Of a DNA stretch of 64,000 nt, positions 1 to 64,000 are shown piece after piece; the first letter of the stretch is position 1, and every line of letters begins with the position of its first letter. The stretch is from assembly GCA_947630625.1 (NCBI GenBank), contig CANRIL010000011.1, positions 2,065 to 66,064 of the forward strand, in the 5' to 3' direction. Position numbers and translations under genes: made by a program. The notes beneath the pieces were generated by a model. That model was not told where the DNA came from and did not search any database. It worked only from the letters and a program-made list of their open reading frames with translations. Source of the DNA: an uncultured Clostridia bacterium. Its GTDB lineage: Bacteria; Bacillota; Clostridia; Oscillospirales; CAG-272.

Positions 1-273
1 CCCTGCACGGGCGAGAAGTACCGCGAGATCGCCCGCGCGATGGGCGTTCCCGGTGTTGACGAAATGACGCAGGAGGAATACCGCCGCGCCGCCGTTGACG
101 CCGTAAAGAAGCTGTCGGAGGACGTTGGCATCGTCTGCTCGCTCAAGGGCGTCGTCAAGCCGGAGGATGTTCCCGCGCTCGCGCGCGATGCGTACGCCGA
201 CGCCTGCCGTCCCGGCAACCCGCGCGAGACGAGCGAGGCTGAGATCGCCGAGCTCTACCGTTCGCTGATGTAA
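1..273 (+). CDS. Iron-containing (group III) alcohol dehydrogenase, C-terminal fragment; the 5' end lies outside the window
   Basis: Frame 1 is open from nt 1 (PCTGEKYREIARAMGV...) to TAA at 271-273. The tail DAYADACRPGNPRETSEAEIAELYRSLM matches the conserved Fe-ADH C-terminus (DAC..NPR...I..LY). A hairpin terminator follows. Confidence 0.7.
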   Translation, partial: PCTGEKYREIARAMGVPGVDEMTQEEYRRAAVDAVKKLSEDVGIVCSLKGVVKPEDVPALARDAYADACRPGNPRETSEAEIAELYRSLM

Positions 274-290
274 TGTAAATTTAATATCCG

Positions 291-343
291 CCCGCCCTCA
301 GAGCATTCCTTCCCGGATATGTTTTGAGGGCGGGACTTTTTTG
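291..343 (+). terminator. Rho-independent terminator
   Basis: Stem cccgccctca (291-300) pairs with tgagggcggg (325-334) and is followed by acTTTTTTg. Confidence 0.7.
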
Positions 344-463
344 TTTACACGCGGGATAATTTATGATAAAATATTATCGCTGATCTGCCGCCGCCTCGCC
401 TCACACCAGACATTGACGGCTTCACAAAAATGCGGCATATTCTTTCAGACAGGGCTTAATATA

Positions 464-3160
464 ATGAATTCAACAACTGTACCGCGGGAGCTTTTGCCCG
501 AATGGGGACCTTATTCGAAAAAATACATGGGCGTCTCGCGCGCCGTGCCGGACGCGGATATATCGGGCGTCCGCTTTGACTGCGTCGTTCACCCGGCCGA
601 GGCGAACATGAACCAGCCCGCGCCGAACGTCACGTTTCCGTCCGGCTGGCACATGTGGGACGCCGCGCCCGACCTCTCCTATTTTTCATACCGCGTTGAG
701 CTCGAATGGCGAGACAGGCTATTTGCCGATGTCGCATTCGTGAAGCTCGACGACGAAGCTGTCCTTATCCGGACGGAATATAAAAACAACACCGACCTTT
801 CGCGGAACTGCGTCTTAAATTACTACCTTTCAATAGAATATCCGCGCCGCCGGATAGTGTCCGCATATTCGGACGGTGATTTCGCGATAAAGAAATTCAC
901 CGAATACGACATGATGGAGTATCACACCCCGCGCCCGTGGGAACATCTCATGCCGAACGGGCTTCACCGCGGCGAATTTTTTGACGACGGCTTCACCGAC
1001 GGGCGCGGCTTCGGCGAGCGCGCCCAGATGCCGGAATATGTCCCGCGCACGCTTTTCGGCGAAGAACCCGGCGACACGGTCACGCTGACGCTGCATGCGG
1101 ACGCACCGTTTGACACGCTGACGCTGCGGTACAGGACTACGTCGTGTTCCCCCGCAAAATTCTCGCTCGCCGTCGGCGATGCTGAAGCCGAGCTCACGCT
1201 TCCGCCGTCGCAGGAGCTGACGCTGTTCTCACTGCCGGTCTGCACGCCCGCGGGAGACGTTCCCCTTACGCTTACTTCCCTCGGCGGGGGCGGCGCGGAA
1301 TTTGACTTTGCCGCGCTGTCGCATGCAGAAACACCCGTCTTTATTTTGTCGCGCGCGCCGGAATACGTCCCCGAATGCCGCCGCAGCGGCGGCGGATTCG
1401 CGCTTAAATATAAAGGAACGCCCCGCGTTTTCGGATTCTCTCCGATGACGGAAAATGTGCGGCTGCGCTCTATCCCGTCAGGCGCGCTCGAAGACGCGCT
1501 GCCGTCCCGGCTGTCGCAGGCTGACCCGTCGTTTGACCGCGTGCTCCGCACGTTTACGCATTCATTCTCCGACAAACACAGCGACGACGGATTTTATCAG
1601 AACTTCATCGTTCATTCTATCTTTATCCCGCCGTATTCGACGCATGTCGAATACGCCGTCATCGGCGACGGCGCGCCCCGGACATTATCCGCCCTTGAAG
1701 CGGAGAGCATATATGAAAAACGGTGCACGGCTTTGCCCGGCATGCTCTTCAACCGCGGCGGCGAGCCGTATTCGCAGAGCTGCCGCATATTAAAGACGGC
1801 GCTTCTCACAAACGTCGTTTACCCCATCTACCGTCACGGCGAGTGGATAAAGCACCACACGCCCGGCAAGCGCTGGGACAGCATTTACACGTGGGATTCC
1901 GGCTTCATCGGGCTCGGTCTGCTCGAAGTCGACGCACGCCTTGCCGAATACGTCTTGTCCCTCTACCTGTCGGAAGCTGACAACCCCGATTTCGCGTTTC
2001 TGCTCCACGGCTCGCCCGTGCCTGTTCAGGCGTATCTCTATCTTGAGCTTTTGCGGCGCACAAACGACAAGTCAAAGCTTCTCGCATACTACACGCGCGT
2101 TCGCCGCTATTACCGCTATCTCGCGGGCAAATCGGAGGGTTCCGTCACCGACCCGTTTTCAAGCAGGCTCACGACGACATTTTCATATTTTTACAATTGC
2201 AGCGGAATGGACGACCTGCCGCCGCAGGTCGAGATGCACGCGTCCGGGAAAGAATTCGACTGCGCCCCGTCGCTCACAACGTCACATCTGATCCGTATGG
2301 CGAAAATTCTGCGCATGATCGCCGCCGAATCGGGATTTTATGACGACATCGCCGAATACGACGCCGACATCGCGCTGCGCGGTGACGCGCTGCTCAAATA
2401 CGCGTGGGACGAGGAGAGCGGATATTTCGGCTACGTCGTCCACGATGAGGACAAAAATCCGGTCGGAGTTTATAAGACCGCGGACGGCGAAAATCTCTCG
2501 CGCGGGATGGACGGCGTTTATCCGCTCGTCGCCGGTATCTGTGACGAGCGGCGCGAAAAAATCCTGCTCGGCCATATTTTCTCCGAGCATGAGATGTTCT
2601 CCCCCGTCGGGATCAGCGCCGTCGATATGTCCGCGTCGTATTACCGCGACAACGGCTACTGGAACGGCAACGTCTGGTTCTCGCATCAGTGGTTTTTGTG
2701 GAAGACGATGCTCGATCTCGGACGCGGCGAAGACGCGTACCGCATCGCGAAATGTGCGCTTGACGCCTGGGCGCGCGAGGTCGACCACTCCTACTTTACG
2801 TTTGAAATGCTGAATATCAAGACAGGCCGCGGCGGCTGGTTCCACCACTTCGGCGGGCTTTCCTCCCCCGTCCTTGTCTGGGCGTGCGCGTACTATAGAC
2901 CCGGAACAGTTTCGTGCGGGTTCGATCTATGGCTCGCCTCGCAGTCCTATGACGCGGATACGGACGAAATTTCGCTCACCGTAACAAATCACGGCAGGCG
3001 CGGCGGCACCGTTGTCGCAGTGCTCGCCTCGGAGGACGCCGAGGCGTCCATTGACGGGGATACGCTCCCTGTCGTCCGCCGTACGGACGGGGCTTTTGAA
3101 ATAAACGTCCCCGCCGGGGTCAAAAACGGCGAGCTCACGATAAAAGGGGCGAAAAAATGA
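464..3160 (+). CDS. Glycoside hydrolase with a GH63-like (alpha/alpha)6-barrel catalytic domain; substrate unknown
   Basis: The track ORF starts at TTG 341. The first ATG with a sensible N-terminus (MNSTTVPRELLPEWGPYSKKYMG) is at 464. The C-terminal half carries motifs typical of the GH63/GH37/GH15 clan: TWDSGFIGLGLLE and YYRDNGYWNGNVWFSHQWFLWKTMLDLG. No signal peptide is visible. Confidence 0.6.
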   Translation: MNSTTVPRELLPEWGPYSKKYMGVSRAVPDADISGVRFDCVVHPAEANMNQPAPNVTFPSGWHMWDAAPDLSYFSYRVELEWRDRLFADVAFVKLDDEAVLIRTEYKNNTDLSRNCVLNYYLSIEYPRRRIVSAYSDGDFAIKKFTEYDMMEYHTPRPWEHLMPNGLHRGEFFDDGFTDGRGFGERAQMPEYVPRTLFGEEPGDTVTLTLHADAPFDTLTLRYRTTSCSPAKFSLAVGDAEAELTLPPSQELTLFSLPVCTPAGDVPLTLTSLGGGGAEFDFAALSHAETPVFILSRAPEYVPECRRSGGGFALKYKGTPRVFGFSPMTENVRLRSIPSGALEDALPSRLSQADPSFDRVLRTFTHSFSDKHSDDGFYQNFIVHSIFIPPYSTHVEYAVIGDGAPRTLSALEAESIYEKRCTALPGMLFNRGGEPYSQSCRILKTALLTNVVYPIYRHGEWIKHHTPGKRWDSIYTWDSGFIGLGLLEVDARLAEYVLSLYLSEADNPDFAFLLHGSPVPVQAYLYLELLRRTNDKSKLLAYYTRVRRYYRYLAGKSEGSVTDPFSSRLTTTFSYFYNCSGMDDLPPQVEMHASGKEFDCAPSLTTSHLIRMAKILRMIAAESGFYDDIAEYDADIALRGDALLKYAWDEESGYFGYVVHDEDKNPVGVYKTADGENLSRGMDGVYPLVAGICDERREKILLGHIFSEHEMFSPVGISAVDMSASYYRDNGYWNGNVWFSHQWFLWKTMLDLGRGEDAYRIAKCALDAWAREVDHSYFTFEMLNIKTGRGGWFHHFGGLSSPVLVWACAYYRPGTVSCGFDLWLASQSYDADTDEISLTVTNHGRRGGTVVAVLASEDAEASIDGDTLPVVRRTDGAFEINVPAGVKNGELTIKGAKK

Positions 3161-3861
3161 GACTTGACAAATTCGTTTCCACCGCATCAAATCTCTCGCG
3201 GCGCGACGCCTCCCGCGCGATAGCGGGTGGGCACGTATCCGTCTTTGGCAAAACCGTGCGCGACGGGGCGTTTCACGTCGACGAGGGCGACGATATCACG
3301 CTCGACGGGAAGCCGCTTTTGTATTCGCGGTTCCTATATCTGATGATGAACAAGCCCTCGGGGTACATCACCGCGACGGAGGACGCGCGCCCGGGTGAGC
3401 GCGTCGTCTCCGACCTGCTGCCGCCGGAGCTCGCGCGCCGCGTCTTCCCCGTCGGCCGCCTTGACCGGGATACGACGGGACTTCTGATCTTTACCGACGA
3501 CGGCGCCGCCGCGCACCGCGCGCTATCGCCGAAGCGCCACGTCGAAAAGACCTACCGCTTCACGTGCTCGCCGCCGCTGACGGACGAAATGATCCGCGCG
3601 CTTGAGGCGGGCGTCGACATCGGCGAGAAAAACAGCGCGGGCGAGCCGATTTTGACCGCACGGGCAAGGATGTCCGGGAACACGATCACGATCACGGAAG
3701 GCAAATTTCATCAGATTAAGCGGATGTTTCACGCGGTCGGCAGCGAGATCACGTCCCTCGCCCGCGTCAGCTTCGCGGGGATAGAGCTTGACGGAGCGCT
3801 TGCGCCCGGCGAGTGGCGATATCTCTCGCCGGAGGAAATAACGCTTTTTACGGGTGAATGA
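3157..3861 (+). CDS. Pseudouridine synthase, RsuA/RluB family (S4 domain plus catalytic domain)
   Basis: N-terminal S4-like MRLDKFVSTASNLSRRDASRAI, catalytic GRLDRDTTGLLIFTDDG, and C-terminal GKFHQIKRMF. The ATGA start overlaps the upstream stop. Confidence 0.85.
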   Translation: MRLDKFVSTASNLSRRDASRAIAGGHVSVFGKTVRDGAFHVDEGDDITLDGKPLLYSRFLYLMMNKPSGYITATEDARPGERVVSDLLPPELARRVFPVGRLDRDTTGLLIFTDDGAAAHRALSPKRHVEKTYRFTCSPPLTDEMIRALEAGVDIGEKNSAGEPILTARARMSGNTITITEGKFHQIKRMFHAVGSEITSLARVSFAGIELDGALAPGEWRYLSPEEITLFTGE

Positions 3862-4123
3862 CCGCGCCGCGATAATCCGAAACGCCGCTCCCTGTGGGGT
3901 GCGTACAATTCGCCGCGCCGCTCGCGTGACACAAGCGCGACAAAATTTACTTTAAATTTTTCAAAGCAAATGCAAAAGCATCATTTGTTTTTGCAAAATT
4001 TATCCGATGATCCGACTTTATATTGATCATGAAGACCACTTTACGGCAGTTCGTTTTTGTGTTACAATAGACGGGTCAGACCATGATACAAAAAGTTTTG
4101 AAAGGGATGCAACGCCTGTAAAA

Positions 4124-6304
4124 ATGGACATATTAAAGACACTATCCGAAGAACTGAACATTCCGCAAAAGCAGATCGAAGCCGCCGTCGGGCTTATCGA
4201 CGAGGGGAACACGATCCCGTTCATCGCCCGCTACCGCAAGGAAGTTACCGGCGGGCTCGACGACACGCAGCTTCGCGACCTTGAAACGCGCCTGCAATAT
4301 CTGCGCTCGCTCGACGCGCGCCGCGCCGAGGTTCGCGACCTCATCGACGCGCAGGGCAAGCTGACGCCTGAGATCGAAGCGGCGCTCGAACGCGCCGCGA
4401 TCCTCGCCGAGATCGAGGACATATACCGTCCATACCGCCCGAAGCGCAAGACGCGCGCCTCCGTCGCGCGCGAACGCGGGCTCACTCCGCTTGCGGAGGC
4501 GCTGCGCGAACAGCGTCCCTCATACGAACCGCCGCTTCCGGAGCTGGCAGCTTCGTTCATAAATGAAGAGCTCGGCGTCAAGACCGCGGGCGACGCGCTT
4601 GCGGGATCCGCCGACATTATAGCGGAAGAAATTTCCGACAACGCCGACTACCGCCGCCGTCTGCGCGAGCTGACGCGCGAGGGTGGCGTCATTACGACGG
4701 CCAAGGCGGCGGAGGGAGACTCCGTATACACGATGTATTACGAATTTTCCGAGCGCGTCTCAAAAATCGCGCCGCACCGCGTCCTCGCCATAAACCGCGG
4801 CGAAAAAGAGGGGATATTGAAGGTTTCCCTCACGCTTGAGCCGACCTCGGCGCTCTCATATCTATATTCAAAAGAGCTGAAAAAAGAGGACTCCCCCGCA
4901 AAGGAGCTCGTCCGCGCCGCGATCGAGGACAGCTATACTCGGCTTATCGCCCCGTCGGTGGAACGCGAGATCAGGGGCGAGCTGACGGACGCGGCGCAGG
5001 AGGGCGCTATAAAGGTATTCGCCGAGAATCTGCGCCACCTGCTGATGCAGGCTCCGATCAAGGGAAAGACCGTGATGGGGCTCGACCCCGGCTACCGCAC
5101 CGGCTGCAAGCTCGCCGTCGTCGACAAGACGGGGCGCGTCATCGACACCGCCGTCATTTACCCGACAAAACCGCATGAACGCATTGAAGAAGCGAAGCGC
5201 AAGGTCAAAGCTTTCATCAAAAAATATCACGTCGACGCCGTTGCGATCGGCAACGGCACCGCCTCCCGCGAAAGCGAACGCTTCATCGCCGACACGCTGC
5301 GCGAGATTCCCGACTGCGACTGCAAATATGTCATAGTCTCCGAAGCGGGCGCTTCCGTCTATTCCGCCTCAAAGCTCGCGGCGGAGGAATTCCCCGATTT
5401 CGACGTGACGCAGCGCTCCGCCGTTTCGATCGCGCGCAGGCTGCAGGACCCGCTCGCGGAGCTTGTCAAGATCGAGCCGCGCTCTATCGGCGTCGGTCAG
5501 TACCAGCACGACATGAAACCCGCCCGCCTCGACGAGGCGCTCGGCGGCGTCGTAGAAGCGTCCGTCAACGCCGTCGGCGTCGATATCAACACCGCGTCGC
5601 ACGCGCTTCTCTCTTACGTCGCGGGGATCAACGCGACGCTTGCGAAAAATATAGTGAAGTACCGCGAGGAGCACGGAGAATTCGCCTCCCGCGCGGACGT
5701 TCTCGCCGTTCCGAGGATGGGCGAGCGCGCCTACCAGCAGTGCGCGGGATTCCTGCGCGTGCCGGGCGGGGAGGAAATTCTTGACAACACCGGCGTTCAT
5801 CCCGAATCATACGAGGCGACGAAAAAGCTGCTCCGCAAATACAAGTATTCGCCAGAGGACGTGCGCGACGGCGGGATGACGCTTCTGCGCTTCAAAATTC
5901 AGAAGGACGGAGAGGAGAAGGTCTGCCGCGAGCTCGGCATCGGCGCGCCGACGCTCGCCGATATCGTGACCGAGCTTGAAAAGCCGGGGCGCGATGTCCG
6001 CGACTCGTTCCCCGCGCCCGTTCTGCGCGAGGACGTGCTCGAAATCTCCGACCTCCGCGAGGGGATGACGCTGACCGGCACCGTCAGAAACGTCACCGAT
6101 TTCGGCGCCTTCGTCGATATCGGCGTTCACCAGGACGGCTTATTGCACGTATCCGAGATCGCCGACAGATTCATCCGTCACCCGTCCGAGGCGCTTGCCG
6201 TCGGCGACGTTATAAACGTCAAGGTCAAGTCCGTCGACACAGCAAAGGGGCGCATCGCGCTGACCGCAAAGGGGCTCGGCAATCCGGACAAGCGCGCGAA
6301 ATAA
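4124..6304 (+). CDS. tex: Tex-like transcription accessory protein (YqgF/RuvC-like, HhH and C-terminal S1 domains)
   Basis: MDILKTLSEELNIPQKQIEAAVGLIDEGNTIPFIARYRKE is the canonical Tex N-terminus. VMGLDPGYRTGCKLAVVD is the YqgF-like domain. The C-terminal S1 domain is GTVRNVTDFGAFVDIGVHQDGLLHVSE. The track start at 4007 adds a non-conserved 39-aa extension. Confidence 0.9.
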   Translation: MDILKTLSEELNIPQKQIEAAVGLIDEGNTIPFIARYRKEVTGGLDDTQLRDLETRLQYLRSLDARRAEVRDLIDAQGKLTPEIEAALERAAILAEIEDIYRPYRPKRKTRASVARERGLTPLAEALREQRPSYEPPLPELAASFINEELGVKTAGDALAGSADIIAEEISDNADYRRRLRELTREGGVITTAKAAEGDSVYTMYYEFSERVSKIAPHRVLAINRGEKEGILKVSLTLEPTSALSYLYSKELKKEDSPAKELVRAAIEDSYTRLIAPSVEREIRGELTDAAQEGAIKVFAENLRHLLMQAPIKGKTVMGLDPGYRTGCKLAVVDKTGRVIDTAVIYPTKPHERIEEAKRKVKAFIKKYHVDAVAIGNGTASRESERFIADTLREIPDCDCKYVIVSEAGASVYSASKLAAEEFPDFDVTQRSAVSIARRLQDPLAELVKIEPRSIGVGQYQHDMKPARLDEALGGVVEASVNAVGVDINTASHALLSYVAGINATLAKNIVKYREEHGEFASRADVLAVPRMGERAYQQCAGFLRVPGGEEILDNTGVHPESYEATKKLLRKYKYSPEDVRDGGMTLLRFKIQKDGEEKVCRELGIGAPTLADIVTELEKPGRDVRDSFPAPVLREDVLEISDLREGMTLTGTVRNVTDFGAFVDIGVHQDGLLHVSEIADRFIRHPSEALAVGDVINVKVKSVDTAKGRIALTAKGLGNPDKRAK

Positions 6305-6532
6305 GCGTGTCCGTTTTAATAAATTAAAATATTAAAGTCCTCCGGGGCGAAAAATCCGAGATTGCATTTTCCGAGTTATGCAATATACACAAACGTCAAT
6401 TGTGATTTTTGGAGAAAAAAGCTCTTTTCACGAAGCGGTGTTTTTGATAAAATATATAAAAACAAAAGAATGGGTACGAGTCGGCGCGAGTTTTGCCGCA
6501 TGTATCCGAAGCTAAGGAGGAACCATTTAACA

Positions 6533-7645
6533 ATGGCAAGCTTATCCCTGAAACATATCTATAAGAAGTATCCCGGCGGAGTTACGGCTGTATCCGACTT
6601 CTGCCTTGAGATCAAAGACAAGGAATTCCTCGTCCTCGTCGGCCCTTCCGGATGCGGAAAGTCGACAACGCTGCGTATGATCGCAGGTCTTGAGGAAATT
6701 TCCGAAGGCGAGCTTTATATCGGCGATAAGCTCGTCAACGACGTGGCTCCGAAGGACCGCGACATCGCGATGGTGTTCCAGAACTACGCTCTGTATCCTC
6801 ACATGTCCGTGTTCGACAACATGGCGTTCGGTCTTAAGCTCCGCAAGACACCGAAGGAAGAGATCAAGCGCCGCGTTGAGGAAGCTGCCCGCATCCTCGA
6901 CATCACGCACCTGCTCGACAGAAAGCCGAAGGCTCTGTCCGGCGGTCAGAAGCAGCGTGTCGCTCTCGGCCGTGCGATCGTCCGTAACCCGCGCGTCTTC
7001 CTTCTTGACGAGCCGCTCTCCAACCTCGACGCTAAGCTGCGCGCGACGATGAGAACCGAGCTCACGAAGATACATCAGAGAGTCGGCACGACGTTCATTT
7101 ACGTCACGCACGACCAGACAGAGGCTATGACGATGGCTACGCGCATCGTCGTTATGAAGGACGGCCTTATCCAGCAGGTCGACACGCCTCAGAACCTCTA
7201 TGACAGCCCCTGCAACCTCTTTGTTGCCGGCTTCATAGGCACGCCTCAGATGAACTTCGTCAACTGCACGCTGAAGCGCAAGGGCGACGATACATATCTC
7301 GTATACGGCGACAGCCAGATCAAGCTGCCCGCAGAAAAGGGCAACGCTCCCGAGCTCAAGGACTACATCGGTGAGGAAGTCATCGCCGGTATCCGTCCCG
7401 AGGCTATTCACGACGATCCCGCTTACGTCGCACAGTTCCCGGACTGCGTCATCAACTGTGACGTTGAAGTCACCGAGCTTATGGGCGCTGAGATTTACCT
7501 CTACCTCGTTTCCGAGGAGCAGAACCTCATCGCGCGCGTCGCTCCGACCTCCACAGCCCGCGCCGGCGACAACATCAAGGTTGCCGTTGACCCGACGAGG
7601 ATCCACATCTTCGATAAGGACACAGAGCGCTGCATCGTTCATTGA
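6533..7645 (+). CDS. Sugar ABC transporter ATP-binding protein of the MsmX/MsmK/MalK/UgpC type; orphan, with no adjacent permease or binding protein
   Basis: Walker A GPSGCGKST, signature LSGGQKQRV, Walker B FLLDEPLSNLD, and a MalK-type C-terminal regulatory domain. AAGGAGG at 6514-6520 sits 12 nt before ATG 6533. The track start at 6362 is an upstream extension. Confidence 0.9.
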   Translation: MASLSLKHIYKKYPGGVTAVSDFCLEIKDKEFLVLVGPSGCGKSTTLRMIAGLEEISEGELYIGDKLVNDVAPKDRDIAMVFQNYALYPHMSVFDNMAFGLKLRKTPKEEIKRRVEEAARILDITHLLDRKPKALSGGQKQRVALGRAIVRNPRVFLLDEPLSNLDAKLRATMRTELTKIHQRVGTTFIYVTHDQTEAMTMATRIVVMKDGLIQQVDTPQNLYDSPCNLFVAGFIGTPQMNFVNCTLKRKGDDTYLVYGDSQIKLPAEKGNAPELKDYIGEEVIAGIRPEAIHDDPAYVAQFPDCVINCDVEVTELMGAEIYLYLVSEEQNLIARVAPTSTARAGDNIKVAVDPTRIHIFDKDTERCIVH

Positions 7646-7661
7646 TCGCAAACACAGTTTT

Positions 7662-7693
7662 ATTCGGGGGACTTCGCATGAAGTCCCCCGAAT
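7662..7693 (+). terminator. Perfect 14-bp hairpin after the ABC ATPase gene
   Basis: attcgggggacttc / gcat / gaagtcccccgaat. The downstream T-tract is weak. Confidence 0.6.
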
Positions 7694-7738
7694 GTCAATT
7701 TATCAGGCAAATTCTCAATTGATTGGAGGACTAACGAC

Positions 7739-9019
7739 TTGATCTGCAAAAATTGCGGGTTCGACTGCACCGACAGCATGAAATTCTGTCCGCGCTGCGG
7801 TCAAGAGCTGAAAAACGACGCCCCCGCCGAACCGTCCGTGCCGCAAACTCCGACGGAACCGGAGGCTCCGCCTGTATCGGAGGCTGCATCCGCACCGCAA
7901 ACTCCGCCGGAGCCGAAAGCTCCGCCAGTGCCGGAGACGCCGCACGCGCCGCAAACCCCGCCGCATACACCGCAAACTCCGCCCCCGCCTCAGTGGAACC
8001 AGCCGTATCAGCAGCCCCGGCAGCCGTATGGACAGCAATACTACTATCAGCAGCCCGCGCCTCAGTACAGCCAGCCGCCGCAGGGTCAGCAATACGCTTA
8101 CCGCCCCGCCGTCGATCCCATGACGGCGGACGCCGTGCGCCGCTCCCTTAAGGAGATCGGCGGCTCGGCAGTCGTGCTCATAGCCGCGATACTGCTCTCC
8201 CTCTCCGTCCTTCTCGGCATCATGGGGCAGGCAACGAACTCCGCCTATGCGGGACTTGAAGATTTTTTCAACGAATATGACGTGGAAATCCCGCCCGAAC
8301 TGTTCGGCGCATACAGCTCCTCAACGCCTTTTGTGGCGGTCATCAACGCCATACCCAATATACTTGAAATCGTCGGTATATTCCTCGTTTTTGCGGCGGC
8401 AAAGAGCAGGTCTGATCCCGGCTTTGGCACCGGAGGACTGACGCTCATAAACGTCATGAACGCGATCCGGCTCGGCGCCGTCATCCTTTCTGCCCTCCTG
8501 GTCGTCATTATTTTAATAATGGGTTCGGCGGCTCTTTCATTTATCGGCGGATCAACGTCGATCGTAGGCGGCGGCGACATAGTATATGCTGTGTTGGCGG
8601 TTGCCGTCATCGCATTAGTTATCGTCTTCGCTATTGTAATATCATATTACATATGCCTGATCAGCGCCGTCGGCGCGATGAAAAAGGCAGCCCGCACGGG
8701 AGCGCCCGAAACAAAAGGGTCTATAATGTTTGTCGCCGTGATCAACTTCATCCTCGGCACATTCGCGCTGATCGGATCATTTCTGACCGTGAACGTTTTG
8801 GGGATAATAGCCGACATATGCTCCGGCGGGGCACTCATTATGTTCGGCGTCGCCCTCGTGACGTACCGCGGCAGAATGCGCTCGATAAAAACCGCGCCGC
8901 CCACAGGCGGGACGTACAGCCAGCCGCAACTGACCGTGTGCCCGCACTGCGGATGCTCGTATAATTCAACTCTCCCGTCATGCCCGAGGTGCGGCATGCC
9001 GAACGGCTATAACCGATAA
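7739..9019 (+). CDS. Multi-pass membrane protein with zinc-ribbon modules at both termini and a proline-rich linker
   Basis: TTG start. N-terminal CKNCGFDC..CPRCG and C-terminal CPHCGC..CPRCG. The Pro-rich tract runs from APAEPSVPQTPTEPEAPP to HTPQTPPPPQ and is followed by QQ/Y-rich low complexity. About 6 hydrophobic spans follow. Confidence 0.6.
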   Translation: MICKNCGFDCTDSMKFCPRCGQELKNDAPAEPSVPQTPTEPEAPPVSEAASAPQTPPEPKAPPVPETPHAPQTPPHTPQTPPPPQWNQPYQQPRQPYGQQYYYQQPAPQYSQPPQGQQYAYRPAVDPMTADAVRRSLKEIGGSAVVLIAAILLSLSVLLGIMGQATNSAYAGLEDFFNEYDVEIPPELFGAYSSSTPFVAVINAIPNILEIVGIFLVFAAAKSRSDPGFGTGGLTLINVMNAIRLGAVILSALLVVIILIMGSAALSFIGGSTSIVGGGDIVYAVLAVAVIALVIVFAIVISYYICLISAVGAMKKAARTGAPETKGSIMFVAVINFILGTFALIGSFLTVNVLGIIADICSGGALIMFGVALVTYRGRMRSIKTAPPTGGTYSQPQLTVCPHCGCSYNSTLPSCPRCGMPNGYNR

Positions 9020-9044
9020 CCAATAACGTCACAAATTGCCTATT

Positions 9045-9080
9045 ATCGGCGGCGGAGCACGCTCCGCCGCCGATTTTACG
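9045..9080 (+). terminator. Rho-independent terminator
   Basis: atcggcggcggagc..gctccgccgccgat is followed by tttt. Confidence 0.65.
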
Positions 9081-9186
9081 TGCGCAAAAAAACTTTATTG
9101 TCGCAAAACAGCCCTTGAAAAACATGTCCGTATGTGTTATCATGTAGCCGTTAAAATATGCTTAATGCCCGGACGGGAGATAATAC

Positions 9187-10563
9187 ATGAATATCATCAT
9201 CGTAGGCGGCGGCAAGGTCGGCATTTCGATCGCCGAACGCCTCTCGTATGAGGAACACAATATAACGCTTGTCGACACCGACACCGAAGTGCTCACGGAG
9301 GCGCAGGAAACGCTCGACGTTCTGACCGTCGACGGCAACGGTGCCGCCATCGACACGCTTCGCCGCGCGGACGCCGGAAAGGGCGATGTCCTCATCGCCA
9401 TGACGGACGCGGACGAGAAAAATCTGCTCTGCTGCCTCGCCGCCAAAAAGCTCGGCTGCCGCCACACGATCGCGCGTGTCCGCGACCCGCAGTATTCGCG
9501 GCACGCCTCGTTTCTGCGCGACGACTTGGGGCTTTCAATGGTCATAAGCCCCGAACACATGGCGGCGAACGAAATTTACCGCATAATACAGTTCCCCTCA
9601 TTTTTGAAGCGCGACTCGTTTGACAAAGGGCGCGTCGATATCGTGGAGATGAAGATCTCGGAGGGCAGCCCGCTCGACGGGAAAAAACTCTACGAGGCGT
9701 CCGGGATACTCGGGCTCCGCGTCCTCATCTGCGCCGTCGAGCGCGACGACATGGTCACGATCCCAAACGGCAGCTTCACGCTTCGCGCCGGCGACAGGAT
9801 CACGGTCACGGCGGCGAGGATCGACCTTGCCGTACTCATAAAAAGCCTCGGGCTCGTGCGGCAGAAGATACGCGCCGTCCTTATGATCGGCTGCGGCAGG
9901 ATCGCCGAATATCTCACGGATGAGCTTCTGCGCTCCGGCGTCAGCGTCAAGGTCATAGAAAAGGACACAAAGCGCGCCGAGGAATTTCAGCTCCGCTTCC
10001 CGAAAGCGCTCGTCATCAACGGCAACGCCTCACAGCGCGGCTTCCTCGAAGCGGAAGGGATCGAGAGCTTTGACGCCGTTATAACGCTGACCGGTGTCGA
10101 CGAAGAAAACCTCATCATTTCGATGTATTGCAGCCACATGGGGATAAAGAAGACGGTCACGAAGATCGACCGCAACGAATACGCGCGCCTCTTTTCCGAC
10201 ACGGAGGTCGGCTCCGTCGTCTGCCCGAAGGAACTGACGGCGAACGAGATCATCCGCTACGTCCGCGCCATTTCGAACAGCGGCGAGGATTCGATCCGCG
10301 CCCTGCACCGCCTCGTTGACGGCAAGGCGGAGGCGCTCGAATTTCTTGTCACCGATCAGCTTCCCTACGTCGAAATACCGCTTGCCCGCCTCCGTTTCAA
10401 GCAAAACGTCCTGATAGCCTGCATCTCACGCTCAAATCAGGTCATAATCCCGAACGGCGACGACGTGCTCCGTCCCGGAGACACCGTCATCGTCGTCACG
10501 ACTGCCGACCGCACGGTCGGCGACCTGCGCGACATTTTTGAGCGTGACGCCGTGAAGAACTAA
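9187..10563 (+). CDS. trkA: Trk potassium uptake system, NAD-binding subunit TrkA (two RCK_N plus RCK_C repeats)
   Basis: MNIIIVGGGKVG and a second Rossmann motif LMIGCGRIAEYL, at the typical 458-aa length. It lies directly upstream of trkH. Confidence 0.9.
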   Translation: MNIIIVGGGKVGISIAERLSYEEHNITLVDTDTEVLTEAQETLDVLTVDGNGAAIDTLRRADAGKGDVLIAMTDADEKNLLCCLAAKKLGCRHTIARVRDPQYSRHASFLRDDLGLSMVISPEHMAANEIYRIIQFPSFLKRDSFDKGRVDIVEMKISEGSPLDGKKLYEASGILGLRVLICAVERDDMVTIPNGSFTLRAGDRITVTAARIDLAVLIKSLGLVRQKIRAVLMIGCGRIAEYLTDELLRSGVSVKVIEKDTKRAEEFQLRFPKALVINGNASQRGFLEAEGIESFDAVITLTGVDEENLIISMYCSHMGIKKTVTKIDRNEYARLFSDTEVGSVVCPKELTANEIIRYVRAISNSGEDSIRALHRLVDGKAEALEFLVTDQLPYVEIPLARLRFKQNVLIACISRSNQVIIPNGDDVLRPGDTVIVVTTADRTVGDLRDIFERDAVKN

Positions 10564-10573
10564 GGGGGCGCGC

Positions 10574-12028
10574 TTGAATTACAAAATAGTTTCAAATTAT
10601 CTCGGCAGGATCCTTCTGCTCGAGTCGATTACGATGCTCCCGTCGCTCATAATGGCGATTTTTGCGGACGGACTTATGCCGACCGTGGCGTTTGCAGTCT
10701 CGATAGCAGTCTGCGCGGGCGTCGGAGCCATTTTGATATTCTGCCTTAAGCCGAAGAACAGAAATATTTTTTCGCGCGAGGGATGCGTAATCGTCGCGCT
10801 TTCATGGATAGCAATATCCATTTTCGGCGCGCTGCCTATGACGATCTCCGGCGCTATCCCGTCGTTTGTCGACGCCGTGTTCGAGACTGTATCCGGATTT
10901 ACGACGACGGGGGCGACGATCCTTACCGACATCGAGTCGCTGCCGATGAGCGTTCTGTACTGGCGCTCGTTTACGCATTGGCTCGGCGGCATGGGAGTGC
11001 TCATTTTCCTGCTCGCGCTCGGTCCCGATGGGCACGGGAGCGGAATGCCGTTTCAGATAATGCGCGCCGAAAGCCCGACGCCGACGGCGGGCAAGCTCGC
11101 GCCGAAGCTGCACCTGACGGCGCGGATACTGTATTCGATATATCTCGGTCTAACCGTTTTGCAGATCATCATCCTCATATGCGGCGGAATGCCCGTCTTC
11201 GACGCGGTCACCGCGTCGTTCAGCACGGCGGGGACTGGCGGATTTTCAATAAAAAACGACAGCTTTGCTTCGTATAGCCCGTTCTGCCAGACGACACTTG
11301 CCGTTTTCATGCTCCTGTTCGGCGTAAACTTCAACATTTATTTCCTCGTTCTCATCGGGGAATTTCGCCGCGTCTTCAAAAACAGCGAGCTGCGGACGTA
11401 TCTTGCCATCATCGCGGTTTCAGTCGCCGCCGTGACCGTCAACGTGCTCAAGATGTTTGACTCGTTCGGCGAAGCTCTGCATCACGCGTTTTTCCAGGTC
11501 GTATCTATAATCACAACGACGGGCGGCACTACGCTCGATTATGAGCCGTGGCCTGAATTTTCACACGGCGTGCTGCTTTTGCTGATGGTGGTCGGCGCGT
11601 GTGCCGGTTCGACAGGCGGCGGCGTAAAGGTTTCGCGCCTTGTCATCATGTGGAAGGCGTTCCGCACGGAAATAAAGAAGCTCCTTCACCCGCACGCTGT
11701 TTCAACCATCGAAATGGACGGGGAGATCGTCGAGCGCAGGACTCTTTCCCGCTGCGGAGTTTTCTTCTTCATCTATATGGTGATCGTGACGCTGTCGACA
11801 GTACTTCTCGCGCTTGAGGGAACGGACATTGAAACAAATTTCAGCGCCGTGCTCGCGTGCCTGAATAACGTCGGCCCCGGCTTCGGGCGCGTGGGTCCCG
11901 CGATGGCGTACACGTGCTTTTCCCCCGCCGGGAAAATCCTTCTCACGTTCGATATGCTGCTCGGCAGGCTCGGACTTTTCCCGGTGCTGCTCCTGTTCGT
12001 GCCCGCAACATGGAACAAGCGGAAATAA
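10574..12028 (+). CDS. trkH: Trk/Ktr-type potassium transporter membrane subunit TrkH
   Basis: TTG start 10 nt after the trkA stop. Multi-pass protein with the selectivity-filter-like motifs SGFTTTGAT, STAGTGGFS and TTTGGT. Confidence 0.9.
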   Translation: MNYKIVSNYLGRILLLESITMLPSLIMAIFADGLMPTVAFAVSIAVCAGVGAILIFCLKPKNRNIFSREGCVIVALSWIAISIFGALPMTISGAIPSFVDAVFETVSGFTTTGATILTDIESLPMSVLYWRSFTHWLGGMGVLIFLLALGPDGHGSGMPFQIMRAESPTPTAGKLAPKLHLTARILYSIYLGLTVLQIIILICGGMPVFDAVTASFSTAGTGGFSIKNDSFASYSPFCQTTLAVFMLLFGVNFNIYFLVLIGEFRRVFKNSELRTYLAIIAVSVAAVTVNVLKMFDSFGEALHHAFFQVVSIITTTGGTTLDYEPWPEFSHGVLLLLMVVGACAGSTGGGVKVSRLVIMWKAFRTEIKKLLHPHAVSTIEMDGEIVERRTLSRCGVFFFIYMVIVTLSTVLLALEGTDIETNFSAVLACLNNVGPGFGRVGPAMAYTCFSPAGKILLTFDMLLGRLGLFPVLLLFVPATWNKRK

Positions 12029-12074
12029 AATCATGCGGCAGGCGTCCCCCCGGCGTCTGTCGCCGTCTTTGTGC

Positions 12075-12109
12075 GCCGGAAAATGTCCCGATCTTCCGGC
12101 GTCTTTTTT
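12075..12109 (+). terminator. Rho-independent terminator after trkH
   Basis: gccggaa..ttccggc is followed by gtcTTTTTT. Confidence 0.65.
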
Positions 12110-12129
12110 AAAAAAATTTATATTGCCTA

Positions 12130-12158
12130 TTGACAGTGCGCCCGCCTTGTGATATCAT
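12130..12158 (+). promoter_or_regulatory. SigmaA-type promoter of the SPFH-RHH operon
   Basis: TTGACA (12130-12135), a 17-nt spacer, then TATCAT (12153-12158). Confidence 0.65.
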
Positions 12159-12172
12159 TATGATATCACAAG
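12146..12172. promoter_or_regulatory. Perfect inverted repeat (12-bp arms, 3-nt spacer) overlapping the -10 element; candidate operator
   Basis: CTTGTGATATCA tta TGATATCACAAG. The arms are exact reverse complements. Confidence 0.7.
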
Positions 12173-12191
12173 AATATGAGAGGTGAATATT

Positions 12192-13229
12192 ATGAATGAG
12201 ATCGTTTTATCGGGAAAGAAAAACGGGATGGCGGCGCTCCTTATTTGCATCGCCGTGCTGCTCGCCGCGATCGCCGGGGTCGTGTTCGGCGCAATGGGGA
12301 TGGACGCCGCTGAGACGGCGGGGGAGGATACGCCCGTCCTGTACGCAGTGCTGTTCGCCGTTTCTCTTGTCATTTTCTGTACCGGATGGATACCGCTCTG
12401 CGGGCTGCGCGTGCTCGCCCCGAACGAGGCGCTCGTGCTGACGCTGTTCGGCAAATATGTCGGAACGCTTAAGGGCGACGGATTTTTCTGCGTCAACCCG
12501 TTCTGCGTCTCGGTGAACCCCGCCGCGAAGACGAAGCTGAAGCAGTCCGGCGACGTATCATCTGTTCAGAGCGCCGTTTCATCGGACGGAAACTCCATTT
12601 CTATCGACACTACTTCAAAAAAGCTGTCTCTCAAGATAATGACGCTCAACAACAGCCGCCAGAAGATCAATGACTGCCTCGGCAACCCGATCGAGATCGG
12701 AATTGCCGTGACATGGCGCATCGTAGACACCGCAAAGGCGGTCTTCAATGTCGACAACTATAAGGAATTCCTCTCGCTGCAGTGCGACAGCGCGCTCCGC
12801 AACATCGTCCGTCTCTACCCGTACGATGTCGCGCCGAACATAGACACGACCGGCGACGGAATTGCGGACGACGGCAGCCTGCGCGGCTCCTCCGAGCTCG
12901 TTGCCTCCCGCATACGCGACGAGATCCAGAACCGCGTTGACGAGGCTGGGATAGAGGTCGTTGAGGCGCGCATCACGTACCTCGCTTACGCGACCGAGAT
13001 CGCCGCCGTCATGCTCCAGCGCCAGCAGGCATCCGCGATCATAGACGCGCGCAAGATGATCGTTGACGGCGCGGTCGGCATGGTCGAGATGGCGCTCGAC
13101 CGCCTGGCGGAAAAAGGCACCGTAACGCTTGACGAGGAGAGAAAAGCCGCGATGGTGTCAAATCTGCTCGTTGTCCTCTGCGGGAACCATGACGCGCAGC
13201 CTGTGGTCAATTCCGGGAGTTTGTATTGA
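12192..13229 (+). CDS. SPFH/Band 7 (stomatin/prohibitin-like) domain membrane protein
   Basis: Two N-terminal hydrophobic spans are followed by an SPFH core, from [28 protein letters not shown] to [25 protein letters not shown] precedes ATG 12192 (the track gives GTG 12183). Confidence 0.8.
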
Positions 13230-13432
13230 TGTCTGACAACGAAAAGAAACAAGTTCCTTTAAGACTCTCGCCAAAACTGTACGCCGCGATAGCAGCGTGG
13301 GCGGAAGACGATTTCCGCTCCGTCAACGGGCAGATCGAATACCTTTTGACCGAGTGTGTCCGCCAGCGGAAGAAGAACGGCAAATACGTTTCCGACGAGA
13401 TCGACGTACCGCCTAAAATCGACATTGAATAA
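13226..13432 (+). CDS. Small ribbon-helix-helix (Arc/MetJ-like) DNA-binding protein
   Basis: 68 aa. [39 protein letters not shown] fits a beta-strand plus two-helix RHH pattern. Its start overlaps the SPFH stop by 4 nt. Confidence 0.6.
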
Positions 13433-13438
13433 CCGCAC

Positions 13439-13480
13439 GGGGAGGGCGCTCTCATAAACGAGGGCTGCCCTCCCCTTTGC
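13439..13480 (+). terminator. Hairpin terminator after the RHH gene
   Basis: ggggagggc (13439-13447) pairs with gccctcccc (13467-13475), followed by tttgc. The T-tail is weak. Confidence 0.5.
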
Positions 13481-13745
13481 ACGCCACGCCCCCCGTTTTC
13501 CTTTGCGTGCGGCGCATGCGCGGCGCACTGCGCCGCGCCTCCCGCGCACCATTGCCGTCCCCTCTCCATTTGAACGCGGCGTCCAACTGCTTCCCGCACT
13601 CCTTTGCCGCACTCCCTCCTTTGCACGCGATGCCAACTGTGCACCATTGCCTAACCCTTTTCCTTTGATCACGGCGCTCCGCTGCTCCCCGCACCCCTTT
13701 GCCGCCCTCCCCTTGCCGCGCCGCCCTTTTGCGGCAGCCGCGCGA
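13476..13745. repeat. C-rich (plus strand) degenerate repeat region with reiterated CCTTTGC motifs and a duplication of about 95 nt
   Basis: CC-TTTGC occurs 8 or more times. The unit starting caccattgcc at 13547 recurs at 13642 with, by eye, about three quarters identity over about 70 nt. C-runs at 13687-13712 fit (C3+N1-7)3C3+. Confidence 0.6.
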
Positions 13746-13779
13746 GAATACTGATTTGACCTAAAGCGAGCCGAAATTA

Positions 13780-13808
13780 TTGCATTTTTGCCGAAGATAT
13801 TTTATAAT
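13780..13808 (+). promoter_or_regulatory. Near-consensus sigmaA promoter upstream of the STAND NTPase gene
   Basis: TTGCAT (13780-13785), 17 nt, then TATAAT (13803-13808). Confidence 0.6.
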
Positions 13809-13890
13809 GAATTTCGGATGTGGTGCCAAAGCCGAGCCGAAATTTCCGGCGGCTTTACGACATAAACAAAACAAAAGGGCGGGGCCGCGA

Positions 13891-16800
13891 ATGATAAAGA
13901 TTTTTGTTTCAAGCACCTTCCGCGACATGCAGGCGGAGCGCGACGAAATACAGAAAAATATCGCCCCGCGTCTGCGCGCGGCGGCGCGCGAGTACGGGGA
14001 AGATGTCGAATTCTGCGATCTGCGCTGGGGAGTCGATACTTCCCTGCTCGGCGACGAAGAGAGCTCGAAAAAGGTCATGTCCGTGTGCCTTGACGAGATC
14101 GACAAGTGCAGGCCTTATATGCTCGTCCTTTTGGGCGAACGCTACGGCTGGATGCCGGACAGCAGGCTTTTGCTTGACACCGCGGCGAGAAAAAATTTTA
14201 CTCCGAGCTGCCCCGACGCGAGCGTGACCGCGCTTGAGATCGAATACGGCGCGCTTTCCTCCCCAGAGGCGCTGAAAAAAACTGTATTTATGTTCCGCGA
14301 CCCGATCCCTGGGGCGGGCATCGTATATAAAAGCGAGGACGACGAACACGCGCGCCATCTTTGCGAGCTCAAGGAAAAGATCCGTTCCCTTGCCGGGGAG
14401 AGAGTTTTTTCATATCAGGTCGGCTGGGACAGCGATGCCGGCGCGCCGTGCGGGCTCGAACAGTTTTCCGAAACGGTGACGGAGCAGTTTCTCGCCATTC
14501 TCGACGAAGATTTTGAAGCGTACAGGTCGCTCTCCGAAACAGGCAGGGAGCGCAGGCGGCACTGGAGCGTTATCGAAAGCAAATCATCGCAGTTTGCCGG
14601 ACGGCAGGAGCTGCTTAAACTTTGCCGCGAAAAGCTTGAAAGCAGGAGCCGCGCTCTGCTCGTTACGGGAGGCGCGGGGAACGGCAAAAGCACGCTTTGC
14701 GCCCGGCTGATAACGGACTACAGGGCGCGCGGCTGGTGTGTATTCCCATTCGTGTGCGGGAACGGCGGGGACGAAAAAACGGGGCTCGACGCGCTCATAT
14801 ACCTCGCTTTATCACTTGAGGAAGGTCTTAACGAAGAAGAGCGCCGCCAATTTGAGCAGATCGCGCACAGCGCCGCGCCGGAAAGCGAGGAGGCGGGCTG
14901 GTCGTTCTGGAACATACGCCTCGATATTCTTCTCAAAAAATTTTACAGCCCCGCCGGGAAAAAGGTGCTTTTCGCCGTCATCGGAGCCGAAAGATTTGAG
15001 CACGACGAAAGCACGGAAAAATTCAAATATATTCCGGAACTGAAAAATCAAGTTCTGCACGTCCTTGTGTGCTGCGACGACAAATATAAAACCGAATCGT
15101 TTCCCGGCCAAAAGTTGACTGTCCCGGAGCTGTCGGACGGCGAAAAAGAGTCCGTCATACGCGGGATCATGTCAAGCAGCGGCAAAGAGCTTGACATCTC
15201 CGTCATAGACGAGATCATGGGGAAAAAGCGCTCCTCCGTGCCGCTTTATTTGTCGCTTTTGACGAGGTGCCTGCTCACATTCGACAATGAAGACTTCGGG
15301 GCGATCAACGAGGGCGGAGGCGGAATGGACGCGATCTCCGGCTATATGAGAAATTTTGTCGCCGGACTGCCGGAGGATGAAGTCGGGCTGAGCCGCGTCA
15401 TCTTCCGGCGGCTCGCGCGGAGCGGCGGCACAGAGCTCATCACCGCCGCGATCGAATATATTGCCGCCTCGCGATTCGGTCTGCGCGAGCAGGACATAAG
15501 GGCGCTGCTCGGAGGTCGGGGGATTTCATGGAACCGCCTTGATTTTTCGCGGCTGATAGATTACAGCGCGCATTTCTTTATCGAAAACAACGGGTTGTTT
15601 GATTTTTCAGACGCCGCGTTCAAAGCTGCCGTGCGTTCGAGCTCCGATCTTCGGGAAAGAACCGCCGAGATATTCCTTTACATAAAATCCCTGCCGGACA
15701 CGGACGCGCTCAAAATCAGCGAGATCGTGTACTGCTGCCATGCGACGGACGACAAGGACCTTCTGATGCGTTTTCTCATCTCCGTCACGGACAGGGACGA
15801 TCGGGACGCGGCGCGAAAGGCGGCGCACAACATTTTAAATACAGATGTCTGCGTCTGGTTCATGCTGGCGATAAGGGACATTACCGATCCGAAGCTGCTG
15901 CTGCACATATATAATTTCTGGTGTCTTTACGTGATGGACGGCGTCGGCTCAAAGAGAAGAGACGAGCTTTCCGCCGCGCGCGTTATATGCGAGGCGCTTG
16001 CGGTGAAAGCCATGGAATTTGCGAGCAGCACGGGCGAGGAGATTTTCCGCTGCATGCTCTGCCTTCTCATGCAAAAAGAAGGCGAGCTGTTCATGAAGCT
16101 GAGAAACTTTCGTGACGCCGCCGGCGCGTTCAACAGCGCCTGCGTCAGGGCTGCCGAGCTGTATAAGGACACCGGGGGAAAAGAATACAAATACATTTTT
16201 GCAAACAGCGCGTTCCGTGCCGGCAAGGCGCATTCGGAGCTTTCCGGGTACAAGGACGCGGAGGATTTGTTTGATGCCGCGGAAAAAACGTTTGAAAGCC
16301 TGATCCGTGAAACGTCGGAGACGGACGCTGCGCTCGGATACTGCGAAGCAAAATATGAGCACGCGCTCGTTTGCTGGCAGCAAGGTCACGTCCTTGAGGC
16401 GGAAGGGCTGTGTCTTGACGCTGTCTCGATATACCGACAGCTTTACGTGATGAAATTCGCCGGTCTTCTGGGGGATGTCCGGCAAATGTCGTCTTACAAG
16501 AACGCGTGCGAGATGCTCAGTTATATTTTCGATCTGAAAAAAGGCTCGCCCGGCGCGCCGACAGGGGAGGAGGCTGCGGCTCTCGACTCCGAGATCAGGC
16601 GGCTCGAGCGTATGATAGAGGACCTTTTGTGGGACCCGATGCTTATACGCGAATACGCGCGCTCGCTTAAGAAATTCGGCGCGCTTTGCGACTCCGTCGG
16701 ATACAATATCGGCGCGCTGCACGATTACGTGCTGTGCGTCAACATGCTTCGCTGGGCGGCGGAAAACGGCGGCGGCTCGGTCTGCATCAAGGATTACTAT

Positions 16801-17208
16801 GCGGGCTGCTACGAGCTGGCGGGATTTTATAAGAAGATCGGGCAAAATGACTATGCCGTCAGATATTATCTTGAAGACATACGTTACAGACGGCAGGTTT
16901 TATCAGAATATCCGTTTTTCGGGAACGCGCTCATGTTCAGCGATCGCTGCGCGGCGCTCGGTCAGCTTTTTGTTGAGATCGGCAGCCTTTGGGCTGCGTA
17001 TGAAGCGTTCCGCGAGGCGGCTGTCTGCTTCGGCTCCGTTGACGACGCCCCAAAGGAACTCGCCGCCTCGCTTTCGGAACAGCGATACGCGCTGATGTAT
17101 GAGGCGGCCTCGTTGATCGAGCCGTGGCGGTACACGAGAGCGGCGTTTGAAGAAAATCAGCTCAGGGCAAAAAAGCTGCTCGGATGGGACGAGGTGCTTC
17201 GCTGGTGA
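13891..17208 (+). CDS. STAND-class P-loop NTPase with an N-terminal DUF4062 (TIR-like) domain and C-terminal TPR-like repeats; candidate NLR-like immune sensor
   Basis: MIKIFVSSTFRDMQAERDEI...LRWGVD...YMLVLLGERYGWMPD is the DUF4062 signature. Walker A is LLVTGGAGNGKSTLCARL. The helical repeat region from about aa 700 is TPR-like (for example YKDAEDLFDAAEKTFESL and YYAGCYELAGFYKKIGQNDYAVRYY). ATG 13891 replaces the track start at 13780. Confidence 0.75.
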   Translation: MIKIFVSSTFRDMQAERDEIQKNIAPRLRAAAREYGEDVEFCDLRWGVDTSLLGDEESSKKVMSVCLDEIDKCRPYMLVLLGERYGWMPDSRLLLDTAARKNFTPSCPDASVTALEIEYGALSSPEALKKTVFMFRDPIPGAGIVYKSEDDEHARHLCELKEKIRSLAGERVFSYQVGWDSDAGAPCGLEQFSETVTEQFLAILDEDFEAYRSLSETGRERRRHWSVIESKSSQFAGRQELLKLCREKLESRSRALLVTGGAGNGKSTLCARLITDYRARGWCVFPFVCGNGGDEKTGLDALIYLALSLEEGLNEEERRQFEQIAHSAAPESEEAGWSFWNIRLDILLKKFYSPAGKKVLFAVIGAERFEHDESTEKFKYIPELKNQVLHVLVCCDDKYKTESFPGQKLTVPELSDGEKESVIRGIMSSSGKELDISVIDEIMGKKRSSVPLYLSLLTRCLLTFDNEDFGAINEGGGGMDAISGYMRNFVAGLPEDEVGLSRVIFRRLARSGGTELITAAIEYIAASRFGLREQDIRALLGGRGISWNRLDFSRLIDYSAHFFIENNGLFDFSDAAFKAAVRSSSDLRERTAEIFLYIKSLPDTDALKISEIVYCCHATDDKDLLMRFLISVTDRDDRDAARKAAHNILNTDVCVWFMLAIRDITDPKLLLHIYNFWCLYVMDGVGSKRRDELSAARVICEALAVKAMEFASSTGEEIFRCMLCLLMQKEGELFMKLRNFRDAAGAFNSACVRAAELYKDTGGKEYKYIFANSAFRAGKAHSELSGYKDAEDLFDAAEKTFESLIRETSETDAALGYCEAKYEHALVCWQQGHVLEAEGLCLDAVSIYRQLYVMKFAGLLGDVRQMSSYKNACEMLSYIFDLKKGSPGAPTGEEAAALDSEIRRLERMIEDLLWDPMLIREYARSLKKFGALCDSVGYNIGALHDYVLCVNMLRWAAENGGGSVCIKDYYAGCYELAGFYKKIGQNDYAVRYYLEDIRYRRQVLSEYPFFGNALMFSDRCAALGQLFVEIGSLWAAYEAFREAAVCFGSVDDAPKELAASLSEQRYALMYEAASLIEPWRYTRAAFEENQLRAKKLLGWDEVLRW

Positions 17209-17251
17209 GCGCCGTTATCATCACTTTAAGACACATAAAGGAGACTTTTCT

Positions 17252-17710
17252 ATGATAAATATAATTTTCGTCTGTCACGGCAACATATGCCGCTCCCCGA
17301 TGGCAGAATTTGTCCTCCGGGACATGACAAAAAAGCGCCGCATCGAACATAACTTTAATATCTGCTCGGCGGCAACGAGCACGGAGGAGATCGGGAACGA
17401 CATGCACTACGGCAGCCGCGACAAGCTGCGCCGCGAGGGCATCCCGTTTGAGCGCAGACACGCAAGACAGATAACGCGGCGGGACTGCGACGCGGCGGAT
17501 TATATAATCGTGATGGATTCCTACAACATAAGGAATCTGGAGCGCGTCGTCGGCACCGGGTACAGGGAAAAGACTTACCGGCTCCTCGACTTCACCGCGC
17601 GCCGCGGCGAGGACATCGCCGACCCGTGGTATACGGGCGACTTTGACACCGCGTACCGCGACATCGTTGAGGGGTGCGAGGGGCTGCTCTCGGAGCTGGA
17701 GAAAAAATAA
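17252..17710 (+). CDS. Low-molecular-weight protein-tyrosine (or arginine) phosphatase
   Basis: MINIIFVCHGNICRSPMAE carries the C-X5-R-S P-loop, and DPWYTGDF provides the general-acid Asp. AAAGGAG RBS precedes ATG 17252. Confidence 0.85.
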   Translation: MINIIFVCHGNICRSPMAEFVLRDMTKKRRIEHNFNICSAATSTEEIGNDMHYGSRDKLRREGIPFERRHARQITRRDCDAADYIIVMDSYNIRNLERVVGTGYREKTYRLLDFTARRGEDIADPWYTGDFDTAYRDIVEGCEGLLSELEKK

Positions 17711-17792
17711 GCCGCCTTTTTCATCATTGTAAAACGGAAGATTTTATGATAGACTTTATTTTGCAGACCGGAAAGTGACGGGGGGATTTAAA

Positions 17793-19079
17793 ATGACCTA
17801 TCGCGGATTTGAAATCAGCAGAATACAGTATCCGGACGCGCCTTCGGGCTGGGTCGACGGAGTCTACTGCGAAAGAGAACCGAGGAAAACTCCGCTCGCG
17901 GCGGACGCGGAGCTGCCGCTTTCGTTTGCATGCCGCGCCTTCCGGGAGCGCGAGGAAACGGGTTGGGGCGTGTTTGACTACGTTGACGGCGTCGCCTTTT
18001 CGTTTCCGTCCTCGCTTTCAGACTGGGAGGTCGCCGTCACCGTCAGTTCGCGCTCGGACGCGTGCCGCGTCTCCGTCTTCTGCGACGGGATAAAGGCTGC
18101 CTCCGGCATCGAAATAACGTCCGAGCCGACGGAAATTAAATTTAAGGTCCGTTCAGCCGACGATATCTCGACGTTTTATCTTTCACCCGAATACGGCGAG
18201 GGCAAAGAGGAGGCCGAAGATGAATTCACGGTCTTCGACATCTCGCGCTCACCGCTCCCGCAGCGGCAGCCGGGAAAAAAGCCGACGATGTTTTTAGCGT
18301 CCGATTCGACAGTTCAGACATACGATCCTTACTACTACCCGCAGACCGGCTGGGGCGAAGTGCTTTATAGATTTTTTGCCGACGCGGAGCTCGTCCGCGA
18401 ATATCGCCCGGAAGGCAGCACGTATTCGCAGTGCCGCGCTTATGAGCTGCCCGGCGTCACGATCGAGAACCGCTCGATCGGCGGGCGTTCGTCGCGCTCG
18501 TTCTTCCTCGAAGGCAAGCTCTCCGAGCTTTTGGCGCGCGCCGCGTGCGGCGACTTTCTCATGATACAGTTCGGCCACAACGACTGCACACGTGCGCGCC
18601 CGAACCGATACGTTTCGCCGGATGGGTATGAAGCCTATATCCGCCGCTATATCCGCGCCGCGCTCGCGCGCGGGATCACGCCGATACTTGTCACGCCCGT
18701 CAACCGCCGCAGCTGCGACGAAAACGGCATTTTTTCGCCGTCCTTCCCCGATTATTCCGAGCGGCTCCGTGCGCTTTCGGAGCAGTATAAAACCCCTCTC
18801 ATCGACCTCGCCTCAGAAAGCCTCCGGCTGCTTTCCCGCGTTGGGGCGGAGCGCTCAAAGCGCCTTTTCCTGTTTGCCGATGAAGGGGAATACGAAGGCG
18901 CATACGCCAAAGGCGTCTCCGACAACACGCACCTTTCGCGCACCGGCGCGCTCCTTTTCGCCTGTCTTGCCGCCGGGATGCTCCGGGGCGCGCAGGATGA
19001 AAGGCTCAGTCAGATCGGCGCGCTCGTCGACGAAAATCGGATATCTGCCATAACGGAGGCGCTCCTTGGAAAACTTTGA
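17793..19079 (+). CDS. SGNH/GDSL hydrolase resembling rhamnogalacturonan acetylesterase, with an extra N-terminal domain
   Basis: SGNH blocks are present: FLASDSTVQ (I), IGGRSSRSF (II), QFGHNDC (III) and DNTHLS (V). Confidence 0.7.
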   Translation: MTYRGFEISRIQYPDAPSGWVDGVYCEREPRKTPLAADAELPLSFACRAFREREETGWGVFDYVDGVAFSFPSSLSDWEVAVTVSSRSDACRVSVFCDGIKAASGIEITSEPTEIKFKVRSADDISTFYLSPEYGEGKEEAEDEFTVFDISRSPLPQRQPGKKPTMFLASDSTVQTYDPYYYPQTGWGEVLYRFFADAELVREYRPEGSTYSQCRAYELPGVTIENRSIGGRSSRSFFLEGKLSELLARAACGDFLMIQFGHNDCTRARPNRYVSPDGYEAYIRRYIRAALARGITPILVTPVNRRSCDENGIFSPSFPDYSERLRALSEQYKTPLIDLASESLRLLSRVGAERSKRLFLFADEGEYEGAYAKGVSDNTHLSRTGALLFACLAAGMLRGAQDERLSQIGALVDENRISAITEALLGKL

Positions 19080-19956
19080 TCTTTGCTCCCCCGCGTTCAT
19101 ACGCGAGCTGATGGAGCGCTTCAACATCTCGTTCCGCCACGAGTTCGGGCAGAATTTTCTCATAAACGGCGCAATTCCCAAAAAAATTGCCGCCGCCTCC
19201 GTCGGCGGCAGCGGCGGCTGCGTGCTTGAGATAGGCCCCGGCATCGGGACCATGACGCGCGAGCTCTCGCGCCTCGCCGACACCGTTGCCGCGGTCGAGA
19301 TTGACCGCTCGCTGATCCCGGTCCTCGAATACACGCTTTCCGACTGCGAAAACGTCACCGTCATAAATAACGACATTATGAAATGCGATATCGACGCGCT
19401 GACGCGCGATGTTTTCTGTGGGCGAGAATATCACGTCTGCGCAAATCTGCCCTACTACATCACGACGCCTATAATAATGAAGCTGCTCGAAGAAGGCGGG
19501 GAACGGCTCCGCTCGGTCACGATCATGATCCAGACCGAGGTCGCCGCCCGCATCACCGCCGCGCCCGGCACATCCGAATACGGCTCCATCACCGCCTCCG
19601 TCGCCTACTTCGGCACGGCAAAAAGGCTTTTCACCGTCTCGCCCGGCAGCTTTCTGCCGGCTCCGAAAGTGACCTCGACCGTCGTCAGGATCGACATTTA
19701 CCGCCCGGACGAGCGCCCCGTAAAGCCCCGCGACGAAAAAGTCATGTTCCGCGTCATATCAGCCGCTTTTGGGCAGCGCCGAAAGACGCTGCCGAACGCG
19801 CTTTCCGCCGGATTCCCGGCATTATCAAAATCGGACGCCTCAGATCTTCTCGCCTCGCTCGGGTACGACCCGCGCGTTCGCGGCGAGGCGCTTGGCACAG
19901 CCGATTTTGCCAAAATCGCGGATGAGATCGTGAATCGAGGCGAAGCGAATGGATAA
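19066..19956 (+). CDS. rsmA: 16S rRNA (adenine1518/1519-N6)-dimethyltransferase
   Basis: FGQNFL, SAM motif VLEIGPGIGTMT, and NLPYYITTPI. Confidence 0.9.
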   Translation: MENFDLCSPAFIRELMERFNISFRHEFGQNFLINGAIPKKIAAASVGGSGGCVLEIGPGIGTMTRELSRLADTVAAVEIDRSLIPVLEYTLSDCENVTVINNDIMKCDIDALTRDVFCGREYHVCANLPYYITTPIIMKLLEEGGERLRSVTIMIQTEVAARITAAPGTSEYGSITASVAYFGTAKRLFTVSPGSFLPAPKVTSTVVRIDIYRPDERPVKPRDEKVMFRVISAAFGQRRKTLPNALSAGFPALSKSDASDLLASLGYDPRVRGEALGTADFAKIADEIVNRGEANG

Positions 19957-21760
19957 ATACGGAATTTTAAAGACATATTTCGGCTACGACACCTTCCGCC
20001 CCGGGCAGGAACAGATCGTGGACGCTCTCGCGAGCGGGCGCGACGTTTTGGCCGTCATGCCGACAGGCGCGGGAAAATCTATCTGCTACCAGACCCCGGC
20101 GCTCCTTTCGGACGGCATCACGGTCGTAGTCTCGCCGCTCATCTCCTTAATGAAGGATCAGGTCGCCTCTCTCATCAAATCCGGCGTCCCCGCCGCGTAT
20201 CTCAACAGCTCGCTGACGTACGAACAATATATGCTCGCGCTCTCGCGGATGCAGGCCGGGAGATATAAGATCGTCTACGTCGCGCCGGAGCGCCTTTCAA
20301 GCCCGCGATTTCTTGAGGTCTGCCGGTCTGTCAGCGTTTGCATCGTCGCGGTCGACGAGGCGCACTGCGTTTCTCAGTGGGGGCAGGATTTCAGACCCGA
20401 TTATCTCAAAATAGCCGACTTCATACATTCGCTGCCCCGCCGTCCCGTCGTCGGCGCGTTTACCGCGACGGCGACCGACCGCGTTCGCGACGACATACGC
20501 AAAATTCTTGACCTCGACTCCCCCGTCACGGTCACGACGGGATTTGACCGGCCGAATCTGTTTTTCAGCGTGCTGACGCCGGAAAAGAAAACGGAAAAGC
20601 TGCTCTCGCTTATACGCGAACGGCGCGGCAGGTCAGGCATAATATACTGCGCGACGCGGCGCTCGGTCGAGGACGTTTGCGAAATGCTGCTGCGCGCCGG
20701 AGTCCCGGCGACGCGATACCATGCCGGGCTCACCGCCGAGGAACGGCAGAAGAATCAGGACAGCTTCGTCTCCGACCTCACCCCCGTCATCGTCGCGACA
20801 AACGCCTTCGGCATGGGGATCGACAAATCAAACGTCTCATTCGTCATCCACTACAACATGCCGAAAAACATAGAGAGCTACTATCAGGAAGCAGGACGTG
20901 CGGGACGCGACGGCGAACCGGCGGAATGTATCCTGCTTTACGGTCCCCACGACATAATCACCGCAAAATTCCTCATCAATAATTCCGAACCGAATCCCGA
21001 CCTCTCGGAAGAGGAACAAGCATCCGTCCGCCAAAGCGAGCTTTCAAGGCTCGAAGATATGATACGGTACGCAACCGGTACCGGCTGCCTGCGCGCCTTT
21101 ATCCTGCGCTATTTCGGGGAGGCGACCGGCGACTTTTGCGGCGCGTGCTCAAACTGCCTTGAATCATACGAATCGGAGGACATAACGGAGGACGCGAAAT
21201 GCGTGCTCCGCTGCGTTGCCGAGACGCAGCAGCGCTACGGCATGTCGCTGATCTCGGAAGTCCTGAAGGGGAGCAGCAGCGAACGTATTTCCCGCCTTGA
21301 CAGGGCGGGATCGTTCGGCGCGCTCCGAACATACACGCTCGCCAAAATAAAAAACATCATAAGCGCGCTTTTGACGGACGGGTTTCTCACCGCGGACGGC
21401 GAATATCCCGTGCTCACGCTGACTGAACGCTCCGCAGACGTTCTTTACGGCGGAGCGCACGTGAAAATGAAGGTGCTCGGCAAAAAGAAGAAGGAGCCGG
21501 AGATGAAAAAAACTTCTTCGTCCCAAGCCCTCACAGGCGAGGACAGCGAACTGCTCACAGAGCTCAAGCGGCTTCGCGCCCGGCTCGCGCGGGAGGAAAA
21601 CGTCCCCGCCTACATCATCTTTACGGACGCGACACTAACGGACATGTGCCGCAAAAAGCCGCGCGACATGACGGAAATATTGCGCGTAACCGGCGTCGGC
21701 GAGCGCAAACGCGACAAATACGGGATGCAGTTTCTCGGCGTCATAGAAAAATTCGTCTGA
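19949..21760 (+). CDS. recQ: ATP-dependent DNA helicase RecQ
   Basis: FGYDTFRPGQEQIV, Walker A MPTGAGKS, DEAH box VDEAHCVSQWGQDFRPDY, RecQ-Ct zinc cluster (CGACSNC), and a C-terminal HRDC-like domain. It overlaps rsmA by 8 nt. Confidence 0.92.
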   Translation: MDKYGILKTYFGYDTFRPGQEQIVDALASGRDVLAVMPTGAGKSICYQTPALLSDGITVVVSPLISLMKDQVASLIKSGVPAAYLNSSLTYEQYMLALSRMQAGRYKIVYVAPERLSSPRFLEVCRSVSVCIVAVDEAHCVSQWGQDFRPDYLKIADFIHSLPRRPVVGAFTATATDRVRDDIRKILDLDSPVTVTTGFDRPNLFFSVLTPEKKTEKLLSLIRERRGRSGIIYCATRRSVEDVCEMLLRAGVPATRYHAGLTAEERQKNQDSFVSDLTPVIVATNAFGMGIDKSNVSFVIHYNMPKNIESYYQEAGRAGRDGEPAECILLYGPHDIITAKFLINNSEPNPDLSEEEQASVRQSELSRLEDMIRYATGTGCLRAFILRYFGEATGDFCGACSNCLESYESEDITEDAKCVLRCVAETQQRYGMSLISEVLKGSSSERISRLDRAGSFGALRTYTLAKIKNIISALLTDGFLTADGEYPVLTLTERSADVLYGGAHVKMKVLGKKKKEPEMKKTSSSQALTGEDSELLTELKRLRARLAREENVPAYIIFTDATLTDMCRKKPRDMTEILRVTGVGERKRDKYGMQFLGVIEKFV

Positions 21761-21765
21761 AAAAA

Positions 21766-21804
21766 GGGAGGATGTGCTTTCTTTCGCGAAAGCTCCATCC
21801 TCCC
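21766..21804. terminator. Bidirectional hairpin between convergent recQ and the RpiB-like gene
   Basis: gggaggatg...catcctccc with an inner gctttc/gaaagc stem. Confidence 0.65.
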
Positions 21805-21819
21805 ACATTTTATGTTTTC

Positions 21820-22458
21820 TTATTCGGCAAGTATTTTCTCAACGGCCGCGCGAAGCTTCGGGCACTTGCAGTCTGCAAAGAAGAGCTCCTTGAATCTGCT
21901 GCCGGAAAGCGCGCCCTTTACAAGCTCGCGGTCGAGCTCCGGCAAAATCTCTTCGAGCGGGCGGTACGTCTTTGACTTCACCTCGTCGAGTATTTTCTTG
22001 TTCGCCTTTTCGGGAACGGCGCGCTCGCGCGGATAGCCCTGACCGGGCTCCTCGCAGAACAGCTTCTCGAATATGTATTCGAGATTGAGGTCGCCGCCCC
22101 AGCCGAATCCCTTCGCAAACGGGATTGCGATCGCGTTTCCGTCGTTGATCTGCGCGAACGTGTACGCGTCGAGCGGGTCTTCGACGTGTCCGCATATGAC
22201 GCCCGGAAACGAATTGCACGCCAGCATCGCGCCCTCGCCCGTGCCGCAGCCGGTTATGACGTAATCGGCAGCGCCCGAATTGAGCAGGACGGAGGCGAGT
22301 ATGCCGATCTGCACGTACGTGAGCTGGTTGTCGTCCGGCGAGTACATCCCGTAGTTGACGACCTCGTGCCCCATAGGTTCGACGACGCGGCGCAGCGCGC
22401 CCTCGATCACGGCGTTTTTCGCCGCCTGGCTGTTTTCATTGATAAGTGCGATTTTCAT
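21820..22458 (-). CDS. RpiB/LacA/LacB-family sugar isomerase, long (about 210 aa) form; DhuI-like
   Basis: MKIALINENSQ...ITGCGTGEGAMLACNSFPGV...DGNAIAIPFAKGFGWGG. It is adjacent to and co-oriented with a KduD-like SDR. Confidence 0.75.
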   Translation of the reverse strand: MKIALINENSQAAKNAVIEGALRRVVEPMGHEVVNYGMYSPDDNQLTYVQIGILASVLLNSGAADYVITGCGTGEGAMLACNSFPGVICGHVEDPLDAYTFAQINDGNAIAIPFAKGFGWGGDLNLEYIFEKLFCEEPGQGYPRERAVPEKANKKILDEVKSKTYRPLEEILPELDRELVKGALSGSRFKELFFADCKCPKLRAAVEKILAE

Positions 22459-22537
22459 CTTGTTGACACTCCTTTTTTATTGCTTACGCGTTTTCGGCGC
22501 AAATATAGACTAGGCGAATAATATCCTTACGCGCACG

Positions 22538-23332
22538 TCACGGCTGCCTGCCGATATAGGCGAGAATGCCGCCGTCCACATATAGGATGTGGCCGTTCAC
22601 GAAATCGGACGCCTCGGACGCGAGGAACACGGCGGGGCCCTTCAGATCGTCGGGTGTGCCCCAACGCTCCGCCGGAGTTTTCGAGATTATGAACGCGTCA
22701 AACGGATGGCGGCTGCCGTCCGGCTGAGGCTCGCGCAGCGGAGCCGTCTGCGGCGTGGCGATATATCCCGGCCCTATGCCGTTGCACTGGATATTATATT
22801 TTCCGTACTCGGAGGCGATATTTCGCGTCAGCATCTTGAGCCCGCCCTTCGCGGACGCGTAAGCTGACACCGTTTCCCTGCCGAGCTCGCTCATCATCGA
22901 GCAGATATTGATTATCTTGCCGTGACGGCGCTCCATCATCGACGGAAGCACGGCCTTTGAAACGATATACGGCGCTACAAGGTCGATGTCGACGACCTCG
23001 CGGAATTCGGATACCTGCATCTCGTGCATCGGTATGCGCTTTATTATCCCGGCGTTGTTGACGAGAATGTCTACGGCGCCGAGCGTTTTTTCAATGTCCG
23101 CAACCATTTCGGCGACGGCGCCCTCGTCCGTCACATCGCAGATGTACCCCTTCGCCGTAATGCCGCGCTTTTCGTATTCGGCGAGCGCAGAGTTCAGGTG
23201 CCCTTCTCCTCGGCAGTTGAACGCGATCTTCGCGCCCGCCTCCGCGAGCGCTTCCGCGATCGCGAAGCCGATCCCGTAAGCGGCGCCCGTCACAAGCGCG
23301 GTTTTTCCTTCAAGCGAAAACAGATTTTTCAT
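22538..23332 (-). CDS. Short-chain dehydrogenase of the KduD / gluconate 5-dehydrogenase / DhuD type
   Basis: TGAAYGIGFA cofactor loop, NNAG, and catalytic S...YASAKGG (YxxxK). The start MKNLFSLEGK at 23332 is preferred over the track start at 23359. Confidence 0.8.
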   Translation of the reverse strand: MKNLFSLEGKTALVTGAAYGIGFAIAEALAEAGAKIAFNCRGEGHLNSALAEYEKRGITAKGYICDVTDEGAVAEMVADIEKTLGAVDILVNNAGIIKRIPMHEMQVSEFREVVDIDLVAPYIVSKAVLPSMMERRHGKIINICSMMSELGRETVSAYASAKGGLKMLTRNIASEYGKYNIQCNGIGPGYIATPQTAPLREPQPDGSRHPFDAFIISKTPAERWGTPDDLKGPAVFLASEASDFVNGHILYVDGGILAYIGRQP

Positions 23333-23497
23333 ATAATTACCGCCCCTATTCCTTAGCATTATATTAAGTATATCAGAAAAAACTGCCGTTGTAAATGACT
23401 TTGTTCCACAGATACCCGTTTTGGGCTTGAAAAACGGGCGAGTATGGTATATAATACTGTGAGAGAATGAAATTCGCGGGGAAACGGAGGACCTTTT

Positions 23498-24595
23498 ATG
23501 CTCGCAGCCGTCAGAAATTTTATAATAGCATTTTTGATCGCCGCTTTGGTCTTCGGTGCTATCGCGTCATTTATCACGATATTCATCGCCGAAAACGTCA
23601 TCGGCATCGCGGACACGCCCGAAACCGACTCGATGGGCGACGAAACGATAACCCCGCCGGAGGACACGCGCCCCGTCAACCCGGATAGACCTGCCCCGCC
23701 TTCATACCCGGACATAGAAGGGGAATCCTTCTCGGTCCTTCTGATCGGGACCGACTATCGCCCCGACGATTTTGTAGATTATATCGAGGACTTTTCAAAC
23801 AAAGCGTTTACCGGCTCGACTCTCGGATATCTCAAAAAGCCGATCCGGACGCAGAACGCCGACATGATAATCCTCGTCACCGTCTCCGAGGAGACGCGGC
23901 AGATCGTCTTCACCTCGATCCCGTCCAACACGCGCATAACTGTAAACGGCAGCTACCGCCTGCTCGGCACGCGCTACGACAAGGGCGGCGTTGACGAGAT
24001 CGTTGACTTTGTAAATTACCTGACGGCCGTTCCGGCAGATTTCTACATCAAGGCGAACATCACGGACGCCGGCTCCATCATCGACCTTATAGACGGCGTC
24101 TCCATCAACGTCCCCGTCGACGTGATGAACCCGTACTACAACCCGATGTGGGTGGAAGAACTCGCCCCGTTTTCGGGGATCACGGGAGAGCGCGACTTTG
24201 AGACGAGGATCGCGATCGAGGCGGGCGAGCGTACGATCGACTCTTCCAACATCTTCGCCCTCATGCACTACCGCACCGAGCGCGCGTCTTCAAGCGAGCG
24301 TGACTTCGTCGTAATGGAGCTTGCAAGGCAGACGCTGAAAAAAGCGGTCAGCGCCGAATACCTCAACCGCGCGCCGGAAATTTTCGCAAAGATAATGAAG
24401 CTCACGGACTCGAACATGACCGTCGGCGACCTTACGTCAAATATCGAATTTTTCCGCCACTATAACGAATTCTCGATCGTGACGCTCACATATCCCGGAA
24501 CGTATTCGACGCTTGACGGCGAGGCGTGCTTCGTCCCCGACCTGACCGAGGCTTACGAACTGTTCCGCTCATATCGCGGCGTCGGACTTGAATAA
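23498..24595 (+). CDS. LytR-CpsA-Psr (LCP) family cell-wall glycopolymer transferase
   Basis: N-terminal TM anchor, then FSVLLIGTDYR...NADMIILVTV...IPSNTRI, which is typical of the LCP extracellular domain. Confidence 0.7.
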   Translation: MLAAVRNFIIAFLIAALVFGAIASFITIFIAENVIGIADTPETDSMGDETITPPEDTRPVNPDRPAPPSYPDIEGESFSVLLIGTDYRPDDFVDYIEDFSNKAFTGSTLGYLKKPIRTQNADMIILVTVSEETRQIVFTSIPSNTRITVNGSYRLLGTRYDKGGVDEIVDFVNYLTAVPADFYIKANITDAGSIIDLIDGVSINVPVDVMNPYYNPMWVEELAPFSGITGERDFETRIAIEAGERTIDSSNIFALMHYRTERASSSERDFVVMELARQTLKKAVSAEYLNRAPEIFAKIMKLTDSNMTVGDLTSNIEFFRHYNEFSIVTLTYPGTYSTLDGEACFVPDLTEAYELFRSYRGVGLE

Positions 24596-24614
24596 ACCCG
24601 AAAGGATAAAATAT

Positions 24615-25994
24615 ATGAACAACACCGAAAAGACAATGGACAAGATCGTTGCTCTCTGCAAGAACCGCGGCTTTATTTTCGCGGGCAGCGACATATACGG
24701 CGGGCTCGCAAACACATGGGACTACGGTCCTCTCGGCTCCCGCCTGAAGAACAACGTCAAGGACACATGGCGCAAGCGCTTCATTCAGGAGCGCAAGAAC
24801 AGCTACGAGGTCGACGCCGACATCCTCATGCACCCGAGAGTCTGGGAGGCGAGCGGTCACGTTGCGAGCTTCTCCGACCCGCTTCTGGACTGCAAGGAAT
24901 GCAAGACGCGCCACCGCGCCGACAATCTCATCGCCGACTTCGACCCGGACGCGCATCCGGATTCGATGACGAAGGAAGAGATGTTCGAATACATCAAGGC
25001 GCATTCGATCCCCTGCCCGAAATGCGGCAAGCACAACTTTACAGACATACGCGAATTCAACCTCATGTTCCAGACGTTCCGCGGCGTCACAAACGATTCG
25101 AAGAGCGTCATATACCTTCGCCCCGAAAACGCGCAGGGCGAATATGTCAATTTCCTCAACGTCCAGCGTTCGATGCGCGCAAAGCTGCCGTTCTCGATCG
25201 GTCAGATCGGCAAGGCGTTCCGCAATGAGATAACTCCCGGCAACTTCACGTTCCGCACGATCGAGTTCGAGCAGATGGAGTTCCAGACGTTCTGCCATGA
25301 GGGTCAGGACAGCGAGCTCTACGATTATTTCAAGGAATACGGCAAAAAATATTTTGAGGACCTGGGCATCGCGCCCGAACACCTCCGCTTCCACGACCAT
25401 GAAAAGCTCGCCCATTACGCGAAGGCGGCGTGCGACATCGAATTCTTATTCCCGTTCGGCTGGGGCGAGATCAACGGCACCCACAACCGCACGGACTTCG
25501 ACCTCACGCGGCATCAGGAATACAGCGGCACGAACATGAGCTATCTCGACCCCGAGACGAACGAGCGCTTTATTCCCTACATCATCGAGTCGACATACGG
25601 GCTTGACCGCACCGTGCTGGCGCTTCTTTGCGAGGCTTACGACGAGGAGGTCATCGACGCGGAGAAAAACGACACGCGCGTCGTCCTGCATCTCTCTCCC
25701 GCAGTCGCGCCGTACAAGTGCGCCGTGCTCCCGCTCTCCAAAAAGCTTTCGGAAAAGGCGCTCGGCGTATATGAGACGCTCTCGAAGGAGTTCATGACGG
25801 ACTTCGACGAGACGGGCTCCATCGGCAAGCGTTACCGCCGCGAGGACGAGATCGGCACTCCGTACTGCGTCACCTACGACTTCGATTCCGAAACCGACGG
25901 CTGCGTCACCGTCCGCGAGCGCGACAGCATGGAGCAGGTTCGCATTCCGATATCCGAGGTCGCCGGATATATTTCAAAGACGATAAAATTCTGA
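24615..25994 (+). CDS. glyQS: Glycine--tRNA ligase (single-chain alpha2 type)
   Basis: MDKIVALCKNRGFIFAGSDIYGGLANTWDYGPLG, FRNEITPGNFTFRTIEFEQMEFQ, and a C-terminal anticodon-binding domain. Confidence 0.95.
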   Translation: MNNTEKTMDKIVALCKNRGFIFAGSDIYGGLANTWDYGPLGSRLKNNVKDTWRKRFIQERKNSYEVDADILMHPRVWEASGHVASFSDPLLDCKECKTRHRADNLIADFDPDAHPDSMTKEEMFEYIKAHSIPCPKCGKHNFTDIREFNLMFQTFRGVTNDSKSVIYLRPENAQGEYVNFLNVQRSMRAKLPFSIGQIGKAFRNEITPGNFTFRTIEFEQMEFQTFCHEGQDSELYDYFKEYGKKYFEDLGIAPEHLRFHDHEKLAHYAKAACDIEFLFPFGWGEINGTHNRTDFDLTRHQEYSGTNMSYLDPETNERFIPYIIESTYGLDRTVLALLCEAYDEEVIDAEKNDTRVVLHLSPAVAPYKCAVLPLSKKLSEKALGVYETLSKEFMTDFDETGSIGKRYRREDEIGTPYCVTYDFDSETDGCVTVRERDSMEQVRIPISEVAGYISKTIKF

Positions 25995-26004
25995 AAAACA
26001 CTCA

Positions 26005-26049
26005 GGGGAGCCTCCAATTTAAGAAGCTCCCCGCTTTTTAAAAAATAAA
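26005..26049 (+). terminator. Rho-independent terminator after glyQS
   Basis: ggggagc...gctcccc is followed by gcTTTTT. Confidence 0.65.
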
Positions 26050-26065
26050 TATGGGAGAAAAGGTC

Positions 26066-28066
26066 ATGAAAAAAATACTTCTCGCACTGCTCGCCGTCTC
26101 GCTGCTTGCCGCCTGTACATACGCCGCGTCGGCCGCCGAGACTGTCCACGTCAGCGCCTCCGGCGAGGTACGCGTCGATGAAAGCTACGACGGACCCAAA
26201 ATAATCAAGATACGCGTCCTGAACGAGGCGCGCTTTCTCGAAATTTACTGGGACCGCTACGTAGACGAAAACGAAGCCGTCAATCCCGCCAATTTCACGC
26301 TTCGCGCCGGGGACAAAACGATCACTCTTCTGCCGAACACGCTTGCCTCCACCGGATATACGGACACGATCTTCTTCGACCATGAAAACAAAGTCGTCGC
26401 CGCCTCCGACGCGCACTGCATGAACAGGCTCGACCCCAACTTACATATGTCGAGCATCTCCTTCCCCGAATCCGAGCTTTCAAAGCTTGCCGCCGCCGGC
26501 GAATCCCGCCTGACCCTTGAGGTTCGCGGCGAAAAGATAGTCGACAAAAACGGGAAGTCCGCGAAGAGCGTCACATATACGGGCGTTCCGCGCGTCGATT
26601 ATTATACTCAGAAGGTCGAGACTGAAAGCGGCATAACTGTCAAGGGCGACGACACCGTAAAGCGTTCATCCCTTGAGCTCGCCGCGCGCCAGATCGAGGT
26701 CGAGCTCGCCAAGCCCGGAACCGGCATCGCCGAGACGATGAAGAAATGGCACTGCTCGCTCGCCGTTTACAGCCCACGCGAGAACGTATACATGATACCG
26801 GAGCACCGCTACGGGTTCCGCACCTCCATGTACGACCTTGAGGGCTACGGCGGAAACAAGTGGAACGGCTGCGTCTCCTCCATCGCCGAGGCGAACATAA
26901 CGCGGACGCGCGGTTCCGCGGAGCCGTATCAGAACACGATGTACCCGAACGAAAACGTGCTGATACACGAATTCGGGCATTCGATCAAATCTATCGGCCT
27001 TGAAGAAAACGACGATCAGACGCTCATCGACGAATACTTTGCGGCATACGAAAACGCTGTCGACACCGGGCTCTGGCCGAACACGTACGCGATATCGAAT
27101 TCCGACGAATTCTTTGCGACGATGTGCGCCATCTGGTTCAACAACATGGACGATGTTTCCTCGTGGAGCGACGGCACGCGTTCCCCGCTGAACACGCGCG
27201 CGGAGATGAAGGAATACGACCCCATCACATACGCATTTTTTGAAAAGATCCTTCCGGCAGACGAAACGCTTCCCTCCCCATGGGACGTTCCTTCTCCCGA
27301 CAACTACACGGGCGGCATCGTCCGTCCGCCCGTGAACAACAGATTCGCATGCGAGGAGGACGGCATGGAGCGCGATGTCTTCAAGCTTGAAACGCGATCG
27401 CGCGGCACCACATGGCAGGTCGACAGATACGCCGCCGACGCCTCGCGTCCGGAGAAGGACCTCTGCCTCTGGACCCCTTACGGCAACGACGGCGACAGCG
27501 GCTCAATGATAAACGGCCCCTGGCGCGTCGTCCGCAACAGCGACGGCACAGTCTCGCTCTCGTCGTTTGATCTCACCGCCGCGCTGACGGCGACGGGCAA
27601 GGATACGGTCGCCGTTTCGGGACGCGCGCTGAACACCGACAACGACGCGCAGAAATGGCTCTTCATCGAGGACACGACGACGGCGAACGAATTCGACGGC
27701 AGGCTCATAAACGTGAAATACGGCACAGCGCTCGCTCACGAGGCGCGCGCCTCCGACGGAACGGCGCTGCTGCTCACGTCCGAAAGCGAGGGCTCGCTCT
27801 GGATGCTGCGCAACACGTCCGAGACGAAGGGATCGAAGCTCGCATACCTGACACCGACCTCGCTCACGCCGAAGGACCCGCCCGAAACGGACCCCGCGCC
27901 CGAAACTGACGTGAAACCGGAACCTGATCAAACAACTGCCCCGTCGCCCGACTCCGGCGAACCCGCCGCGCCGTCCGGCGGCTGCGGCTCCATGCTGCCG
28001 CCCCTCCCCGCGACCGCCGCCCTCGCCGCGTGCGCCGCGCTTGTGATAAAAAGGAAGCGGAAATAA
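26066..28066 (+). CDS. Secreted, C-terminally anchored zinc metalloprotease-like protein (HEFGH...EFF gluzincin arrangement) with a ricin-type beta-trefoil lectin domain
   Basis: Signal peptide MKKILLALLAVSLLAACTYAASA. NVLIHEFGHSI with a downstream SDEFFATMCAIWF resembles the anthrax lethal factor-like (ATLF) layout. Q-x-W-like trefoil motifs are present (TWQVD, GPWRVV, AQKWLF, SLWML). A P/E/T linker leads to GGCGS, a TM span and KRKRK. Confidence 0.65.
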   Translation: MKKILLALLAVSLLAACTYAASAAETVHVSASGEVRVDESYDGPKIIKIRVLNEARFLEIYWDRYVDENEAVNPANFTLRAGDKTITLLPNTLASTGYTDTIFFDHENKVVAASDAHCMNRLDPNLHMSSISFPESELSKLAAAGESRLTLEVRGEKIVDKNGKSAKSVTYTGVPRVDYYTQKVETESGITVKGDDTVKRSSLELAARQIEVELAKPGTGIAETMKKWHCSLAVYSPRENVYMIPEHRYGFRTSMYDLEGYGGNKWNGCVSSIAEANITRTRGSAEPYQNTMYPNENVLIHEFGHSIKSIGLEENDDQTLIDEYFAAYENAVDTGLWPNTYAISNSDEFFATMCAIWFNNMDDVSSWSDGTRSPLNTRAEMKEYDPITYAFFEKILPADETLPSPWDVPSPDNYTGGIVRPPVNNRFACEEDGMERDVFKLETRSRGTTWQVDRYAADASRPEKDLCLWTPYGNDGDSGSMINGPWRVVRNSDGTVSLSSFDLTAALTATGKDTVAVSGRALNTDNDAQKWLFIEDTTTANEFDGRLINVKYGTALAHEARASDGTALLLTSESEGSLWMLRNTSETKGSKLAYLTPTSLTPKDPPETDPAPETDVKPEPDQTTAPSPDSGEPAAPSGGCGSMLPPLPATAALAACAALVIKRKRK

Positions 28067-28071
28067 ATGCC

Positions 28072-28101
28072 AAGGGGGAGCTTTTGAAAAAGCTCCCCCT
28101 T
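28072..28101. terminator. Hairpin between the convergent surface-protein genes
   Basis: aagggggagcttt / tgaa / aaagctccccctt. Confidence 0.5.
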
Positions 28102-28150
28102 GAACCCCCTTAAAACTTCTTATACATCTGAACTATTCACGATAACTGCA

Positions 28151-28186
28151 ACGGGGCTGACGCGCGTGCGTCAGCCCCGTATTTTA
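28151..28186. terminator. Second hairpin between the convergent genes
   Basis: acggggctgacgc / gcgt / gcgtcagccccgt is followed by atttta. Confidence 0.55.
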
Positions 28187-28202
28187 ACTTTAGCTTACCC
28201 GT

Positions 28203-30878
28203 TTATCTTTTCTTTTTCAGCATGACCGCCGCGGCGAGCACGAGCGCCGCCATGATGCCGGAGCCGCAGACAACGGAGCCGCAGCCGCCCTCATTCGCGT
28301 CGCCGCTCTCCGTCCCCGTCGGGGACTCGGTTTCGACCGGTTCATTCTTCACCGTCACCGATGTCGGCACCTCAAGCTTATTTGCCACGTAAAATTTCAC
28401 GTAGTCGACGGCTCCGCGGAATCCGTCGCCGTCACCGCCGCCGACAGCGCCGGCAGTCGCCTTTATATCCGCCGGAACAAGCGAGGTTTCAACCGCGTCA
28501 TGCGTTTCCTCGCCTATCGTCAGCACCGCCAGCCCGTCAACGAACGTGACGACTACTTCCGCCCATTCTCCCTTCGTGAGCGCCGTTTTCGACCTGAGCG
28601 TGACCGTTTTGTCGCCGACCTTGAGCTCAAACTTCAGCATTCCGTCCCCATCCGCGGGAATGAGGGACATCGAACCGTTCTCGCCCTCATAATAAAGGAT
28701 GTTTCCGCTGTCAGCGTCGGGGCGCACGTTCATCGCGATCTGAACGTCGCGCGGGAGGATCGTTCCGCCGTCGAGCATTATAAACTGGTCGCTGCCGCCG
28801 AACGTGTAGAATCCGAGCGCGGTTTCGGCGCTGCCCTTGTCCCATGCGGCTCCGTGAACGACCGCGTACGTCGAACCGCTCTGCGGCGCTGCGATCACCG
28901 TATCCTGCGTTTTGGAAAAATCGTATCCGATATAGAGTCCCTTTGACTTTTTCAGTCCGTCGACGTATGTTTTCTGCGCGTTCTGGTCGCCGAGAGACGG
29001 GAAATATCCGAACGCGGTCCCGTCCTTGATCGAGAGTCCGCCGTCTTCGAAGAAATCTCCGTCGGCGACTGCCGTTCCGGTGAGAGCGCCCTGGCCTAAG
29101 CAGAGTGCGAGCCCCTTTGCGGTCGCGTTATCCGAAAGCTTATAATTGCCCGCAACATACGCGGATTCTATGACATTCGCATTTCCGGACACCATGGCGC
29201 TGCCTGTCACAACGGCGGAATCGCCGACGTGGGCCTCATGCCCTACTGCGGCGTTCCCCGCAACGACGGCAAAGCCGTCGATGACCGCGTCGCCGCTGAC
29301 CTTTGCGTTGCCCATGACAACGGCGTGTCCCTCAATTCTTGCGTTGCCGGTCACAACGGCGTTGCCGAGCACCATCGCGTCCGGTCCGACATAGACGCCC
29401 TCGTCGACCTTTGCCGACTTAGCGACAAAGCCGCCGCCGTTAATATGGTCTTCTCCCGCACTTGAAGCTTTGATCTCGCGCCGGGACGGTTCCGCGCCAA
29501 CGATGACGGCCTCAAACGGGTATCTCGGCTTCTGGCTGAACGGGACCTCGTTTTCCGACTGGAACGCCGCGTATTTTACATATTTGTCAAGCGCGGGCGT
29601 CGCCGCGACCGTGAGATATATCTCGCTCGCACCCGACACGTTGACGGTCACCGATTCTCCGTCGCCGAACAATTCGGAATAATTTGACACGCCGCCCTTC
29701 ACTGTCACGACGCAGGCGCGCCATGCGGCGCCCTCAAGCGCCGACAAACCGTGAAGCGTCACCGTTATTTCGTCTCCCGACGCCGTCAGAGGCGCAACGA
29801 CGTATGCCGCCTGCTGCGGCGCGCGCTCCGTCGGGACGGCGTATGTGTTCTCCGAATAAGGGACCGCCTCGAGCATCGTATAAAACTGCTGCCAGAAGAA
29901 ATCCTGATAATTAATGCTGCTCTGCACGTTTGCAATATACGAGTCCTGATGCTCAAAATCGAGCGTCGCCATATGCGCGGCAAAATATCCGAGCATATCT
30001 TCAAGCGGCGCTTTCGCGTGCTCGGCGATCATCGTATATATGTATCCGCTGGCGCTGCCGTTCTGCAAAAGCTTCGCGACAAAATCAGACCCGTATCCTT
30101 CAAGGCCGTCCGGGTTCTCGGTCAGATACTGAAGTATCGGCCACGCCTCGTAGTAGGCGCGTCCGTTCGCCGCCGTCAGGCTCGCGGCGCGGAGGATAAG
30201 GTGCGAGAAATCCGTCCTCGTTCCGCCCGCCGTATAATAGTCGCTGTAAAGGTACTGCTCGCGGAACCAGTTTCCGATCGCCTCATACCACGGTCCGAGG
30301 TAATTTCCGGACGACCAGCTGTTATACCCCTGCGCAAAGTGAGTCACATGGCCGAACTCATGCGGCAGCGCCCATGAATTTGACTCCATCGCGCTGCGGC
30401 TGCACATCATGTACCCGTATCCCTCGTAGTCGACGCCGCCGTAAGCCGCCCATTCGTTCGGGTCGGCGGCGTTGTGGTATCCGGGCAGCCCCGTGCCCCA
30501 CACCACGACGTTGACCTTGTAATGTGTTTTGTGGTCGCCGTTTCTGAACGTGCAGAGTGACGGCGGCGTCATGCCGAGGTCGTCTATATAGAGCTTCCAG
30601 CACGCCTCGTACATGTCGAATATGTTCTTTATCCAAGCGTCATTGATGTAGGAGTTGTTCTGATCGCCCCAGAGAAGCTGGAAATGCTCGCTCTCTGCGG
30701 CGTGATACTTCTCCGCCGATATGATCGTCACCCCGTCCGCATTGACGACAGGGCGAACGTGATAGACGATTTCTTCGTCTTCGCAGCCCTCTTCCGCCGA
30801 TACGGTCAGCGGCAATGCCGACAAAAGTATGACGAGCGACAGGATCAGCGCCGCCATTTTTCTTACGCGGTGTTTCAT
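28203..30878 (-). CDS. Large secreted, C-terminally anchored protein with an HEFGH zincin-like domain, a beta-helix repeat segment and a LamG/concanavalin-like domain
   Basis: Signal peptide MAALILSLVILLSALPLTVSA. The zincin motif is WALPHEFGHVTHF. Hexapeptide-like repeats run from VVTGNARIEGHAVVMGNAKVSGDAVIDGFAVVAGNAAVGHEAHVGDSAVVTGSAMVSGNANV. The LamG-like segment runs from KFELKVGDKTVTLRSKT to GEWAEVVVTF. The tail is EGGCGS, a TM span and KKKR. Confidence 0.6.
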   Translation of the reverse strand: MKHRVRKMAALILSLVILLSALPLTVSAEEGCEDEEIVYHVRPVVNADGVTIISAEKYHAAESEHFQLLWGDQNNSYINDAWIKNIFDMYEACWKLYIDDLGMTPPSLCTFRNGDHKTHYKVNVVVWGTGLPGYHNAADPNEWAAYGGVDYEGYGYMMCSRSAMESNSWALPHEFGHVTHFAQGYNSWSSGNYLGPWYEAIGNWFREQYLYSDYYTAGGTRTDFSHLILRAASLTAANGRAYYEAWPILQYLTENPDGLEGYGSDFVAKLLQNGSASGYIYTMIAEHAKAPLEDMLGYFAAHMATLDFEHQDSYIANVQSSINYQDFFWQQFYTMLEAVPYSENTYAVPTERAPQQAAYVVAPLTASGDEITVTLHGLSALEGAAWRACVVTVKGGVSNYSELFGDGESVTVNVSGASEIYLTVAATPALDKYVKYAAFQSENEVPFSQKPRYPFEAVIVGAEPSRREIKASSAGEDHINGGGFVAKSAKVDEGVYVGPDAMVLGNAVVTGNARIEGHAVVMGNAKVSGDAVIDGFAVVAGNAAVGHEAHVGDSAVVTGSAMVSGNANVIESAYVAGNYKLSDNATAKGLALCLGQGALTGTAVADGDFFEDGGLSIKDGTAFGYFPSLGDQNAQKTYVDGLKKSKGLYIGYDFSKTQDTVIAAPQSGSTYAVVHGAAWDKGSAETALGFYTFGGSDQFIMLDGGTILPRDVQIAMNVRPDADSGNILYYEGENGSMSLIPADGDGMLKFELKVGDKTVTLRSKTALTKGEWAEVVVTFVDGLAVLTIGEETHDAVETSLVPADIKATAGAVGGGDGDGFRGAVDYVKFYVANKLEVPTSVTVKNEPVETESPTGTESGDANEGGCGSVVCGSGIMAALVLAAAVMLKKKR

Positions 30879-30925
30879 AAAATATGTTCCTCTTTTCTGC
30901 TGTTTGGCACAAAACCTTCATAAAT

Positions 30926-30954
30926 AATATATCACCGCTTGTGCATGTTGTCAA
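30926..30954 (-). promoter_or_regulatory. SigmaA-type promoter for the 891-aa surface protein gene
   Basis: The minus strand reads TTGACA, 17 nt, then TATATT. The plus-strand coordinates are tgtcaa 30949-30954 and aatata 30926-30931. Confidence 0.6.
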
Positions 30955-30978
30955 GCGAAAATGAGGGACGCCGCAAAA

Positions 30979-31803
30979 TTATTTTACGGAATTTACATAA
31001 ACGATCACGCACTGTTCCCCTGTGCCGCTGCCAAAATGCTGCGCGCCGAGCGATTTTACGACCTCGGCGTTTTCCTCCGTCAACTGTACCGTAAACGGCT
31101 CGTCGTTGTATTCGGCGTCGAACAGCTCCGCAAGCTTTTTCGCCTCCGCCGAATCAGACGCATAGATCACGTATCCGCCGTCATAATCCTTCCCGTACAG
31201 CGCGAAAACCTCCGCCGGCGGCGACGCCTGGTTCAGGCTTTCCCCCGCCATGCCGCCGGGCGCCTGCGCCCCGCCGCTGAAATTTCCATCCTCCACGTCT
31301 CCGACGGAAAAATCGTTTTTGTCAGGTTTGCCCGGCACCTCCGCTTCCGCGCCAGGCGCCGCCTCGTCGCTGAAATTATCAAACGTTTGGGAGAGGAACC
31401 CGACTCGCCATATAGTGAACACGGAACCGACGACGAGCACGAACACCGCCGCCGCGGCGAGGATCCGTGTCAGTCTGCGCCGCCTGCCCGCCCGGACCGC
31501 GTTCGCGTCCGAATGCACGGACTGCATTATTTTCCCGTGCATGTCCGAGGGCGGCTCGGCTTTAAGCTCCGAAAGCCTTGTGCGCAGCCACAAGAGCTCG
31601 TCGAGCTGCCGCCTGCATCCGGCGCACGTCTTCATGTGCGTCTCGACCGCGGCGGTCACCTCTTCGTTCGCCTCTCCGTCAATATATTCCGGGAGCAGCT
31701 CCCTTATATCATCGCAACAGTAGTTTCCCACGTCAGTGTTTCCCTTTTGCGGCCGTGCCGCATCGCTTTGAGCGTTTTCACGTTTATCTCTTTCATCTGT
31801 CAA
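30979..31803 (-). CDS. Anti-sigma factor (zf-HC2 type) with one TM segment and an extracytoplasmic domain
   Basis: CDDIRELLPEYIDGE...H..C..C is the zf-HC2 pattern, and the TM span is ILAAAAVFVLVVGSVFTIW. The TTG start at 31803 overlaps the sigma stop. An alternative GTG at 31731 has an AAGGGA RBS. Confidence 0.7.
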   Translation of the reverse strand: MTDERDKRENAQSDAARPQKGNTDVGNYCCDDIRELLPEYIDGEANEEVTAAVETHMKTCAGCRRQLDELLWLRTRLSELKAEPPSDMHGKIMQSVHSDANAVRAGRRRRLTRILAAAAVFVLVVGSVFTIWRVGFLSQTFDNFSDEAAPGAEAEVPGKPDKNDFSVGDVEDGNFSGGAQAPGGMAGESLNQASPPAEVFALYGKDYDGGYVIYASDSAEAKKLAELFDAEYNDEPFTVQLTEENAEVVKSLGAQHFGSGTGEQCVIVYVNSVK

Positions 31804-32402
31804 TTTGACGACGGCGGACGCTGATTTGTTCCGTCATCCGGATCATATAGAAGTTTTTTCTTTAAAATCGCGCAGAGCTCTGCGCGTGCGCGCGAAAGCC
31901 TGCTCTTGACCGTGCCGATGTCGGCTCCCGTCGCCTCCGCGATTTCGCGATAACTCATCTCGCCGAGCTCGCGAAGCTCTATCACCTCGCGATATGCTTC
32001 CGGCAGCTCCGCGATCGCTTCTCTTACGATGCGCGCCGTTTCCGCCCGCTCGACATTTTCCTCCGGCGTCAAAGACGTGTCCTCGACCTCGATTGTCTCA
32101 TCGAGCGGTACCGACGCGGACGATGCGCGCAAACGCGCCGCGTCGAGCGAGGATGTCTTCGCGATCCTGTATATCCATGTCTTGACTTCGCATTCGCCGC
32201 GCCATCCCGACGCCGAACGCCACAGCTTTAAAAACGCATTCTGCGCCGCGTCCGCGGCGTCGTCCGCGTTTTTGAGCACGCCGAAGGCGATGTTGTACAC
32301 AAACGACTCGTACCGCGTCACAAGCTCCTCGAACGCCGCCTCGTCAAGTTTTCCCGCAAGGACATAGAGTTCCCTGTCCTCAAGCTCCCGATATCGCCTC
32401 AT
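31800..32402 (-). CDS. ECF-type RNA polymerase sigma-70 family factor
   Basis: Region 2 is FEELVTRYESFVYNIAFGVLKNADDAADAAQNAFLKLW. Region 4 HTH is YREVIELRELGEMSYREIAEATGADIGTVKSRLSRAR. ATG 32402 overlaps the dusB stop (ATGA). The track start at 32531 runs inside dusB. Confidence 0.85.
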   Translation of the reverse strand: MRRYRELEDRELYVLAGKLDEAAFEELVTRYESFVYNIAFGVLKNADDAADAAQNAFLKLWRSASGWRGECEVKTWIYRIAKTSSLDAARLRASSASVPLDETIEVEDTSLTPEENVERAETARIVREAIAELPEAYREVIELRELGEMSYREIAEATGADIGTVKSRLSRARAELCAILKKKLLYDPDDGTNQRPPSSN

Positions 32403-33430
32403 GCGCCGCCTCCGTCCCCGCCGTAAAGCGCGGCAAGCTCGTTTACAGCCGCCTCCATTTCGGAAAGCGTGACGGAACGCATGATGCGGTCGCGAGCTGC
32501 GGGCGCGCCCTTTATTCCGTGTATGTACCACGCGAAATGCTTGCGCGCCTCAAACGTACCGACTCTCTCACCCTTGTCGGCGACGAGCAGGCGCGCGTGC
32601 GCGATCGCGGTCCTGCACCTCGCCGCCACCGTCGGCGGCAAATACTCCCTGCCGTCCGCCGCGGCGAAAATGCTGTCAAATATCCACGGGTTGCCGAGCG
32701 CGCCGCGCCCTATCGCTATGCCGTCGCACCCCGTCGCCTCCTCCATTCTCACGGCGTCCTCGGCAGACGCGATATCTCCATTGCCGACGACCGGTATCTT
32801 CACCGCGCGCTTCACGTCCGCGATCACGGAAAAATCGACCGGGGGCGAATACATCTGCTCCTTTGTCCTGCCGTGAATGACGATGAGCGCCGCCCCCGCG
32901 TCCTCGGCGATCTTCGCTATGAGCGGCGCGTTCACGTTTCCTTCCCAGCCCGCGCGGAGCTTGACCGTAACGGGCACGCCGAACGGCTCCGCCGCGAGCA
33001 CGCACGCGCGCACGATTTTCCGAGCGAGCTCCGGCGACTTCATGAGCGCCGAGCCGTCCCCGTTTTTCACTATCTTAGGCGCGGGGCAGCCGAGATTTAT
33101 ATCTATCGCCGCCGGTTTGCGGTCGCTCTCGCAAAAAGCGTACGTCCCGCCTGCGACCGCCCGCGCGGCGTTTGCCATAATATCAGGTTCATGTCCGAAA
33201 AGCTGCACCGCGAGCGGCGAGTCGCCGTTTTTTACGGCGGCGATGCGCGCCGTCTTTTTGTCGCCGAACCACATCGCCTTCGCGGACACCATCTCCGTCA
33301 CGGCGTAACCGACGCCGTGCGCCCTGCACACCGTCCTCATCGCGAGGTCGGAGGCCCCTGCCATCGGAGCGAGCATGACCCCGTGCGGTATCGTTATGCT
33401 GCCAAGCACTATGTCCTTCATCCCGAGCAT
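32399..33430 (-). CDS. dusB: tRNA-dihydrouridine synthase
   Basis: LAPMAGASDLAMR, INLGCPAPKIVKNGDGSALM, VTVKLRAGW, IHGRT and GNGDI are all Dus-family motifs. Confidence 0.9.
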   Translation of the reverse strand: MLGMKDIVLGSITIPHGVMLAPMAGASDLAMRTVCRAHGVGYAVTEMVSAKAMWFGDKKTARIAAVKNGDSPLAVQLFGHEPDIMANAARAVAGGTYAFCESDRKPAAIDINLGCPAPKIVKNGDGSALMKSPELARKIVRACVLAAEPFGVPVTVKLRAGWEGNVNAPLIAKIAEDAGAALIVIHGRTKEQMYSPPVDFSVIADVKRAVKIPVVGNGDIASAEDAVRMEEATGCDGIAIGRGALGNPWIFDSIFAAADGREYLPPTVAARCRTAIAHARLLVADKGERVGTFEARKHFAWYIHGIKGAPAARDRIMRSVTLSEMEAAVNELAALYGGDGGGA

Positions 33431-33680
33431 GCTCCCCTCCTTCGCGATCCCTTCCCCCGCGCATATCGCGGGCTCTTTTGCGCAGAATAATATGTATCAT
33501 ATTGCGCCGCTGTTTTATTATACAATATTAAAGCTGTCATTTCAACATAAATTAAAGGGAGCGCCCCTGCCGTTTTTCAAACCCGGCAAAAGCGCTCGCG
33601 TGCGGTAAAAGAATCAAACCAAACAAAGCTGATTTAGACAGCCGCCCATACTATTCCGAGCACGGCAAACATAAAATAAT

Positions 33681-33717
33681 CGCTCTGTCAAGAACAAATC
33701 GTCAGAGCGTTTTTTTA
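33681..33717 (+). terminator. Orphan rho-independent terminator at the left edge of the AT-rich island
   Basis: cgctctg...cagagcg is followed by TTTTTTTT. No plus-strand CDS lies upstream. Confidence 0.55.
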
Positions 33718-33789
33718 TTTGACATAAACATAAACTAAGATAAATTTAATTAACCGTCTTAAAGTACGGTAGATTTCTTCACATTTGAG

Positions 33790-33798
33790 TGGTATAAT
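33790..33798 (+). promoter_or_regulatory. Extended -10 promoter element upstream of the BceA-like gene
   Basis: TGgTATAAT at 33790-33798. The -35 element is poor. Confidence 0.5.
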
Positions 33799-33848
33799 GT
33801 TAAATATACTTTGTCCATTCTTTATGAATGTAAATAGAGGTTATGAGC

Positions 33849-34616
33849 ATGGATGAGATATTACGTTTGGAACATATCCAGAAATACTATGGCAATCAGG
33901 GCAATATCACAAAGGCTATTAACGATATCAGCTTTTCTGTCCATACGGGTGAATTTGTCGGTATCATGGGCGCATCCGGCTCCGGCAAGACAACTATGCT
34001 CAACTGCATTTCCACCATTGATACCGTAAGCGCAGGGCATATTTTTCTTGATGGAACCGACGTGACGGAACTGAAAGAAAAGGAATTGGCTCGTTTTCGC
34101 AGGGAAAACCTTGGTTTTGTTTTTCAGGATTTCAATCTGCTAGATACGCTAACGATTTATGAGAATATTGCACTGGCACTGACGATCAACAATGTGCCTG
34201 CTGCGCAGATCGACGGGAAAGTCCATAAGATAGCGGAAACGCTGGGTATCACAGATATTTTAGAGAAATATCCTTATCAGGTTTCAGGTGGTCAAAAACA
34301 ACGCTGTGCCTGTGCCAGAGCTATCATCAATCAGCCCAAACTTATTCTGGCCGATGAACCCACGGGAGCGTTGGATAGCCATTCCTCTCAAATGCTTCTT
34401 GACACGATGCAGAGTATCAACGAGCAGTTGGGAGTGACTATTCTGATGGTGACACATGACGCTTTTTCCGCCAGCTATGCCAGCCGCATTTTATTTTTGC
34501 GTGATGGAACGGTTTTCACTGAAATTATAAAAGGAGCCGATTCCCGTACATCATTTTTTGAAAAGATTCTGGACATCCTTACAATGCTGGGAGGAGGTCA
34601 GATTGATGTACGCTAA
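33849..34616 (+). CDS. ABC transporter ATP-binding protein, BceA/MacB-type (peptide-antibiotic resistance family)
   Basis: Walker A GASGSGKTT, signature VSGGQKQR, Walker B LILADEPTGALD. ATG 33849 has better spacing to AGAGG than ATG 33843. Confidence 0.9.
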   Translation: MDEILRLEHIQKYYGNQGNITKAINDISFSVHTGEFVGIMGASGSGKTTMLNCISTIDTVSAGHIFLDGTDVTELKEKELARFRRENLGFVFQDFNLLDTLTIYENIALALTINNVPAAQIDGKVHKIAETLGITDILEKYPYQVSGGQKQRCACARAIINQPKLILADEPTGALDSHSSQMLLDTMQSINEQLGVTILMVTHDAFSASYASRILFLRDGTVFTEIIKGADSRTSFFEKILDILTMLGGGQIDVR

Positions 34617-36708
34617 ACTTTTTCGAAATAATATCAAGAAAGCATTGCGGGACTATGTGATCTACTTCTTTACACTCGTAATAAGCAGTACATTGTTCTT
34701 TGCTTTTTTGTCCTTGACGAGCAAGTACAACGACATTTTGGGCGGGAACGGAAACTACTCTTTGTCCTTGTTTCAAGACACGATCCGATATGCCGTACTT
34801 GCTATTTCCGTTATTTTTCTTGCATTGATTCGATATATCAACAGCTACATGCTAAAACAGCGCAGCAGGGAGTTTTCCGTTTATATGATTCTTGGCATGG
34901 AGCAGCGTACCATTGCAAAGCACTTCTTCGGAGAAACCTTTATTTTTGGCATGGGAGCCGTTGCTGCGGGGTGTATTTTAGGAACGCTTCTGTCCGGGAT
35001 CGTGACAACATTTGTCATGCGGACAATCACGCCAACAGCCATATTCCGTTTAGGCTTTTACCCGGATACAATGCTTATAACATTATTGTTCTTTGGCATT
35101 TCCTTTTTGCTCGTAGGCCTGGTGAATGTCCGCAGGATTTATAAAATCAAGCTCATAGATTTGCTGAATGAAAAGAAAACTGGCGAAGGTCAAAACAGAA
35201 AAAAATACAATTACATAATGTCCTTTATAATAGCTGTACTATGCTTTGGCATTGTGGGCGTGGTGCTCTATAATTTTGCGAATGTAAATAACATTTACTC
35301 CGGAAGCATACCGGAAGAAATCAGTAACCGCTATCAGGCAATAGTCATTGCGGCATCTATTATCGGTATCTTCGCACTATATAATGCTGCGGCACTTATC
35401 ATAATAGTGATCCGTCGACGTAAAAAATGGAAGAACCGCAACATAAATTCCGTCCTGCTCGGCAATCTTTTTCATAAAGTGTCCTCAACTGCAAAGGTTC
35501 TTTCTATCTCAACACTGGCAATTACAATTTCCCTTGTGGCATTTGTCATTTTACCCATGCTGGCAGAAATCACCACAGGCTATCTGGACTACCGTATGCC
35601 TTACGATGTGATGATCTACAATACTTATATGTATATCGACAAGATAGACGATATTCCGCAGATAGACTTCTCCTTTGTAAGTGAAATCCTGCAGGAGAAT
35701 GACGTTATTGTATCGGAAGATGTATCCCAGCGCAGCTACTTTGTATGGTCTCGTGATTTTAATACAGTTGACACCAGAGAATACTGGAGTGATCTGCCAA
35801 GACTGGCTATGTGTATTTCCGATTACAACGATATGCGAAGAATGGCGGGAATGGAGCCGGTTCAGTTGAATGATAACGAATTTTTTATGCACCTGGATTA
35901 TGAAATGGATATTGAAAGCGTTGAGGAAAGCATCGGCAGCGGAAACAGGTCTATTAAGTTGGACGATGGAACAATCCTTGAACTGGCGGATCTAGCAATT
36001 TATAATGATCCATTGGGAACCTACCTGTTCCATCACGATGATTCTATCCTTGTGTTCCCTGATTCCGTGTGCGAAAACCTCTATCTTGCGCGAACCTGCT
36101 ATTATGCAAATACAGAAACAACCGTTCCGTACCGTCTTTGCGATTCGATCAGAAACGAAATTGCAACTTCTTTCAAGAACCGCTATCCTTATCTGTTTGA
36201 ACAATATGAAACCAAGTATCAGTCGGACAGACATTACACCAGCTTTATTGAGCCGATTCGATTTCGGACGCAGGAAAACAACGATGTTGCCCTGACCGCA
36301 ACCAGCGTCCGCCTGCTCGGCATTTATTCCGGGATTATTTTCTTCATCATTTGTATGACAGTGCTGGCTCTGCACCTCACAACAGATTCGATTGAACAGC
36401 AGACACAGTATAGAATTTTATATCAGTTGGGAGTTGAACGGGATGATATAGTAAGGATGGTGAATAAACAAAGTCTGTGCTATTTCTTTATTCCGTGCCT
36501 TGTTGCGTTTATGATTGCCTTATTATTGATCTATTCTTTTATTGTACGATATGGATATAAGGTATTTACTTATATGAGCAGTATTGGATTTCAGTTCGGA
36601 GTATTAATCCCAGGCATACTTATTTTAGTAATTCTTATCTGCTACTATGGCGCGACAATTTATACAATCAAAAGGAAATTGAATCAGACACTTAATAAGG
36701 TGAAATAA
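34606..36708 (+). CDS. FtsX-family ABC permease, BceB-like (10 TM with a large extracellular loop)
   Basis: GGGAGGAGG RBS, and the start overlaps the ATPase stop. About 700 aa, with 4 TM, a soluble loop of about 200 aa, then 6 TM. This is the BceB topology. Confidence 0.85.
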   Translation: MYAKLFRNNIKKALRDYVIYFFTLVISSTLFFAFLSLTSKYNDILGGNGNYSLSLFQDTIRYAVLAISVIFLALIRYINSYMLKQRSREFSVYMILGMEQRTIAKHFFGETFIFGMGAVAAGCILGTLLSGIVTTFVMRTITPTAIFRLGFYPDTMLITLLFFGISFLLVGLVNVRRIYKIKLIDLLNEKKTGEGQNRKKYNYIMSFIIAVLCFGIVGVVLYNFANVNNIYSGSIPEEISNRYQAIVIAASIIGIFALYNAAALIIIVIRRRKKWKNRNINSVLLGNLFHKVSSTAKVLSISTLAITISLVAFVILPMLAEITTGYLDYRMPYDVMIYNTYMYIDKIDDIPQIDFSFVSEILQENDVIVSEDVSQRSYFVWSRDFNTVDTREYWSDLPRLAMCISDYNDMRRMAGMEPVQLNDNEFFMHLDYEMDIESVEESIGSGNRSIKLDDGTILELADLAIYNDPLGTYLFHHDDSILVFPDSVCENLYLARTCYYANTETTVPYRLCDSIRNEIATSFKNRYPYLFEQYETKYQSDRHYTSFIEPIRFRTQENNDVALTATSVRLLGIYSGIIFFIICMTVLALHLTTDSIEQQTQYRILYQLGVERDDIVRMVNKQSLCYFFIPCLVAFMIALLLIYSFIVRYGYKVFTYMSSIGFQFGVLIPGILILVILICYYGATIYTIKRKLNQTLNKVK

Positions 36709-36784
36709 GAAAATCACTGCTATTATATTGAAGAAAGAAAAAACCGCTGAAAACTGAATACCGGAACGCCCACCGTCGGTGGAG

Positions 36785-36820
36785 AGCAGGAAATCACAAA
36801 ACGGTTTCCTGCTTTTTTTT
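36785..36820 (+). terminator. Rho-independent terminator after the BceB-like gene
   Basis: agcaggaaa...tttcctgct is followed by TTTTTTTT. Confidence 0.75.
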
Positions 36821-37066
36821 GTTTCTGCGGTTGCTGAAATCGTCCCGCCGGTGTTTCTTATGCGAAAGAGAAACATTCTCTCCCTGCTTGGCAAAACGTT
36901 CGCTGCGTCCGTGTTAGAGAAAAAATGGAATTGTGATGTTTTTGGAATTTTTCATTTTATATTACATAAGCGCCTCTGGCGGTCTGGTGCTTCATTTTTC
37001 CGTTCGGATGCTGATTTACAAAATTTACAAATGAATGAATTTCCGGCTTCATATCTGTTTTGGCAC

Positions 37067-37095
37067 TTGCAAAATAAGTGTGTTTGTGGTAAAAT
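37067..37095 (+). promoter_or_regulatory. Promoter with an extended -10 element upstream of the PIG-L deacetylase gene
   Basis: TTGCAA (37067-37072), 17 nt ending in TGg, then TAAAAT (37090-37095). Confidence 0.55.
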
Positions 37096-37132
37096 AAATA
37101 TGATTATAATCTGGACTATAGGAGGCAGCAGC

Positions 37133-38656
37133 TTGAAACGCATCGCGGTCTGCTTTTTGTTTGCCGTCGCGGCGGCGCTGCTGTCGCTGAATGTTTTCGC
37201 GGAGGAGCCTTCGCCGGCGGAGGCAGAGGAACTGACGATTTCGCTGTCATGCCCCGGCGTTGACACAGGTCATATACTCGACCGAAACGAAACATCGTAC
37301 ACAAAGGTGCCGTCTGTCACGCTGTCATCAGACTCCCCTGTGTATTCGCTCTATATCGAATTTGACCGCATATTCGGCGAGTGGTCATTGTCGGACGGCT
37401 CCGTTTCCGTCGTCTGCGGGAAGGACGGATTCCTTCACGAATACGTTGATGTCGCCTCCGCGTTCGGTTACGCGCCAAAAAAGCTCACGCTTACATTCAC
37501 CGGCACCGAGGCGTCCGTCTCCGAGATCTACGCATTCGGGAACGGGGAGCTGCCCTCGTGGGTGCAGGTCTGGGAGCCGCCGTGCGAGCGCGCCGACCTT
37601 GTGCTGTTCTCGACGCATGTCGACGACGAACAGCTTTTTTTCGCCGGTATCCTGCCTTATTATGCGGGTGAACGGAAGCTTGCCGTCGAGGTCGTTTATT
37701 TTACGACGCCCTTCACGTACCACAACCGCCAGCACGAGCAGTTAAACGGGCTTTGGACTGTCGGCGTGCGCAGCTACCCAATATCGGGCGAGTTCATAGA
37801 CGCATATTCCGAGACCGCGAAAAAGGCGTACAGCGATCAGGAGCAGTACGGATTCTCGCGCGACGATATGGTTTTGTTTCAGGTTGAAATGATCCGCCGC
37901 TTCCGCCCGCACGTCATCGTCGGTCACGACATAAACGGCGAATACAGCCACGGGCAGCACATCATCAACTGCGAAACGCTGATGGAGGCGCTTCCGCTCG
38001 CCGCGGATGAGACGTTCGCCCCCGACTCCGCCGAAGAGTTCGGCGTCTGGGACACGCCGAAAACGTATATCCACCTTTGGAAAGAAAACGAGATCATCAT
38101 GGACTGGGACACGCCGCTTGAGGCGTTCGGCGGGAAGACGGCGTTCGAGGTCACGCAGGAAGGGTTCCTCTGCCACAAATCGCAACAGTGGACGTGGTTC
38201 CGGAACTGGATATTCGGCAAGAACAATACGATAAAAAAGGCCTCGCAGATAAAGTCGTATTCGCCGTGCAAATACGGGCTTTATAGGTCTACGGTCGGCG
38301 CGGACGAAAAAGGCGGGGACATGTTTGAAAACATCCCTTTATCATATGCCGAAATAAAGGCGGAGGAGGAGCGGCAGGCGCTCCTTGAAAGCGCCGCCGA
38401 ATCCGAGCGCATCAGCCTTGAGGAAAGCCGGATCGAGTCGGCGCTGCTGGCAGAGGAAGAATCAAGGAGGGCGGAATCTGAAGCGGAGGCGAACCGCGGA
38501 ACGCTTCCGCCGGAAGAACCCTCCGAAACCGGGGAAAACGACCGCGACAAAACGCGCCCGGCGACAGGAGTTTTTATCGTTGCCGCCTCAGCCGTTCTCG
38601 GCGCGGCGCTCATAATTCCGCAGATAACATCGGGAAAGAAGAAAAGAAGGAAATGA
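37133..38656 (+). CDS. PIG-L/LmbE-family N-acetylglucosaminyl deacetylase, secreted, with an acidic coiled-coil linker and a C-terminal TM anchor
   Basis: TTG 37133 lies 7 nt after AGGAGG, and the signal peptide is KRIAVCFLFAVAAALLSLNVFA. ADLVLFSTHVDDEQLFFAG and HDINGEYSHGQH are PIG-L metal-binding motifs. The tail is a TM span plus GKKKRRK. The track start at 36779 is an extension. Confidence 0.7.
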   Translation: MKRIAVCFLFAVAAALLSLNVFAEEPSPAEAEELTISLSCPGVDTGHILDRNETSYTKVPSVTLSSDSPVYSLYIEFDRIFGEWSLSDGSVSVVCGKDGFLHEYVDVASAFGYAPKKLTLTFTGTEASVSEIYAFGNGELPSWVQVWEPPCERADLVLFSTHVDDEQLFFAGILPYYAGERKLAVEVVYFTTPFTYHNRQHEQLNGLWTVGVRSYPISGEFIDAYSETAKKAYSDQEQYGFSRDDMVLFQVEMIRRFRPHVIVGHDINGEYSHGQHIINCETLMEALPLAADETFAPDSAEEFGVWDTPKTYIHLWKENEIIMDWDTPLEAFGGKTAFEVTQEGFLCHKSQQWTWFRNWIFGKNNTIKKASQIKSYSPCKYGLYRSTVGADEKGGDMFENIPLSYAEIKAEEERQALLESAAESERISLEESRIESALLAEEESRRAESEAEANRGTLPPEEPSETGENDRDKTRPATGVFIVAASAVLGAALIIPQITSGKKKRRK

Positions 38657-38683
38657 CGCAGCCTTAGCCGCGTTTTTCATGAA

Positions 38684-39784
38684 ATGGGAAAATATAATTT
38701 TACACTCGTTATACCGTCACTTGACCCGGACGAAAGGCTCGCCGCAACGGTTCGTTCCGCCGTCGACGCCGGGATAGACGACATAATCCTCGTTGACGAC
38801 GGCAGCCGCGAAGAATGCCGCAAAATTTTTCTCGACCTCGACCGTGAATTTTCTACGGTGACGCTTCTAAGCCACGAGAAAAATCTCGGCAAGGGCGCGG
38901 CGCTCAAGACGGCGTTCACGTATTTTCTCGCCCGCGGCGATGATAGCCGCGGCGTCGTCACCGCGGACGGGGACGGACAGCACAGGACCGAGGATATTAT
39001 CGCGTGCGCCGAGGAGATGGAGCGCACCGAAAACGTCATTCTCGGCTGCCGCGATTTTTCGCTCGACAACGTCCCGAAAAAGAGCAGATTCGGCAACAAA
39101 ACGACATCTTTCGTCTTCCGCCTCTTCTGCGGGATGAAAATTTCCGACACGCAGACCGGGCTCCGCGCGATCCCCGCGCGCTACATAAAAGATATGCTGA
39201 ACGTCAGCGGCTCAAGATACGAGTTCGAAACGAACATGCTGCTTTATATGGGGCAGAACGACATTCCGTATAGCGAGGTAAAGATCTCCACCGTCTACTA
39301 CGACAACAACAGCGCATCGCATTTCCGCCCGATCGTCGACTCAATACGCGTTTACGGGCTGATACTCAAGTATGTCGCAAGCTCGATGTTTGCGTCCGCC
39401 GTCGACATAGTAATGTTTTTTCTGTTCGGTCAGTTCGTCTTCAACGGCGGCGGCCGGCTTGACGTGCTGCTCACGACGGCGTGCGCGCGCGTCATATCGT
39501 CTGCCGTCAATTTCATGACAAACCGAAAGCTCGTCTTCAAGAGCCGCGCGGGCGCGGGGAAAACGCTTGTGCGCTATATCTGCGTCGCCTTCCCCGTGAT
39601 GCTCGCGTCATGGCTCATCGTGTACCTGCTCTCCGAGTTGTTAGCCCTCATATTCGGCGTTGAGGCGATAAAGCACATCGGAAGAACGGCTGTAAAGATA
39701 CCAGTCGACGCGATGTTGTTCTTCGTCAGCTTCAGGGCACAGCGAAAGTGGGTATTTGCCGAGAAAAACGAATCGAGGAGGTAA
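38684..39784 (+). CDS. Family 2 glycosyltransferase fused to a GtrA-like membrane domain (polyprenyl-phosphate sugar synthase type)
   Basis: FTLVIPSLDPDE, VDDGS and TADGDGQH (DxD-like), with QTGLRA. The C-terminal four-TM segment has a GtrA-type motif (NFMTNRKLVF). Confidence 0.8.
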   Translation: MGKYNFTLVIPSLDPDERLAATVRSAVDAGIDDIILVDDGSREECRKIFLDLDREFSTVTLLSHEKNLGKGAALKTAFTYFLARGDDSRGVVTADGDGQHRTEDIIACAEEMERTENVILGCRDFSLDNVPKKSRFGNKTTSFVFRLFCGMKISDTQTGLRAIPARYIKDMLNVSGSRYEFETNMLLYMGQNDIPYSEVKISTVYYDNNSASHFRPIVDSIRVYGLILKYVASSMFASAVDIVMFFLFGQFVFNGGGRLDVLLTTACARVISSAVNFMTNRKLVFKSRAGAGKTLVRYICVAFPVMLASWLIVYLLSELLALIFGVEAIKHIGRTAVKIPVDAMLFFVSFRAQRKWVFAEKNESRR

Positions 39785-39787
39785 TCC

Positions 39788-41602
39788 ATGAACGACAACG
39801 GTTATAAGCGCCGCCCTTCAAGGGAAGGCGCGCCTCAGCCGTCTGACATAATAGAAAATAATATCTCCGACCCCGGCACGGGCGAGCAGCAGCCCCGCCC
39901 CGCCGCAAATCAGGGCGAGCCGCGCAGGAATCCAGTCGATCCCGCACAGCCGGGCGAGCAGCGCAGAATTCCAGCCGACCCTGCTCAGTCAGGCGAGCCG
40001 CGAAGAAATCCAACCGCTCCCGCTCAGCCGGGCGAACAGCGCAGAAACCCAACTGCTCCCGCTCAGTCAGGCGAGCCGCGCAGAACCTCAGCCGCTCCCG
40101 CTCAGCCTGGCGAGCCGCGCAGGAATCCGAATGTCTCAGCGCAATCGGGCGAGGCGGGTGAGCCGCGCAGAATTCCACGCCCCACAGCACAGCCGGGCGA
40201 GCCGCGCAGGACACCGACCGCCGCTCAGCCGGGCGAGACGGGGGAGCCGCGCAGAATTCCACGCCCCACAGCACAGCCGGGCGAACAGCGCAGGACACCG
40301 ACCGCCGCACAGCCGGGCGCGTCAAACGGAGCGCGCCGGGGAGCGAACACAGGCGCAGGACAGCGCCCGATCCCGCAGACGACGCCAAGACCTGTTATTG
40401 ACGACGATGACGAAGACGAGGACTTCGACGCATTTGCCGCGCGCCTTAATTCGCGCGGACGGCGCCGCCGCCGTTCGTCCACCATCATCGGGCGCATTCT
40501 GCTCGTAATATTCACCGTCATTTTCATCGTCCTCTTCGCCCTCGTCGCGCTTTGCCACACGCTTGTGAACGGTCCGAGTGAGACGGTGCGCGACAAGCTT
40601 GTGCTCTCCGCGATGCAGGCGAGCGCGACAAAGTGGCTGCCCGGTCTTTTCCTTGACGACGAGGTCGTACAGGAGATATGCGACCGCAGCAAGGTCGAAC
40701 AGCCGGTCACGATCCCGATGGGGACGCTGAATAACGGCTCCACGGAAACAGGCGATCCTAACCCCGGAGACAGCCCAAACACGGATAAACCTCCTGAAAC
40801 GGAGCCCGAGCCGGTCGACGAATGGGCTGACGCCGTTGACGGCATGATATATAAAACATACACGGGCGCGTCGTATAAGGCCTACATCCTCATCGTCCGC
40901 GACCCGTCCCGCGTCTACGTCGGGACATCGAGCGACTACAAGAGCGGCAAGATCGGCTCCCGCATATTCGATATTGTAAAGCGCGAGGGCGCCATCGCCG
41001 GCATCAACGCCGGAGAATTCTCCGACACGAACGGCATGGGCACGGGCAACACCCCGATCGGGCTGACGTATTCAAAGGGAAAATGCGTCTGGGACGACGG
41101 CGCGAAGCGCACCTTCATCGGATTTGACAACGACGGCGTGCTCCACGCAGTCGAAAAAATGAGTCGGGACGAAGCTGAATCGCTCGGCATACGCGACGCC
41201 GTATCATTCCAGACCGGCAACGTCCTGATCTCAAACGACGGCGAAAAGGTCACTCTCCACTACGCGGAGGGCAACGTCGGGATGGCGCAGCGCACCGCGA
41301 TCGCGCAGCGCGCGGACGGCGCCGTCATTCTCGTCGTCACGGACGGGCGCTCCGCATCGAGCCTCGGCGCGACGCGCAACGACATCATTGATCTGCTCGT
41401 CTCCGAGGGCGCCGTCGTCGCCGGCATGCTTGACGGCGGCTCATCCTCGATGATGTATTACGAAGACTACTATATAAAATACGACATCGACACGTCGACG
41501 CTCGACGAATATCAGCGTCAGGGACTCACAAACAGGTATAAGGCGTTCACGAAACCGCGCCATATGCCGACGTTCTTCCTTGTCTCGCCTGAAGGCGGCT
41601 GA
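39788..41602 (+). CDS. Phosphodiester glycosidase family protein (DUF2233/NAGPA-like) with a repeat-rich basic N-terminal tail and one TM
   Basis: AGGAGG RBS. Residues about 32-178 are PAQPGEPRRNP-type repeats, followed by DDDDEDEDFD, a TM span (IIGRILLVIFTVIFIVLFALVAL) and the extracytoplasmic domain ending with LDGGSSSMMYY. Confidence 0.7.
   Translation: MNDNGYKRRPSREGAPQPSDIIENNISDPGTGEQQPRPAANQGEPRRNPVDPAQPGEQRRIPADPAQSGEPRRNPTAPAQPGEQRRNPTAPAQSGEPRRTSAAPAQPGEPRRNPNVSAQSGEAGEPRRIPRPTAQPGEPRRTPTAAQPGETGEPRRIPRPTAQPGEQRRTPTAAQPGASNGARRGANTGAGQRPIPQTTPRPVIDDDDEDEDFDAFAARLNSRGRRRRRSSTIIGRILLVIFTVIFIVLFALVALCHTLVNGPSETVRDKLVLSAMQASATKWLPGLFLDDEVVQEICDRSKVEQPVTIPMGTLNNGSTETGDPNPGDSPNTDKPPETEPEPVDEWADAVDGMIYKTYTGASYKAYILIVRDPSRVYVGTSSDYKSGKIGSRIFDIVKREGAIAGINAGEFSDTNGMGTGNTPIGLTYSKGKCVWDDGAKRTFIGFDNDGVLHAVEKMSRDEAESLGIRDAVSFQTGNVLISNDGEKVTLHYAEGNVGMAQRTAIAQRADGAVILVVTDGRSASSLGATRNDIIDLLVSEGAVVAGMLDGGSSSMMYYEDYYIKYDIDTSTLDEYQRQGLTNRYKAFTKPRHMPTFFLVSPEGG
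39881..40321 (+). repeat. In-frame coding tandem repeats (39-nt units, then a duplication of about 87 nt)
   Basis: GE[PQ]RR[NIT]P..PAQ[PS] is reiterated about 10 times. GE(A/T)GEPRRIPRPTAQPGE(P/Q)RRTPTAAQP is duplicated almost exactly. Confidence 0.85.
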
Positions 41603-41634
41603 CACACCGAAAATAAACTAAGGAGGCAAAATAC

Positions 41635-42801
41635 GTGGCAATTAAAAAAAGCTCCGGCTACGGCTTTCATATACCGCGCTTTTACGTGATATATCTCGCC
41701 GTGACCGTCGCCGTCGTACTTATAATAATCGCCTCGCTCGGTGTCGTCTCCAACAGGCTCGCCGAATACGAGGACACGCAGCCGAAATACGTCGCCGCGG
41801 AGGTCTTCTCCCGCTATTTCGAGCCCGCCGTCAACTACGACGCGCTGCTTGCGGACGCGCGCTATGACCACAGCGCCGGTACGCCCGAAATGATAAAGCT
41901 CTATCTCGTCGACGAGATAGGAAACGAGCCGATAACGTATTCGATCGGCTCTTCAAACGACACCGACGAGGTAAAGTTCATCGTCCTTGCCGGTTCAAAG
42001 CAGCTCGCCTCGATAAATCTTAAGCCGATGGAAGAAAAGACGGAACACGGCTACACGCAGTACGAATTTTCCTACATCGAGCTCTACATCAATTCCGACA
42101 GCGGCGACACGCCGCCGGAAACGAGCGAGCTTCCGACGCTGCTTACAGTCTCGTTTGACATTCCCTCATACTGCACTGTAACGGTCGACGGCGCAGCCCT
42201 CAAGGAAGACGACATCTTTGAGCGGCACATGCGCACCGACGCGCTCAAATATTATCCGAGCGACGCGCACAACACAGGCGGAGTCGAATACACGATATAC
42301 AAGCTGAACACGCTTGAAGAGCTGCCGGAAAGCGTCGTCGTCACCGACCCGGAGGGGACGGAGGCGGAGGTAACGTTTGACTCCGACACAAACACATACA
42401 CGGCTGACATAACGTATTCTGTCGCGCTCGCGGAGGAATACTCCGAGTTCGTCACGGAGGCGATCGAGAGCTATGCGGCGTTTGTCCAGCGCGTGCCCGG
42501 AACGAGCCTTTCAAAGCTGAAAAAGAGCGGCAGCTTCGACCTCAACTCCGATGTCTACGCTGACATCGAGGAGGCGGCAAAGTCGATATGGATGGTGACA
42601 ACGCCGTCCGGCAACGACTTTGAAAACGTCTACATCGGCGAATTTTTTGCGCACACCGACAGCATATTCTCGTGTCATATCTCATTTACGCAGCTCCTGC
42701 ACCGCGACGGGAACGAAGACTATCCGGATCAGATAAACATGTACGTCTTCCTGCACAAGGTCGACGACAAATATCAGATATATGAGTGGTACAACGCTTA
42801 A
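41635..42801 (+). CDS. Hypothetical membrane-anchored extracytoplasmic protein
   Basis: GTG start 8 nt after AAGGAGG. N-terminal TM span YVIYLAVTVAVVLIIIASLGVV. No family was recognised. Confidence 0.5.
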   Translation: MAIKKSSGYGFHIPRFYVIYLAVTVAVVLIIIASLGVVSNRLAEYEDTQPKYVAAEVFSRYFEPAVNYDALLADARYDHSAGTPEMIKLYLVDEIGNEPITYSIGSSNDTDEVKFIVLAGSKQLASINLKPMEEKTEHGYTQYEFSYIELYINSDSGDTPPETSELPTLLTVSFDIPSYCTVTVDGAALKEDDIFERHMRTDALKYYPSDAHNTGGVEYTIYKLNTLEELPESVVVTDPEGTEAEVTFDSDTNTYTADITYSVALAEEYSEFVTEAIESYAAFVQRVPGTSLSKLKKSGSFDLNSDVYADIEEAAKSIWMVTTPSGNDFENVYIGEFFAHTDSIFSCHISFTQLLHRDGNEDYPDQINMYVFLHKVDDKYQIYEWYNA

Positions 42802-42813
42802 GGAGGCCGGAGC

Positions 42814-43368
42814 ATGAACATAGGTGAGCTTGCGATACTTGACTTTATCGCAGAGCATATGCGCTGCGGATTTCTCGACTTTCTGATGCCGAAGATCACG
42901 CTGCTCGGAGATGCGGGCATATTCTGGATAATCCTCGCCGTCGCGCTCCTGATCCCGAAAAAGACGCGCAAGACGGGGCTGATGATGGCAGTCGCGCTGA
43001 TTTTAGGGCTCATCGTCTGCAACATCACGATCAAACCTCTCGTCGCCCGCGTGCGTCCTTACGATGTCAAGGGCATAATGCCGTATCTATGCGAGGTGCA
43101 GAAGGATTTCTCGTTCCCGTCCGGACATACGACCGCGAGCTTCGAGGGGGCGACAGTCATTCTGCTTCGCCACCGCAAATGGGGCATTGCGGCTTGTGTG
43201 CTCGCCGCGCTTATCGCGTTTTCGAGAATGTACCTTTACGTACACTACCCGACCGATATTCTTGCCGGACTCGTGCTCGGCGTCCTGTTCGGATTCCTCG
43301 GCGTCTTAATCGTCAACAAACTCGACGACTACATAACGAAGCTGAAGGCAGGGGCGGAGGCAAAATAG
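42814..43368 (+). CDS. PAP2-family phosphatase (undecaprenyl-diphosphate / lipid phosphate phosphatase-like)
   Basis: The motifs KPLVARVRP, FPSGHT and SRMYLYVHYPTDILAG correspond to the PAP2 motifs KxxxxxxRP, PSGH and SRxxxxxHxxxD. Confidence 0.85.
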   Translation: MNIGELAILDFIAEHMRCGFLDFLMPKITLLGDAGIFWIILAVALLIPKKTRKTGLMMAVALILGLIVCNITIKPLVARVRPYDVKGIMPYLCEVQKDFSFPSGHTTASFEGATVILLRHRKWGIAACVLAALIAFSRMYLYVHYPTDILAGLVLGVLFGFLGVLIVNKLDDYITKLKAGAEAK

Positions 43369-43406
43369 TAATCTCCCTCTTTTCAAATCAGCATCTTAAA
43401 AACAAA

Positions 43407-43456
43407 CCGCCCTTCCGCGAGATCAGCGCGGAAGGGCGGCCTTTTGTTTGATTTTC
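43407..43456. terminator. Bidirectional rho-independent terminator
   Basis: ccgcccttccgcg / agatcag / cgcggaagggcgg is followed by ccTTTTgTTTgaTTTT. Confidence 0.7.
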
Positions 43457-43461
43457 AATTT

Positions 43462-43731
43462 CTATTCCCACCTGTGCGGGATATCGGGGCAGTTCTGCGC
43501 TTGCTTTGCGGCGCGCACCTCGACGAAGCATCCGCAGAGCGCGCACATCCCGTCCGTGAGATGTTCGCACGCGCGGCATATCGCCAGCCGTGCGGAATAT
43601 TCGTCCTTATCGCACCTGATCGAGTCGTCGAGCGACGAAATATATTCAAGCACCGTCCGATAAGTTCCGTCCCGATCGATTTCCGACAACAGACACCGCT
43701 TACATCGCGGGCGCGAATAGTCGCCGTCCAT
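43462..43731 (-). CDS. Small cysteine-rich protein (DUF6171-like; putative metal-binding)
   Basis: 89 aa with CKRC, C, CRAC and CALCGC clusters. Its start codon directly abuts the abfA stop. Confidence 0.5.
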   Translation of the reverse strand: MDGDYSRPRCKRCLLSEIDRDGTYRTVLEYISSLDDSIRCDKDEYSARLAICRACEHLTDGMCALCGCFVEVRAAKQAQNCPDIPHRWE

Positions 43732-45210
43732 TTACCGTTTTACCGTAATTCTCGCGACTGAGCAGGCGGGCAGCGTGAATGACAGCCCCTCGTCCGTGAG
43801 CTTTACGCCGTCGAAGTGCTCAGACTTGACGTTTTCCGGCGACTCAAACGTATTGAACGCATCCATTTTGTCCGTGATTATCTCGGCGTCGACGGACGCG
43901 GGCTTGTAACCGACAAGGATCGCGTCGATATCGCGCGCCTCCGTGCAGGAGAGATTGCAGACCGTGATATTGAGGTTGCCCTCCGCGTCGATCGACGCCG
44001 ATTCGGAAAGATCGTCGGCGAGGTTTTTCTCGTCTACGCCGATCTTGTTCTTCTCTATGAAGCTTCCGACGAGCGTCGCGTCCTGATGCGGCGCGTACAT
44101 TTTGAATACGTAGTAAGTCGGCGTGAGCAGCATCTTCTCGCCGTCCGTGAGGATGACGGACTGGAGCACGTTGATGAGCTGCGCGATGTTCGCCATTCTG
44201 ACGCGCGCGCTGTGCTTGTTGAATATGTTGAGGTTGACTCCGGCGACAACGGCGTCGCGGATCGTGTTCTGCTGGTAGAGGAAGCCGGGATTTGTGCCGG
44301 GCTCGACATCAAACCAGTTGCCCCACTCGTCAACGATGAGGGCGACGCGGCGGCGCGGGTCGTAGCGGTCCATTATGTGCTCGTGCCCGGTGATGATGTC
44401 TTCCATTTCGAGCGTCTTCTTCATCGTGAGGTACCACTCTTTTTCGTCAAAAGCGGTGGCAGAACCCTTGTGGTTCCAGTCGTGGCAGATCGTATAGTAA
44501 TGCAGCGACAAGCCGTTCATCTGGTGGCCTGCCTGCTTCATCAGCACCTCAGTCCAGTTGTAGTCGCCCGCGTTAGGTCCGCACGCGATCTTATAAAGGT
44601 GATTCTCGCCGTAGTTGCGGCAGAAATTCGCGTAACGGCGGTATTCGTCAGCGTAATATTCCGGACGCATCAGTCCGCCGCAGCCCCAGCTCTCGTTTCC
44701 GATGCCGATAAACCGGACGCCCCAGGGCTCCGGGTGTCCGTTCTTTGCGCGGAGAGCTGCCATGGGAGATGTACCGTCGAAATTCATGTATTCGATCCAC
44801 TCCGACATTTCCTGAACGGTGCCGCTTCCGACGTTTGCGTTTATGTACGGCTCGCACCCGATCTGGCGGCAGAGCTCCAGAAATTCATGCGTGCCGAAGC
44901 TGTTGTCCTCGGTGACGCCGCCCCAGTTCGTGTTTACCATGCGCTTGCGGCTCTCCTTGGGACCGATGCCGTCCATCCAGTGGTACTCGTCGGCAAAGCA
45001 GCCGCCCGGCCAGCGAAGCACAGGCAGCTTCATGTCGCGGAGCGCCCTGACGATATCGCTTCTCATCCCCGCCTCATTCGGGATCGGCGAATTTTCACCG
45101 ACATAGACGCCGTTATAAATACATCTTCCGAGGTGCTCGGAGAAATTGCCGTAGATATTCTTATTTATACGGCTTCTTTTGTCGTAAGTGTTGATAACGA
45201 GTTTGCTCAT
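43732..45210 (-). CDS. abfA: Alpha-L-arabinofuranosidase, GH51
   Basis: [45 protein letters not shown] (acid/base Glu) and IVDEWG (nucleophile Glu region). Confidence 0.9.
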
Positions 45211-45453
45211 ACAAAAACCTTCCTGAGCGTGAAAAATTGCGTCTTCCGCATTCCTCGTACATTGTACCCGATGAGTTTCCTTTTGTCAACACAAAAAAGA
45301 ACCATTCGTCGGTTTTTTCCCGATTTTATATTCGCCCCGAAAAAAGCGCGGAATAACGCGATAAAAAATTTGAACCAAGGTGCAAGAGCCTATTGGCGGC
45401 GGCGGATTTTTGTGGTATCATCTATAATGTAAATATTAAAAGACACTGAAAGG

Positions 45454-46515
45454 ATGACGCATTTGCTCAATTACTTTGATTTATTATCCCGGCTGTCGTC
45501 AATGCGCAGTCTCGTCGGTCACGAAACGGCGGACAAAGACGCGCTCCCCGATCTTTTGTCGCCGCACTTTGACGAGTGGAGCCGTGACAACGTCGGGAAC
45601 CATATCTTTCACCGCCGCGCCGCCGAACCGGGCGCGCCGCGCCTGCTTATTGACGCGCACTTTGACGCCGTCGGTCTTATCGTCACCGACATAACGGACG
45701 AGGGGAACCTCCGCGTCACGCGGCTCGGCGGCGTCGACCGCCGAATACTCCCCGCCTCCGAGGTTACAGTATACGGCGACGAGCCGATCTACGGCGTCGT
45801 CGCCGCGACTCCGCCGCATCTGCTGAGCGGCGAGGCGCGCGAAAAAGTGGCCCCGATCGAGGACATGCTGATCGACACCGGGCATACAAAATCCGAGCTT
45901 GAGGCGCTCGGCGTCCGCATCGGGACGACGGTCGGCTACCGCGCGCCGTTTACACGCCTTCTCGGCGGCCGCGCCGCCGGCGTCGCGTTTGACGACAAAT
46001 CCTGCCTCGCGGCGGCGATCCTCGCCGTCGACATGATGGGAGACGACCGCGGGCGGTTCGATTTATATGTGACCGCTTCCGCGCAGGAGGAAACTGGGAT
46101 GTCAGGCGCTGAAAAGGCCGCGTTCGCGATAAAACCCGATCTCGCGCTCGTGCTCGACGTTGGATTTGCGTCGGCTCCGGGCTCGCCGGAGGAAAACGGA
46201 ACGTCCCCGCTCGGCTCCGGCGTCATCGTCTCATTCTCGGCGGTGACGAACGTGAAGCTGACGCGCCGCGTCATGCACATCGCCGACGATGCGGAGATAA
46301 AATACACCGTGTCGGCGGAGCCATCCGCCACGGGCACAAACGGCGACGATGTCACGCTTGCAGGTCCCGGCATCCCGACCGTCGTACTCGGAATACCGCT
46401 TCGCTCGATGCACACGCCGGGCGAAGTAATTGACGAGGCGGATGCCGTCGAGCTGGCGAAGCTCGTCTCTGCCATAATGCGCGACCGCGAACTGGAGGTA
46501 TGGTGCCGTGAGTAA
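45454..46515 (+). CDS. M42-family metallopeptidase (TET/FrvX/YsdC-like), paralogue 1
   Basis: [30 protein letters not shown] and [11 protein letters not shown] 45463 is an alternative start with better RBS spacing. Confidence 0.8.
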
Positions 46516-47584
46516 CATTTTATCGGGAAAAGAACTTCTTCGTGCGCTCTCGCTCACGTTCGGACCGACCGGGTGCGAGGACAACGTCGCCGACCTCATC
46601 CGTTCGCAAATTAAGGACTGCGCCGACGAGATCCGGCGCGACAAAATGGGCAACCTCGTCGCCGTCGTATACGGCAGCTGCCACGGGACGGACGCCGAAC
46701 GCCGCGTCATGTTCTCGGCGCACATGGACGAGGTCGGATTCATGATAAAGAACGTCAACGCCGACGGCACGCTTTCGTTTATGACTCTCGGCGGCATCGT
46801 CGGCTACGCGCTTCCGTCCCGCCGCGTCACCGTCGGCGATGAAAACAACAGGCTCCCCGGCGTTATCGGCACAAAGGCCATCCACCAGCTGAAAGCGGAC
46901 GAGCGCGAAGCCATGCCGAAGGTGAAGGAACTCTATATCGACATCGGGGCGAAGGACAAGGAAGAGGCCGAACACTACGTAAAGCGCGGCGATTTCGCGA
47001 CGTTCGACTCTGAATTTGTCACGTTCGGCAGCGGGAACAAATATATAAAGGGCAAGGCGCTCGATGACAGGTTCGGCTGCGCCGTCCTCATCGAGCTGTG
47101 CCGCGCGCTTCATGAACGCGCCGAAAAGCTCCCGCACGACGTATATCTTGCGTTCACCGTCCGCGAGGAAGTCGGCAAATCGGGAGCCGAAACTACGGCA
47201 TACGCCGTCGACCCGCAGATGGCGTTCGTCCTTGAGGCGACGGCTGTCGCCGACAGGTCGGGGGCGCCGCATGAAAAGCAGGTCGCGACACTCGGCGAGG
47301 GACCCGCGATCTCATTCATGGACCGCTCGACGATATATCTGCGCGAGGTCTACGATTTCGTGCTCGAAACTGCCGCCGCGCGCGGCATCAAGGCGCAGCC
47401 GAAGCGCTTCGTCTCCGGCGGAAACGACGCGGGACATATCCACAAAACGCGCGCCGGGATCAAAACGGCGGCGATATCAGCACCCGCAAGATATATTCAT
47501 ACCGCGTCCTGTGTCATTCACGAGGACGACTACAATGCGGCGCTCGCGCTCGTCTGTGCGCTTGCCGAATCCGTAAAGCTGTGA
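46508..47584 (+). CDS. M42-family metallopeptidase, paralogue 2
   Basis: [25 protein letters not shown] and RYIHTASC. The GTG start overlaps the paralogue 1 stop by 8 nt. Confidence 0.85.
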
Positions 47585-47603
47585 CTGGAGGTAAAAAACG
47601 ATT

Positions 47604-48587
47604 ATGTATACACTTCTCAGAGATCTCATTAAGCCTCTCGGCGTCTCCGGCAGGGAAGCTCCGGTGCGCGCCGCGATCGAAACTATGATAGCCCCGTTTG
47701 TCGACGAGGTCTACACTGACGCGCTCGGCAATCTCATCGCGCACAAACGCGGGGGAGAGGGCGCGAAGAAGCTGATGTTCGCCGCGCACATGGATGAAAT
47801 CGGATTTTTCGTCACCGACGTTGACGACGCGGGCAGAGTCTTCTTCTCACCCGCGGGCGGCATCAGGTTTGAGGCTGCCGCATACAGCGAGGTCATATTT
47901 GAAAACGGCACGCGCGGGCTGCTCGTCGCGAACGACGACGCAAAAACGCCCGCCGCCGATAACTGCTACGTCGATATAGGCGTCTCTTCCCGCCGCGAGG
48001 CGGAGCGCCGCGTAAAGACGGGCGACACGTTTGCCGTCGTATCGTCGATCCGCCGCATAGGCGCGCACACCGTCGCCGGCAGACCTATAGACGACCGGGT
48101 CGGCTGCGCCGTCCTGATCGAAACGGCGAAGCGCGTAAAGTCGTCAAAGTACGATTTATACTACACGTTCACCGTACAGGAGGAGGTCGGCTGCCGCGGC
48201 TCGAAGACGGCGGCGTATGCCATAATGCCCGATATCGCCGTTGCCGTCGATATCACCAAAACGGGCGACACGCCGGGCGCCGACAGGATGGCGGTCAAGC
48301 TCGGCGGCGGCGCCGCGATAAAGGTGAAGGACACCTCCGCGATCTGCGACCCGGCGCTCGTCGGCGAGATGGCGGAGCTCTGCCGCAAAAACGGGATAAA
48401 GCATCAGCTCGAGATACTGACGCGCGGAGGCACAGACGCCTCCTCCATGCAGTCGGCGGGAGCCGGCAGCCGCGCGGGCTGCATCTCGATACCGACGAGA
48501 TACGCGCACACCCCGCTTGAAATGATCGACATGCGCGACGTTGAGGCATGCGTCGCCCTTGCCGTCGCTGTTGCCGCGGGAGAGTAA
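47604..48587 (+). CDS. M42-family metallopeptidase, paralogue 3
   Basis: FAAHMDEIGF, PIDDRVGC, TVQEEVGCRG, VAVDIT and RYAHTPLE. The last codons lie inside the first unit of the downstream tandem repeat. Confidence 0.85.
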   Translation: MYTLLRDLIKPLGVSGREAPVRAAIETMIAPFVDEVYTDALGNLIAHKRGGEGAKKLMFAAHMDEIGFFVTDVDDAGRVFFSPAGGIRFEAAAYSEVIFENGTRGLLVANDDAKTPAADNCYVDIGVSSRREAERRVKTGDTFAVVSSIRRIGAHTVAGRPIDDRVGCAVLIETAKRVKSSKYDLYYTFTVQEEVGCRGSKTAAYAIMPDIAVAVDITKTGDTPGADRMAVKLGGGAAIKVKDTSAICDPALVGEMAELCRKNGIKHQLEILTRGGTDASSMQSAGAGSRAGCISIPTRYAHTPLEMIDMRDVEACVALAVAVAAGE

Positions 48588-48780
48588 TGCTTATCGGGCA
48601 CATTGCCCGCAAATTCACACTTTGCCGCGATCGCTGAAAGTGAGTGACACTTATCGGGCATATTGCCCGCAATTTCGCTCTTTGCCGCGACGCCGCGGGT
48701 GAGTGACGCTCATCAGACAAATTGCCCGCAATTGCACGCTTTGCCGCGATCGCCGCGGGTGAGCGACGCTTATCAGAGAT
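48571..48780. repeat. Tandem array of about 3.4 units of a 59-60 bp palindrome-containing repeat
   Basis: Units start near 48580, 48640, 48699 and 48759 (GTGAGTGAC.CTTATCGGGCA.ATTGCCCGCAA.T.....CTTTGCCGCGA..GCCGCGG). Each unit has the short hairpins CGGGCA/TGCCCG and CCGCG/CGCGG. Confidence 0.8.
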
Positions 48781-48784
48781 AATA

Positions 48785-48833
48785 AAAATTCCGCCTGTGC
48801 TGATTTTTTCAGCACAGGCGGTCTTTTTCAAAG
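48785..48833. repeat. Copy 1 of a 49-bp perfect direct repeat containing a bidirectional terminator hairpin
   Basis: aaaattccgcctgtgctgattttttcagcacaggcggtctttttcaaag. The 13-bp stem ccgcctgtgctga/tcagcacaggcgg is followed by a T-tail. Confidence 0.9.
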
Positions 48834-48835
48834 CG

Positions 48836-49348
48836 TCAAGCGCGGACGGTGAAAAATTTGAGAAGTTCTCTGCCGGACTCCGGCATTCCACGTTTCATCC
48901 ATTCGATCATCCAGCCAAATATCCCATATGCCCAAAACGATTTCATGTATGCTTCGATATTTGTCATTTCAGGAGTTATTTTTATAGTATTAATAATTGT
49001 TTCCTGCATGATCGAGGCCATTCCTGCCTGATAAAGAATGGTATAAAACTCTTTATGATCCCTGTAAAAATCAAATAAAGAGGGAAAAAGCGTTTCCGGT
49101 GAAGACTCCGGATTCGCTTCGTAAAGCTTCCCCCACTCTTTAATGAGCCGATCGGATTCTTCCCGCAGAATATCCTCTTTTGTTTGGAAATTACGGTAAA
49201 ATGAAACTCTCCCGATCTGCGCTTTTTGCGTTAGTTCGGTTATTGAAATATCAGCAATAGACTTTTCTTTCAATAGTTCCAACAGGGCGTTTGTGATTTG
49301 GCGCTTTACATATGTGTTCTTTTGCTCGTTGTTCATGAGCCGATACAA
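48836..49348 (-). CDS. TetR/AcrR-family transcriptional regulator
   Basis: The N-terminal HTH is ISITELTQKAQIGRVSFYRNFQTKEDIL. It is divergent from the hydrolase genes. Confidence 0.85.
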   Translation of the reverse strand: MYRLMNNEQKNTYVKRQITNALLELLKEKSIADISITELTQKAQIGRVSFYRNFQTKEDILREESDRLIKEWGKLYEANPESSPETLFPSLFDFYRDHKEFYTILYQAGMASIMQETIINTIKITPEMTNIEAYMKSFWAYGIFGWMIEWMKRGMPESGRELLKFFTVRA

Positions 49349-49440
49349 AACTCCTTAAACTGTATCATTTTAGGCGAAACACTTGTTACATCGACGATTA
49401 TATGATACACTTACATCAACGCATTGTCAAGGAGGGGCGT

Positions 49441-50394
49441 ATGAAAAAAATGATCAAAATACTTGGTATTGTCCTATTAGTTGTTATTGCCGTGGCGGCA
49501 GTTCTTCTATTCAAAGGGCTGAATGACTCGAAAAAATCCTCAGTAAAGCCTGACTATTACAAGGATTTTATTTCCTCCGCTCCGTTGGAGCAGAAATATT
49601 CTCAGCTTGGCCAGTACGAAGTATCTAACAAAGATTTTCCGTCAGAAAACAAGTCGATCCAAAAATTCCGTTTTTGGTATCCTGTCGAACTTGAAACAGC
49701 GGATAAGCAATACCCGGTTATTATCGCTGTCAATGCCAGCGGGACGCCGGCTTATAAATATGAGGCGTGGTTTGAGCGCCTCGCCTCGTGGGGTTTTGTA
49801 GTCGTCGGAAATGAAGATCCCCAGACAGGCACAGGAGAGACAACTTCGATCACACTTGACTATGTGATTCATCTGTCGGAGGATCATATACTCTACGAAA
49901 AGCTTGACGTTGAAAATATCGGCATTGCAGGTTTCTCACAGGGAGGGGCCGGCGCTTTGGCCGCCGTGACTGAATACGAGAATGGAGCCGTTTACAAAGC
50001 AATGTTTACAGGAAGCGCTGCATACCCAATACTCGCGGGGAATATGGGTTGGCATTACGAAGTGTCGAAAGTACATATTCCATATTTTATGGCAGCGGGA
50101 ACGGGGAAATCCGATGATAATGGCGCAAATGACCCCAGCAAGGAATATGCAGGTGTTGCACCGCTGTCTTCTTTAATTGAAAACTATAATTTGATTTCTG
50201 ACGAACATTTCAAAGTCCGCGGAAGGGCTGCGGGAGCGGAACATGAAGATATGCTTGCCCGCAGCGACGGATATATGACCGCATGGATGCTATATCAGCT
50301 GACGGGCGACGAAGAGGCGGCCAAAGTATTCGTAGGAGACGACGCTGAAATTCTTAACAATTCAAATTGGACGGATGTGGAGAAGAATCAATGA
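49441..50394 (+). CDS. Membrane-anchored or secreted alpha/beta hydrolase (dienelactone hydrolase / cutinase-PETase-like fold)
   Basis: AGGAGGGG RBS. N-terminal hydrophobic anchor KILGIVLLVVIAVAAVLLF. Nucleophile elbow GIAGFSQGGAGA. Confidence 0.65.
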   Translation: MKKMIKILGIVLLVVIAVAAVLLFKGLNDSKKSSVKPDYYKDFISSAPLEQKYSQLGQYEVSNKDFPSENKSIQKFRFWYPVELETADKQYPVIIAVNASGTPAYKYEAWFERLASWGFVVVGNEDPQTGTGETTSITLDYVIHLSEDHILYEKLDVENIGIAGFSQGGAGALAAVTEYENGAVYKAMFTGSAAYPILAGNMGWHYEVSKVHIPYFMAAGTGKSDDNGANDPSKEYAGVAPLSSLIENYNLISDEHFKVRGRAAGAEHEDMLARSDGYMTAWMLYQLTGDEEAAKVFVGDDAEILNNSNWTDVEKNQ

Positions 50395-51446
50395 ATATAG
50401 TGAAGGAAAATAAGAAACACAGGCTTTTGAAGGGCTTACTGATCGCGCTTATCGTGATCGTTGCCCTTGCGATCGGAATATTTTTTCTGCTTATGACGCA
50501 TACGCAGATCATTGTAGGGGCAATTCAAAATGCGTCACAAGGAATTGTCAATACGAAAAATTTATATGAACCTTTGCATGAGCCTGTGCAGACAACAAAG
50601 GACAACGGACAGTTTATTATAACCGAGATTCGTTACTCGGATGATTATCCAAACAGCTTTTTGGACATAACTTATCCCGATGAGAATGTTGATGTGCGGC
50701 GACCGACTATGATTTATTTTCACGGAGGGGGCTTTTTCGGCGGCAGTAAGTGTGACGGCGATCCCTTGGCTGAGACGGATGCAACCGCGCTGCTCGACGA
50801 TATTTGTAGAGAAGGGTTCAACCTTGTGAATATCGACTATGCGTTAGTACCCGAATACCACTTTCCGACTCCGGTTATACAGGCTAATGAAGCTTTCCTG
50901 TTTCTAATGGATCATGCGGAAGAATACCATCTTGATATGGAGCAGATCGTTATCATGGGTTCTTCCGCGGGGGCGATCATCACAAGCCAGATCGGGAGCG
51001 TGATAACGAATCCCGAATATGCGGCGACGCTTGGCATAGACCCGGCTTTGAAACCTGAACAGGTGAAAGCGTTAGTCATTGACGACGCGCCGTTAGCTTA
51101 TGATAAGTTTTCAATTGGGACAAAAGTTTTGGTCGGGAATTATGTAAAAGGTTCTATTTTCCTGAGTAAGGAAGAAATCAGGAAATACAACAATACGATG
51201 TGGGTCACGAAAGATTATATTCCCTCGGTTCTTTTGGGAAGCGAATATTATGTTGATATGCGCGAAATGGACATAGCGCTTGAAGGTGTCGGCGTAGAAC
51301 ACGAACTCGTAGATCCTTTGGCTGAGTTGAATATAGAGATGCCGCATTGTTTTGTGGCAAGTGAAAGAGCAGATGAAATTGCAAAGGAGGCATATGATAG
51401 GATGATATCGTTCATAAAGCAAAAGGTAGGTGACTCAGATTCCTAA
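50391..51446 (+). CDS. Alpha/beta hydrolase, hormone-sensitive-lipase-like esterase family
   Basis: Oxyanion motif YFHGGGFFGGS and nucleophile elbow IMGSSAGA, with an N-terminal TM span. The ATGA start overlaps the upstream stop. Confidence 0.75.
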   Translation: MNIVKENKKHRLLKGLLIALIVIVALAIGIFFLLMTHTQIIVGAIQNASQGIVNTKNLYEPLHEPVQTTKDNGQFIITEIRYSDDYPNSFLDITYPDENVDVRRPTMIYFHGGGFFGGSKCDGDPLAETDATALLDDICREGFNLVNIDYALVPEYHFPTPVIQANEAFLFLMDHAEEYHLDMEQIVIMGSSAGAIITSQIGSVITNPEYAATLGIDPALKPEQVKALVIDDAPLAYDKFSIGTKVLVGNYVKGSIFLSKEEIRKYNNTMWVTKDYIPSVLLGSEYYVDMREMDIALEGVGVEHELVDPLAELNIEMPHCFVASERADEIAKEAYDRMISFIKQKVGDSDS

Positions 51447-51449
51447 AAT

Positions 51450-51498
51450 AAAATTCCGCCTGTGCTGATTTTTTCAGCACAGGCGGTCTTTTTCAAAG
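51450..51498. repeat. Copy 2 of the 49-bp perfect direct repeat and terminator hairpin
   Basis: Identical to 48785-48833. Partial similarity continues for about 12 nt beyond (tatcacgcgcga versus cgtcaagcgcgg). Confidence 0.9.
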
Positions 51499-51526
51499 TA
51501 TCACGCGCGATGCGCGTTCAGGGCTT

Positions 51527-51985
51527 TTATTCGATGTCGATCCGCTTCGACTCCGGCAGCTCGACATGTTTTTTCGGCATCTTCAGTCTGAGAACGCCGT
51601 TTTCGTATTTGGCGCTGATCTTTCCGGCATCGACGGAAGATATGTCAAACTGGCGGCTGTACTGACCGTACGAGCGCTCCAGACGTACATATTTGCCCTT
51701 CTTGTCGCTGTCCTCATGCTCGGAATGGCGCTCCGCGTTTATCGTCAGAATGTCGCCGGATATCTCGAGGTGGATATCCTTCTTGTCAAATCCCGGCAGG
51801 TCGGCTTCGAGCAGGTAGCTGTCGCCCTGATCGGAAATATCCGTCTTGAATTCCGCGATGTCTCCGCTCTCAAAGAATCCCGTGAACGGTTCCTCAAAGA
51901 AACGCCTTTCGAAATCCTCCATCTCCTTGAACGGATTATATGAGAGCCTGCTGTTCTTTCTGTGGTACGGTCTGAGTTCAAACAT
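51527..51985 (-). CDS. Hsp20/alpha-crystallin small heat-shock protein
   Basis: The alpha-crystallin core runs from DISDQGDSYLLEADLPGFDKKDIHLEISGDILTINAER to SAKYENGVLRLKMPK. GGAGG RBS. Confidence 0.9.
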   Translation of the reverse strand: MFELRPYHRKNSRLSYNPFKEMEDFERRFFEEPFTGFFESGDIAEFKTDISDQGDSYLLEADLPGFDKKDIHLEISGDILTINAERHSEHEDSDKKGKYVRLERSYGQYSRQFDISSVDAGKISAKYENGVLRLKMPKKHVELPESKRIDIE

Positions 51986-52172
51986 AATAAAACCTCCGAA
52001 AATTATTTATCATGTCTGCCCTTTTCGTTTTAACACCCGATGGGGTAGGCGGGGAATCGGTTGATGATAACCTTTCATTTGTTCATCGGACTCGCCTCTT
52101 TTTCTTTACGCCTATATTGTAGACCGCTCATTTGAAAAATATGTGAACGGCTCATGAAATTGCATTGAAATT

Positions 52173-52198
52173 TTAGCACTCCGCGCGGGGAGTGCTAA
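52173..52198. promoter_or_regulatory. CIRCE-like inverted repeat (HrcA operator type) with an 8-nt spacer
   Basis: TTAGCACTC-cgcgcggg-GAGTGCTAA. Both 9-nt arms match the CIRCE consensus exactly, but the spacer is 8 nt instead of the canonical 9. Confidence 0.7.
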
Positions 52199-52267
52199 TT
52201 AATTTGATTTTGATGTCCGCAGACCGAAAAAACTTAAAATGTGCTATATTTTTAATGCGCATGCTGA

Positions 52268-52296
52268 TTGACACACGTATGGATTGATGATATAAT
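52268..52296 (+). promoter_or_regulatory. Perfect consensus sigmaA promoter of the TerB/ATPase/helicase operon
   Basis: TTGACA (52268-52273), exactly 17 nt, then TATAAT (52291-52296). AAAGGAGG RBS precedes ATG 52343. Confidence 0.75.
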
Positions 52297-52342
52297 CAAA
52301 AGATACCAAAACTTATGTTTGCGCACGAAAGGAGGCGGAAAA

Positions 52343-54277
52343 ATGTCCGAAAGACGCGATAATCCGGATGATTTTTGGGACCTCTCCGCGCTGCTGCCGA
52401 AAAAACGTCCGCCCGTCATGCGCGAACGCAAGCCGGACGTTGACACCGTGACGGTCGACATTGAAGCCGCAAAGCAGGGCGACACGCTTAGTTCGCTCTC
52501 CGTCCGCTTCCACGAGGTCGACAGACCGAACGTTGACCTGACGATACACATGAAACCGGGCGCGCCGCGCCCGACGCCAAATCAAAGACAGACACCGAAT
52601 CAAAGACAGGCACCAAATTCAAGACCGACACCGACGCCAAGACAGAAGCCGACTACGGAATCGACCGAGGTCGATATTGCGCCTGAAACGATAAAGATAA
52701 ATTTAGATTCACCTGCCCGCAAAGACGCCGACGCGACGCTTCTGCCGCCGCGCCGGACATACGGGACGACTTCGCGCACCGCCGAGCTCATAGACGAATA
52801 CGAACCGGAGGGCGGGCTTTTGCGCCGCGTCCGCGTTATGCGCTGGCCGTCGAAGTACAGCTTTTACGAGCAGTTCCGCTTTGACGCCATGAGATACGCC
52901 GACATCGCCGGCTCCGAATGCGAACCCGTCAATTTCTTCTCCTATACCCCGCAGTACAGGCAGATGACGAAAGCGCAGCTTTCGTATTATTTCTGGTGGC
53001 GGCAGAACGTCGTCCGCGGGGAATATCTCCCGACGTCGTTTTCCTACATCCTTCTTTATATATATGAGATCATCAACCTCCACGAGAAGATAGCGCCCCC
53101 GGAGGGGCTGCGGCGGCTGCTCGGCGTCTGGCTCGCTTACCGCGGCGCGAACCGCGTGCTCGACAAATATCTCTCCGAATGGGTCGCCGACTATTGTCTC
53201 ATTCACCGTCTGCCCGCGCCGCGCGAGCAGCTTGCGCCCATCATGCCCGCCGTCATGGAATCCGCCTCTTTCCGCGAATTTTATATGTCCGGCTCCGGCG
53301 ACGGCATCACGACCGAGACAATGATCGCACTTTCCTCGGAATACGACTGGCACAAGAGCAAATTCGCCGTCGAAAGCAGCGAGGTTTCGGAGCAGTTCCG
53401 CCGCCACATCACCGGGGCTGTCGGATACGTCGCCGAAAAAAGCGGCGATATAAGGTTTTCATCCGGCGGCATGACATCCGCCGTCGTGTCGCGGGACGCG
53501 TTCTGCGGTTCGCTCTGCGCCCACAACGTCAAGTGCAGGATCGACATCGAATACCTTTCATACACGCGTTCGCGCGAGCTGCGCGCGGTTCTGACCGATC
53601 TTGTCAAATATTGCGAGAACAAAACGCGCGCGGCGCTCGGAATCCGTTCGCGCCTTCGCGTCGCCTCGCTTGAACCGTCCCTTCAGGCGCTCGCGGACGA
53701 ATACTTTGACCGCGAATTCCCGCAGCTAAAAAAGCGTCCGAAGGTTGAGGACGTGACGCCGGATTACGGCGGCGCCTACGACGCGCTCTCGCACGGCTTT
53801 GACGCACAGGGAGCCGCCGAGATAGAGCGCGCTTCATGGGCGTCAACAGACCTGCTCGCCCCGGAGGTGTCAGGCGACTCAAATCCCGATGTATCATTGC
53901 CGCCGACAACATCCACGCCGCGGGCAGAGGTCACAACGCCGCAAGCGGAGATCGCGCCGCCGCAGACAGAGACTGCGCCGCAGGCAAAGGTCGCGCCGCC
54001 GCAGACGGAGGCTCCGCCCGTCGGGACAAACGAGGTCGGCGAGCCTGACGACAGCATATTTGACCGCCTTGACGTGGACGCGGCGGAATTTCTCCGCCTG
54101 ACGCTTGACGGCGGGGACGGGGTGCGCGAATTTTGCCGCTCCCGGTCGCTATATGAGGACGAGCTCGCGGCGCGCATAAACGAGGCCGCCGCGCCGATCA
54201 TAGGCGACATAATCCTTGAGGCGGACGATAACGGCGTTTACCGCATAATCGAGGACTACCGCGACGAAATAACCTGA
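52343..54277 (+). CDS. TerB-N / TerB-C domain protein (SngA-like)
   Basis: The TerB-N-like core is YSFYEQFRFDAMRYA...VNFFSYTPQYRQMTKAQLSYYFWWRQNVVRGEYLPTSFSYILLYIYEIINL. The TerB-C-like tail is LYEDELAARINEAAAPIIGDIILEADDNGVYRIIEDYRDEI. The domains are separated by P/T/Q-rich low-complexity linkers. Confidence 0.8.
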   Translation: MSERRDNPDDFWDLSALLPKKRPPVMRERKPDVDTVTVDIEAAKQGDTLSSLSVRFHEVDRPNVDLTIHMKPGAPRPTPNQRQTPNQRQAPNSRPTPTPRQKPTTESTEVDIAPETIKINLDSPARKDADATLLPPRRTYGTTSRTAELIDEYEPEGGLLRRVRVMRWPSKYSFYEQFRFDAMRYADIAGSECEPVNFFSYTPQYRQMTKAQLSYYFWWRQNVVRGEYLPTSFSYILLYIYEIINLHEKIAPPEGLRRLLGVWLAYRGANRVLDKYLSEWVADYCLIHRLPAPREQLAPIMPAVMESASFREFYMSGSGDGITTETMIALSSEYDWHKSKFAVESSEVSEQFRRHITGAVGYVAEKSGDIRFSSGGMTSAVVSRDAFCGSLCAHNVKCRIDIEYLSYTRSRELRAVLTDLVKYCENKTRAALGIRSRLRVASLEPSLQALADEYFDREFPQLKKRPKVEDVTPDYGGAYDALSHGFDAQGAAEIERASWASTDLLAPEVSGDSNPDVSLPPTTSTPRAEVTTPQAEIAPPQTETAPQAKVAPPQTEAPPVGTNEVGEPDDSIFDRLDVDAAEFLRLTLDGGDGVREFCRSRSLYEDELAARINEAAAPIIGDIILEADDNGVYRIIEDYRDEIT

Positions 54278-54300
54278 AAACGGAGGACAGAACAAAGCAT

Positions 54301-55722
54301 ATGGAATATATAAACATCGAATCGGCTTCCCGTGTCCCGAAGAGAATACTGTCACAGCTTATGAGCTCGCTCTCCGCAGGCGTCGTCCCGCGCGCGGGCG
54401 CGCCTTACATCGCGATAGGGCGGACGGACGAGATCGCCGCCTTGACCTCGGACCTCGCCCGCGTCGCCGAAGGGGAGGGCGCGATGCGCTTTCTGATCGG
54501 CCGTTACGGCTCCGGCAAGAGCTTCCTGATACAGCTTATGCGCGGATACGCGCTTGAACGCGGGTTCATTACCGCGGACTGCGACCTTTCGACGGAACGC
54601 CGCCTTTGCGGCACCTCCGGTTCGGGGCTCGCCACGTACCGCGAGCTTTTGCGCAACCTCGCGACAAAATCCTCTCCCGACGGCGGCGCGCTCTCGCAGC
54701 TTCTGGCGCGCTGGATATCGGAAATCAAATCCTCCGTCGCCGCCTCCGGCGTGCAGCCCGGCACGCCGTCTTTTGACAGCGCGGTCAAAAAGCGCATTTA
54801 CGACACCGTCCGCGCCCTTGAAGACGGCGTCGGCGGCTTTGACTTCGCACTTGTGCTCGCCAGCTACTACGAGGCGTGCGAGGCGGAGGACGAGGACAAA
54901 AAAAGCGCGTGCCTGCGCTGGCTGCGCGGCGAATATTCGACGAAAACCGAGGCAAAAGCGGCGCTGCGCACGGGCTCCATCATAAACGACGACAACTGGT
55001 ACGACGAGATCAAGCTGCTCGCGCGGCTCGCCGTCAGCATCGGATACAGCGGGCTCGTCGTCTTCATCGACGAATGCGTCAATTTATATAAAATCCCTAA
55101 CCGCATTTCGCGCGAGAACAACTATGAAAAGATACTCTCGATGTATAATGACACACTCGAAGGCAGGGCGGAACACTTAATGCTCATATTCGGCGGCACG
55201 CCGCAGTTTCTCGAAGACAGGCGGCGCGGGCTTTTCAGCTATGAGGCGCTGCGCGGGAGGCTTTCGGACGGCAGATTTGACAGCGGCGAATACAAGAACA
55301 TGATAGGACCCGTCATTAGGCTGCGCCGCCTCTCCGACAACGAGCTTCTGGCGCTCGTCCTGCGCGTGACGGCGCTGCATGCGCGCTACTATAACTGGGA
55401 GCCGCGCCTCTCGGACGGCGATCCCGAAGCGTTTGTGCGCGCGTGCCTTGAGCTTGCGGGCGCAAACATAATGGTGACGCCGCGCGAGATCATACGCGAT
55501 TACATCTCGATCCTCAATATCCTCTACCAGAACCCGGACGCAAAATTCGCTGACATCGTGAAGACCTCGCTCACGCTGACGCCCGCCGAAGACGCCGGAG
55601 AAGCCGGTGGGGAGACAGCCGGAAACGTCGGCGCGGGAGGGGGAACCGCCGTAGACGCCGACGTATCAGCGTCTGAAAAAAAGCCCGCGTCCGCCTTTGA
55701 CCCGAACGATATCATAATATAA
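54301..55722 (+). CDS. P-loop ATPase of the DUF2791 / BREX BrxD-like family (SngB-like)
   Basis: SSLSAGVVPRAGAPYIAIGRTDE, Walker A FLIGRYGSGKSFLIQL and Walker B GLVVFIDECVNLY. Confidence 0.75.
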   Translation: MEYINIESASRVPKRILSQLMSSLSAGVVPRAGAPYIAIGRTDEIAALTSDLARVAEGEGAMRFLIGRYGSGKSFLIQLMRGYALERGFITADCDLSTERRLCGTSGSGLATYRELLRNLATKSSPDGGALSQLLARWISEIKSSVAASGVQPGTPSFDSAVKKRIYDTVRALEDGVGGFDFALVLASYYEACEAEDEDKKSACLRWLRGEYSTKTEAKAALRTGSIINDDNWYDEIKLLARLAVSIGYSGLVVFIDECVNLYKIPNRISRENNYEKILSMYNDTLEGRAEHLMLIFGGTPQFLEDRRRGLFSYEALRGRLSDGRFDSGEYKNMIGPVIRLRRLSDNELLALVLRVTALHARYYNWEPRLSDGDPEAFVRACLELAGANIMVTPREIIRDYISILNILYQNPDAKFADIVKTSLTLTPAEDAGEAGGETAGNVGAGGGTAVDADVSASEKKPASAFDPNDIII

Positions 55723-55784
55723 ACCGCATACGTTTTTTAAAGTTAACGAAGGGAGGGGTGCTCTCTCTGGGCACATGATCCGCC

Positions 55785-58046
55785 ATGAGAAACGCCGAAG
55801 AAGTGATAGAGCGGTTCGCTCCGTTCATACAGGAATACATCTATTCGCACGGCTGGGACAGACTGCACGAGGTGCAGCTGCTCGCCGCCGAGACTATCTT
55901 CTGTACGGACAACAACCTGCTTATAACGTCCGCTACCGCGTCCGGAAAGACGGAGGCCGCGTTCTTCCCCATACTCTCCGAATTTTATTCCGACCCGCCG
56001 ACGAGCGTCGGCGCGATATATATCGCGCCGCTGAAAAGCCTCATCAACGACCAGTTTGCCCGCATCGACGAGCTGCTTGACATGACCGGCATTCCCGTTT
56101 ACCATTGGCACGGGGACGTGGCGCAGTCGCACAAGTCAAAGCTGTTGAAGTCGCCGTCGGGGATACTTCAGATCACGCCGGAATCGCTCGAGTCGATGCT
56201 GATGAATCGCCCGAACGACATCCCGCGCCTTTTCGGCGACCTGCGCTACATCATAATCGACGAAATACACACGATGACGAACACCGACCGGGGCAATCAG
56301 GTCATCTGCCAGATAGAGCGAATCTCGCATTCGATCGGCCACCGTCCGCGCAGGATCGGGCTGTCCGCCACCGTCGGCGACCCCGAAAAGGCGGCGCGCT
56401 GGCTCTCCGGCGGCGACACGCGCGACTGCGATATCCCGCGAACGTCCGGAGGCGCGCTGCGCTGGCGGCTCGGACTTGAACATTTCTATCTTGCCGACGA
56501 AGAAACGCTTCACACCGGAACGCACGAGATACGCAAAACGCCCTCCCAGGGCGACCTTGAGCTTTCCCCTGAGGACACCCCGACGGAGATAGACCCCGGC
56601 TACGAATACGTCTACGACTGCGTAAAGGGGCGGCGCGCCCTCGTCTTCTCGAACTCGCGGGAGGAAACCGAATACGTCTGCGCGACGCTGCGGCAGATCG
56701 CGGAAAACAGGCGCGAACCCGACATCTTCCTCATCCACCACGGCAACCTCTCCGCCTCGATACGCGAAGAGGCGGAGCTACTGCTTAAAAGCGAGGAAGA
56801 TACGATGGTGGCGTGCGCCACGGTCACGATGGAACTCGGCATCGACATCGGCAGGCTCGAACGGATCGTGCAGATAGGCTCGCCGAATTCAGTCTCAAGC
56901 TTTCTTCAGCGGCTCGGGCGCTCCGGCAGGCGCGGCGACCCGCCGGAGATGATGATGGTATTCCGCGAGGAACCGCACGTCCCGAACACGCCGCTGCCCC
57001 AGCTCATGCCGTGGGAGCTGCTGCGCGCGATAGCGATCATTCAGCTCTACATCGAGGAACGCTTCATCGAGCCGCCGTCAACGCGAAAAATGCCGTTTTC
57101 GCTCCTCTTTCAGCAGACGCTCTCGATCCTCATCTCGTCAGGCGAGCTGACGCCGAAGCGCCTTGCCGACCGAGTTCTCTCGCTGCCTCCGTTCCGCTTC
57201 GTCGACCGCGAGGATTATAGGACGCTGCTCGTCTCGATGATAAAAAACGATTTTCTTGAATACACGGATGAAGGCGGGCTTATAATCGGTATAAAGGGCG
57301 AACGGCTTACGTCCGGATTCAAATTTTACGCCGTCTTCAAGGATTCCGAGGACTACACTGTCCGCTGCGAATCGGACGAGATCGGCACGATCTCCGAAGC
57401 GCCGCCCGTCGGTGACCGCTTTGCGCTCGCGGGACGCGTCTGGGAGGTCGAGGAACTTGACCTGCCGCGCAAGCTCATATACGTCAAATCGGTCGGCGGC
57501 AAGATGGAAATATCGTGGCCGGGCGAATACGGCGAGATACACACGCGCATACTTGAGCGCATGTACCGCGTCCTCGCCGAGGACACGGAGTACCCGTATC
57601 TTAAAGAGGGCGCCGCCCGAAGGCTTGAGGACGCGCGCCGCGTCGCCCGCAATACGGGGATGCTCGAACGCCCGATCGTCTCACTCGGAGGGCTGTCGTA
57701 CTGCATGTTCCCGTGGCTCGGGACGCGCTCGTTCCGCACGCTGAGGCGCTATCTCTCGAAAAACGCGCAGAAATACAAGATATCGGGCATCGAATTTGAG
57801 GGCTGCTGCTTTATCGAATTCAAGATGGAGCGCGGAGACGCCGCCTCGCTCATGGACAGCATAAACCGCGATTTTATAAACGGCGTCGACAAATATTCTC
57901 TCGTCGGCGACAACGAGACGCCCGCGTTTGACAAATACGACGACTACGTCCCCTCGGAGCTTCTGCGCCGCGCATATACGGAGGAACGGCTGCGCACGGA
58001 CGAGATCGAGGCGCGCGCCAAAAACGGCTGGAAGCTTTACGTCTGA
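55785..58046 (+). CDS. Superfamily-2 DEAD/DEAH helicase, Lhr/BrxHI-like (SngC-like)
   Basis: The Q-motif region is WDRLHEVQ. Walker A is SATASGKTEAAFFP, the DEIH box is YIIIDEIHTM, SAT is LSATVG, and motif VI is QRLGRSGRRG. An extension of about 300 aa follows at the C-terminus. Confidence 0.8.
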   Translation: MRNAEEVIERFAPFIQEYIYSHGWDRLHEVQLLAAETIFCTDNNLLITSATASGKTEAAFFPILSEFYSDPPTSVGAIYIAPLKSLINDQFARIDELLDMTGIPVYHWHGDVAQSHKSKLLKSPSGILQITPESLESMLMNRPNDIPRLFGDLRYIIIDEIHTMTNTDRGNQVICQIERISHSIGHRPRRIGLSATVGDPEKAARWLSGGDTRDCDIPRTSGGALRWRLGLEHFYLADEETLHTGTHEIRKTPSQGDLELSPEDTPTEIDPGYEYVYDCVKGRRALVFSNSREETEYVCATLRQIAENRREPDIFLIHHGNLSASIREEAELLLKSEEDTMVACATVTMELGIDIGRLERIVQIGSPNSVSSFLQRLGRSGRRGDPPEMMMVFREEPHVPNTPLPQLMPWELLRAIAIIQLYIEERFIEPPSTRKMPFSLLFQQTLSILISSGELTPKRLADRVLSLPPFRFVDREDYRTLLVSMIKNDFLEYTDEGGLIIGIKGERLTSGFKFYAVFKDSEDYTVRCESDEIGTISEAPPVGDRFALAGRVWEVEELDLPRKLIYVKSVGGKMEISWPGEYGEIHTRILERMYRVLAEDTEYPYLKEGAARRLEDARRVARNTGMLERPIVSLGGLSYCMFPWLGTRSFRTLRRYLSKNAQKYKISGIEFEGCCFIEFKMERGDAASLMDSINRDFINGVDKYSLVGDNETPAFDKYDDYVPSELLRRAYTEERLRTDEIEARAKNGWKLYV

Positions 58047-58065
58047 ACGGCGGGGATACCATAAT

Positions 58066-60516
58066 ATGAAGATAGATTACGACAAAGAATCAAATACCAT
58101 CGCCGTGACCGTACGGGAGCTCGTTGATTTTCTGTGCCGCTCCGGCGACATAGGCGCACGATCGCCCGTCACCTCGGAGGCGGGAAAGCTCGCCCACAAG
58201 CGCGCCGAGGACGCGAGCGGCCCCGCGCTTCTCGAAGTGCCGCTTGAGCTTACGACATCGTGCGACGGCATAAATTACCGCATCACCGGGCGCGCCGACA
58301 TCATCACGCCCGGCGAAGGTCATGACACGGTCGAGGAGCTTAAAACGACTGCGTCGACGTTTCCCGGCTCGAACGCCGCAATCCCGCCCGCCCACATCGC
58401 GCAGTGCGTGCTTTACGCCTATATGTGGTGCGTCGGCAGAGGGCTCGATTCAGCCGCCGCGAGGATAACGTATATCCCGCAAAAGGAGGGACGCGAACGC
58501 AGCTTTGAATGTCTGTTTTCAGTAAATGAGCTCGCGGACACCGTATCTTCCCTGCTTTCAAAATACACGCGCTGGGCGCGCCTCTGCATAGAGCGCGAAG
58601 AAACGCTCCCGAAAGCCGTCAAATCTATACGTTTCCCATACGGCAAGCCCCGCGACGGGCAGGTTGAATTCATGACCGCCGTCGTAAAGGCGGCGCGCAC
58701 GCGCGGGAAACTTTTGATCCAGGCGCCGACGGGCACCGGCAAAACAATGGCGTCGCTATATCCGTCCGTCAAGGTGCTCGGCGCCGGATACGCGGACAGG
58801 ATATTTTATCTGACCGCAAAAACCTCGATCCGCCTCGCCGCGGAGGACGCGGCGGGAGAACTGCTCGCCTCGGCGAGTCAGCTGCGGGCGATCTCGCTTC
58901 TCGCCCGCGAGCGCGTCTGCCCGAACACGGAGGCGCAAACCGCCGAAGCATACTGTTCTGCCGACTTTTGCCCCCGCGCGCGCGGGCACTACGACAGGGT
59001 GACGGACGCGCTCTGGGAGCTCATAGGTGTCGCCGGACGCGGCAAGGTCATAACTCCGGCAGACATAAAGGACACCGCGGAGCGATTCTCTGTCTGCCCC
59101 TACGAGCTTTCGCTTGACGCCGCCGAATTCTGCGACATCATAATCTGCGACTACAACTACGTGTTTGACCCGCGCGTCTACCTCCGCCGCTTTTTCGACG
59201 ACGGCGACGACAATCCGCACCGCGGGGAAAAATATATCCTGCTCTGCGACGAAGCCCACAACCTCGTCGATCGCGCGCGGGAGATGTATTCGGCCTCGAT
59301 CAAGCTCTCCGAGATCGAGCAGCTGCTCCCGGCAACGGAATCGACCGGCGAGCTTTACGCCTCGCTCTTGACGCTTTCGGACTGCGTGCGCTTCCTGCGT
59401 TCATATTTCGAGGAGATCACGCTCGACTCAAAGGGGCGGGAACGCGGGTTTTACGTCAGGGAGGAGCCGTTTTCAGTCATAAGCTCAGCCGCCGCCCGCG
59501 CGGCGGACGCGTGCGGACGCGAAGCGTTCTTCCTGCGGACATCGGATTCAAAGGAAGAGCGGCGTCTTTCGCGCGAGCTATTGAATCTGCGCCGACGGCT
59601 CAGGGACTTTGCCGTGTCCACGGACGGATTTGACAGACGGCATACCGCATACGCCGAAATATTTGACGGGGACATAAAGTGCTCTCACATCTGCCTTGAC
59701 GCCTCGGAGCACCTTGCCTTGCGAATGCGCCGCGCCTCCGCCGTCGTCATGTTCTCGGCGACGCTCGAGCCGCCCGACTATTTTGCCCGCGTGCTCGGCT
59801 GCCGGAATTATAACGCGATCGAGCTTTCATCCCCGTATGACGAATCAAACCTCTGTCTGCTCGCCGCCGACAAGATCAGCACGCGCATGACAGACCGCGA
59901 GGTCAGCGCGCCGGAGATCGCCGCGATGGTGCACACCGTCATATCCGCGAAGACGGGCAACTACATCTGCTATCTGCCGTCTTATCAGTATCTTGAGCTG
60001 ATCGTCCGCGAATTTGAAGGACGGTACGGGCGGGACGGCATCGACATTGTTGTGCAGAAGCGGCACATGACGGAACAGGAGAGAGGAAATTTCCTGTCCG
60101 AATTTTCCCCCGCGCCGACGAAAACGAAGGTCGGCTTCTGCGTGCTCGGCGGCGTCTTTTCGGAAGGCGTCGATCTGCCGGGGGACAGGCTTTCGGGCGC
60201 CGTCATCGTCGGCGTCGGTCTGCCGCAGCTTTCGGCGGAACTGAATCTTCTGCGCGACTACTATGAACGCGTCTGCGAGCGCGGATACGAGTTCGCATAC
60301 GTTTTCCCCGGCATGAACAAGGTGCTTCAGGCAGCCGGGCGCGTTATACGCGGCGAGGACGACCGGGGCGTAGTCCTTTTGATCGACGACCGCTTCGGTT
60401 CGGACGAATATGTATCTCTCTTCCCCTCGCACTGGAGCGGGATGCGCTACGTCGGCAGCCTCCGCGAGCTCGGGCTCGCGCTCACGCAATTCTGGGGCGA
60501 TCGTCCTGCAATATGA
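58066..60516 (+). CDS. Fusion of a PD-(D/E)xK (RecB/Cas4-like) nuclease domain with an XPD/DinG-family Fe-S helicase
   Basis: The nuclease motifs are GRADIITP...VEELKT (D...ExK) and AQCVLYAY (QxxxY). The helicase motifs are Walker A QAPTGTGKTMAS, four Cys between motifs I and II (VCPN, YCSADFCP, VCPYE), the DEAH box LCDEAHNL, and Helicase_C_2-type GVFSEGVDLPG and AGRVIRGEDDRGVVLLID. ATG 58066 lies 20 nt after the upstream stop. Confidence 0.8.
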   Translation: MKIDYDKESNTIAVTVRELVDFLCRSGDIGARSPVTSEAGKLAHKRAEDASGPALLEVPLELTTSCDGINYRITGRADIITPGEGHDTVEELKTTASTFPGSNAAIPPAHIAQCVLYAYMWCVGRGLDSAAARITYIPQKEGRERSFECLFSVNELADTVSSLLSKYTRWARLCIEREETLPKAVKSIRFPYGKPRDGQVEFMTAVVKAARTRGKLLIQAPTGTGKTMASLYPSVKVLGAGYADRIFYLTAKTSIRLAAEDAAGELLASASQLRAISLLARERVCPNTEAQTAEAYCSADFCPRARGHYDRVTDALWELIGVAGRGKVITPADIKDTAERFSVCPYELSLDAAEFCDIIICDYNYVFDPRVYLRRFFDDGDDNPHRGEKYILLCDEAHNLVDRAREMYSASIKLSEIEQLLPATESTGELYASLLTLSDCVRFLRSYFEEITLDSKGRERGFYVREEPFSVISSAAARAADACGREAFFLRTSDSKEERRLSRELLNLRRRLRDFAVSTDGFDRRHTAYAEIFDGDIKCSHICLDASEHLALRMRRASAVVMFSATLEPPDYFARVLGCRNYNAIELSSPYDESNLCLLAADKISTRMTDREVSAPEIAAMVHTVISAKTGNYICYLPSYQYLELIVREFEGRYGRDGIDIVVQKRHMTEQERGNFLSEFSPAPTKTKVGFCVLGGVFSEGVDLPGDRLSGAVIVGVGLPQLSAELNLLRDYYERVCERGYEFAYVFPGMNKVLQAAGRVIRGEDDRGVVLLIDDRFGSDEYVSLFPSHWSGMRYVGSLRELGLALTQFWGDRPAI

Positions 60517-60763
60517 CAATTTATTCCTATAATCATCGTTTGCGTCTGCCGGAGATATCAATGTCTCCCCGAAATATGCGCACTTGTGTTTTTACACAGT
60601 AAAAGCGCCTGCGGCCTCTGTATTATTGGTAAAATGTTAGTGCAATCTATTGTTGCTTTTTAACCGTTTTCATAATATAATATATAAGCCGTCCTTTAGA
60701 AAATGAATTTACAGCGCCGGCAATGTTGCAAAACGCGGCGCGGAAGGGATAAAGGATAACACA

Positions 60764-62167
60764 ATGGAAAGAAAAGATCTGACAACGGTCAGGGCGATCT
60801 GGCAGTCGCCTGAGAAATTTGCCGATCAGGAACTGCACGTCGCCGGCTGGGCGCGCAAGCTGCGCGCGTCGAACGCGTTCGGCTTCATCGAGCTGAACGA
60901 CGGCACGTATTTCTCGAATCTGCAAATAGTCTTTGAGGCGAACGTCATCCCGAACTATGACGAGATCGCGCATCAGAACATCGGCTGCGCGCTCCACGTC
61001 CGCGGCAAGCTGGTGCTCACGCCCGGCGCGAAGCAGCCGTTCGAGATCCATGCCGATACCGTGACGGTCGAGGGCACATCGACGCCCGATTACCCGCTTC
61101 AGAACAAGCGGCATACAATGGAATACCTGCGCTCGCTCGCGCATCTGCGTCCGAGGACGAACACGTTCTCCGCCGTATTCCGTGTGCGCAGCGAAGCGGC
61201 GTTTGCTATCCACAGCTTTTTCAACGAGCGCGGATTCGTGTATGTGCACACCCCCATCGTCACCTGCTCCGACTGCGAGGGCGCGGGCGAAATGTTCCGC
61301 CTGACGACGCTTGACATGGAAAATCCGCCGCGCGGCGAGGACGGAAAGATCGACTATTCAAAGGACTTCTTCGGCAAGCCCGCCAACCTGACAGTCTCAG
61401 GGCAGCTCAACGTTGAAACGTTCGCCCAGGCGTATTCGAACGTCTACACGTTCGGTCCTACGTTCCGCGCCGAAAATTCGAACACGCCGCGCCACGCCGC
61501 CGAATTCTGGATGATCGAGCCTGAGATCGCGTTTGCCGACCTTGAAGACGACATGGAGCTCGCCGAGGCGATGATAAAGCACATCATAAGGCACGTTCTG
61601 AAGACGTGCGCCGCCGAGATGGAGTTCTTCGACAAATTTGTCGCGCCCGGCAAAATCGCCCAGCTGCAGGCGCTTGTTGAGAGCGACTTCGGCAGGGTCA
61701 CATATACGGAAGCTGTAGACCTGCTCTCGAAATCGGGCGCGGATTTCAAATTCCCCGTCTTCTGGGGCATGGATATGCAGACGGAGCATGAACGCTACCT
61801 TACCGAGAAAATCTTCGGCAAGCCCGTATTTGTCACCGATTATCCGAAGGAGATCAAGGCGTTTTATATGCGCCTGAACGACGACGGCAAGACCGTCGCG
61901 GCGTGCGATATGCTTGTGCCGGGCGTCGGCGAAATGATAGGCGGCTCCCAGCGCGAGGAGCGCCTCGACTACCTGCTCGCCGCGATCGACCGCTGCGGGC
62001 TGCGCCGCGAGGATTACGAGTGGTATCTGGAGCTGCGCCGCTTCGGCAGCACGAAGCACGCCGGATACGGGCTCGGATTTGACAGACTTCTTATGTATAT
62101 TACCGGAATGCAGAATATCCGCGACACCGAACCGTTCCCGAGAACGGCTGGAAACGCCGAGTTCTGA
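60764..62167 (+). CDS. asnS: Asparagine--tRNA ligase
   Basis: N-terminal OB fold ([22 protein letters not shown]) and class II motifs [29 protein letters not shown] and [13 protein letters not shown]. Confidence 0.95.
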
Positions 62168-62187
62168 TATTTCCACGGAGGAAAAAA

Positions 62188-63450
62188 TTGAACGAAGCTG
62201 AGTATTTGGCGCTTCGGCGCCGTTATGAAGAAATTAAAAATCGCCATCTCGCCCTGGACCTGACGCGCGGCAAGCCGGGGAAATGTCAGCTTGACCTTTC
62301 TATGGGGATGCTCGACATCGTGAAGGACAGCGCCGACTGTCTGGCGGAAGACGGGCTTGACTGCCGCAATTACGGACTTCTGGACGGACTCCCGGAGGCA
62401 AAGCGCCTCTTTTCGGAGCTTTTGTCGATCCCGGCGGAAAACATCCTCGTCGCGGGGAATTCGAGCCTTAATTTGATGTACGACTGCATCATACGCGCGA
62501 TGCAGTTCGGCGTTTACGGCAGCGAGCGCCCGTGGGGGCGCGAGGACCGCGTCAAATTTCTCTGCCCCGTGCCCGGTTACGACCGCCATTTCGCGATCTG
62601 CGAATCGCTTGGGATAGAGATGATCCCCGTCGCGATGACGAACGAGGGTCCCGACATGGATACGGTCGAGCGCCTTGTCTCGTCCGACCCAGCGATCAAG
62701 GGGATATGGTGCGTGCCGAAATACAGCAACCCGTCAGGGATCACATACAGCGACGAAGTTGTCCGCCGCTTTGCGGCTCTCGAACCGGCGGCTCCCGATT
62801 TCCGCATATTCTGGGATAACGCCTACGCGGTGCACGACCTTTATCCGGAGCAGAGAGCCGAGCTGCTTGACATATTCTCGGAGGCCGCAAAGCTCGGGGA
62901 AAAGCACGAAAACATGATAATGTATTTCGCCTCGACCTCGAAGATCACGTTCCCAGGTTCCGGCGTCGCGATCATGGCGGCGAGCCGCGACAACCTTGAG
63001 CAGATCAAAAAGCTGATGTTCTATCAGACGATAGGATATGACAAAATAAATCAGATGCGCCACGTCAAATATTTCGGCTCCGCCGACGGCATCCGCCGCC
63101 ACATGGAACAGCACGCGAAAATCCTGCGTCCGAAATTTGAGATCGTATGCGATACGCTTGAACGCGAGCTCGGCGGGAAAGGCGTCGCCGAATGGACGCC
63201 GCCGCTCGGCGGATATTTTGTCAGCCTCAACGTCCGGCCGGGACAGGCGCGCCGCGTCTATGAGCTGTGCCGCGACGCCGGGGTAAAGCTGACCGAAGCG
63301 GGTGCTACATACCCGTATCATCACGACCCCGAAGATAAAAATCTCCGCATCGCGCCCACATTCCCCGACAACGACAGCCTCAGCCTCGCAATGGAGATAC
63401 TGTGCCTCTGCGTCCTGCTCGCGTCGGAGGAAGCAAAACGCTCAAACTGA
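62188..63450 (+). CDS. PLP-dependent aminotransferase (fold type I; putative aspartate aminotransferase family)
   Basis: TTG start. LDLTRGKPGKCQLDLS, FWDNAYAVHDL, and FASTSKITFPGSGVA (the PLP-Lys region). Confidence 0.75.
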   Translation: MNEAEYLALRRRYEEIKNRHLALDLTRGKPGKCQLDLSMGMLDIVKDSADCLAEDGLDCRNYGLLDGLPEAKRLFSELLSIPAENILVAGNSSLNLMYDCIIRAMQFGVYGSERPWGREDRVKFLCPVPGYDRHFAICESLGIEMIPVAMTNEGPDMDTVERLVSSDPAIKGIWCVPKYSNPSGITYSDEVVRRFAALEPAAPDFRIFWDNAYAVHDLYPEQRAELLDIFSEAAKLGEKHENMIMYFASTSKITFPGSGVAIMAASRDNLEQIKKLMFYQTIGYDKINQMRHVKYFGSADGIRRHMEQHAKILRPKFEIVCDTLERELGGKGVAEWTPPLGGYFVSLNVRPGQARRVYELCRDAGVKLTEAGATYPYHHDPEDKNLRIAPTFPDNDSLSLAMEILCLCVLLASEEAKRSN

Positions 63451-63463
63451 TAATATATACGCG

Positions 63464-63494
63464 GCGGAGCGGCTTTTTCGAAAAGCCGCTCCGT
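63464..63494 (+). terminator. Hairpin after the aminotransferase gene
   Basis: cggagcggctttt / tcg / aaaagccgctccg. No clear T-tail. Confidence 0.5.
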
Positions 63495-63587
63495 CTCTTG
63501 CCATTATTGTTTTCTGACATGCAAAGCGAAAAAAAGCGCGTGACTTTTTGCCGCGCAGCTTTAAAATAATCGAAGGGTGAATTTATT

Positions 63588-64000
63588 ATGAAAGACGGAT
63601 TTCTGAAGGTCGCGGCAGTCACGCCGGATATAAAGGTGGCAGACCCGATATATAATATGGAGCAGCTTGTCAAGTCGGTGACCGGCGCCGCCTCGCTCGG
63701 CGCAAAGGTGATCGTGACCCCGGAGCTCGCCATGTGCGGATACACGTGCAGCGATCTTTTCTGGCAGGAAGCGCTGATACGCTCGTCAAGAGCGCAGCTT
63801 GCGGCTTTCGTCGCCGAAACGCGCAGCATCGACGCGCTTATTTTCGTCGGGCTGCCGTTTGAACACGAAAACAAGCTCTATAACGTAGCCGCCGCCGTGT
63901 GTCACGGGGATGTTCTCGGCATTGTTCCGAAAAAACATCTGCCGACGTATAACGAATTTTACGAATCGCGCCACTTCACCCCGGCGTCTGATGAGATAGC
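63588..64000 (+). CDS. nadE: Glutamine-dependent NAD+ synthetase, N-terminal CN-hydrolase domain; the 3' end lies outside the window
   Basis: The frame is open from ATG 63588 to the window end. MKDGFLKVAAVTPDIKVADPIYN...KVIVTPELAMCGYTCSDLF...LYNVAAAV...VPKKHLPTYNEFYESRHF is the typical long-form NadE N-terminus. It is absent from the ORF track because no stop lies in the window. Confidence 0.8.
   Translation, partial: MKDGFLKVAAVTPDIKVADPIYNMEQLVKSVTGAASLGAKVIVTPELAMCGYTCSDLFWQEALIRSSRAQLAAFVAETRSIDALIFVGLPFEHENKLYNVAAAVCHGDVLGIVPKKHLPTYNEFYESRHFTPASDEI

Follow-up and report, generated by a model that had tools for sequence, protein, structure and literature searches.

A 64,000-nucleotide stretch of DNA from an uncultured Clostridia bacterium (the window) contains, as our analysis confirms, one intact and genuine gene whose product is a bacterial NLR-like immune sensor with a predicted role in defence. 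An effector domain, a STAND NTPase and a C-terminal repeat sensor are all combined in one polypeptide, as seen in Pfam searches, in an AlphaFold model and in Foldseek comparisons (Table 1). The order of a TIR-like DUF4062 domain, a STAND NTPase and TPR repeats, which had been proposed from the sequence for a candidate NLR-like sensor, agrees with the domain searches, the model, the accessory status of the gene and the context of its homologues. With a probability of about two in three, we expect the protein to act on its own as an NLR-like sensor against phages or mobile elements, via abortive infection. The gene adds to the recently described receptors with NIR effector domains and does not represent a separate kind.

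The open reading frame as listed spans 13780..17208 on the plus strand and opens at an upstream TTG, and translation from the ATG at 13891 gives a 1105-aa protein beginning MIKIFVSSTF. Because every homologue has an N-terminus (MKxIF[VI]SSTF) that matches this one position by position, we regard 13891 as the true start. Each of the motifs quoted in the sequence-only reading (MIKIFVSSTFRDMQAERDEI, LRWGV, LLGERYGWMP, GGAGNGKST and VLFAVIGAERFEHDE) was located in this translation. The full-length AlphaFold2 model has a mean pLDDT of 86.2 and a pTM of 0.66. Among the Pfam matches of the 1105-aa protein, we found no output domain, DNA-binding domains included, other than the NADase-type domain.

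Table 1. Positions of the sensor gene, its predicted domains and motifs, and the surrounding insert, counted from the first nucleotide of the window
Feature	Position	Strand	Basis
Complete gene, 1105-aa DUF4062/NIR - STAND NTPase - TPR-like protein	13891..17208	+	stop codon 17206-17208
NIR (DUF4062), TIR-like NADase-type effector domain, residues 1-215	13891..14535	+	Pfam, TEP1 homology
Predicted catalytic Glu116 codon	14236-14238	+	alignment to TEP1 E1008
STAND NTPase module, residues ~230-690	14578..15960	+	sub-threshold Pfam, family matches, model, Foldseek
Walker A / P-loop GGAGNGKST, residues 260-268	14668..14694	+	conserved in relatives
Degenerate Walker B strand VLFAVI-GAE, residues 359-367	14965..14991	+	alignment A2 column counts
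C-terminal TPR-like alpha-solenoid, presumed ligand sensor, residues ~690-1105 (about 410 aa)	15958..17205	+	model, Foldseek
Inserted accessory segment (~3.8 kb), repeat-rich leader and DUF4062-STAND-TPR gene	13447..17260	.	blastn against relatives
C-rich non-coding repeat region, CCTTTGC-type motifs	13474..13750	+	repeat search, TRF
Candidate sigma-70-type promoter TTGCAT, 17-nt spacer, TATAAT	13780..13808	+	read from sequence

The N-terminal domain was correctly assigned to DUF4062 from the sequence: PF13271 is matched over residues 3-91 with 50.9 bits (gathering score 24.7), and also by all 22 relatives that served for the Pfam tallies, while column counts were made on the 112 relatives in alignment A2. 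Human TEP1 (PDB 11gz_A) is matched with an E-value of 1.6e-17 by the single sequence and of 2e-32 by the family profile, and the TEP1 NADase domain, which has been crystallised and is active as an enzyme, shares 32% identity with the window protein over 209 aa. TIR-like (flavodoxin-like) folds have a five-stranded parallel sheet flanked by helices; a model of the isolated domain (pLDDT 90.2, pTM 0.89) consists of alternating beta and alpha elements. Foldseek comparison of this model with the PDB gave nothing below E 1e-3 and returned generic flavodoxin-like folds, the best TIR entry being TIR-STING 9lmq at rank 9 (E 0.011). The library may predate the TEP1 NIR structure, and since that structure is absent from the matches, the fold assignment rests on sequence homology to TEP1.

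DUF4062 has been renamed NIR, a TIR-like NAD+ glycohydrolase that yields ADP-ribose and nicotinamide and serves as an anti-phage effector; NAD+ depletion and phage protection were described for PsAvs2, Vulcan, Vesta, Swarozyc and Evangelion, the equivalent glutamate being required each time, and all bacterial NIR systems assayed to date deplete NAD+ (bioRxiv 10.64898/2026.09.04.749371, 10.64898/2026.05.01.722283, 10.64898/2026.06.25.731849). The view that DUF4062 has no defined activity and might bring a novel effector chemistry is outdated by these three 2026 preprints, and NIR chemistry as such is no longer an open question. The catalytic glutamate is E1008 in TEP1, E108 in PsAvs2 and E97 in KpSwz. 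E116 of the window protein pairs with chain residue 115 of 11gz_A, which is TEP1 E1008; the numbering offset of 893 was verified by the arginines at chain positions 15, 61 and 83, as expected for R908, R954 and R976. R11 and R84 align with TEP1 R908 and R976, mutation of either of which lowers activity (bioRxiv 10.64898/2026.05.01.722283), and the position of R954 is occupied by K61, which is nearly invariant among relatives. R11, K61 and R84 are conserved phosphate-binding residues. The catalytic glutamate and both activity-linked arginines are invariant or nearly so among the 112 relatives, with E116 and R84 each present in 112/112. In the human proteins NWD1, NWD2 and NPHP3, the DUF4062 domains had no NADase activity in vitro under the conditions tried, despite the conserved glutamate (bioRxiv 10.64898/2026.05.01.722283), so that this residue does not guarantee activity. 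For the window protein, the aligned residues point to a probable NADase.

The central P-loop NTPase recognised in the sequence-only reading is borne out by the Walker A residues G263, G265 and K266, which are invariant (112/112 relatives), by matches of STAND models in the family and by structural comparison. The Pfam scores of the window protein itself lie just under the cutoff for NPHP3_N (23.7 vs 24.8) and nSTAND1 (22.0 vs 27.1), NACHT reaches 12.7 against a cutoff of 26.7 (E 0.12), and AAA_16 is also matched below threshold in the P-loop region. At E<=1e-5, NPHP3_N is found in 17, nSTAND1 in 8 and NACHT in 5 of the 22 relatives. In the model, a nucleotide-binding domain is followed by a helical domain, a winged helix with a beta-hairpin at residues 563-572, a second helical domain and then the repeats. 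The best Foldseek match of the full model is the STAND-TPR protein 6mfv (E 1.6e-9), and SAMD9 and MalT come next.

The Walker B region had been flagged as atypical, and it is. Across the family this region is of the NACHT type (hhhhD-[AG]-x-D-Q-L), with Asp at the Walker B position in 109/112 members of alignment A2, whereas the window protein carries Ile364, at the end of a beta-strand that the model places at residues 359-364. Isoleucine at this position is confined to the window protein and its two closest relatives (P0001 and P0002). Three residues further on, Asp is found in 98 and Glu in 13 of the 112 relatives, and the window protein keeps Glu367. The three full-length Ile-bearing proteins share 45-53% mutual identity over 100% of their length, and a substitution common to three proteins so divergent argues for long-term purifying selection after the change. 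There is precedent for activation that is independent of hydrolysis: SeAvs7 needs its nucleotide only to bind, and the Walker motifs of KpAvs8 are degenerate (PMC13581612). In this subclade, where Ile takes the place of the Walker B Asp, the switch would be expected to depend on binding of the nucleotide and not on its hydrolysis.

The proposed TPR-like nature of the C-terminus is supported by structure prediction, which places about 19 antiparallel paired helices of ~20 residues at residues 690-1097 with a pLDDT mostly >90, and by Foldseek matches to the TPRs of LGN/Pins (target-normalised TM-score 0.5-0.6), OGT and MalT; the family profile matches LGN at 1e-10. Pfam TPR models are not significant on the window protein (TPR_10 E 0.39, TPR_7 E 0.75), and its relatives strongly match TPR_12, TPR_1 and TPR_10. 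The sensor is nearly without relatives: residues 640-1105 found just two at E<1e-10 among 1.84 billion representative proteins. Sensing of phage terminase can therefore not be assumed.

The gene is accessory and does not belong to a conserved core. In the related lineage L092, positions 9908-14241 correspond to 9094-13446 of the window and positions 14334-14744 to 17261-17677 (blastn), so that ~92 bp stand where the window has 3.8 kb. The empty site is also found in L087, L088 and L090/L091, where an RHH gene is followed by LMWPc with 56-139 bp between them; altogether, four related lineages keep the flanking genes and have 56-139 bp instead of the ~3.8-kb insert. Of the findings that the sequence-only reading had named as refuting it, neither a core gene nor an N-terminus or a centre outside the DUF4062 and STAND-like classes was found. 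We looked for a target-site duplication or terminal repeats of the insert and found none, and the insert has no mobility genes of its own. The locus otherwise holds housekeeping genes and is no defence island. The description of the gene as solitary holds, as PADLOC gave no defence matches among the neighbours except generic cross-matches to RecQ and KsgA.

Homologues are spread patchily in gut and rumen Clostridia, some genomes having two or three paralogues, and the cluster at 90% identity contains only the window protein and one fragment. The closest homologue (52% identity) lies in a conjugative-transposon-like element, surrounded by TnpV, TnpW, serine-recombinase, DUF3801 and DUF6017 genes, and the next (45% identity) adjoins a TIR_2 gene. 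PifA, ThsB-like, PD-T4-6 or Dol-type neighbours were seen beside some homologues in a scan made without a control. Among sequenced plasmids and phages, no relatives were found beyond distant DUF4062 domains.

[quoted passage not shown] The window protein differs in that it has no Avs match in PADLOC, its NTPase is NACHT/NPHP3_N-like, its Walker B Asp is lost and its host is of the gut Clostridia type instead of a proteobacterium. The earlier label 'Avs-like' thus fits the layout of effector, STAND and TPR modules but not the sequence. None of the Avs/AVAST models in PADLOC matched the window protein at E<=1, which places it outside the Avs families defined there, and PADLOC returned only PDC-S73 and mad8 at the level of the P-loop. 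Swarozyc, Evangelion and Vulcan share the effector domain and its catalytic Glu and are single-gene, NAD+-depleting abortive-infection systems; unlike the window protein, they join DUF4062 to an auxiliary or HEAT-repeat domain and have no STAND NTPase. Swarozyc is activated by assembling directly on the phage portal, Vulcan by a small phage protein and Evangelion by replication-associated processes. The layout of effector, NTPase and repeats recurs in bacterial NACHT proteins (bNACHT) and in other NLR-like STAND proteins of defence, and the NACHT-type Walker B of the family and the several paralogues in some genomes are likewise points of resemblance, but the Pfam NACHT match noted above is weak in the window protein itself and present in a minority of its relatives.

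Similarity also extends to eukaryotes. Human TEP1 (PDB 11gz; Osinski et al., bioRxiv 10.64898/2026.05.01.722283) has E1008, R908 and R976 in common with the window protein, R954 being replaced by Lys, and its beta-hairpin before the last helix recurs in our N-domain model. A NIR domain directly followed by a NACHT-like NTPase is shared with TEP1 and with the eukaryotic NIR-NACHT proteins NWD1, NWD2, NPHP3 and TTC41, and NPHP3 and TTC41 have the complete NIR-NACHT-TPR order; members of the bacterial family are matched by the Pfam models NPHP3_N and TPR_NPHP3. In contrast to these proteins, the window gene is a bacterial accessory gene without TROVE, vWA or WD40 domains and with no sign of vault or ciliary roles. 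The human NIR-NACHT proteins are poorly understood.

We propose that in the uninfected cell the protein would be held as an autoinhibited monomer. Binding of some invader-derived protein by the C-terminal solenoid could free the NACHT-like STAND module to oligomerise in its NTP-bound state, a switch that, given the Ile at the Walker B Asp position, may be driven by nucleotide binding and not by hydrolysis. The oligomer would bring the N-terminal NIR domains together, and the ensuing NAD+ depletion would arrest the infected cell. Counting against this proposal are the lack of a defence-island setting, the restriction of PADLOC matches to the P-loop level, the inactivity of the human NWD1, NWD2 and NPHP3 domains in the assays made, the lack of a significant TIR match for the N-domain model in Foldseek and the loss of the Walker B Asp, which could mean loss of function.

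An immune or conflict sensor whose NIR domain produces a nucleotide-derived signal, or acts as a scaffold for oligomerisation or protein interaction, and does not deplete NAD+, appears unlikely. The inactivity of the human NWD1, NWD2 and NPHP3 domains as assayed, the proximity of the NTPase to the NPHP3_N model and the signalling or scaffold roles that the TEP1 authors speculated on for some animal TIR/NIR domains (bioRxiv 10.64898/2026.05.01.722283) would fit such a function, but the catalytic Glu and both activity-linked arginines are strictly conserved and every bacterial NIR system assayed so far depletes NAD+. Moreover, the insert contains no partner gene able to read a signal, and the downstream LMWPc is no such partner, because it is already present in the empty-site relatives. 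The gene could also serve the biology of mobile elements instead of phage defence, as an addiction or exclusion module or as a weapon between competing elements that stayed in the chromosome when its element decayed, a role that we judge quite improbable. In its favour, a conjugative-transposon-like element carries the closest homologue as cargo, the window copy was inserted with no mobility genes beside it and a structural-variant breakpoint (13569, contig L002) marks a polymorphism at its left edge. Defence genes are common cargo of such elements, so the element context does not separate the two readings; their molecular mechanism would be identical, and sequenced plasmids and phages yielded only the distant domains mentioned above.

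A further reading, which we consider very unlikely, makes the gene an inactive or decaying relic, its switch disabled by the D-to-I change at Walker B and its persistence due to chance. STAND scores just under the cutoffs and non-significant TPR matches might be expected of a relic, yet some Avs proteins function with Walker motifs that are degenerate (PMC13581612), the substitution is shared by the three divergent full-length proteins, the 1105-aa frame and the catalytic and P-loop residues are intact, and the model is confident throughout. Least probable of all, in our estimation, is that the protein signals as a STAND protein outside immunity, in a housekeeping or regulatory task. The STAND proteins MalT and AfsR act in transcription, regulators of this kind occur among STAND-TPR proteins, MalT and 6mfv are among the structural matches and the rest of the locus is housekeeping; against this, the protein has no DNA-binding or other output domain besides the NADase-type domain, and the gene is very rare and missing from close relatives.

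If the abortive-infection mechanism is true, the window gene adds to the NIR-effector immune receptors a clade from gut Clostridia that is NACHT-like rather than Avs2-like. We suggest, very tentatively, that the window protein belongs with its two closest relatives to a Walker-B-less subclade within a NIR-NACHT(NPHP3_N-type)-TPR family of gut Clostridia. This subclade would have a hydrolysis-independent switch, and its near-orphan sensor would respond to a class of triggers that the known Avs families do not cover, perhaps a protein from phages or conjugative elements of Clostridia. The family would also have the NIR-NACHT module, TEP1-type inserts included, in common with NPHP3, TTC41 and TEP1, and would be a candidate for their nearest bacterial kin. 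The natural replacement of the Walker B Asp, conserved in this state, allows a test of whether NLR-like activation needs NTP hydrolysis. Since the sensor is essentially without relatives, finding its trigger would add to the invader molecules that bacteria are known to sense. Given the domain order of NPHP3 and TTC41 and the 32% identity to TEP1, bacterial members could be tractable models for the human NIR-NACHT proteins.

The unusual repeat region described upstream of the gene is real. It contains two copies of an 80-nt direct repeat, at 13537-13616 and 13632-13711, with 76% identity to each other, as well as short tandem arrays of 12-15 nt, and an Rfam search of the region gave no family at a meaningful score. 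The promoter that had been called near-consensus has a perfect -10 element (13803-13808) and a 17-nt spacer, but its -35 element (13780-13785) agrees with TTGACA at only 3/6 positions and the pair is absent from the output of a consensus promoter scan, so that its function is a prediction. On either side of this putative promoter, at 13760-13778 and 13826-13844, lies a copy of a 19-nt direct repeat, CC(T)AAAGC(C)GAGCCGAAATT.

We found a protein that combines an N-terminal DUF4062 domain, a central STAND NTPase and a TPR-like C-terminus, and we put the probability that it acts as an NLR-like abortive-infection sensor at about two in three. What the analysis shows directly is which domains are present, that key residues are conserved and that the gene is accessory; from characterised relatives we infer a trigger, an activation by oligomerisation, an enzymatic activity and a phenotype that could follow one another: the TPR-like solenoid would bind an invader protein, the STAND module would oligomerise in its nucleotide-bound state, the DUF4062 domains, since renamed NIR, would cluster and hydrolyse NAD+ via E116, and the infected cell would arrest.

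The gene itself is as the sequence-only reading had described it. The ORF lies on the plus strand, ends at 17208 and, from the ATG at 13891, encodes 1105 aa with the N-terminus MIKIFVSSTF (ORF listing), and every peptide string quoted earlier occurs in its translation. All homologue N-termini align at the equivalent of this ATG, and a TTG at 13780 (1142 aa) was therefore rejected as the start. Pfam places DUF4062 (PF13271) at residues 3-91 with 50.9 bits (cutoff 24.7). The P-loop region falls slightly under the STAND cutoffs (NPHP3_N 23.7 versus 24.8, nSTAND1 22.0 versus 27.1, and likewise AAA_16 and nSTAND3), and Pfam TPR models are without significance on this protein (E 0.4-0.75). Because 22 family members, scanned singly at E <= 1e-5, contained DUF4062 in all 22 cases, NPHP3_N in 17, TPR_12 in 14, nSTAND1 in eight and NACHT in five, the family architecture can be read as DUF4062, NACHT-like STAND NTPase and TPR, in this order, and the protein studied here is a divergent member.

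Features of the upstream region (window positions) and of the encoded protein (residues)
Feature	Position	Details	Source
C-rich repeat region	13474-13750	80-nt direct repeat, 76% identity; short tandem arrays	
Candidate promoter TTGCAT-17-TATAAT	13780-13808	perfect -10, weak -35	read from sequence
Alpha/beta N-domain	residues 1-~215		AlphaFold2 model
P-loop NTPase	strands 255-260 and 359-364	first strand ahead of P-loop, second at Walker B position	AlphaFold2 model
Helical domains and winged helix	beta-hairpin 563-572		AlphaFold2 model
Regularly paired helices	residues ~690-1097	n~19, ~20 residues each	AlphaFold2 model

The sole strong PDB sequence match of the N-domain is 11gz_A, from human telomerase protein component 1 (TEP1), with E 1.6e-17 over residues 2-199 for the single sequence, 2e-32 with the family profile, and a pairwise identity of 32% over 209 aa. 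With an offset of 893, 11gz_A positions 15, 61 and 83 are the expected arginines R908, R954 and R976 of TEP1, and position 115 is E1008; because of this agreement, the alignment-based assignment of R11, K61, R84 and E116 as the respective equivalents can be considered secure. E116 and R84 are invariant among 112 relatives. DUF4062, initially regarded as a domain without defined activity, was described in 2026 as a TIR-like NAD+ glycohydrolase with the products ADP-ribose and nicotinamide (10.64898/2026.05.01.722283; 10.64898/2026.09.04.749371). Anti-phage systems with an NIR effector include Swarozyc, Vulcan, Vesta and the Pseudomonas Avs2 PsAvs2 (Osinski et al. 10.64898/2026.05.01.722283; Le Mouellic et al. 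10.64898/2026.09.04.749371), to which Ibarra-Chavez et al. added Evangelion (10.64898/2026.06.25.731849). Our model of the isolated N-domain (pLDDT 90.2, pTM 0.89) has a beta-hairpin ahead of the last helix, an element that is TEP1-specific relative to Swarozyc (Osinski et al. 10.64898/2026.05.01.722283). A Foldseek search of the PDB with this model gave nothing below E 1e-3; the matches were generic flavodoxin-like folds, and a TIR-STING entry ranked ninth (E 0.011). The label 'TIR-like' therefore rests on the published papers and on the homology with the TEP1 structure rather than on this fold search.

In the NTPase, the Walker A motif (GGAGNGKST, residues 260-268) has the canonical form and does not vary in the alignment of 112 relatives. 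The earlier doubt about Walker B was well placed. Across the family this motif follows a NACHT-like consensus, hhhhD-[AG]-x-D-Q-L, with the Asp in 109 of 112 sequences, versus Ile in the window protein (I364) and its two closest homologues, P0001 (52% identity) and P0002 (45%). The acidic residue three positions further on is retained in all three (E367 in the window protein). As these proteins are full-length and share a mutual identity of only 45-53%, the Asp-to-Ile substitution is old and maintained, which argues against simple decay. Published precedents for activation independent of hydrolysis are SeAvs7, whose activation requires nucleotide binding and not hydrolysis, and KpAvs8, whose Walker motifs are degenerate (PMC13581612); EcAvs2, in contrast, loses its defence activity when Walker A is mutated (PMC13601566). 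The Walker-B-less subclade may bind nucleotide as a conformational switch, without turnover.

The AlphaFold2 model of the whole protein, computed from a 58-sequence alignment, reached a mean pLDDT of 86.2 and a pTM of 0.66. Its top Foldseek match in the PDB is the STAND-TPR protein 6mfv (E 1.6e-9), followed by SAMD9, MalT and many TPR domains (LGN/Pins, OGT), a list dominated by TPR proteins and informative for the STAND-TPR architecture only. The family profile matched LGN at 1e-10 among PDB sequences. Modelled helices, Foldseek matches and profile match therefore give structural support to the TPR-like C-terminal sensor proposed from sequence, despite the Pfam miss. Residues 640-1105 found only two matches below E 1e-10 among 1.84 billion representative proteins, P0002 and a 374-aa fragment. 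The sensor is thus nearly an orphan, and homology to the Avs families that sense terminase, portal or capsid offers no guide to its trigger.

The gene is clearly accessory. It is flanked by a TrkA-TrkH-Band_7-RHH (67 aa) block on the left and an LMWPc-GDSL esterase-KsgA-RecQ block on the right. The order TrkA-TrkH-Band_7-RHH-LMWPc-GDSL-KsgA is kept in the related-lineage loci L087, L088 and L090/L091 (GDSL orthologue 55-63% identical), where RHH and LMWPc are just 56-139 bp apart, and a closer relative, the uncultured MAG GCA_947632285.1 (82% nucleotide identity over 9094-13446), has ~92 bp in place of window 13447-17260. In all of these relatives the site is empty. The 90%-identity cluster of the protein holds only itself and one 146-aa fragment, and the best full-length relative in 185,579 species-representative genomes is 33% identical (best local segment 41%). 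Around the 3.8-kb insert we found no convincing target-site duplications or terminal inverted repeats, and a 14-nt imperfect inverted match of 13666-13679 with 17207-17220 is probably due to chance. PADLOC returned for the neighbours only generic cross-matches, RecQ to DpdF and KsgA to mad2; the gene is thus solitary, as first described, and the idea of a defence island at this locus was rejected.

GC skew is positive over the gene (+0.06 to +0.12, window 14000-17000) and still positive through 17001-18000, turns negative again from ~18 kb, and is negative in the same-strand genes 5' of the gene; a foreign origin would fit the skew pattern of the gene. At 12192-13432, the Band_7/SPFH gene overlaps the 67-aa RHH-like gene; the two are syntenic in L087, L088, L090 and L092, and this pair is conserved backbone, not insert.

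Among species representatives the wider family has 247 loci. Most of these genomes are MAGs with gut or rumen Clostridia annotations, including Lachnospiraceae, Oscillospiraceae and Ruminococcus; the distribution is patchy, with two or three paralogues in some genomes. Such sets lie on different contigs (L013, L014 and L022 in one Lachnospiraceae MAG; L042/L061; L059/L067; L064/L073), and the multiple DUF4062-NACHT-like-TPR paralogues suggest a lineage-specific expansion typical of NLR-like receptor families.

An immune sensor is not the only conceivable role. The NIR domain could signal without NADase activity or serve as a scaffold, a reading that we consider unlikely and that draws on human NWD1, NWD2 and NPHP3, which are inactive in vitro despite the conserved Glu (Osinski et al. 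10.64898/2026.05.01.722283). The NTPase of the window protein is nearest to the NPHP3_N model. A conserved Glu does not suffice for activity, and this is the main caveat on the predicted NADase role. A role in mobile-element competition is unlikely too, slightly less probable than non-NADase signalling. An inactive relic is more improbable still, given that the Asp-to-Ile substitution is shared by three divergent, full-length proteins, and a non-immune STAND regulator is the least probable alternative.

The gene contexts of relatives look mobile or defence-like. The surroundings of P0001 (TnpV, TnpW, serine recombinase, DUF3801 and DUF6017 genes) resemble a conjugative transposon; a tblastn search of sequenced plasmids and phages for relatives gave two distant DUF4062 domains, both plasmid-borne, and no match among the phages. 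P0002 adjoins a TIR_2 protein, DUF1810 and a NUDIX gene. Defence-family matches near homologues (PifA, ThsB-like TIR, PD-T4-6, DolB, QatA/IetA-type ATPases and PDC families), from a scan of 127 neighbour ORFs at 19 homologue loci without a control set, are only suggestive of a defence-like context; DUF4062 genes overall lie near defence genes in 20% of cases versus 3.9% expected (10.64898/2026.09.04.749371).

As an abortive-infection sensor, the window protein would have its closest counterpart in PsAvs2, which has the same NIR-STAND-TPR layout and a function that may be alike. By sequence it belongs to none of the Avs families tested with PADLOC, where no Avs model matched, and neither PADLOC nor NCBIfam assigned it to an informative family. 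Its domain order and NTPase type are like those of eukaryotic NPHP3 and TTC41, and its NIR domain is like that of TEP1. Architecture and chemistry would hardly surprise a specialist in 2026; its two variant features are the lost Walker B Asp and the orphan sensor, and the Walker-B-less switch and the trigger are worth testing.

The gene is preceded by a 458-bp leader. Rfam gave nothing credible for its repeat region (best Ms_AS-1, 17.8 bits versus a gathering score of 37), and small ORFs of 63-83 aa within it were rejected as genes, being low-complexity translations of GC-rich repeats. The near-consensus promoter proposed earlier holds for its -10 element; its -35 is weak, and a consensus promoter scan did not call it. 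It is flanked by a 19-nt direct repeat, CC(T)AAAGC(C)GAGCCGAAATT, at 13760-13778 and 13826-13844 (66-nt spacing), whose 11-nt core has exact matches in the window at these two sites only. The pair could be an operator pair; the repeat was not found upstream of homologues, so a conserved operator is not supported.

From 13569, a breakpoint inside the C-rich repeat region, to 27208, the window is matched at 99.99% identity by the metagenome contig L002. Its left flank (L002 1-1007) carries a 5'-truncated C_GCAxxG_C_C ORF, which covers no more of the Pfam model than positions 21-118, together with a 219-aa ORF that has no annotation, where the window has RHH, Band_7 and TrkH; this junction reflects either chimeric assembly at the repeat or the presence of two arrangements in one population.

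To the right of the gene, the window has a RecQ-type helicase (19949-21760; DEAD, Helicase_C, RQC, HRDC) that related lineages lack at the syntenic position; in L087, L088 and L090, KsgA has other genes directly after it. The helicase scores very highly against PADLOC DpdF models (659 bits) and may represent another accessory insertion, or the DpdF match may be a generic RecQ cross-match. Two low-GC islands (40-47% GC versus ~57-60% elsewhere in the window) lie at 33800-36700, with an ABC ATPase and an FtsX-type permease, and at 49000-52000, with a TetR regulator, two alpha/beta-hydrolase esterases and HSP20. PADLOC found no defence genes in either, and both were likely acquired horizontally.

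What the first reader, a model, noticed from the sequence alone, without database searches (positions are those of the whole stretch)
52268..58046. Shango-like operon: TerB-N/TerB-C protein, DUF2791 (BrxD-like) ATPase and Lhr/BrxHI-like helicase
Three co-directional genes with short gaps (23 and 62 nt) follow a textbook TTGACA-N17-TATAAT promoter.

- Gene 1 has the TerB-N signature (FFSYTPQYRQMTKAQLSYYFWWRQ) and a TerB-C tail (EDELAARINEAA..GD.I.E....Y.I.EDY).
- Gene 2 is a P-loop ATPase (GRYGSGKSF, VVFIDEC) of the family that supplies BrxD in type 2 BREX.
- Gene 3 is a DEIH-box SF2 helicase of the Lhr/BrxHI type.

This TerB plus ATPase plus helicase order is, to my recollection, the architecture named Shango (SngABC) in the 2022 expanded defence-system screens. 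Comparative genomics of Ter-associated domains had predicted it earlier as a DNA-processing module. Its mechanism, trigger and the role of the TerB domains remain unknown. A Clostridia-type version carrying long P/T/Q low-complexity linkers in SngA would be new material. The operon sits next to an acquired AT-rich cassette, which is consistent with an accessory hotspot.
Basis: partly seen in the sequence, partly recalled or inferred. Interest (0 to 1): 0.85.

Follow-up and report, generated by a model that had tools for sequence, protein, structure and literature searches.

The report
Shango anti-phage operon in a Clostridia genome
These three genes are a standard member of the known Shango anti-phage defence family, which routine tools would find; what is unusual is that it sits at one fixed chromosomal site across related gut Clostridia and may be switched on by DNA damage.

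Summary
Three co-directional genes lie at 52343-54277, 54301-55722 and 55785-58046, with gaps of 23 and 62 nt, behind a perfect TTGACA-17-TATAAT promoter.

PADLOC models call them SngA (3.3e-46), SngB (3.3e-163) and SngC (5.2e-241). Each beats its BREX counterpart by a wide margin, so this is Shango, a defence system validated in E. coli and P. aeruginosa. I found no mechanistic study.

It is a new member of a known kind:
- The SngA family has about 3,900 sequence clusters.
- The low-complexity linkers are typical of the Clostridia clade.
- SngB homologues sit on 694 plasmids.

- SngA has TerB_N and TerB_C but no TerB domain proper, and its predicted fold has no solved relative.
- The SngC model matches the mycobacterial Lhr helicase core over its full length.
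- The operon is not in a defence island. It occupies the same site next to a core DinG-like nuclease-helicase in seven related genomes, and SngC is as conserved as AsnS.
- A motif matching the clostridial LexA operator (GAACN4GTTY) follows the promoter in 6 of 16 Shango loci. The window copy has one mismatch. This suggests SOS control.

Interest is moderate to low.

The parts
52268..52296 (+). Sigma-A-type promoter: -35 TTGACA (52268-52273), 17-nt spacer, extended -10 TGaTATAAT (52288-52296)
   Evidence: It is a 12/12 consensus match with TG. It is invariant in the alignment of five orthologous loci. Near-consensus promoters precede sngA in 12 of 16 Shango loci.
52309..52320 (+). LexA-operator-like inverted repeat AAACTTATGTTT, one mismatch from the clostridial consensus GAACnnnnGTTT, about +6 to +17 from the predicted transcription start
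   Evidence: This is a unique sequence in the window. The orthologous position holds perfect GAACN4GTTY boxes in L085, L005, L087 and L177; L089 and L174 carry perfect boxes elsewhere in the promoter or leader. The consensus comes from PMC4234289. Enrichment: 6 of 16 loci against 0.19 expected.
52330..52335 (+). Ribosome-binding site AGGAGG, 7 nt before the sngA ATG
   Evidence: Read directly from the sequence.
52343..54277 (+). sngA, 644 aa. Layout: conserved N-terminal peptide (aa 9-22, DDFWDLSALLPKKR); disordered linker (aa 25-145); ordered core including TerB_N (aa 146-465); helix (aa 488-505); disordered linker (aa 511-570); TerB_C (aa 571-644)
   Evidence: PADLOC SngA 3.3e-46. Pfam TerB_N 5e-17 and TerB_C 3e-5. 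AlphaFold2 model and per-region confidence. Per-region conservation. Gene call of 644 aa on identical contigs.
52577..52646 (+). Imperfect 18/36-nt tandem DNA repeat that encodes the PTPNQRQ-type repeats of SngA linker 1
   Evidence: Tandem Repeats Finder.
53916..54018 (+). Imperfect 21/39-nt tandem DNA repeat that encodes the P/T/Q/A/E repeats of SngA linker 2
   Evidence: Tandem Repeats Finder.
54301..55722 (+). sngB, 473 aa, AAA+ ATPase of the DUF2791/BrxC_BrxD family. Walker A is GRYGSGKS and Walker B is VVFIDE
   Evidence: PADLOC SngB 3.3e-163 against BrxD 1.4e-49. Pfam BrxC_BrxD 9e-155. NCBIfam BREX_BrxD scores 169 bits, below its 350-bit cut-off.
55785..58046 (+). sngC, 753 aa, Lhr-like SF2 helicase. 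Motif I is ATASGKT, motif II DEIH, motif III SAT, motif VI QRLGRSGRR
   Evidence: PADLOC SngC 5.2e-241. AlphaFold2 model with pTM 0.81. The best PDB match is the Lhr core 5v9x, E 1.2e-27, TM 0.68 over the full length.
58066..60516 (+). Neighbour gene, probably co-transcribed: DinG/XPD-like helicase (816 aa) with an N-terminal RecB/Cas4-like PD-(D/E)XK nuclease domain. It is not a Shango component
   Evidence: Pfam DEAD_2, Helicase_C_2 and a weak PDDEXK_1. The gap after sngC is 19 nt with no predicted terminator. Of 160 homologue loci, 159 lack Shango. Shango and this gene are adjacent in seven related genomes.

Best explanation
This is a complete, apparently functional Shango (SngABC) anti-phage defence operon in an uncultured gut Clostridia bacterium.

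**Shown here**
- All three proteins match the Shango models over nearly their full length.
- They are adjacent in A-B-C order behind a conserved strong promoter.
- The ATPase and helicase catalytic motifs are intact.

**Inferred mechanism**
- SngA is the sensor or adaptor. It is the fastest-evolving component. It is built as a conserved N-terminal peptide on a disordered tether of about 120 aa, a well-folded TerB_N core, a second tether, and a small TerB_C domain with helix-helix-helix-strand-strand topology.
- SngB is an ORC/Cdc6-type AAA+ ATPase. It would act as an ATP-driven switch or loader for SngC.
- SngC is an Lhr-type helicase. By analogy with Lhr it would translocate 3'-to-5' on single-stranded DNA or unwind RNA:DNA hybrids in phage replication or transcription intermediates.
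- None of the three proteins has a recognisable nuclease domain. Interference is therefore either non-degradative or relies on host nucleases.
- In this clade the operon may be repressed by LexA and induced by DNA damage, and it reads through into a DinG-like nuclease-helicase gene.
For: **Family identity**
- PADLOC: SngA 3.3e-46 (model positions 24-523 of 528), SngB 3.3e-163, SngC 5.2e-241. Each is far above the BREX models.
- Pfam: TerB_N, TerB_C, BrxC_BrxD, DEAD and Helicase_C.

**Arrangement and motifs**
- Gene order, spacing and promoter.
- Promoter conserved in orthologous loci.
- Catalytic motifs read directly from the translations.

**Conserved triad in 16 Shango loci**
- This covers Clostridia, Paenibacillus, Bacillus and Enterobacteriaceae. 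L086 carries two inserted genes between sngB and sngC.

**Mobility**
- SngB homologues occur on 694 plasmids, 542 of them conjugative.
- Serine recombinases flank L087 and IS elements flank L181. This fits a mobile defence cargo.

**Experimental basis for the family**
- Shango protects against phages in E. coli and P. aeruginosa.

**Component roles**
- SngC model matches the Lhr core 5v9x at TM 0.68.
- The BrxD-BrxHI dyad has been proposed as a helicase loader and helicase (PMC12839542).
- Identity to the window across six syntenic relatives: SngA 59-34%, SngB 83-69%, SngC 94-75%.

**LexA-type box**
- Present in 6 of 16 loci against 0.19 expected.
Against: - No phenotype is available for any Clostridia Shango.
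- The locus is not in a defence island and no other defence system was detected in the window.
- It is present at the same site in all seven related genomes sampled. SngC is as conserved as AsnS (94/94, 90/91, 92/90, 87/88 and 80/83% in five relatives). Both points are atypical for defence genes.
- The mechanism steps for SngA, SngB and SngC are analogy, not data.
- No solved structure or structural relative exists for SngA, and no solved structure related by sequence for SngB.
- The window's own LexA-like box has a mismatch in a conserved half-site base.
Confidence: 0.85

Rival explanations
1. In this Clostridia clade the TerB_N / AAA+ / Lhr-like triad has been domesticated as a chromosomal DNA-damage or replication-stress module. 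It would be controlled by LexA and work with the adjacent DinG-like nuclease-helicase, rather than serving mainly as phage defence.
For: - The locus is fixed in seven related genomes. Protein identities fall in step with AsnS and AspAT, which points to vertical descent.
- In L177 the cassette is inverted in place but is still next to the DinG-like gene.
- Gaps between sngC and the DinG-like gene are 3-28 nt in four genomes.
- SngC is as conserved as an aminoacyl-tRNA synthetase.
- GC content matches the host genome.
- A LexA-type box sits in the promoter.
- The closest solved structures are DNA-repair helicases: Lhr and MrfA.
- No defence island surrounds the operon.
Against: - The same protein families give experimentally shown phage defence.
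- The triad is widely plasmid-borne and patchy at larger phylogenetic scale.
- 159 of 160 DinG-like loci lack Shango, and nine of 16 Shango loci lack a DinG-like neighbour. The pairing is therefore lineage-specific, as a single ancestral insertion would produce.
- In L087 the two are separated by unrelated genes, one on the opposite strand.
- Close relatives were mostly found by searching with Shango proteins, so the sample is biased towards carriers.
Confidence: 0.12
2. The BrxD-like and BrxHI-like genes are a remnant of a type 2 BREX (Pgl) system.
For: SngB hits Pfam BrxC_BrxD and PADLOC BrxD (1.4e-49). SngC hits PADLOC BrxHI (1.4e-125).
Against: - The Sng models score three-fold and two-fold higher than the Brx models.
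- NCBIfam BREX_BrxD scores 169 bits against a 350-bit cut-off.
- No PglZ, PglX, BrxC or PglW-type hit was seen among the ORFs tested. The flanking genes are hsp20 and a DinG-like helicase.
- The pair is preceded by a TerB_N/TerB_C gene in every locus examined.
Confidence: 0.02

Closest known systems
Shango (SngABC), validated from E. coli (Millman et al. 2022) and P. aeruginosa PA14 (Johnson et al. 2023)
   Same: - The same three protein families in the same order: a TerB_N/TerB_C protein, a DUF2791 AAA+ ATPase and an Lhr-like DEAD/DEAH helicase.
- Near-full-length matches to the PADLOC Sng models.
   Different: - The host is Clostridia. Against enterobacterial plasmid copies, SngB is 36-38% and SngC 31% identical, and SngA similarity is not detectable by tblastn.
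- The operon is solitary on the chromosome, not in a defence island or hotspot.
- It is vertically retained at one locus.
- A LexA-type box occurs in a subset of Bacillota promoters but not upstream of the two enterobacterial copies checked.
- It is probably co-transcribed with a DinG-like gene.
BrxD-BrxHI dyad of type 2 BREX (Pgl)
   Same: A homologous ATPase plus helicase pair, tightly linked. BrxD is an ORC/Cdc6-type AAA+ ATPase. BrxHI combines an SF2 core, a winged helix, a beta-barrel and an Lhr-CTD-like domain (PMC12839542).
   Different: - There is no PglZ, PglX, BrxC or PglW here.
- The partner is a TerB_N/TerB_C protein instead.
- Scores fall below the BrxD equivalog cut-off.
Lhr-core helicase (M. 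smegmatis Lhr, PDB 5v9x) and MrfA/YprA (6znp)
   Same: The four-domain architecture is shared. The SngC model aligns to 5v9x over its full length at TM 0.68/0.66. Sequence E-value is 2.3e-27.
   Different: - Sequence identity is about 19%.
- SngC is far below the NCBIfam equivalog cut-offs for the Lhr-type families: TIGR04121 201 bits against 850, NF007284 96 bits against 1496.
- Lhr acts alone in DNA repair, whereas SngC is always paired with SngA and SngB.
Other TerB-associated defence systems (Bunzi BnzA, Dionysus DinB)
   Same: They carry Ter-family domains of unknown role in phage defence.
   Different: - Those proteins are reported to carry the TerB domain proper, together with membrane or pore-forming partners.
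- SngA has only TerB_N and TerB_C, no TerB domain (PF05099) hit at E <= 0.01, and no predicted transmembrane segment.

Membership tests
Shango (SngABC) | SngA: protein carrying TerB_N and TerB_C domains | tested here: met
   PADLOC SngA 3.3e-46, model positions 24-523 of 528. Pfam TerB_N 62.8 bits against a 25-bit cut-off. TerB_C 24.7 bits, marginally below its 26.3-bit cut-off, but most homologues carry it.
Shango (SngABC) | SngB: DUF2791/BrxC_BrxD-family P-loop ATPase | tested here: met
   PADLOC SngB 3.3e-163, model positions 4-418 of 439. Pfam BrxC_BrxD 516 bits. Walker A and Walker B are intact.
Shango (SngABC) | SngC: DEAD/DEAH-box (Lhr-like) helicase | tested here: met
   PADLOC SngC 5.2e-241, model positions 7-714 of 720. 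Motifs I, II (DEIH), III and VI are intact. The predicted structure matches the Lhr core.
Shango (SngABC) | Three genes adjacent and co-directional in one operon | tested here: met
   Gaps of 23 and 62 nt, one upstream promoter, and no strong internal terminator on the + strand.
Shango (SngABC) | Confers resistance to phage infection | not testable with these tools
   Shown only for the E. coli and P. aeruginosa systems. No Clostridia system has been tested in the papers I searched.
Shango (SngABC) | Located in a defence island or on a mobile element (typical but not required) | tested here: not met
   The neighbours are M42 peptidases, hsp20, a DinG-like helicase, asnS and an aminotransferase. 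No other PADLOC system was found among the ORFs tested. Other members do sit beside recombinases or IS elements, or on plasmids.
BREX type 2 (Pgl) | PglZ/BrxZ, BrxC/PglY and PglX present alongside BrxD and BrxHI | tested here: not met
   None was found among the ORFs tested in the window or in the 16 Shango loci. BREX_BrxD scores 169 bits against a 350-bit cut-off.
Lhr helicase family (orthologue) | Score above the equivalog cut-offs, with the four-domain Lhr core | tested here: inconclusive
   The fold criterion is met (5v9x TM 0.68). The sequence cut-offs are not: TIGR04121 scores 201 against 850, and WH_Lhr 19.6 against 27. SngC is Lhr-like but not an Lhr orthologue.
TerB domain proteins (PF05099) | Presence of the TerB domain proper | tested here: not met
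   No PF05099 hit at E <= 0.01. Only TerB_N and TerB_C were found.
Clostridial LexA (SOS) regulon | GAACnnnnGTT(T/C) operator at or overlapping the promoter | tested here: inconclusive
   The window has AAACTTATGTTT, one mismatch, 12 nt after the -10. Perfect boxes occur in six of 16 Shango loci against 0.19 expected from shuffles. The consensus is from PMC4234289. LexA binding was not tested.

The most novel reading that the evidence does not exclude
In a family-level clade of gut Clostridia, and in at least one Paenibacillus plasmid, Shango would be an SOS-controlled module.
- A LexA operator on the transcription start would keep a very strong promoter shut until DNA damage or phage-induced single-stranded DNA triggers LexA cleavage.
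- In the window's clade the same transcript would also deliver a DinG-like RecB-nuclease/XPD-helicase. That protein could supply the nuclease activity that SngABC itself lacks.
- This would name a trigger for a defence system whose activation signal is unknown. It would also blur the line between DNA repair and immunity.
Probability: 0.2. Interest if true: 0.6.

Novelty: new member of a known kind. Interest (0 to 1): 0.35.

Why it matters
As a defence-system annotation this is routine, because PADLOC or DefenseFinder would call it. Its value lies in what the comparative data add to a system I found no mechanistic study of.

- **Evolutionary rates.** Within one vertically inherited locus, SngA diverges fast while SngC is as constrained as a tRNA synthetase. 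This points to SngA as the specificity or sensing subunit.
- **SngA fold.** The TerB_N core is confidently predicted yet has no solved relative, so it is a worthwhile structural target.
- **Regulation.** A LexA-type operator recurs on Bacillota Shango promoters. This gives a cheap, testable hypothesis for when the system is expressed.
- **Repair neighbour.** Long-term linkage to a DinG-like nuclease-helicase raises the question of whether some Shango systems borrow, or have become, DNA-repair functions.

Tried and rejected
- **SngA fold searches.** Foldseek against the PDB and against viral predicted structures gave nothing better than E = 0.097. Weak matches of about 75 residues to winged-helix domains (MukF, NcsB1) are only a hint about TerB_C.
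- **PDB sequence searches.** The SngA profile search and the SngB search found nothing significant.
- **RNA families.** Rfam over 48-64 kb gave no hit at E <= 0.1, so there is no riboswitch or leader RNA, including before asnS.
- **Leader folding.** The sngA leader folds no better than shuffles, z = 0.64.
- **Unbiased search for close relatives.** A metagenome scan with the DinG-like protein gave a best identity of 41%. Whether the site is ever empty in very close relatives remains open.
- **Viral collections.** The viral contig scan with SngC gave one 33% locus, and the phage records gave no SngB match. Shango here is not phage-borne.
- **SOS boxes in enterobacteria.** No E. coli-type box (CTG-N10-CAG) lies upstream of two enterobacterial plasmid Shango operons. 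The LexA link is not universal.
- **DinG-like gene as source of the LexA box.** Rejected. Only four of 75 DinG-like upstream regions in non-Shango genomes carry a box.
- **DinG-like gene as a fourth Shango gene.** Rejected as a general feature.
- **Small ORFs after sngC.** L086 and L178 share a small two-transmembrane protein, but the window has no equivalent.
- **Literature.** The Anantharaman et al. 2012 paper could not be retrieved. What I say of it rests on its citation and on my own recollection.

Full report
**1. What is there**

The region holds three co-directional ORFs on the + strand.
- The mechanical start of the first ORF (TTG 52268) is actually the first base of a -35 hexamer.
- The true start is ATG 52343, seven bases after an AGGAGG. 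It encodes 644 aa. Gene calls on sequence-identical metagenome contigs give the same length.
- The promoter is TTGACA (52268-52273), 17 nt, TATAAT (52291-52296), with an extended -10 TG. It is the only 12/12 match in the 9.6 kb scanned.

**2. Identity**

- PADLOC-DB models match all three proteins over almost their whole length: SngA 3.3e-46, SngB 3.3e-163 and SngC 5.2e-241.
- The related BREX models score far lower: BrxD 1.4e-49 and BrxHI 1.4e-125.
- Pfam gives TerB_N (5e-17), TerB_C (3e-5, 24.7 bits against a 26.3-bit cut-off), BrxC_BrxD (9e-155), DEAD and Helicase_C.
- NCBIfam's BrxD equivalog is far below its cut-off, 169 against 350 bits.
- No hit to the TerB domain proper appears. "TerB protein" here means TerB_N plus TerB_C only.
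- The Walker A (GRYGSGKS), Walker B (VVFIDE) and helicase motifs (ATASGKT, DEIH, SAT, QRLGRSGRR) are intact.
- No BREX core gene was seen among the ORFs tested. The locus is a Shango system, not a BREX remnant.

**3. What is known**

- Shango was reported as a TerB / ATPase / helicase system that protects E. coli about 10-fold against two phages, and P. aeruginosa 10-100-fold against several phage families.
- Papers up to 2025-2026 still describe the role of the TerB-type protein as unclear.
- I found no mechanistic or structural study.
- The homologous BrxD-BrxHI pair of type 2 BREX has been analysed computationally. BrxD is an ORC/Cdc6-type AAA+ ATPase proposed to load or activate BrxHI. BrxHI is an SF2 helicase with a winged helix, a beta-barrel and an Lhr-CTD-like domain (PMC12839542).

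**4. Anatomy of the proteins**

SngA (AlphaFold2 model built with 120 sequences, mean pLDDT 78):
- a short N-terminal helix (aa 10-17);
- a disordered stretch to about aa 145;
- a very confident core at aa 146-465 (pLDDT mostly above 90), which includes TerB_N;
- a helix at aa 488-505;
- a second disordered stretch at aa 511-570;
- a confident C-terminal domain at aa 571-644 with helix-helix-helix-strand-strand topology.

Mean identity to the query over 119 homologues, by region:

| Region | Mean identity |
|---|---|
| N-terminal peptide (DDFWDLSALLPKKR) | 43% |
| Core | 47% |
| TerB_C | 38% |
| Linker 1 | 9% |
| Linker 2 | 8% |

- The linkers vary in length across the clade. The N-terminal linker ranges 14-285 aa with a median of 75, against 134 in the query. 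The C-terminal linker ranges 61-140 aa with a median of 82, against 108 in the query.
- In the window both linkers are encoded by imperfect tandem DNA repeats. They are a family trait, not a novelty of this locus.
- Neither Foldseek (PDB, BFVD) nor a profile search of PDB sequences finds a relative of SngA.
- A sequence search of the PDB finds no solved relative of SngB.

SngC:
- The model (pTM 0.81) aligns over its full length to the M. smegmatis Lhr core: 5v9x, E 1.2e-27, TM 0.68/0.66.
- The next matches are MrfA/YprA, then Hel308/Hjm.
- This confirms the Lhr-type call structurally.

**5. How common is it**

- A profile of SngA finds 3,863 representatives of 50%-identity clusters (1,195 at E <= 1e-30) among 1.84 billion representative proteins.
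- SngC has at least 8,000 homologues, and the top 120 are all at least 66% identical.
- SngB homologues lie on 694 plasmids, including 449 from Klebsiella and 144 from Salmonella. Of these, 542 are conjugative.
- SngB homologues are absent from 50,697 phage records.
- The A-B-C triad is conserved in all 16 loci inspected. L086 has two genes inserted between sngB and sngC.

**6. Genomic context**

The window around the operon encodes housekeeping and carbohydrate-metabolism genes.
- Upstream are three M42 peptidases, then a TetR plus two-hydrolase cassette, then hsp20.
- Downstream are a DinG/XPD-like helicase with an N-terminal RecB/Cas4-like nuclease domain, then asnS and an aminotransferase.
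- No further defence system was recognised among the ORFs tested.
- The operon's GC content (0.59-0.62) matches the surrounding core genes.

The DinG-like neighbour:
- Searching one genome per species with the DinG-like protein gave 80 loci. About 20 keep the DinG-like/(AsnS)/AspAT synteny, but only the closest, L005, has Shango upstream.
- Eighty metagenome loci likewise lack it.
- The DinG-like gene is therefore a widespread core gene and not a Shango component.

Seven related genomes, including the window, carry Shango at this same site. Percent identity to the window:

| Locus | SngA | SngB | SngC | DinG-like | AsnS | AspAT |
|---|---|---|---|---|---|---|
| L085 | 59 | 83 | 94 | 73 | 94 | 90 |
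| L092 | 53 | 80 | 90 | 64 | 91 | 85 |
| L091 | 51 | 79 | 92 | 63 | 90 | 83 |
| L005 | 47 | 76 | 87 | 59 | 88 | 82 |
| L177 | 39 | 69 | 80 | 54 | 83 | 78 |
| L087 | 34 | 70 | 75 | 51 | - | - |

- The orderings agree across all proteins, which indicates one ancient insertion followed by vertical descent.
- In L177 the cassette is inverted in place, between the same flanking genes (arabinofuranosidase and M42 on one side, DinG-AsnS-AspAT on the other).
- SngC is as constrained as AsnS. SngA is the fastest-evolving protein even within its folded core (78% in L085).
- The sngC to DinG-like gap is 19 nt in the window and 3-28 nt in three relatives, with no predicted terminator. The DinG-like gene is therefore probably co-transcribed.
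- The caveat is that most close relatives were found by searching with Shango proteins. The sample is biased towards carriers.

**7. A possible regulatory element**

- Aligning the sngA upstream regions of five syntenic genomes shows that the flanks diverge, but the promoter and the first 40 or so transcribed bases are nearly invariant.
- That leader contains (G/A)AA(C/A)-N4-GTTT. The clostridial LexA operator is GAACnnnnGTTT/C, as found at lexA, recA, ruvC and uvrB of C. difficile (PMC4234289).
- Perfect boxes lie 10-12 nt after the -10 in L085, L005, L087 and L177.
- A perfect box lies farther downstream in L089, and inside the promoter spacer of a Paenibacillus plasmid Shango (L174).
- The window (AAACTTATGTTT, 52309-52320), L091 and L092 each carry one mismatch at the orthologous position.
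- Six of 16 upstream regions have a perfect box. Dinucleotide shuffles give a mean of 0.19 and a maximum of 3 in 2,000 trials. The background rate is 0.015 per 270 nt, and the binomial probability is 8e-8.
- Some of these loci share ancestry. Counting L085 and L005 as one still gives 2e-6.
- DinG-like upstream regions in non-Shango genomes carry a box in only four of 75 cases, so the box travels with Shango.
- Two enterobacterial plasmid operons have no E. coli-type SOS box.
- I regard LexA control as a reasonable hypothesis for part of the Bacillota Shango family. It is uncertain for the window itself.

**8. Mechanism (inferred)**

- SngA is the sensor or adaptor: tethered peptide, TerB_N core and TerB_C domain, and the most variable subunit.
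- SngB is an ORC/Cdc6-like ATP switch or loader.
- SngC is an Lhr-type 3'-to-5' translocase acting on phage single-stranded DNA or RNA:DNA intermediates. The polarity and substrate preference are my recollection of published Lhr biochemistry, not tested here.
- No nuclease domain is recognisable in the three proteins. Interference is either non-degradative or uses host nucleases, possibly the co-transcribed DinG-like nuclease-helicase in this clade.
- Only the domain identities and intact motifs are shown. The rest is analogy.

**9. Verdict**

Three points lift it slightly above routine: core-like retention beside a repair helicase, the rate asymmetry between SngA and SngC, and the LexA-type box. 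Interest is 0.35.

Noticed in passing
window 52173-52198: A CIRCE-like inverted repeat (TTAGCACTC-N8-GAGTGCTAA, the HrcA operator type) lies upstream of the minus-strand hsp20 gene (51527-51985), about 70 nt before the Shango -35. The L085 orthologue has TTAGCGCTC-N9-GAGTGCTAA. This suggests HrcA control of hsp20.
   Followed up: partly
window 48785-48844 and 51450-51509: A 60-nt direct repeat (95% identical), each copy containing a 13-bp-stem terminator hairpin, brackets the low-GC TetR plus two alpha/beta-hydrolase cassette. This looks like an insertion at, or duplication of, a terminator. The cassette is separate from Shango.
   Followed up: partly
window 48573-48781: About 3.5 tandem copies of a 59-60-nt unit (79-84% identical) lie directly after the third M42 peptidase gene. 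They have no spacers, so this is not a CRISPR array. Their nature is unknown.
   Followed up: no
window 58066-60516: The DinG/XPD-like helicase has an N-terminal RecB/Cas4-like nuclease domain. The motifs GRADI, EELK and QCVLY can be read in the sequence, and cysteines typical of an Fe-S domain are present. The gene is widespread in Bacillota and here starts 19 nt after sngC.
   Followed up: partly
window 13780-17208: A 1,142-aa ORF has only an N-terminal DUF4062 hit (1.9e-13) and no PADLOC match. It lies 2.7 kb upstream of a RecQ gene (19949-21760). Its function is unknown.
   Followed up: no
window 19066-19956: A 296-aa ORF overlapping the start of recQ matches the PADLOC mad2 model (2.9e-15). 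No other MADS component was seen among the ORFs tested.
   Followed up: no
L086 13067-13857: Two small genes (a YbaK/tRNA_edit-like gene and DUF3795) are inserted between sngB and sngC in one Clostridia Shango operon.
   Followed up: no
L173 10590-13136; L175 8409-8990: Variable DNA-related genes follow sngC on Bacillota plasmids. In C. estertheticum a UvrA-like ABC ATPase (UvrA_DNA-bind plus ABC_tran) starts 18 nt after sngC. In P. peoriae a phospholipase-D-like protein lies two genes downstream, and SngA there is 1,052 aa.
   Followed up: partly
L086 16356-16607, L178 11389-11634, L089 16421-16651: A small protein of about 80 aa that looks like a two-transmembrane-helix protein is encoded convergently just after sngC. 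The L086 and L178 copies are 51% identical, and the L089 copy looks similar. The window has no equivalent.
   Followed up: partly
L087 774-6413: Three large serine recombinase genes lie immediately upstream of a Shango operon. That operon is still only 2.5 kb from the DinG-like orthologue.
   Followed up: no
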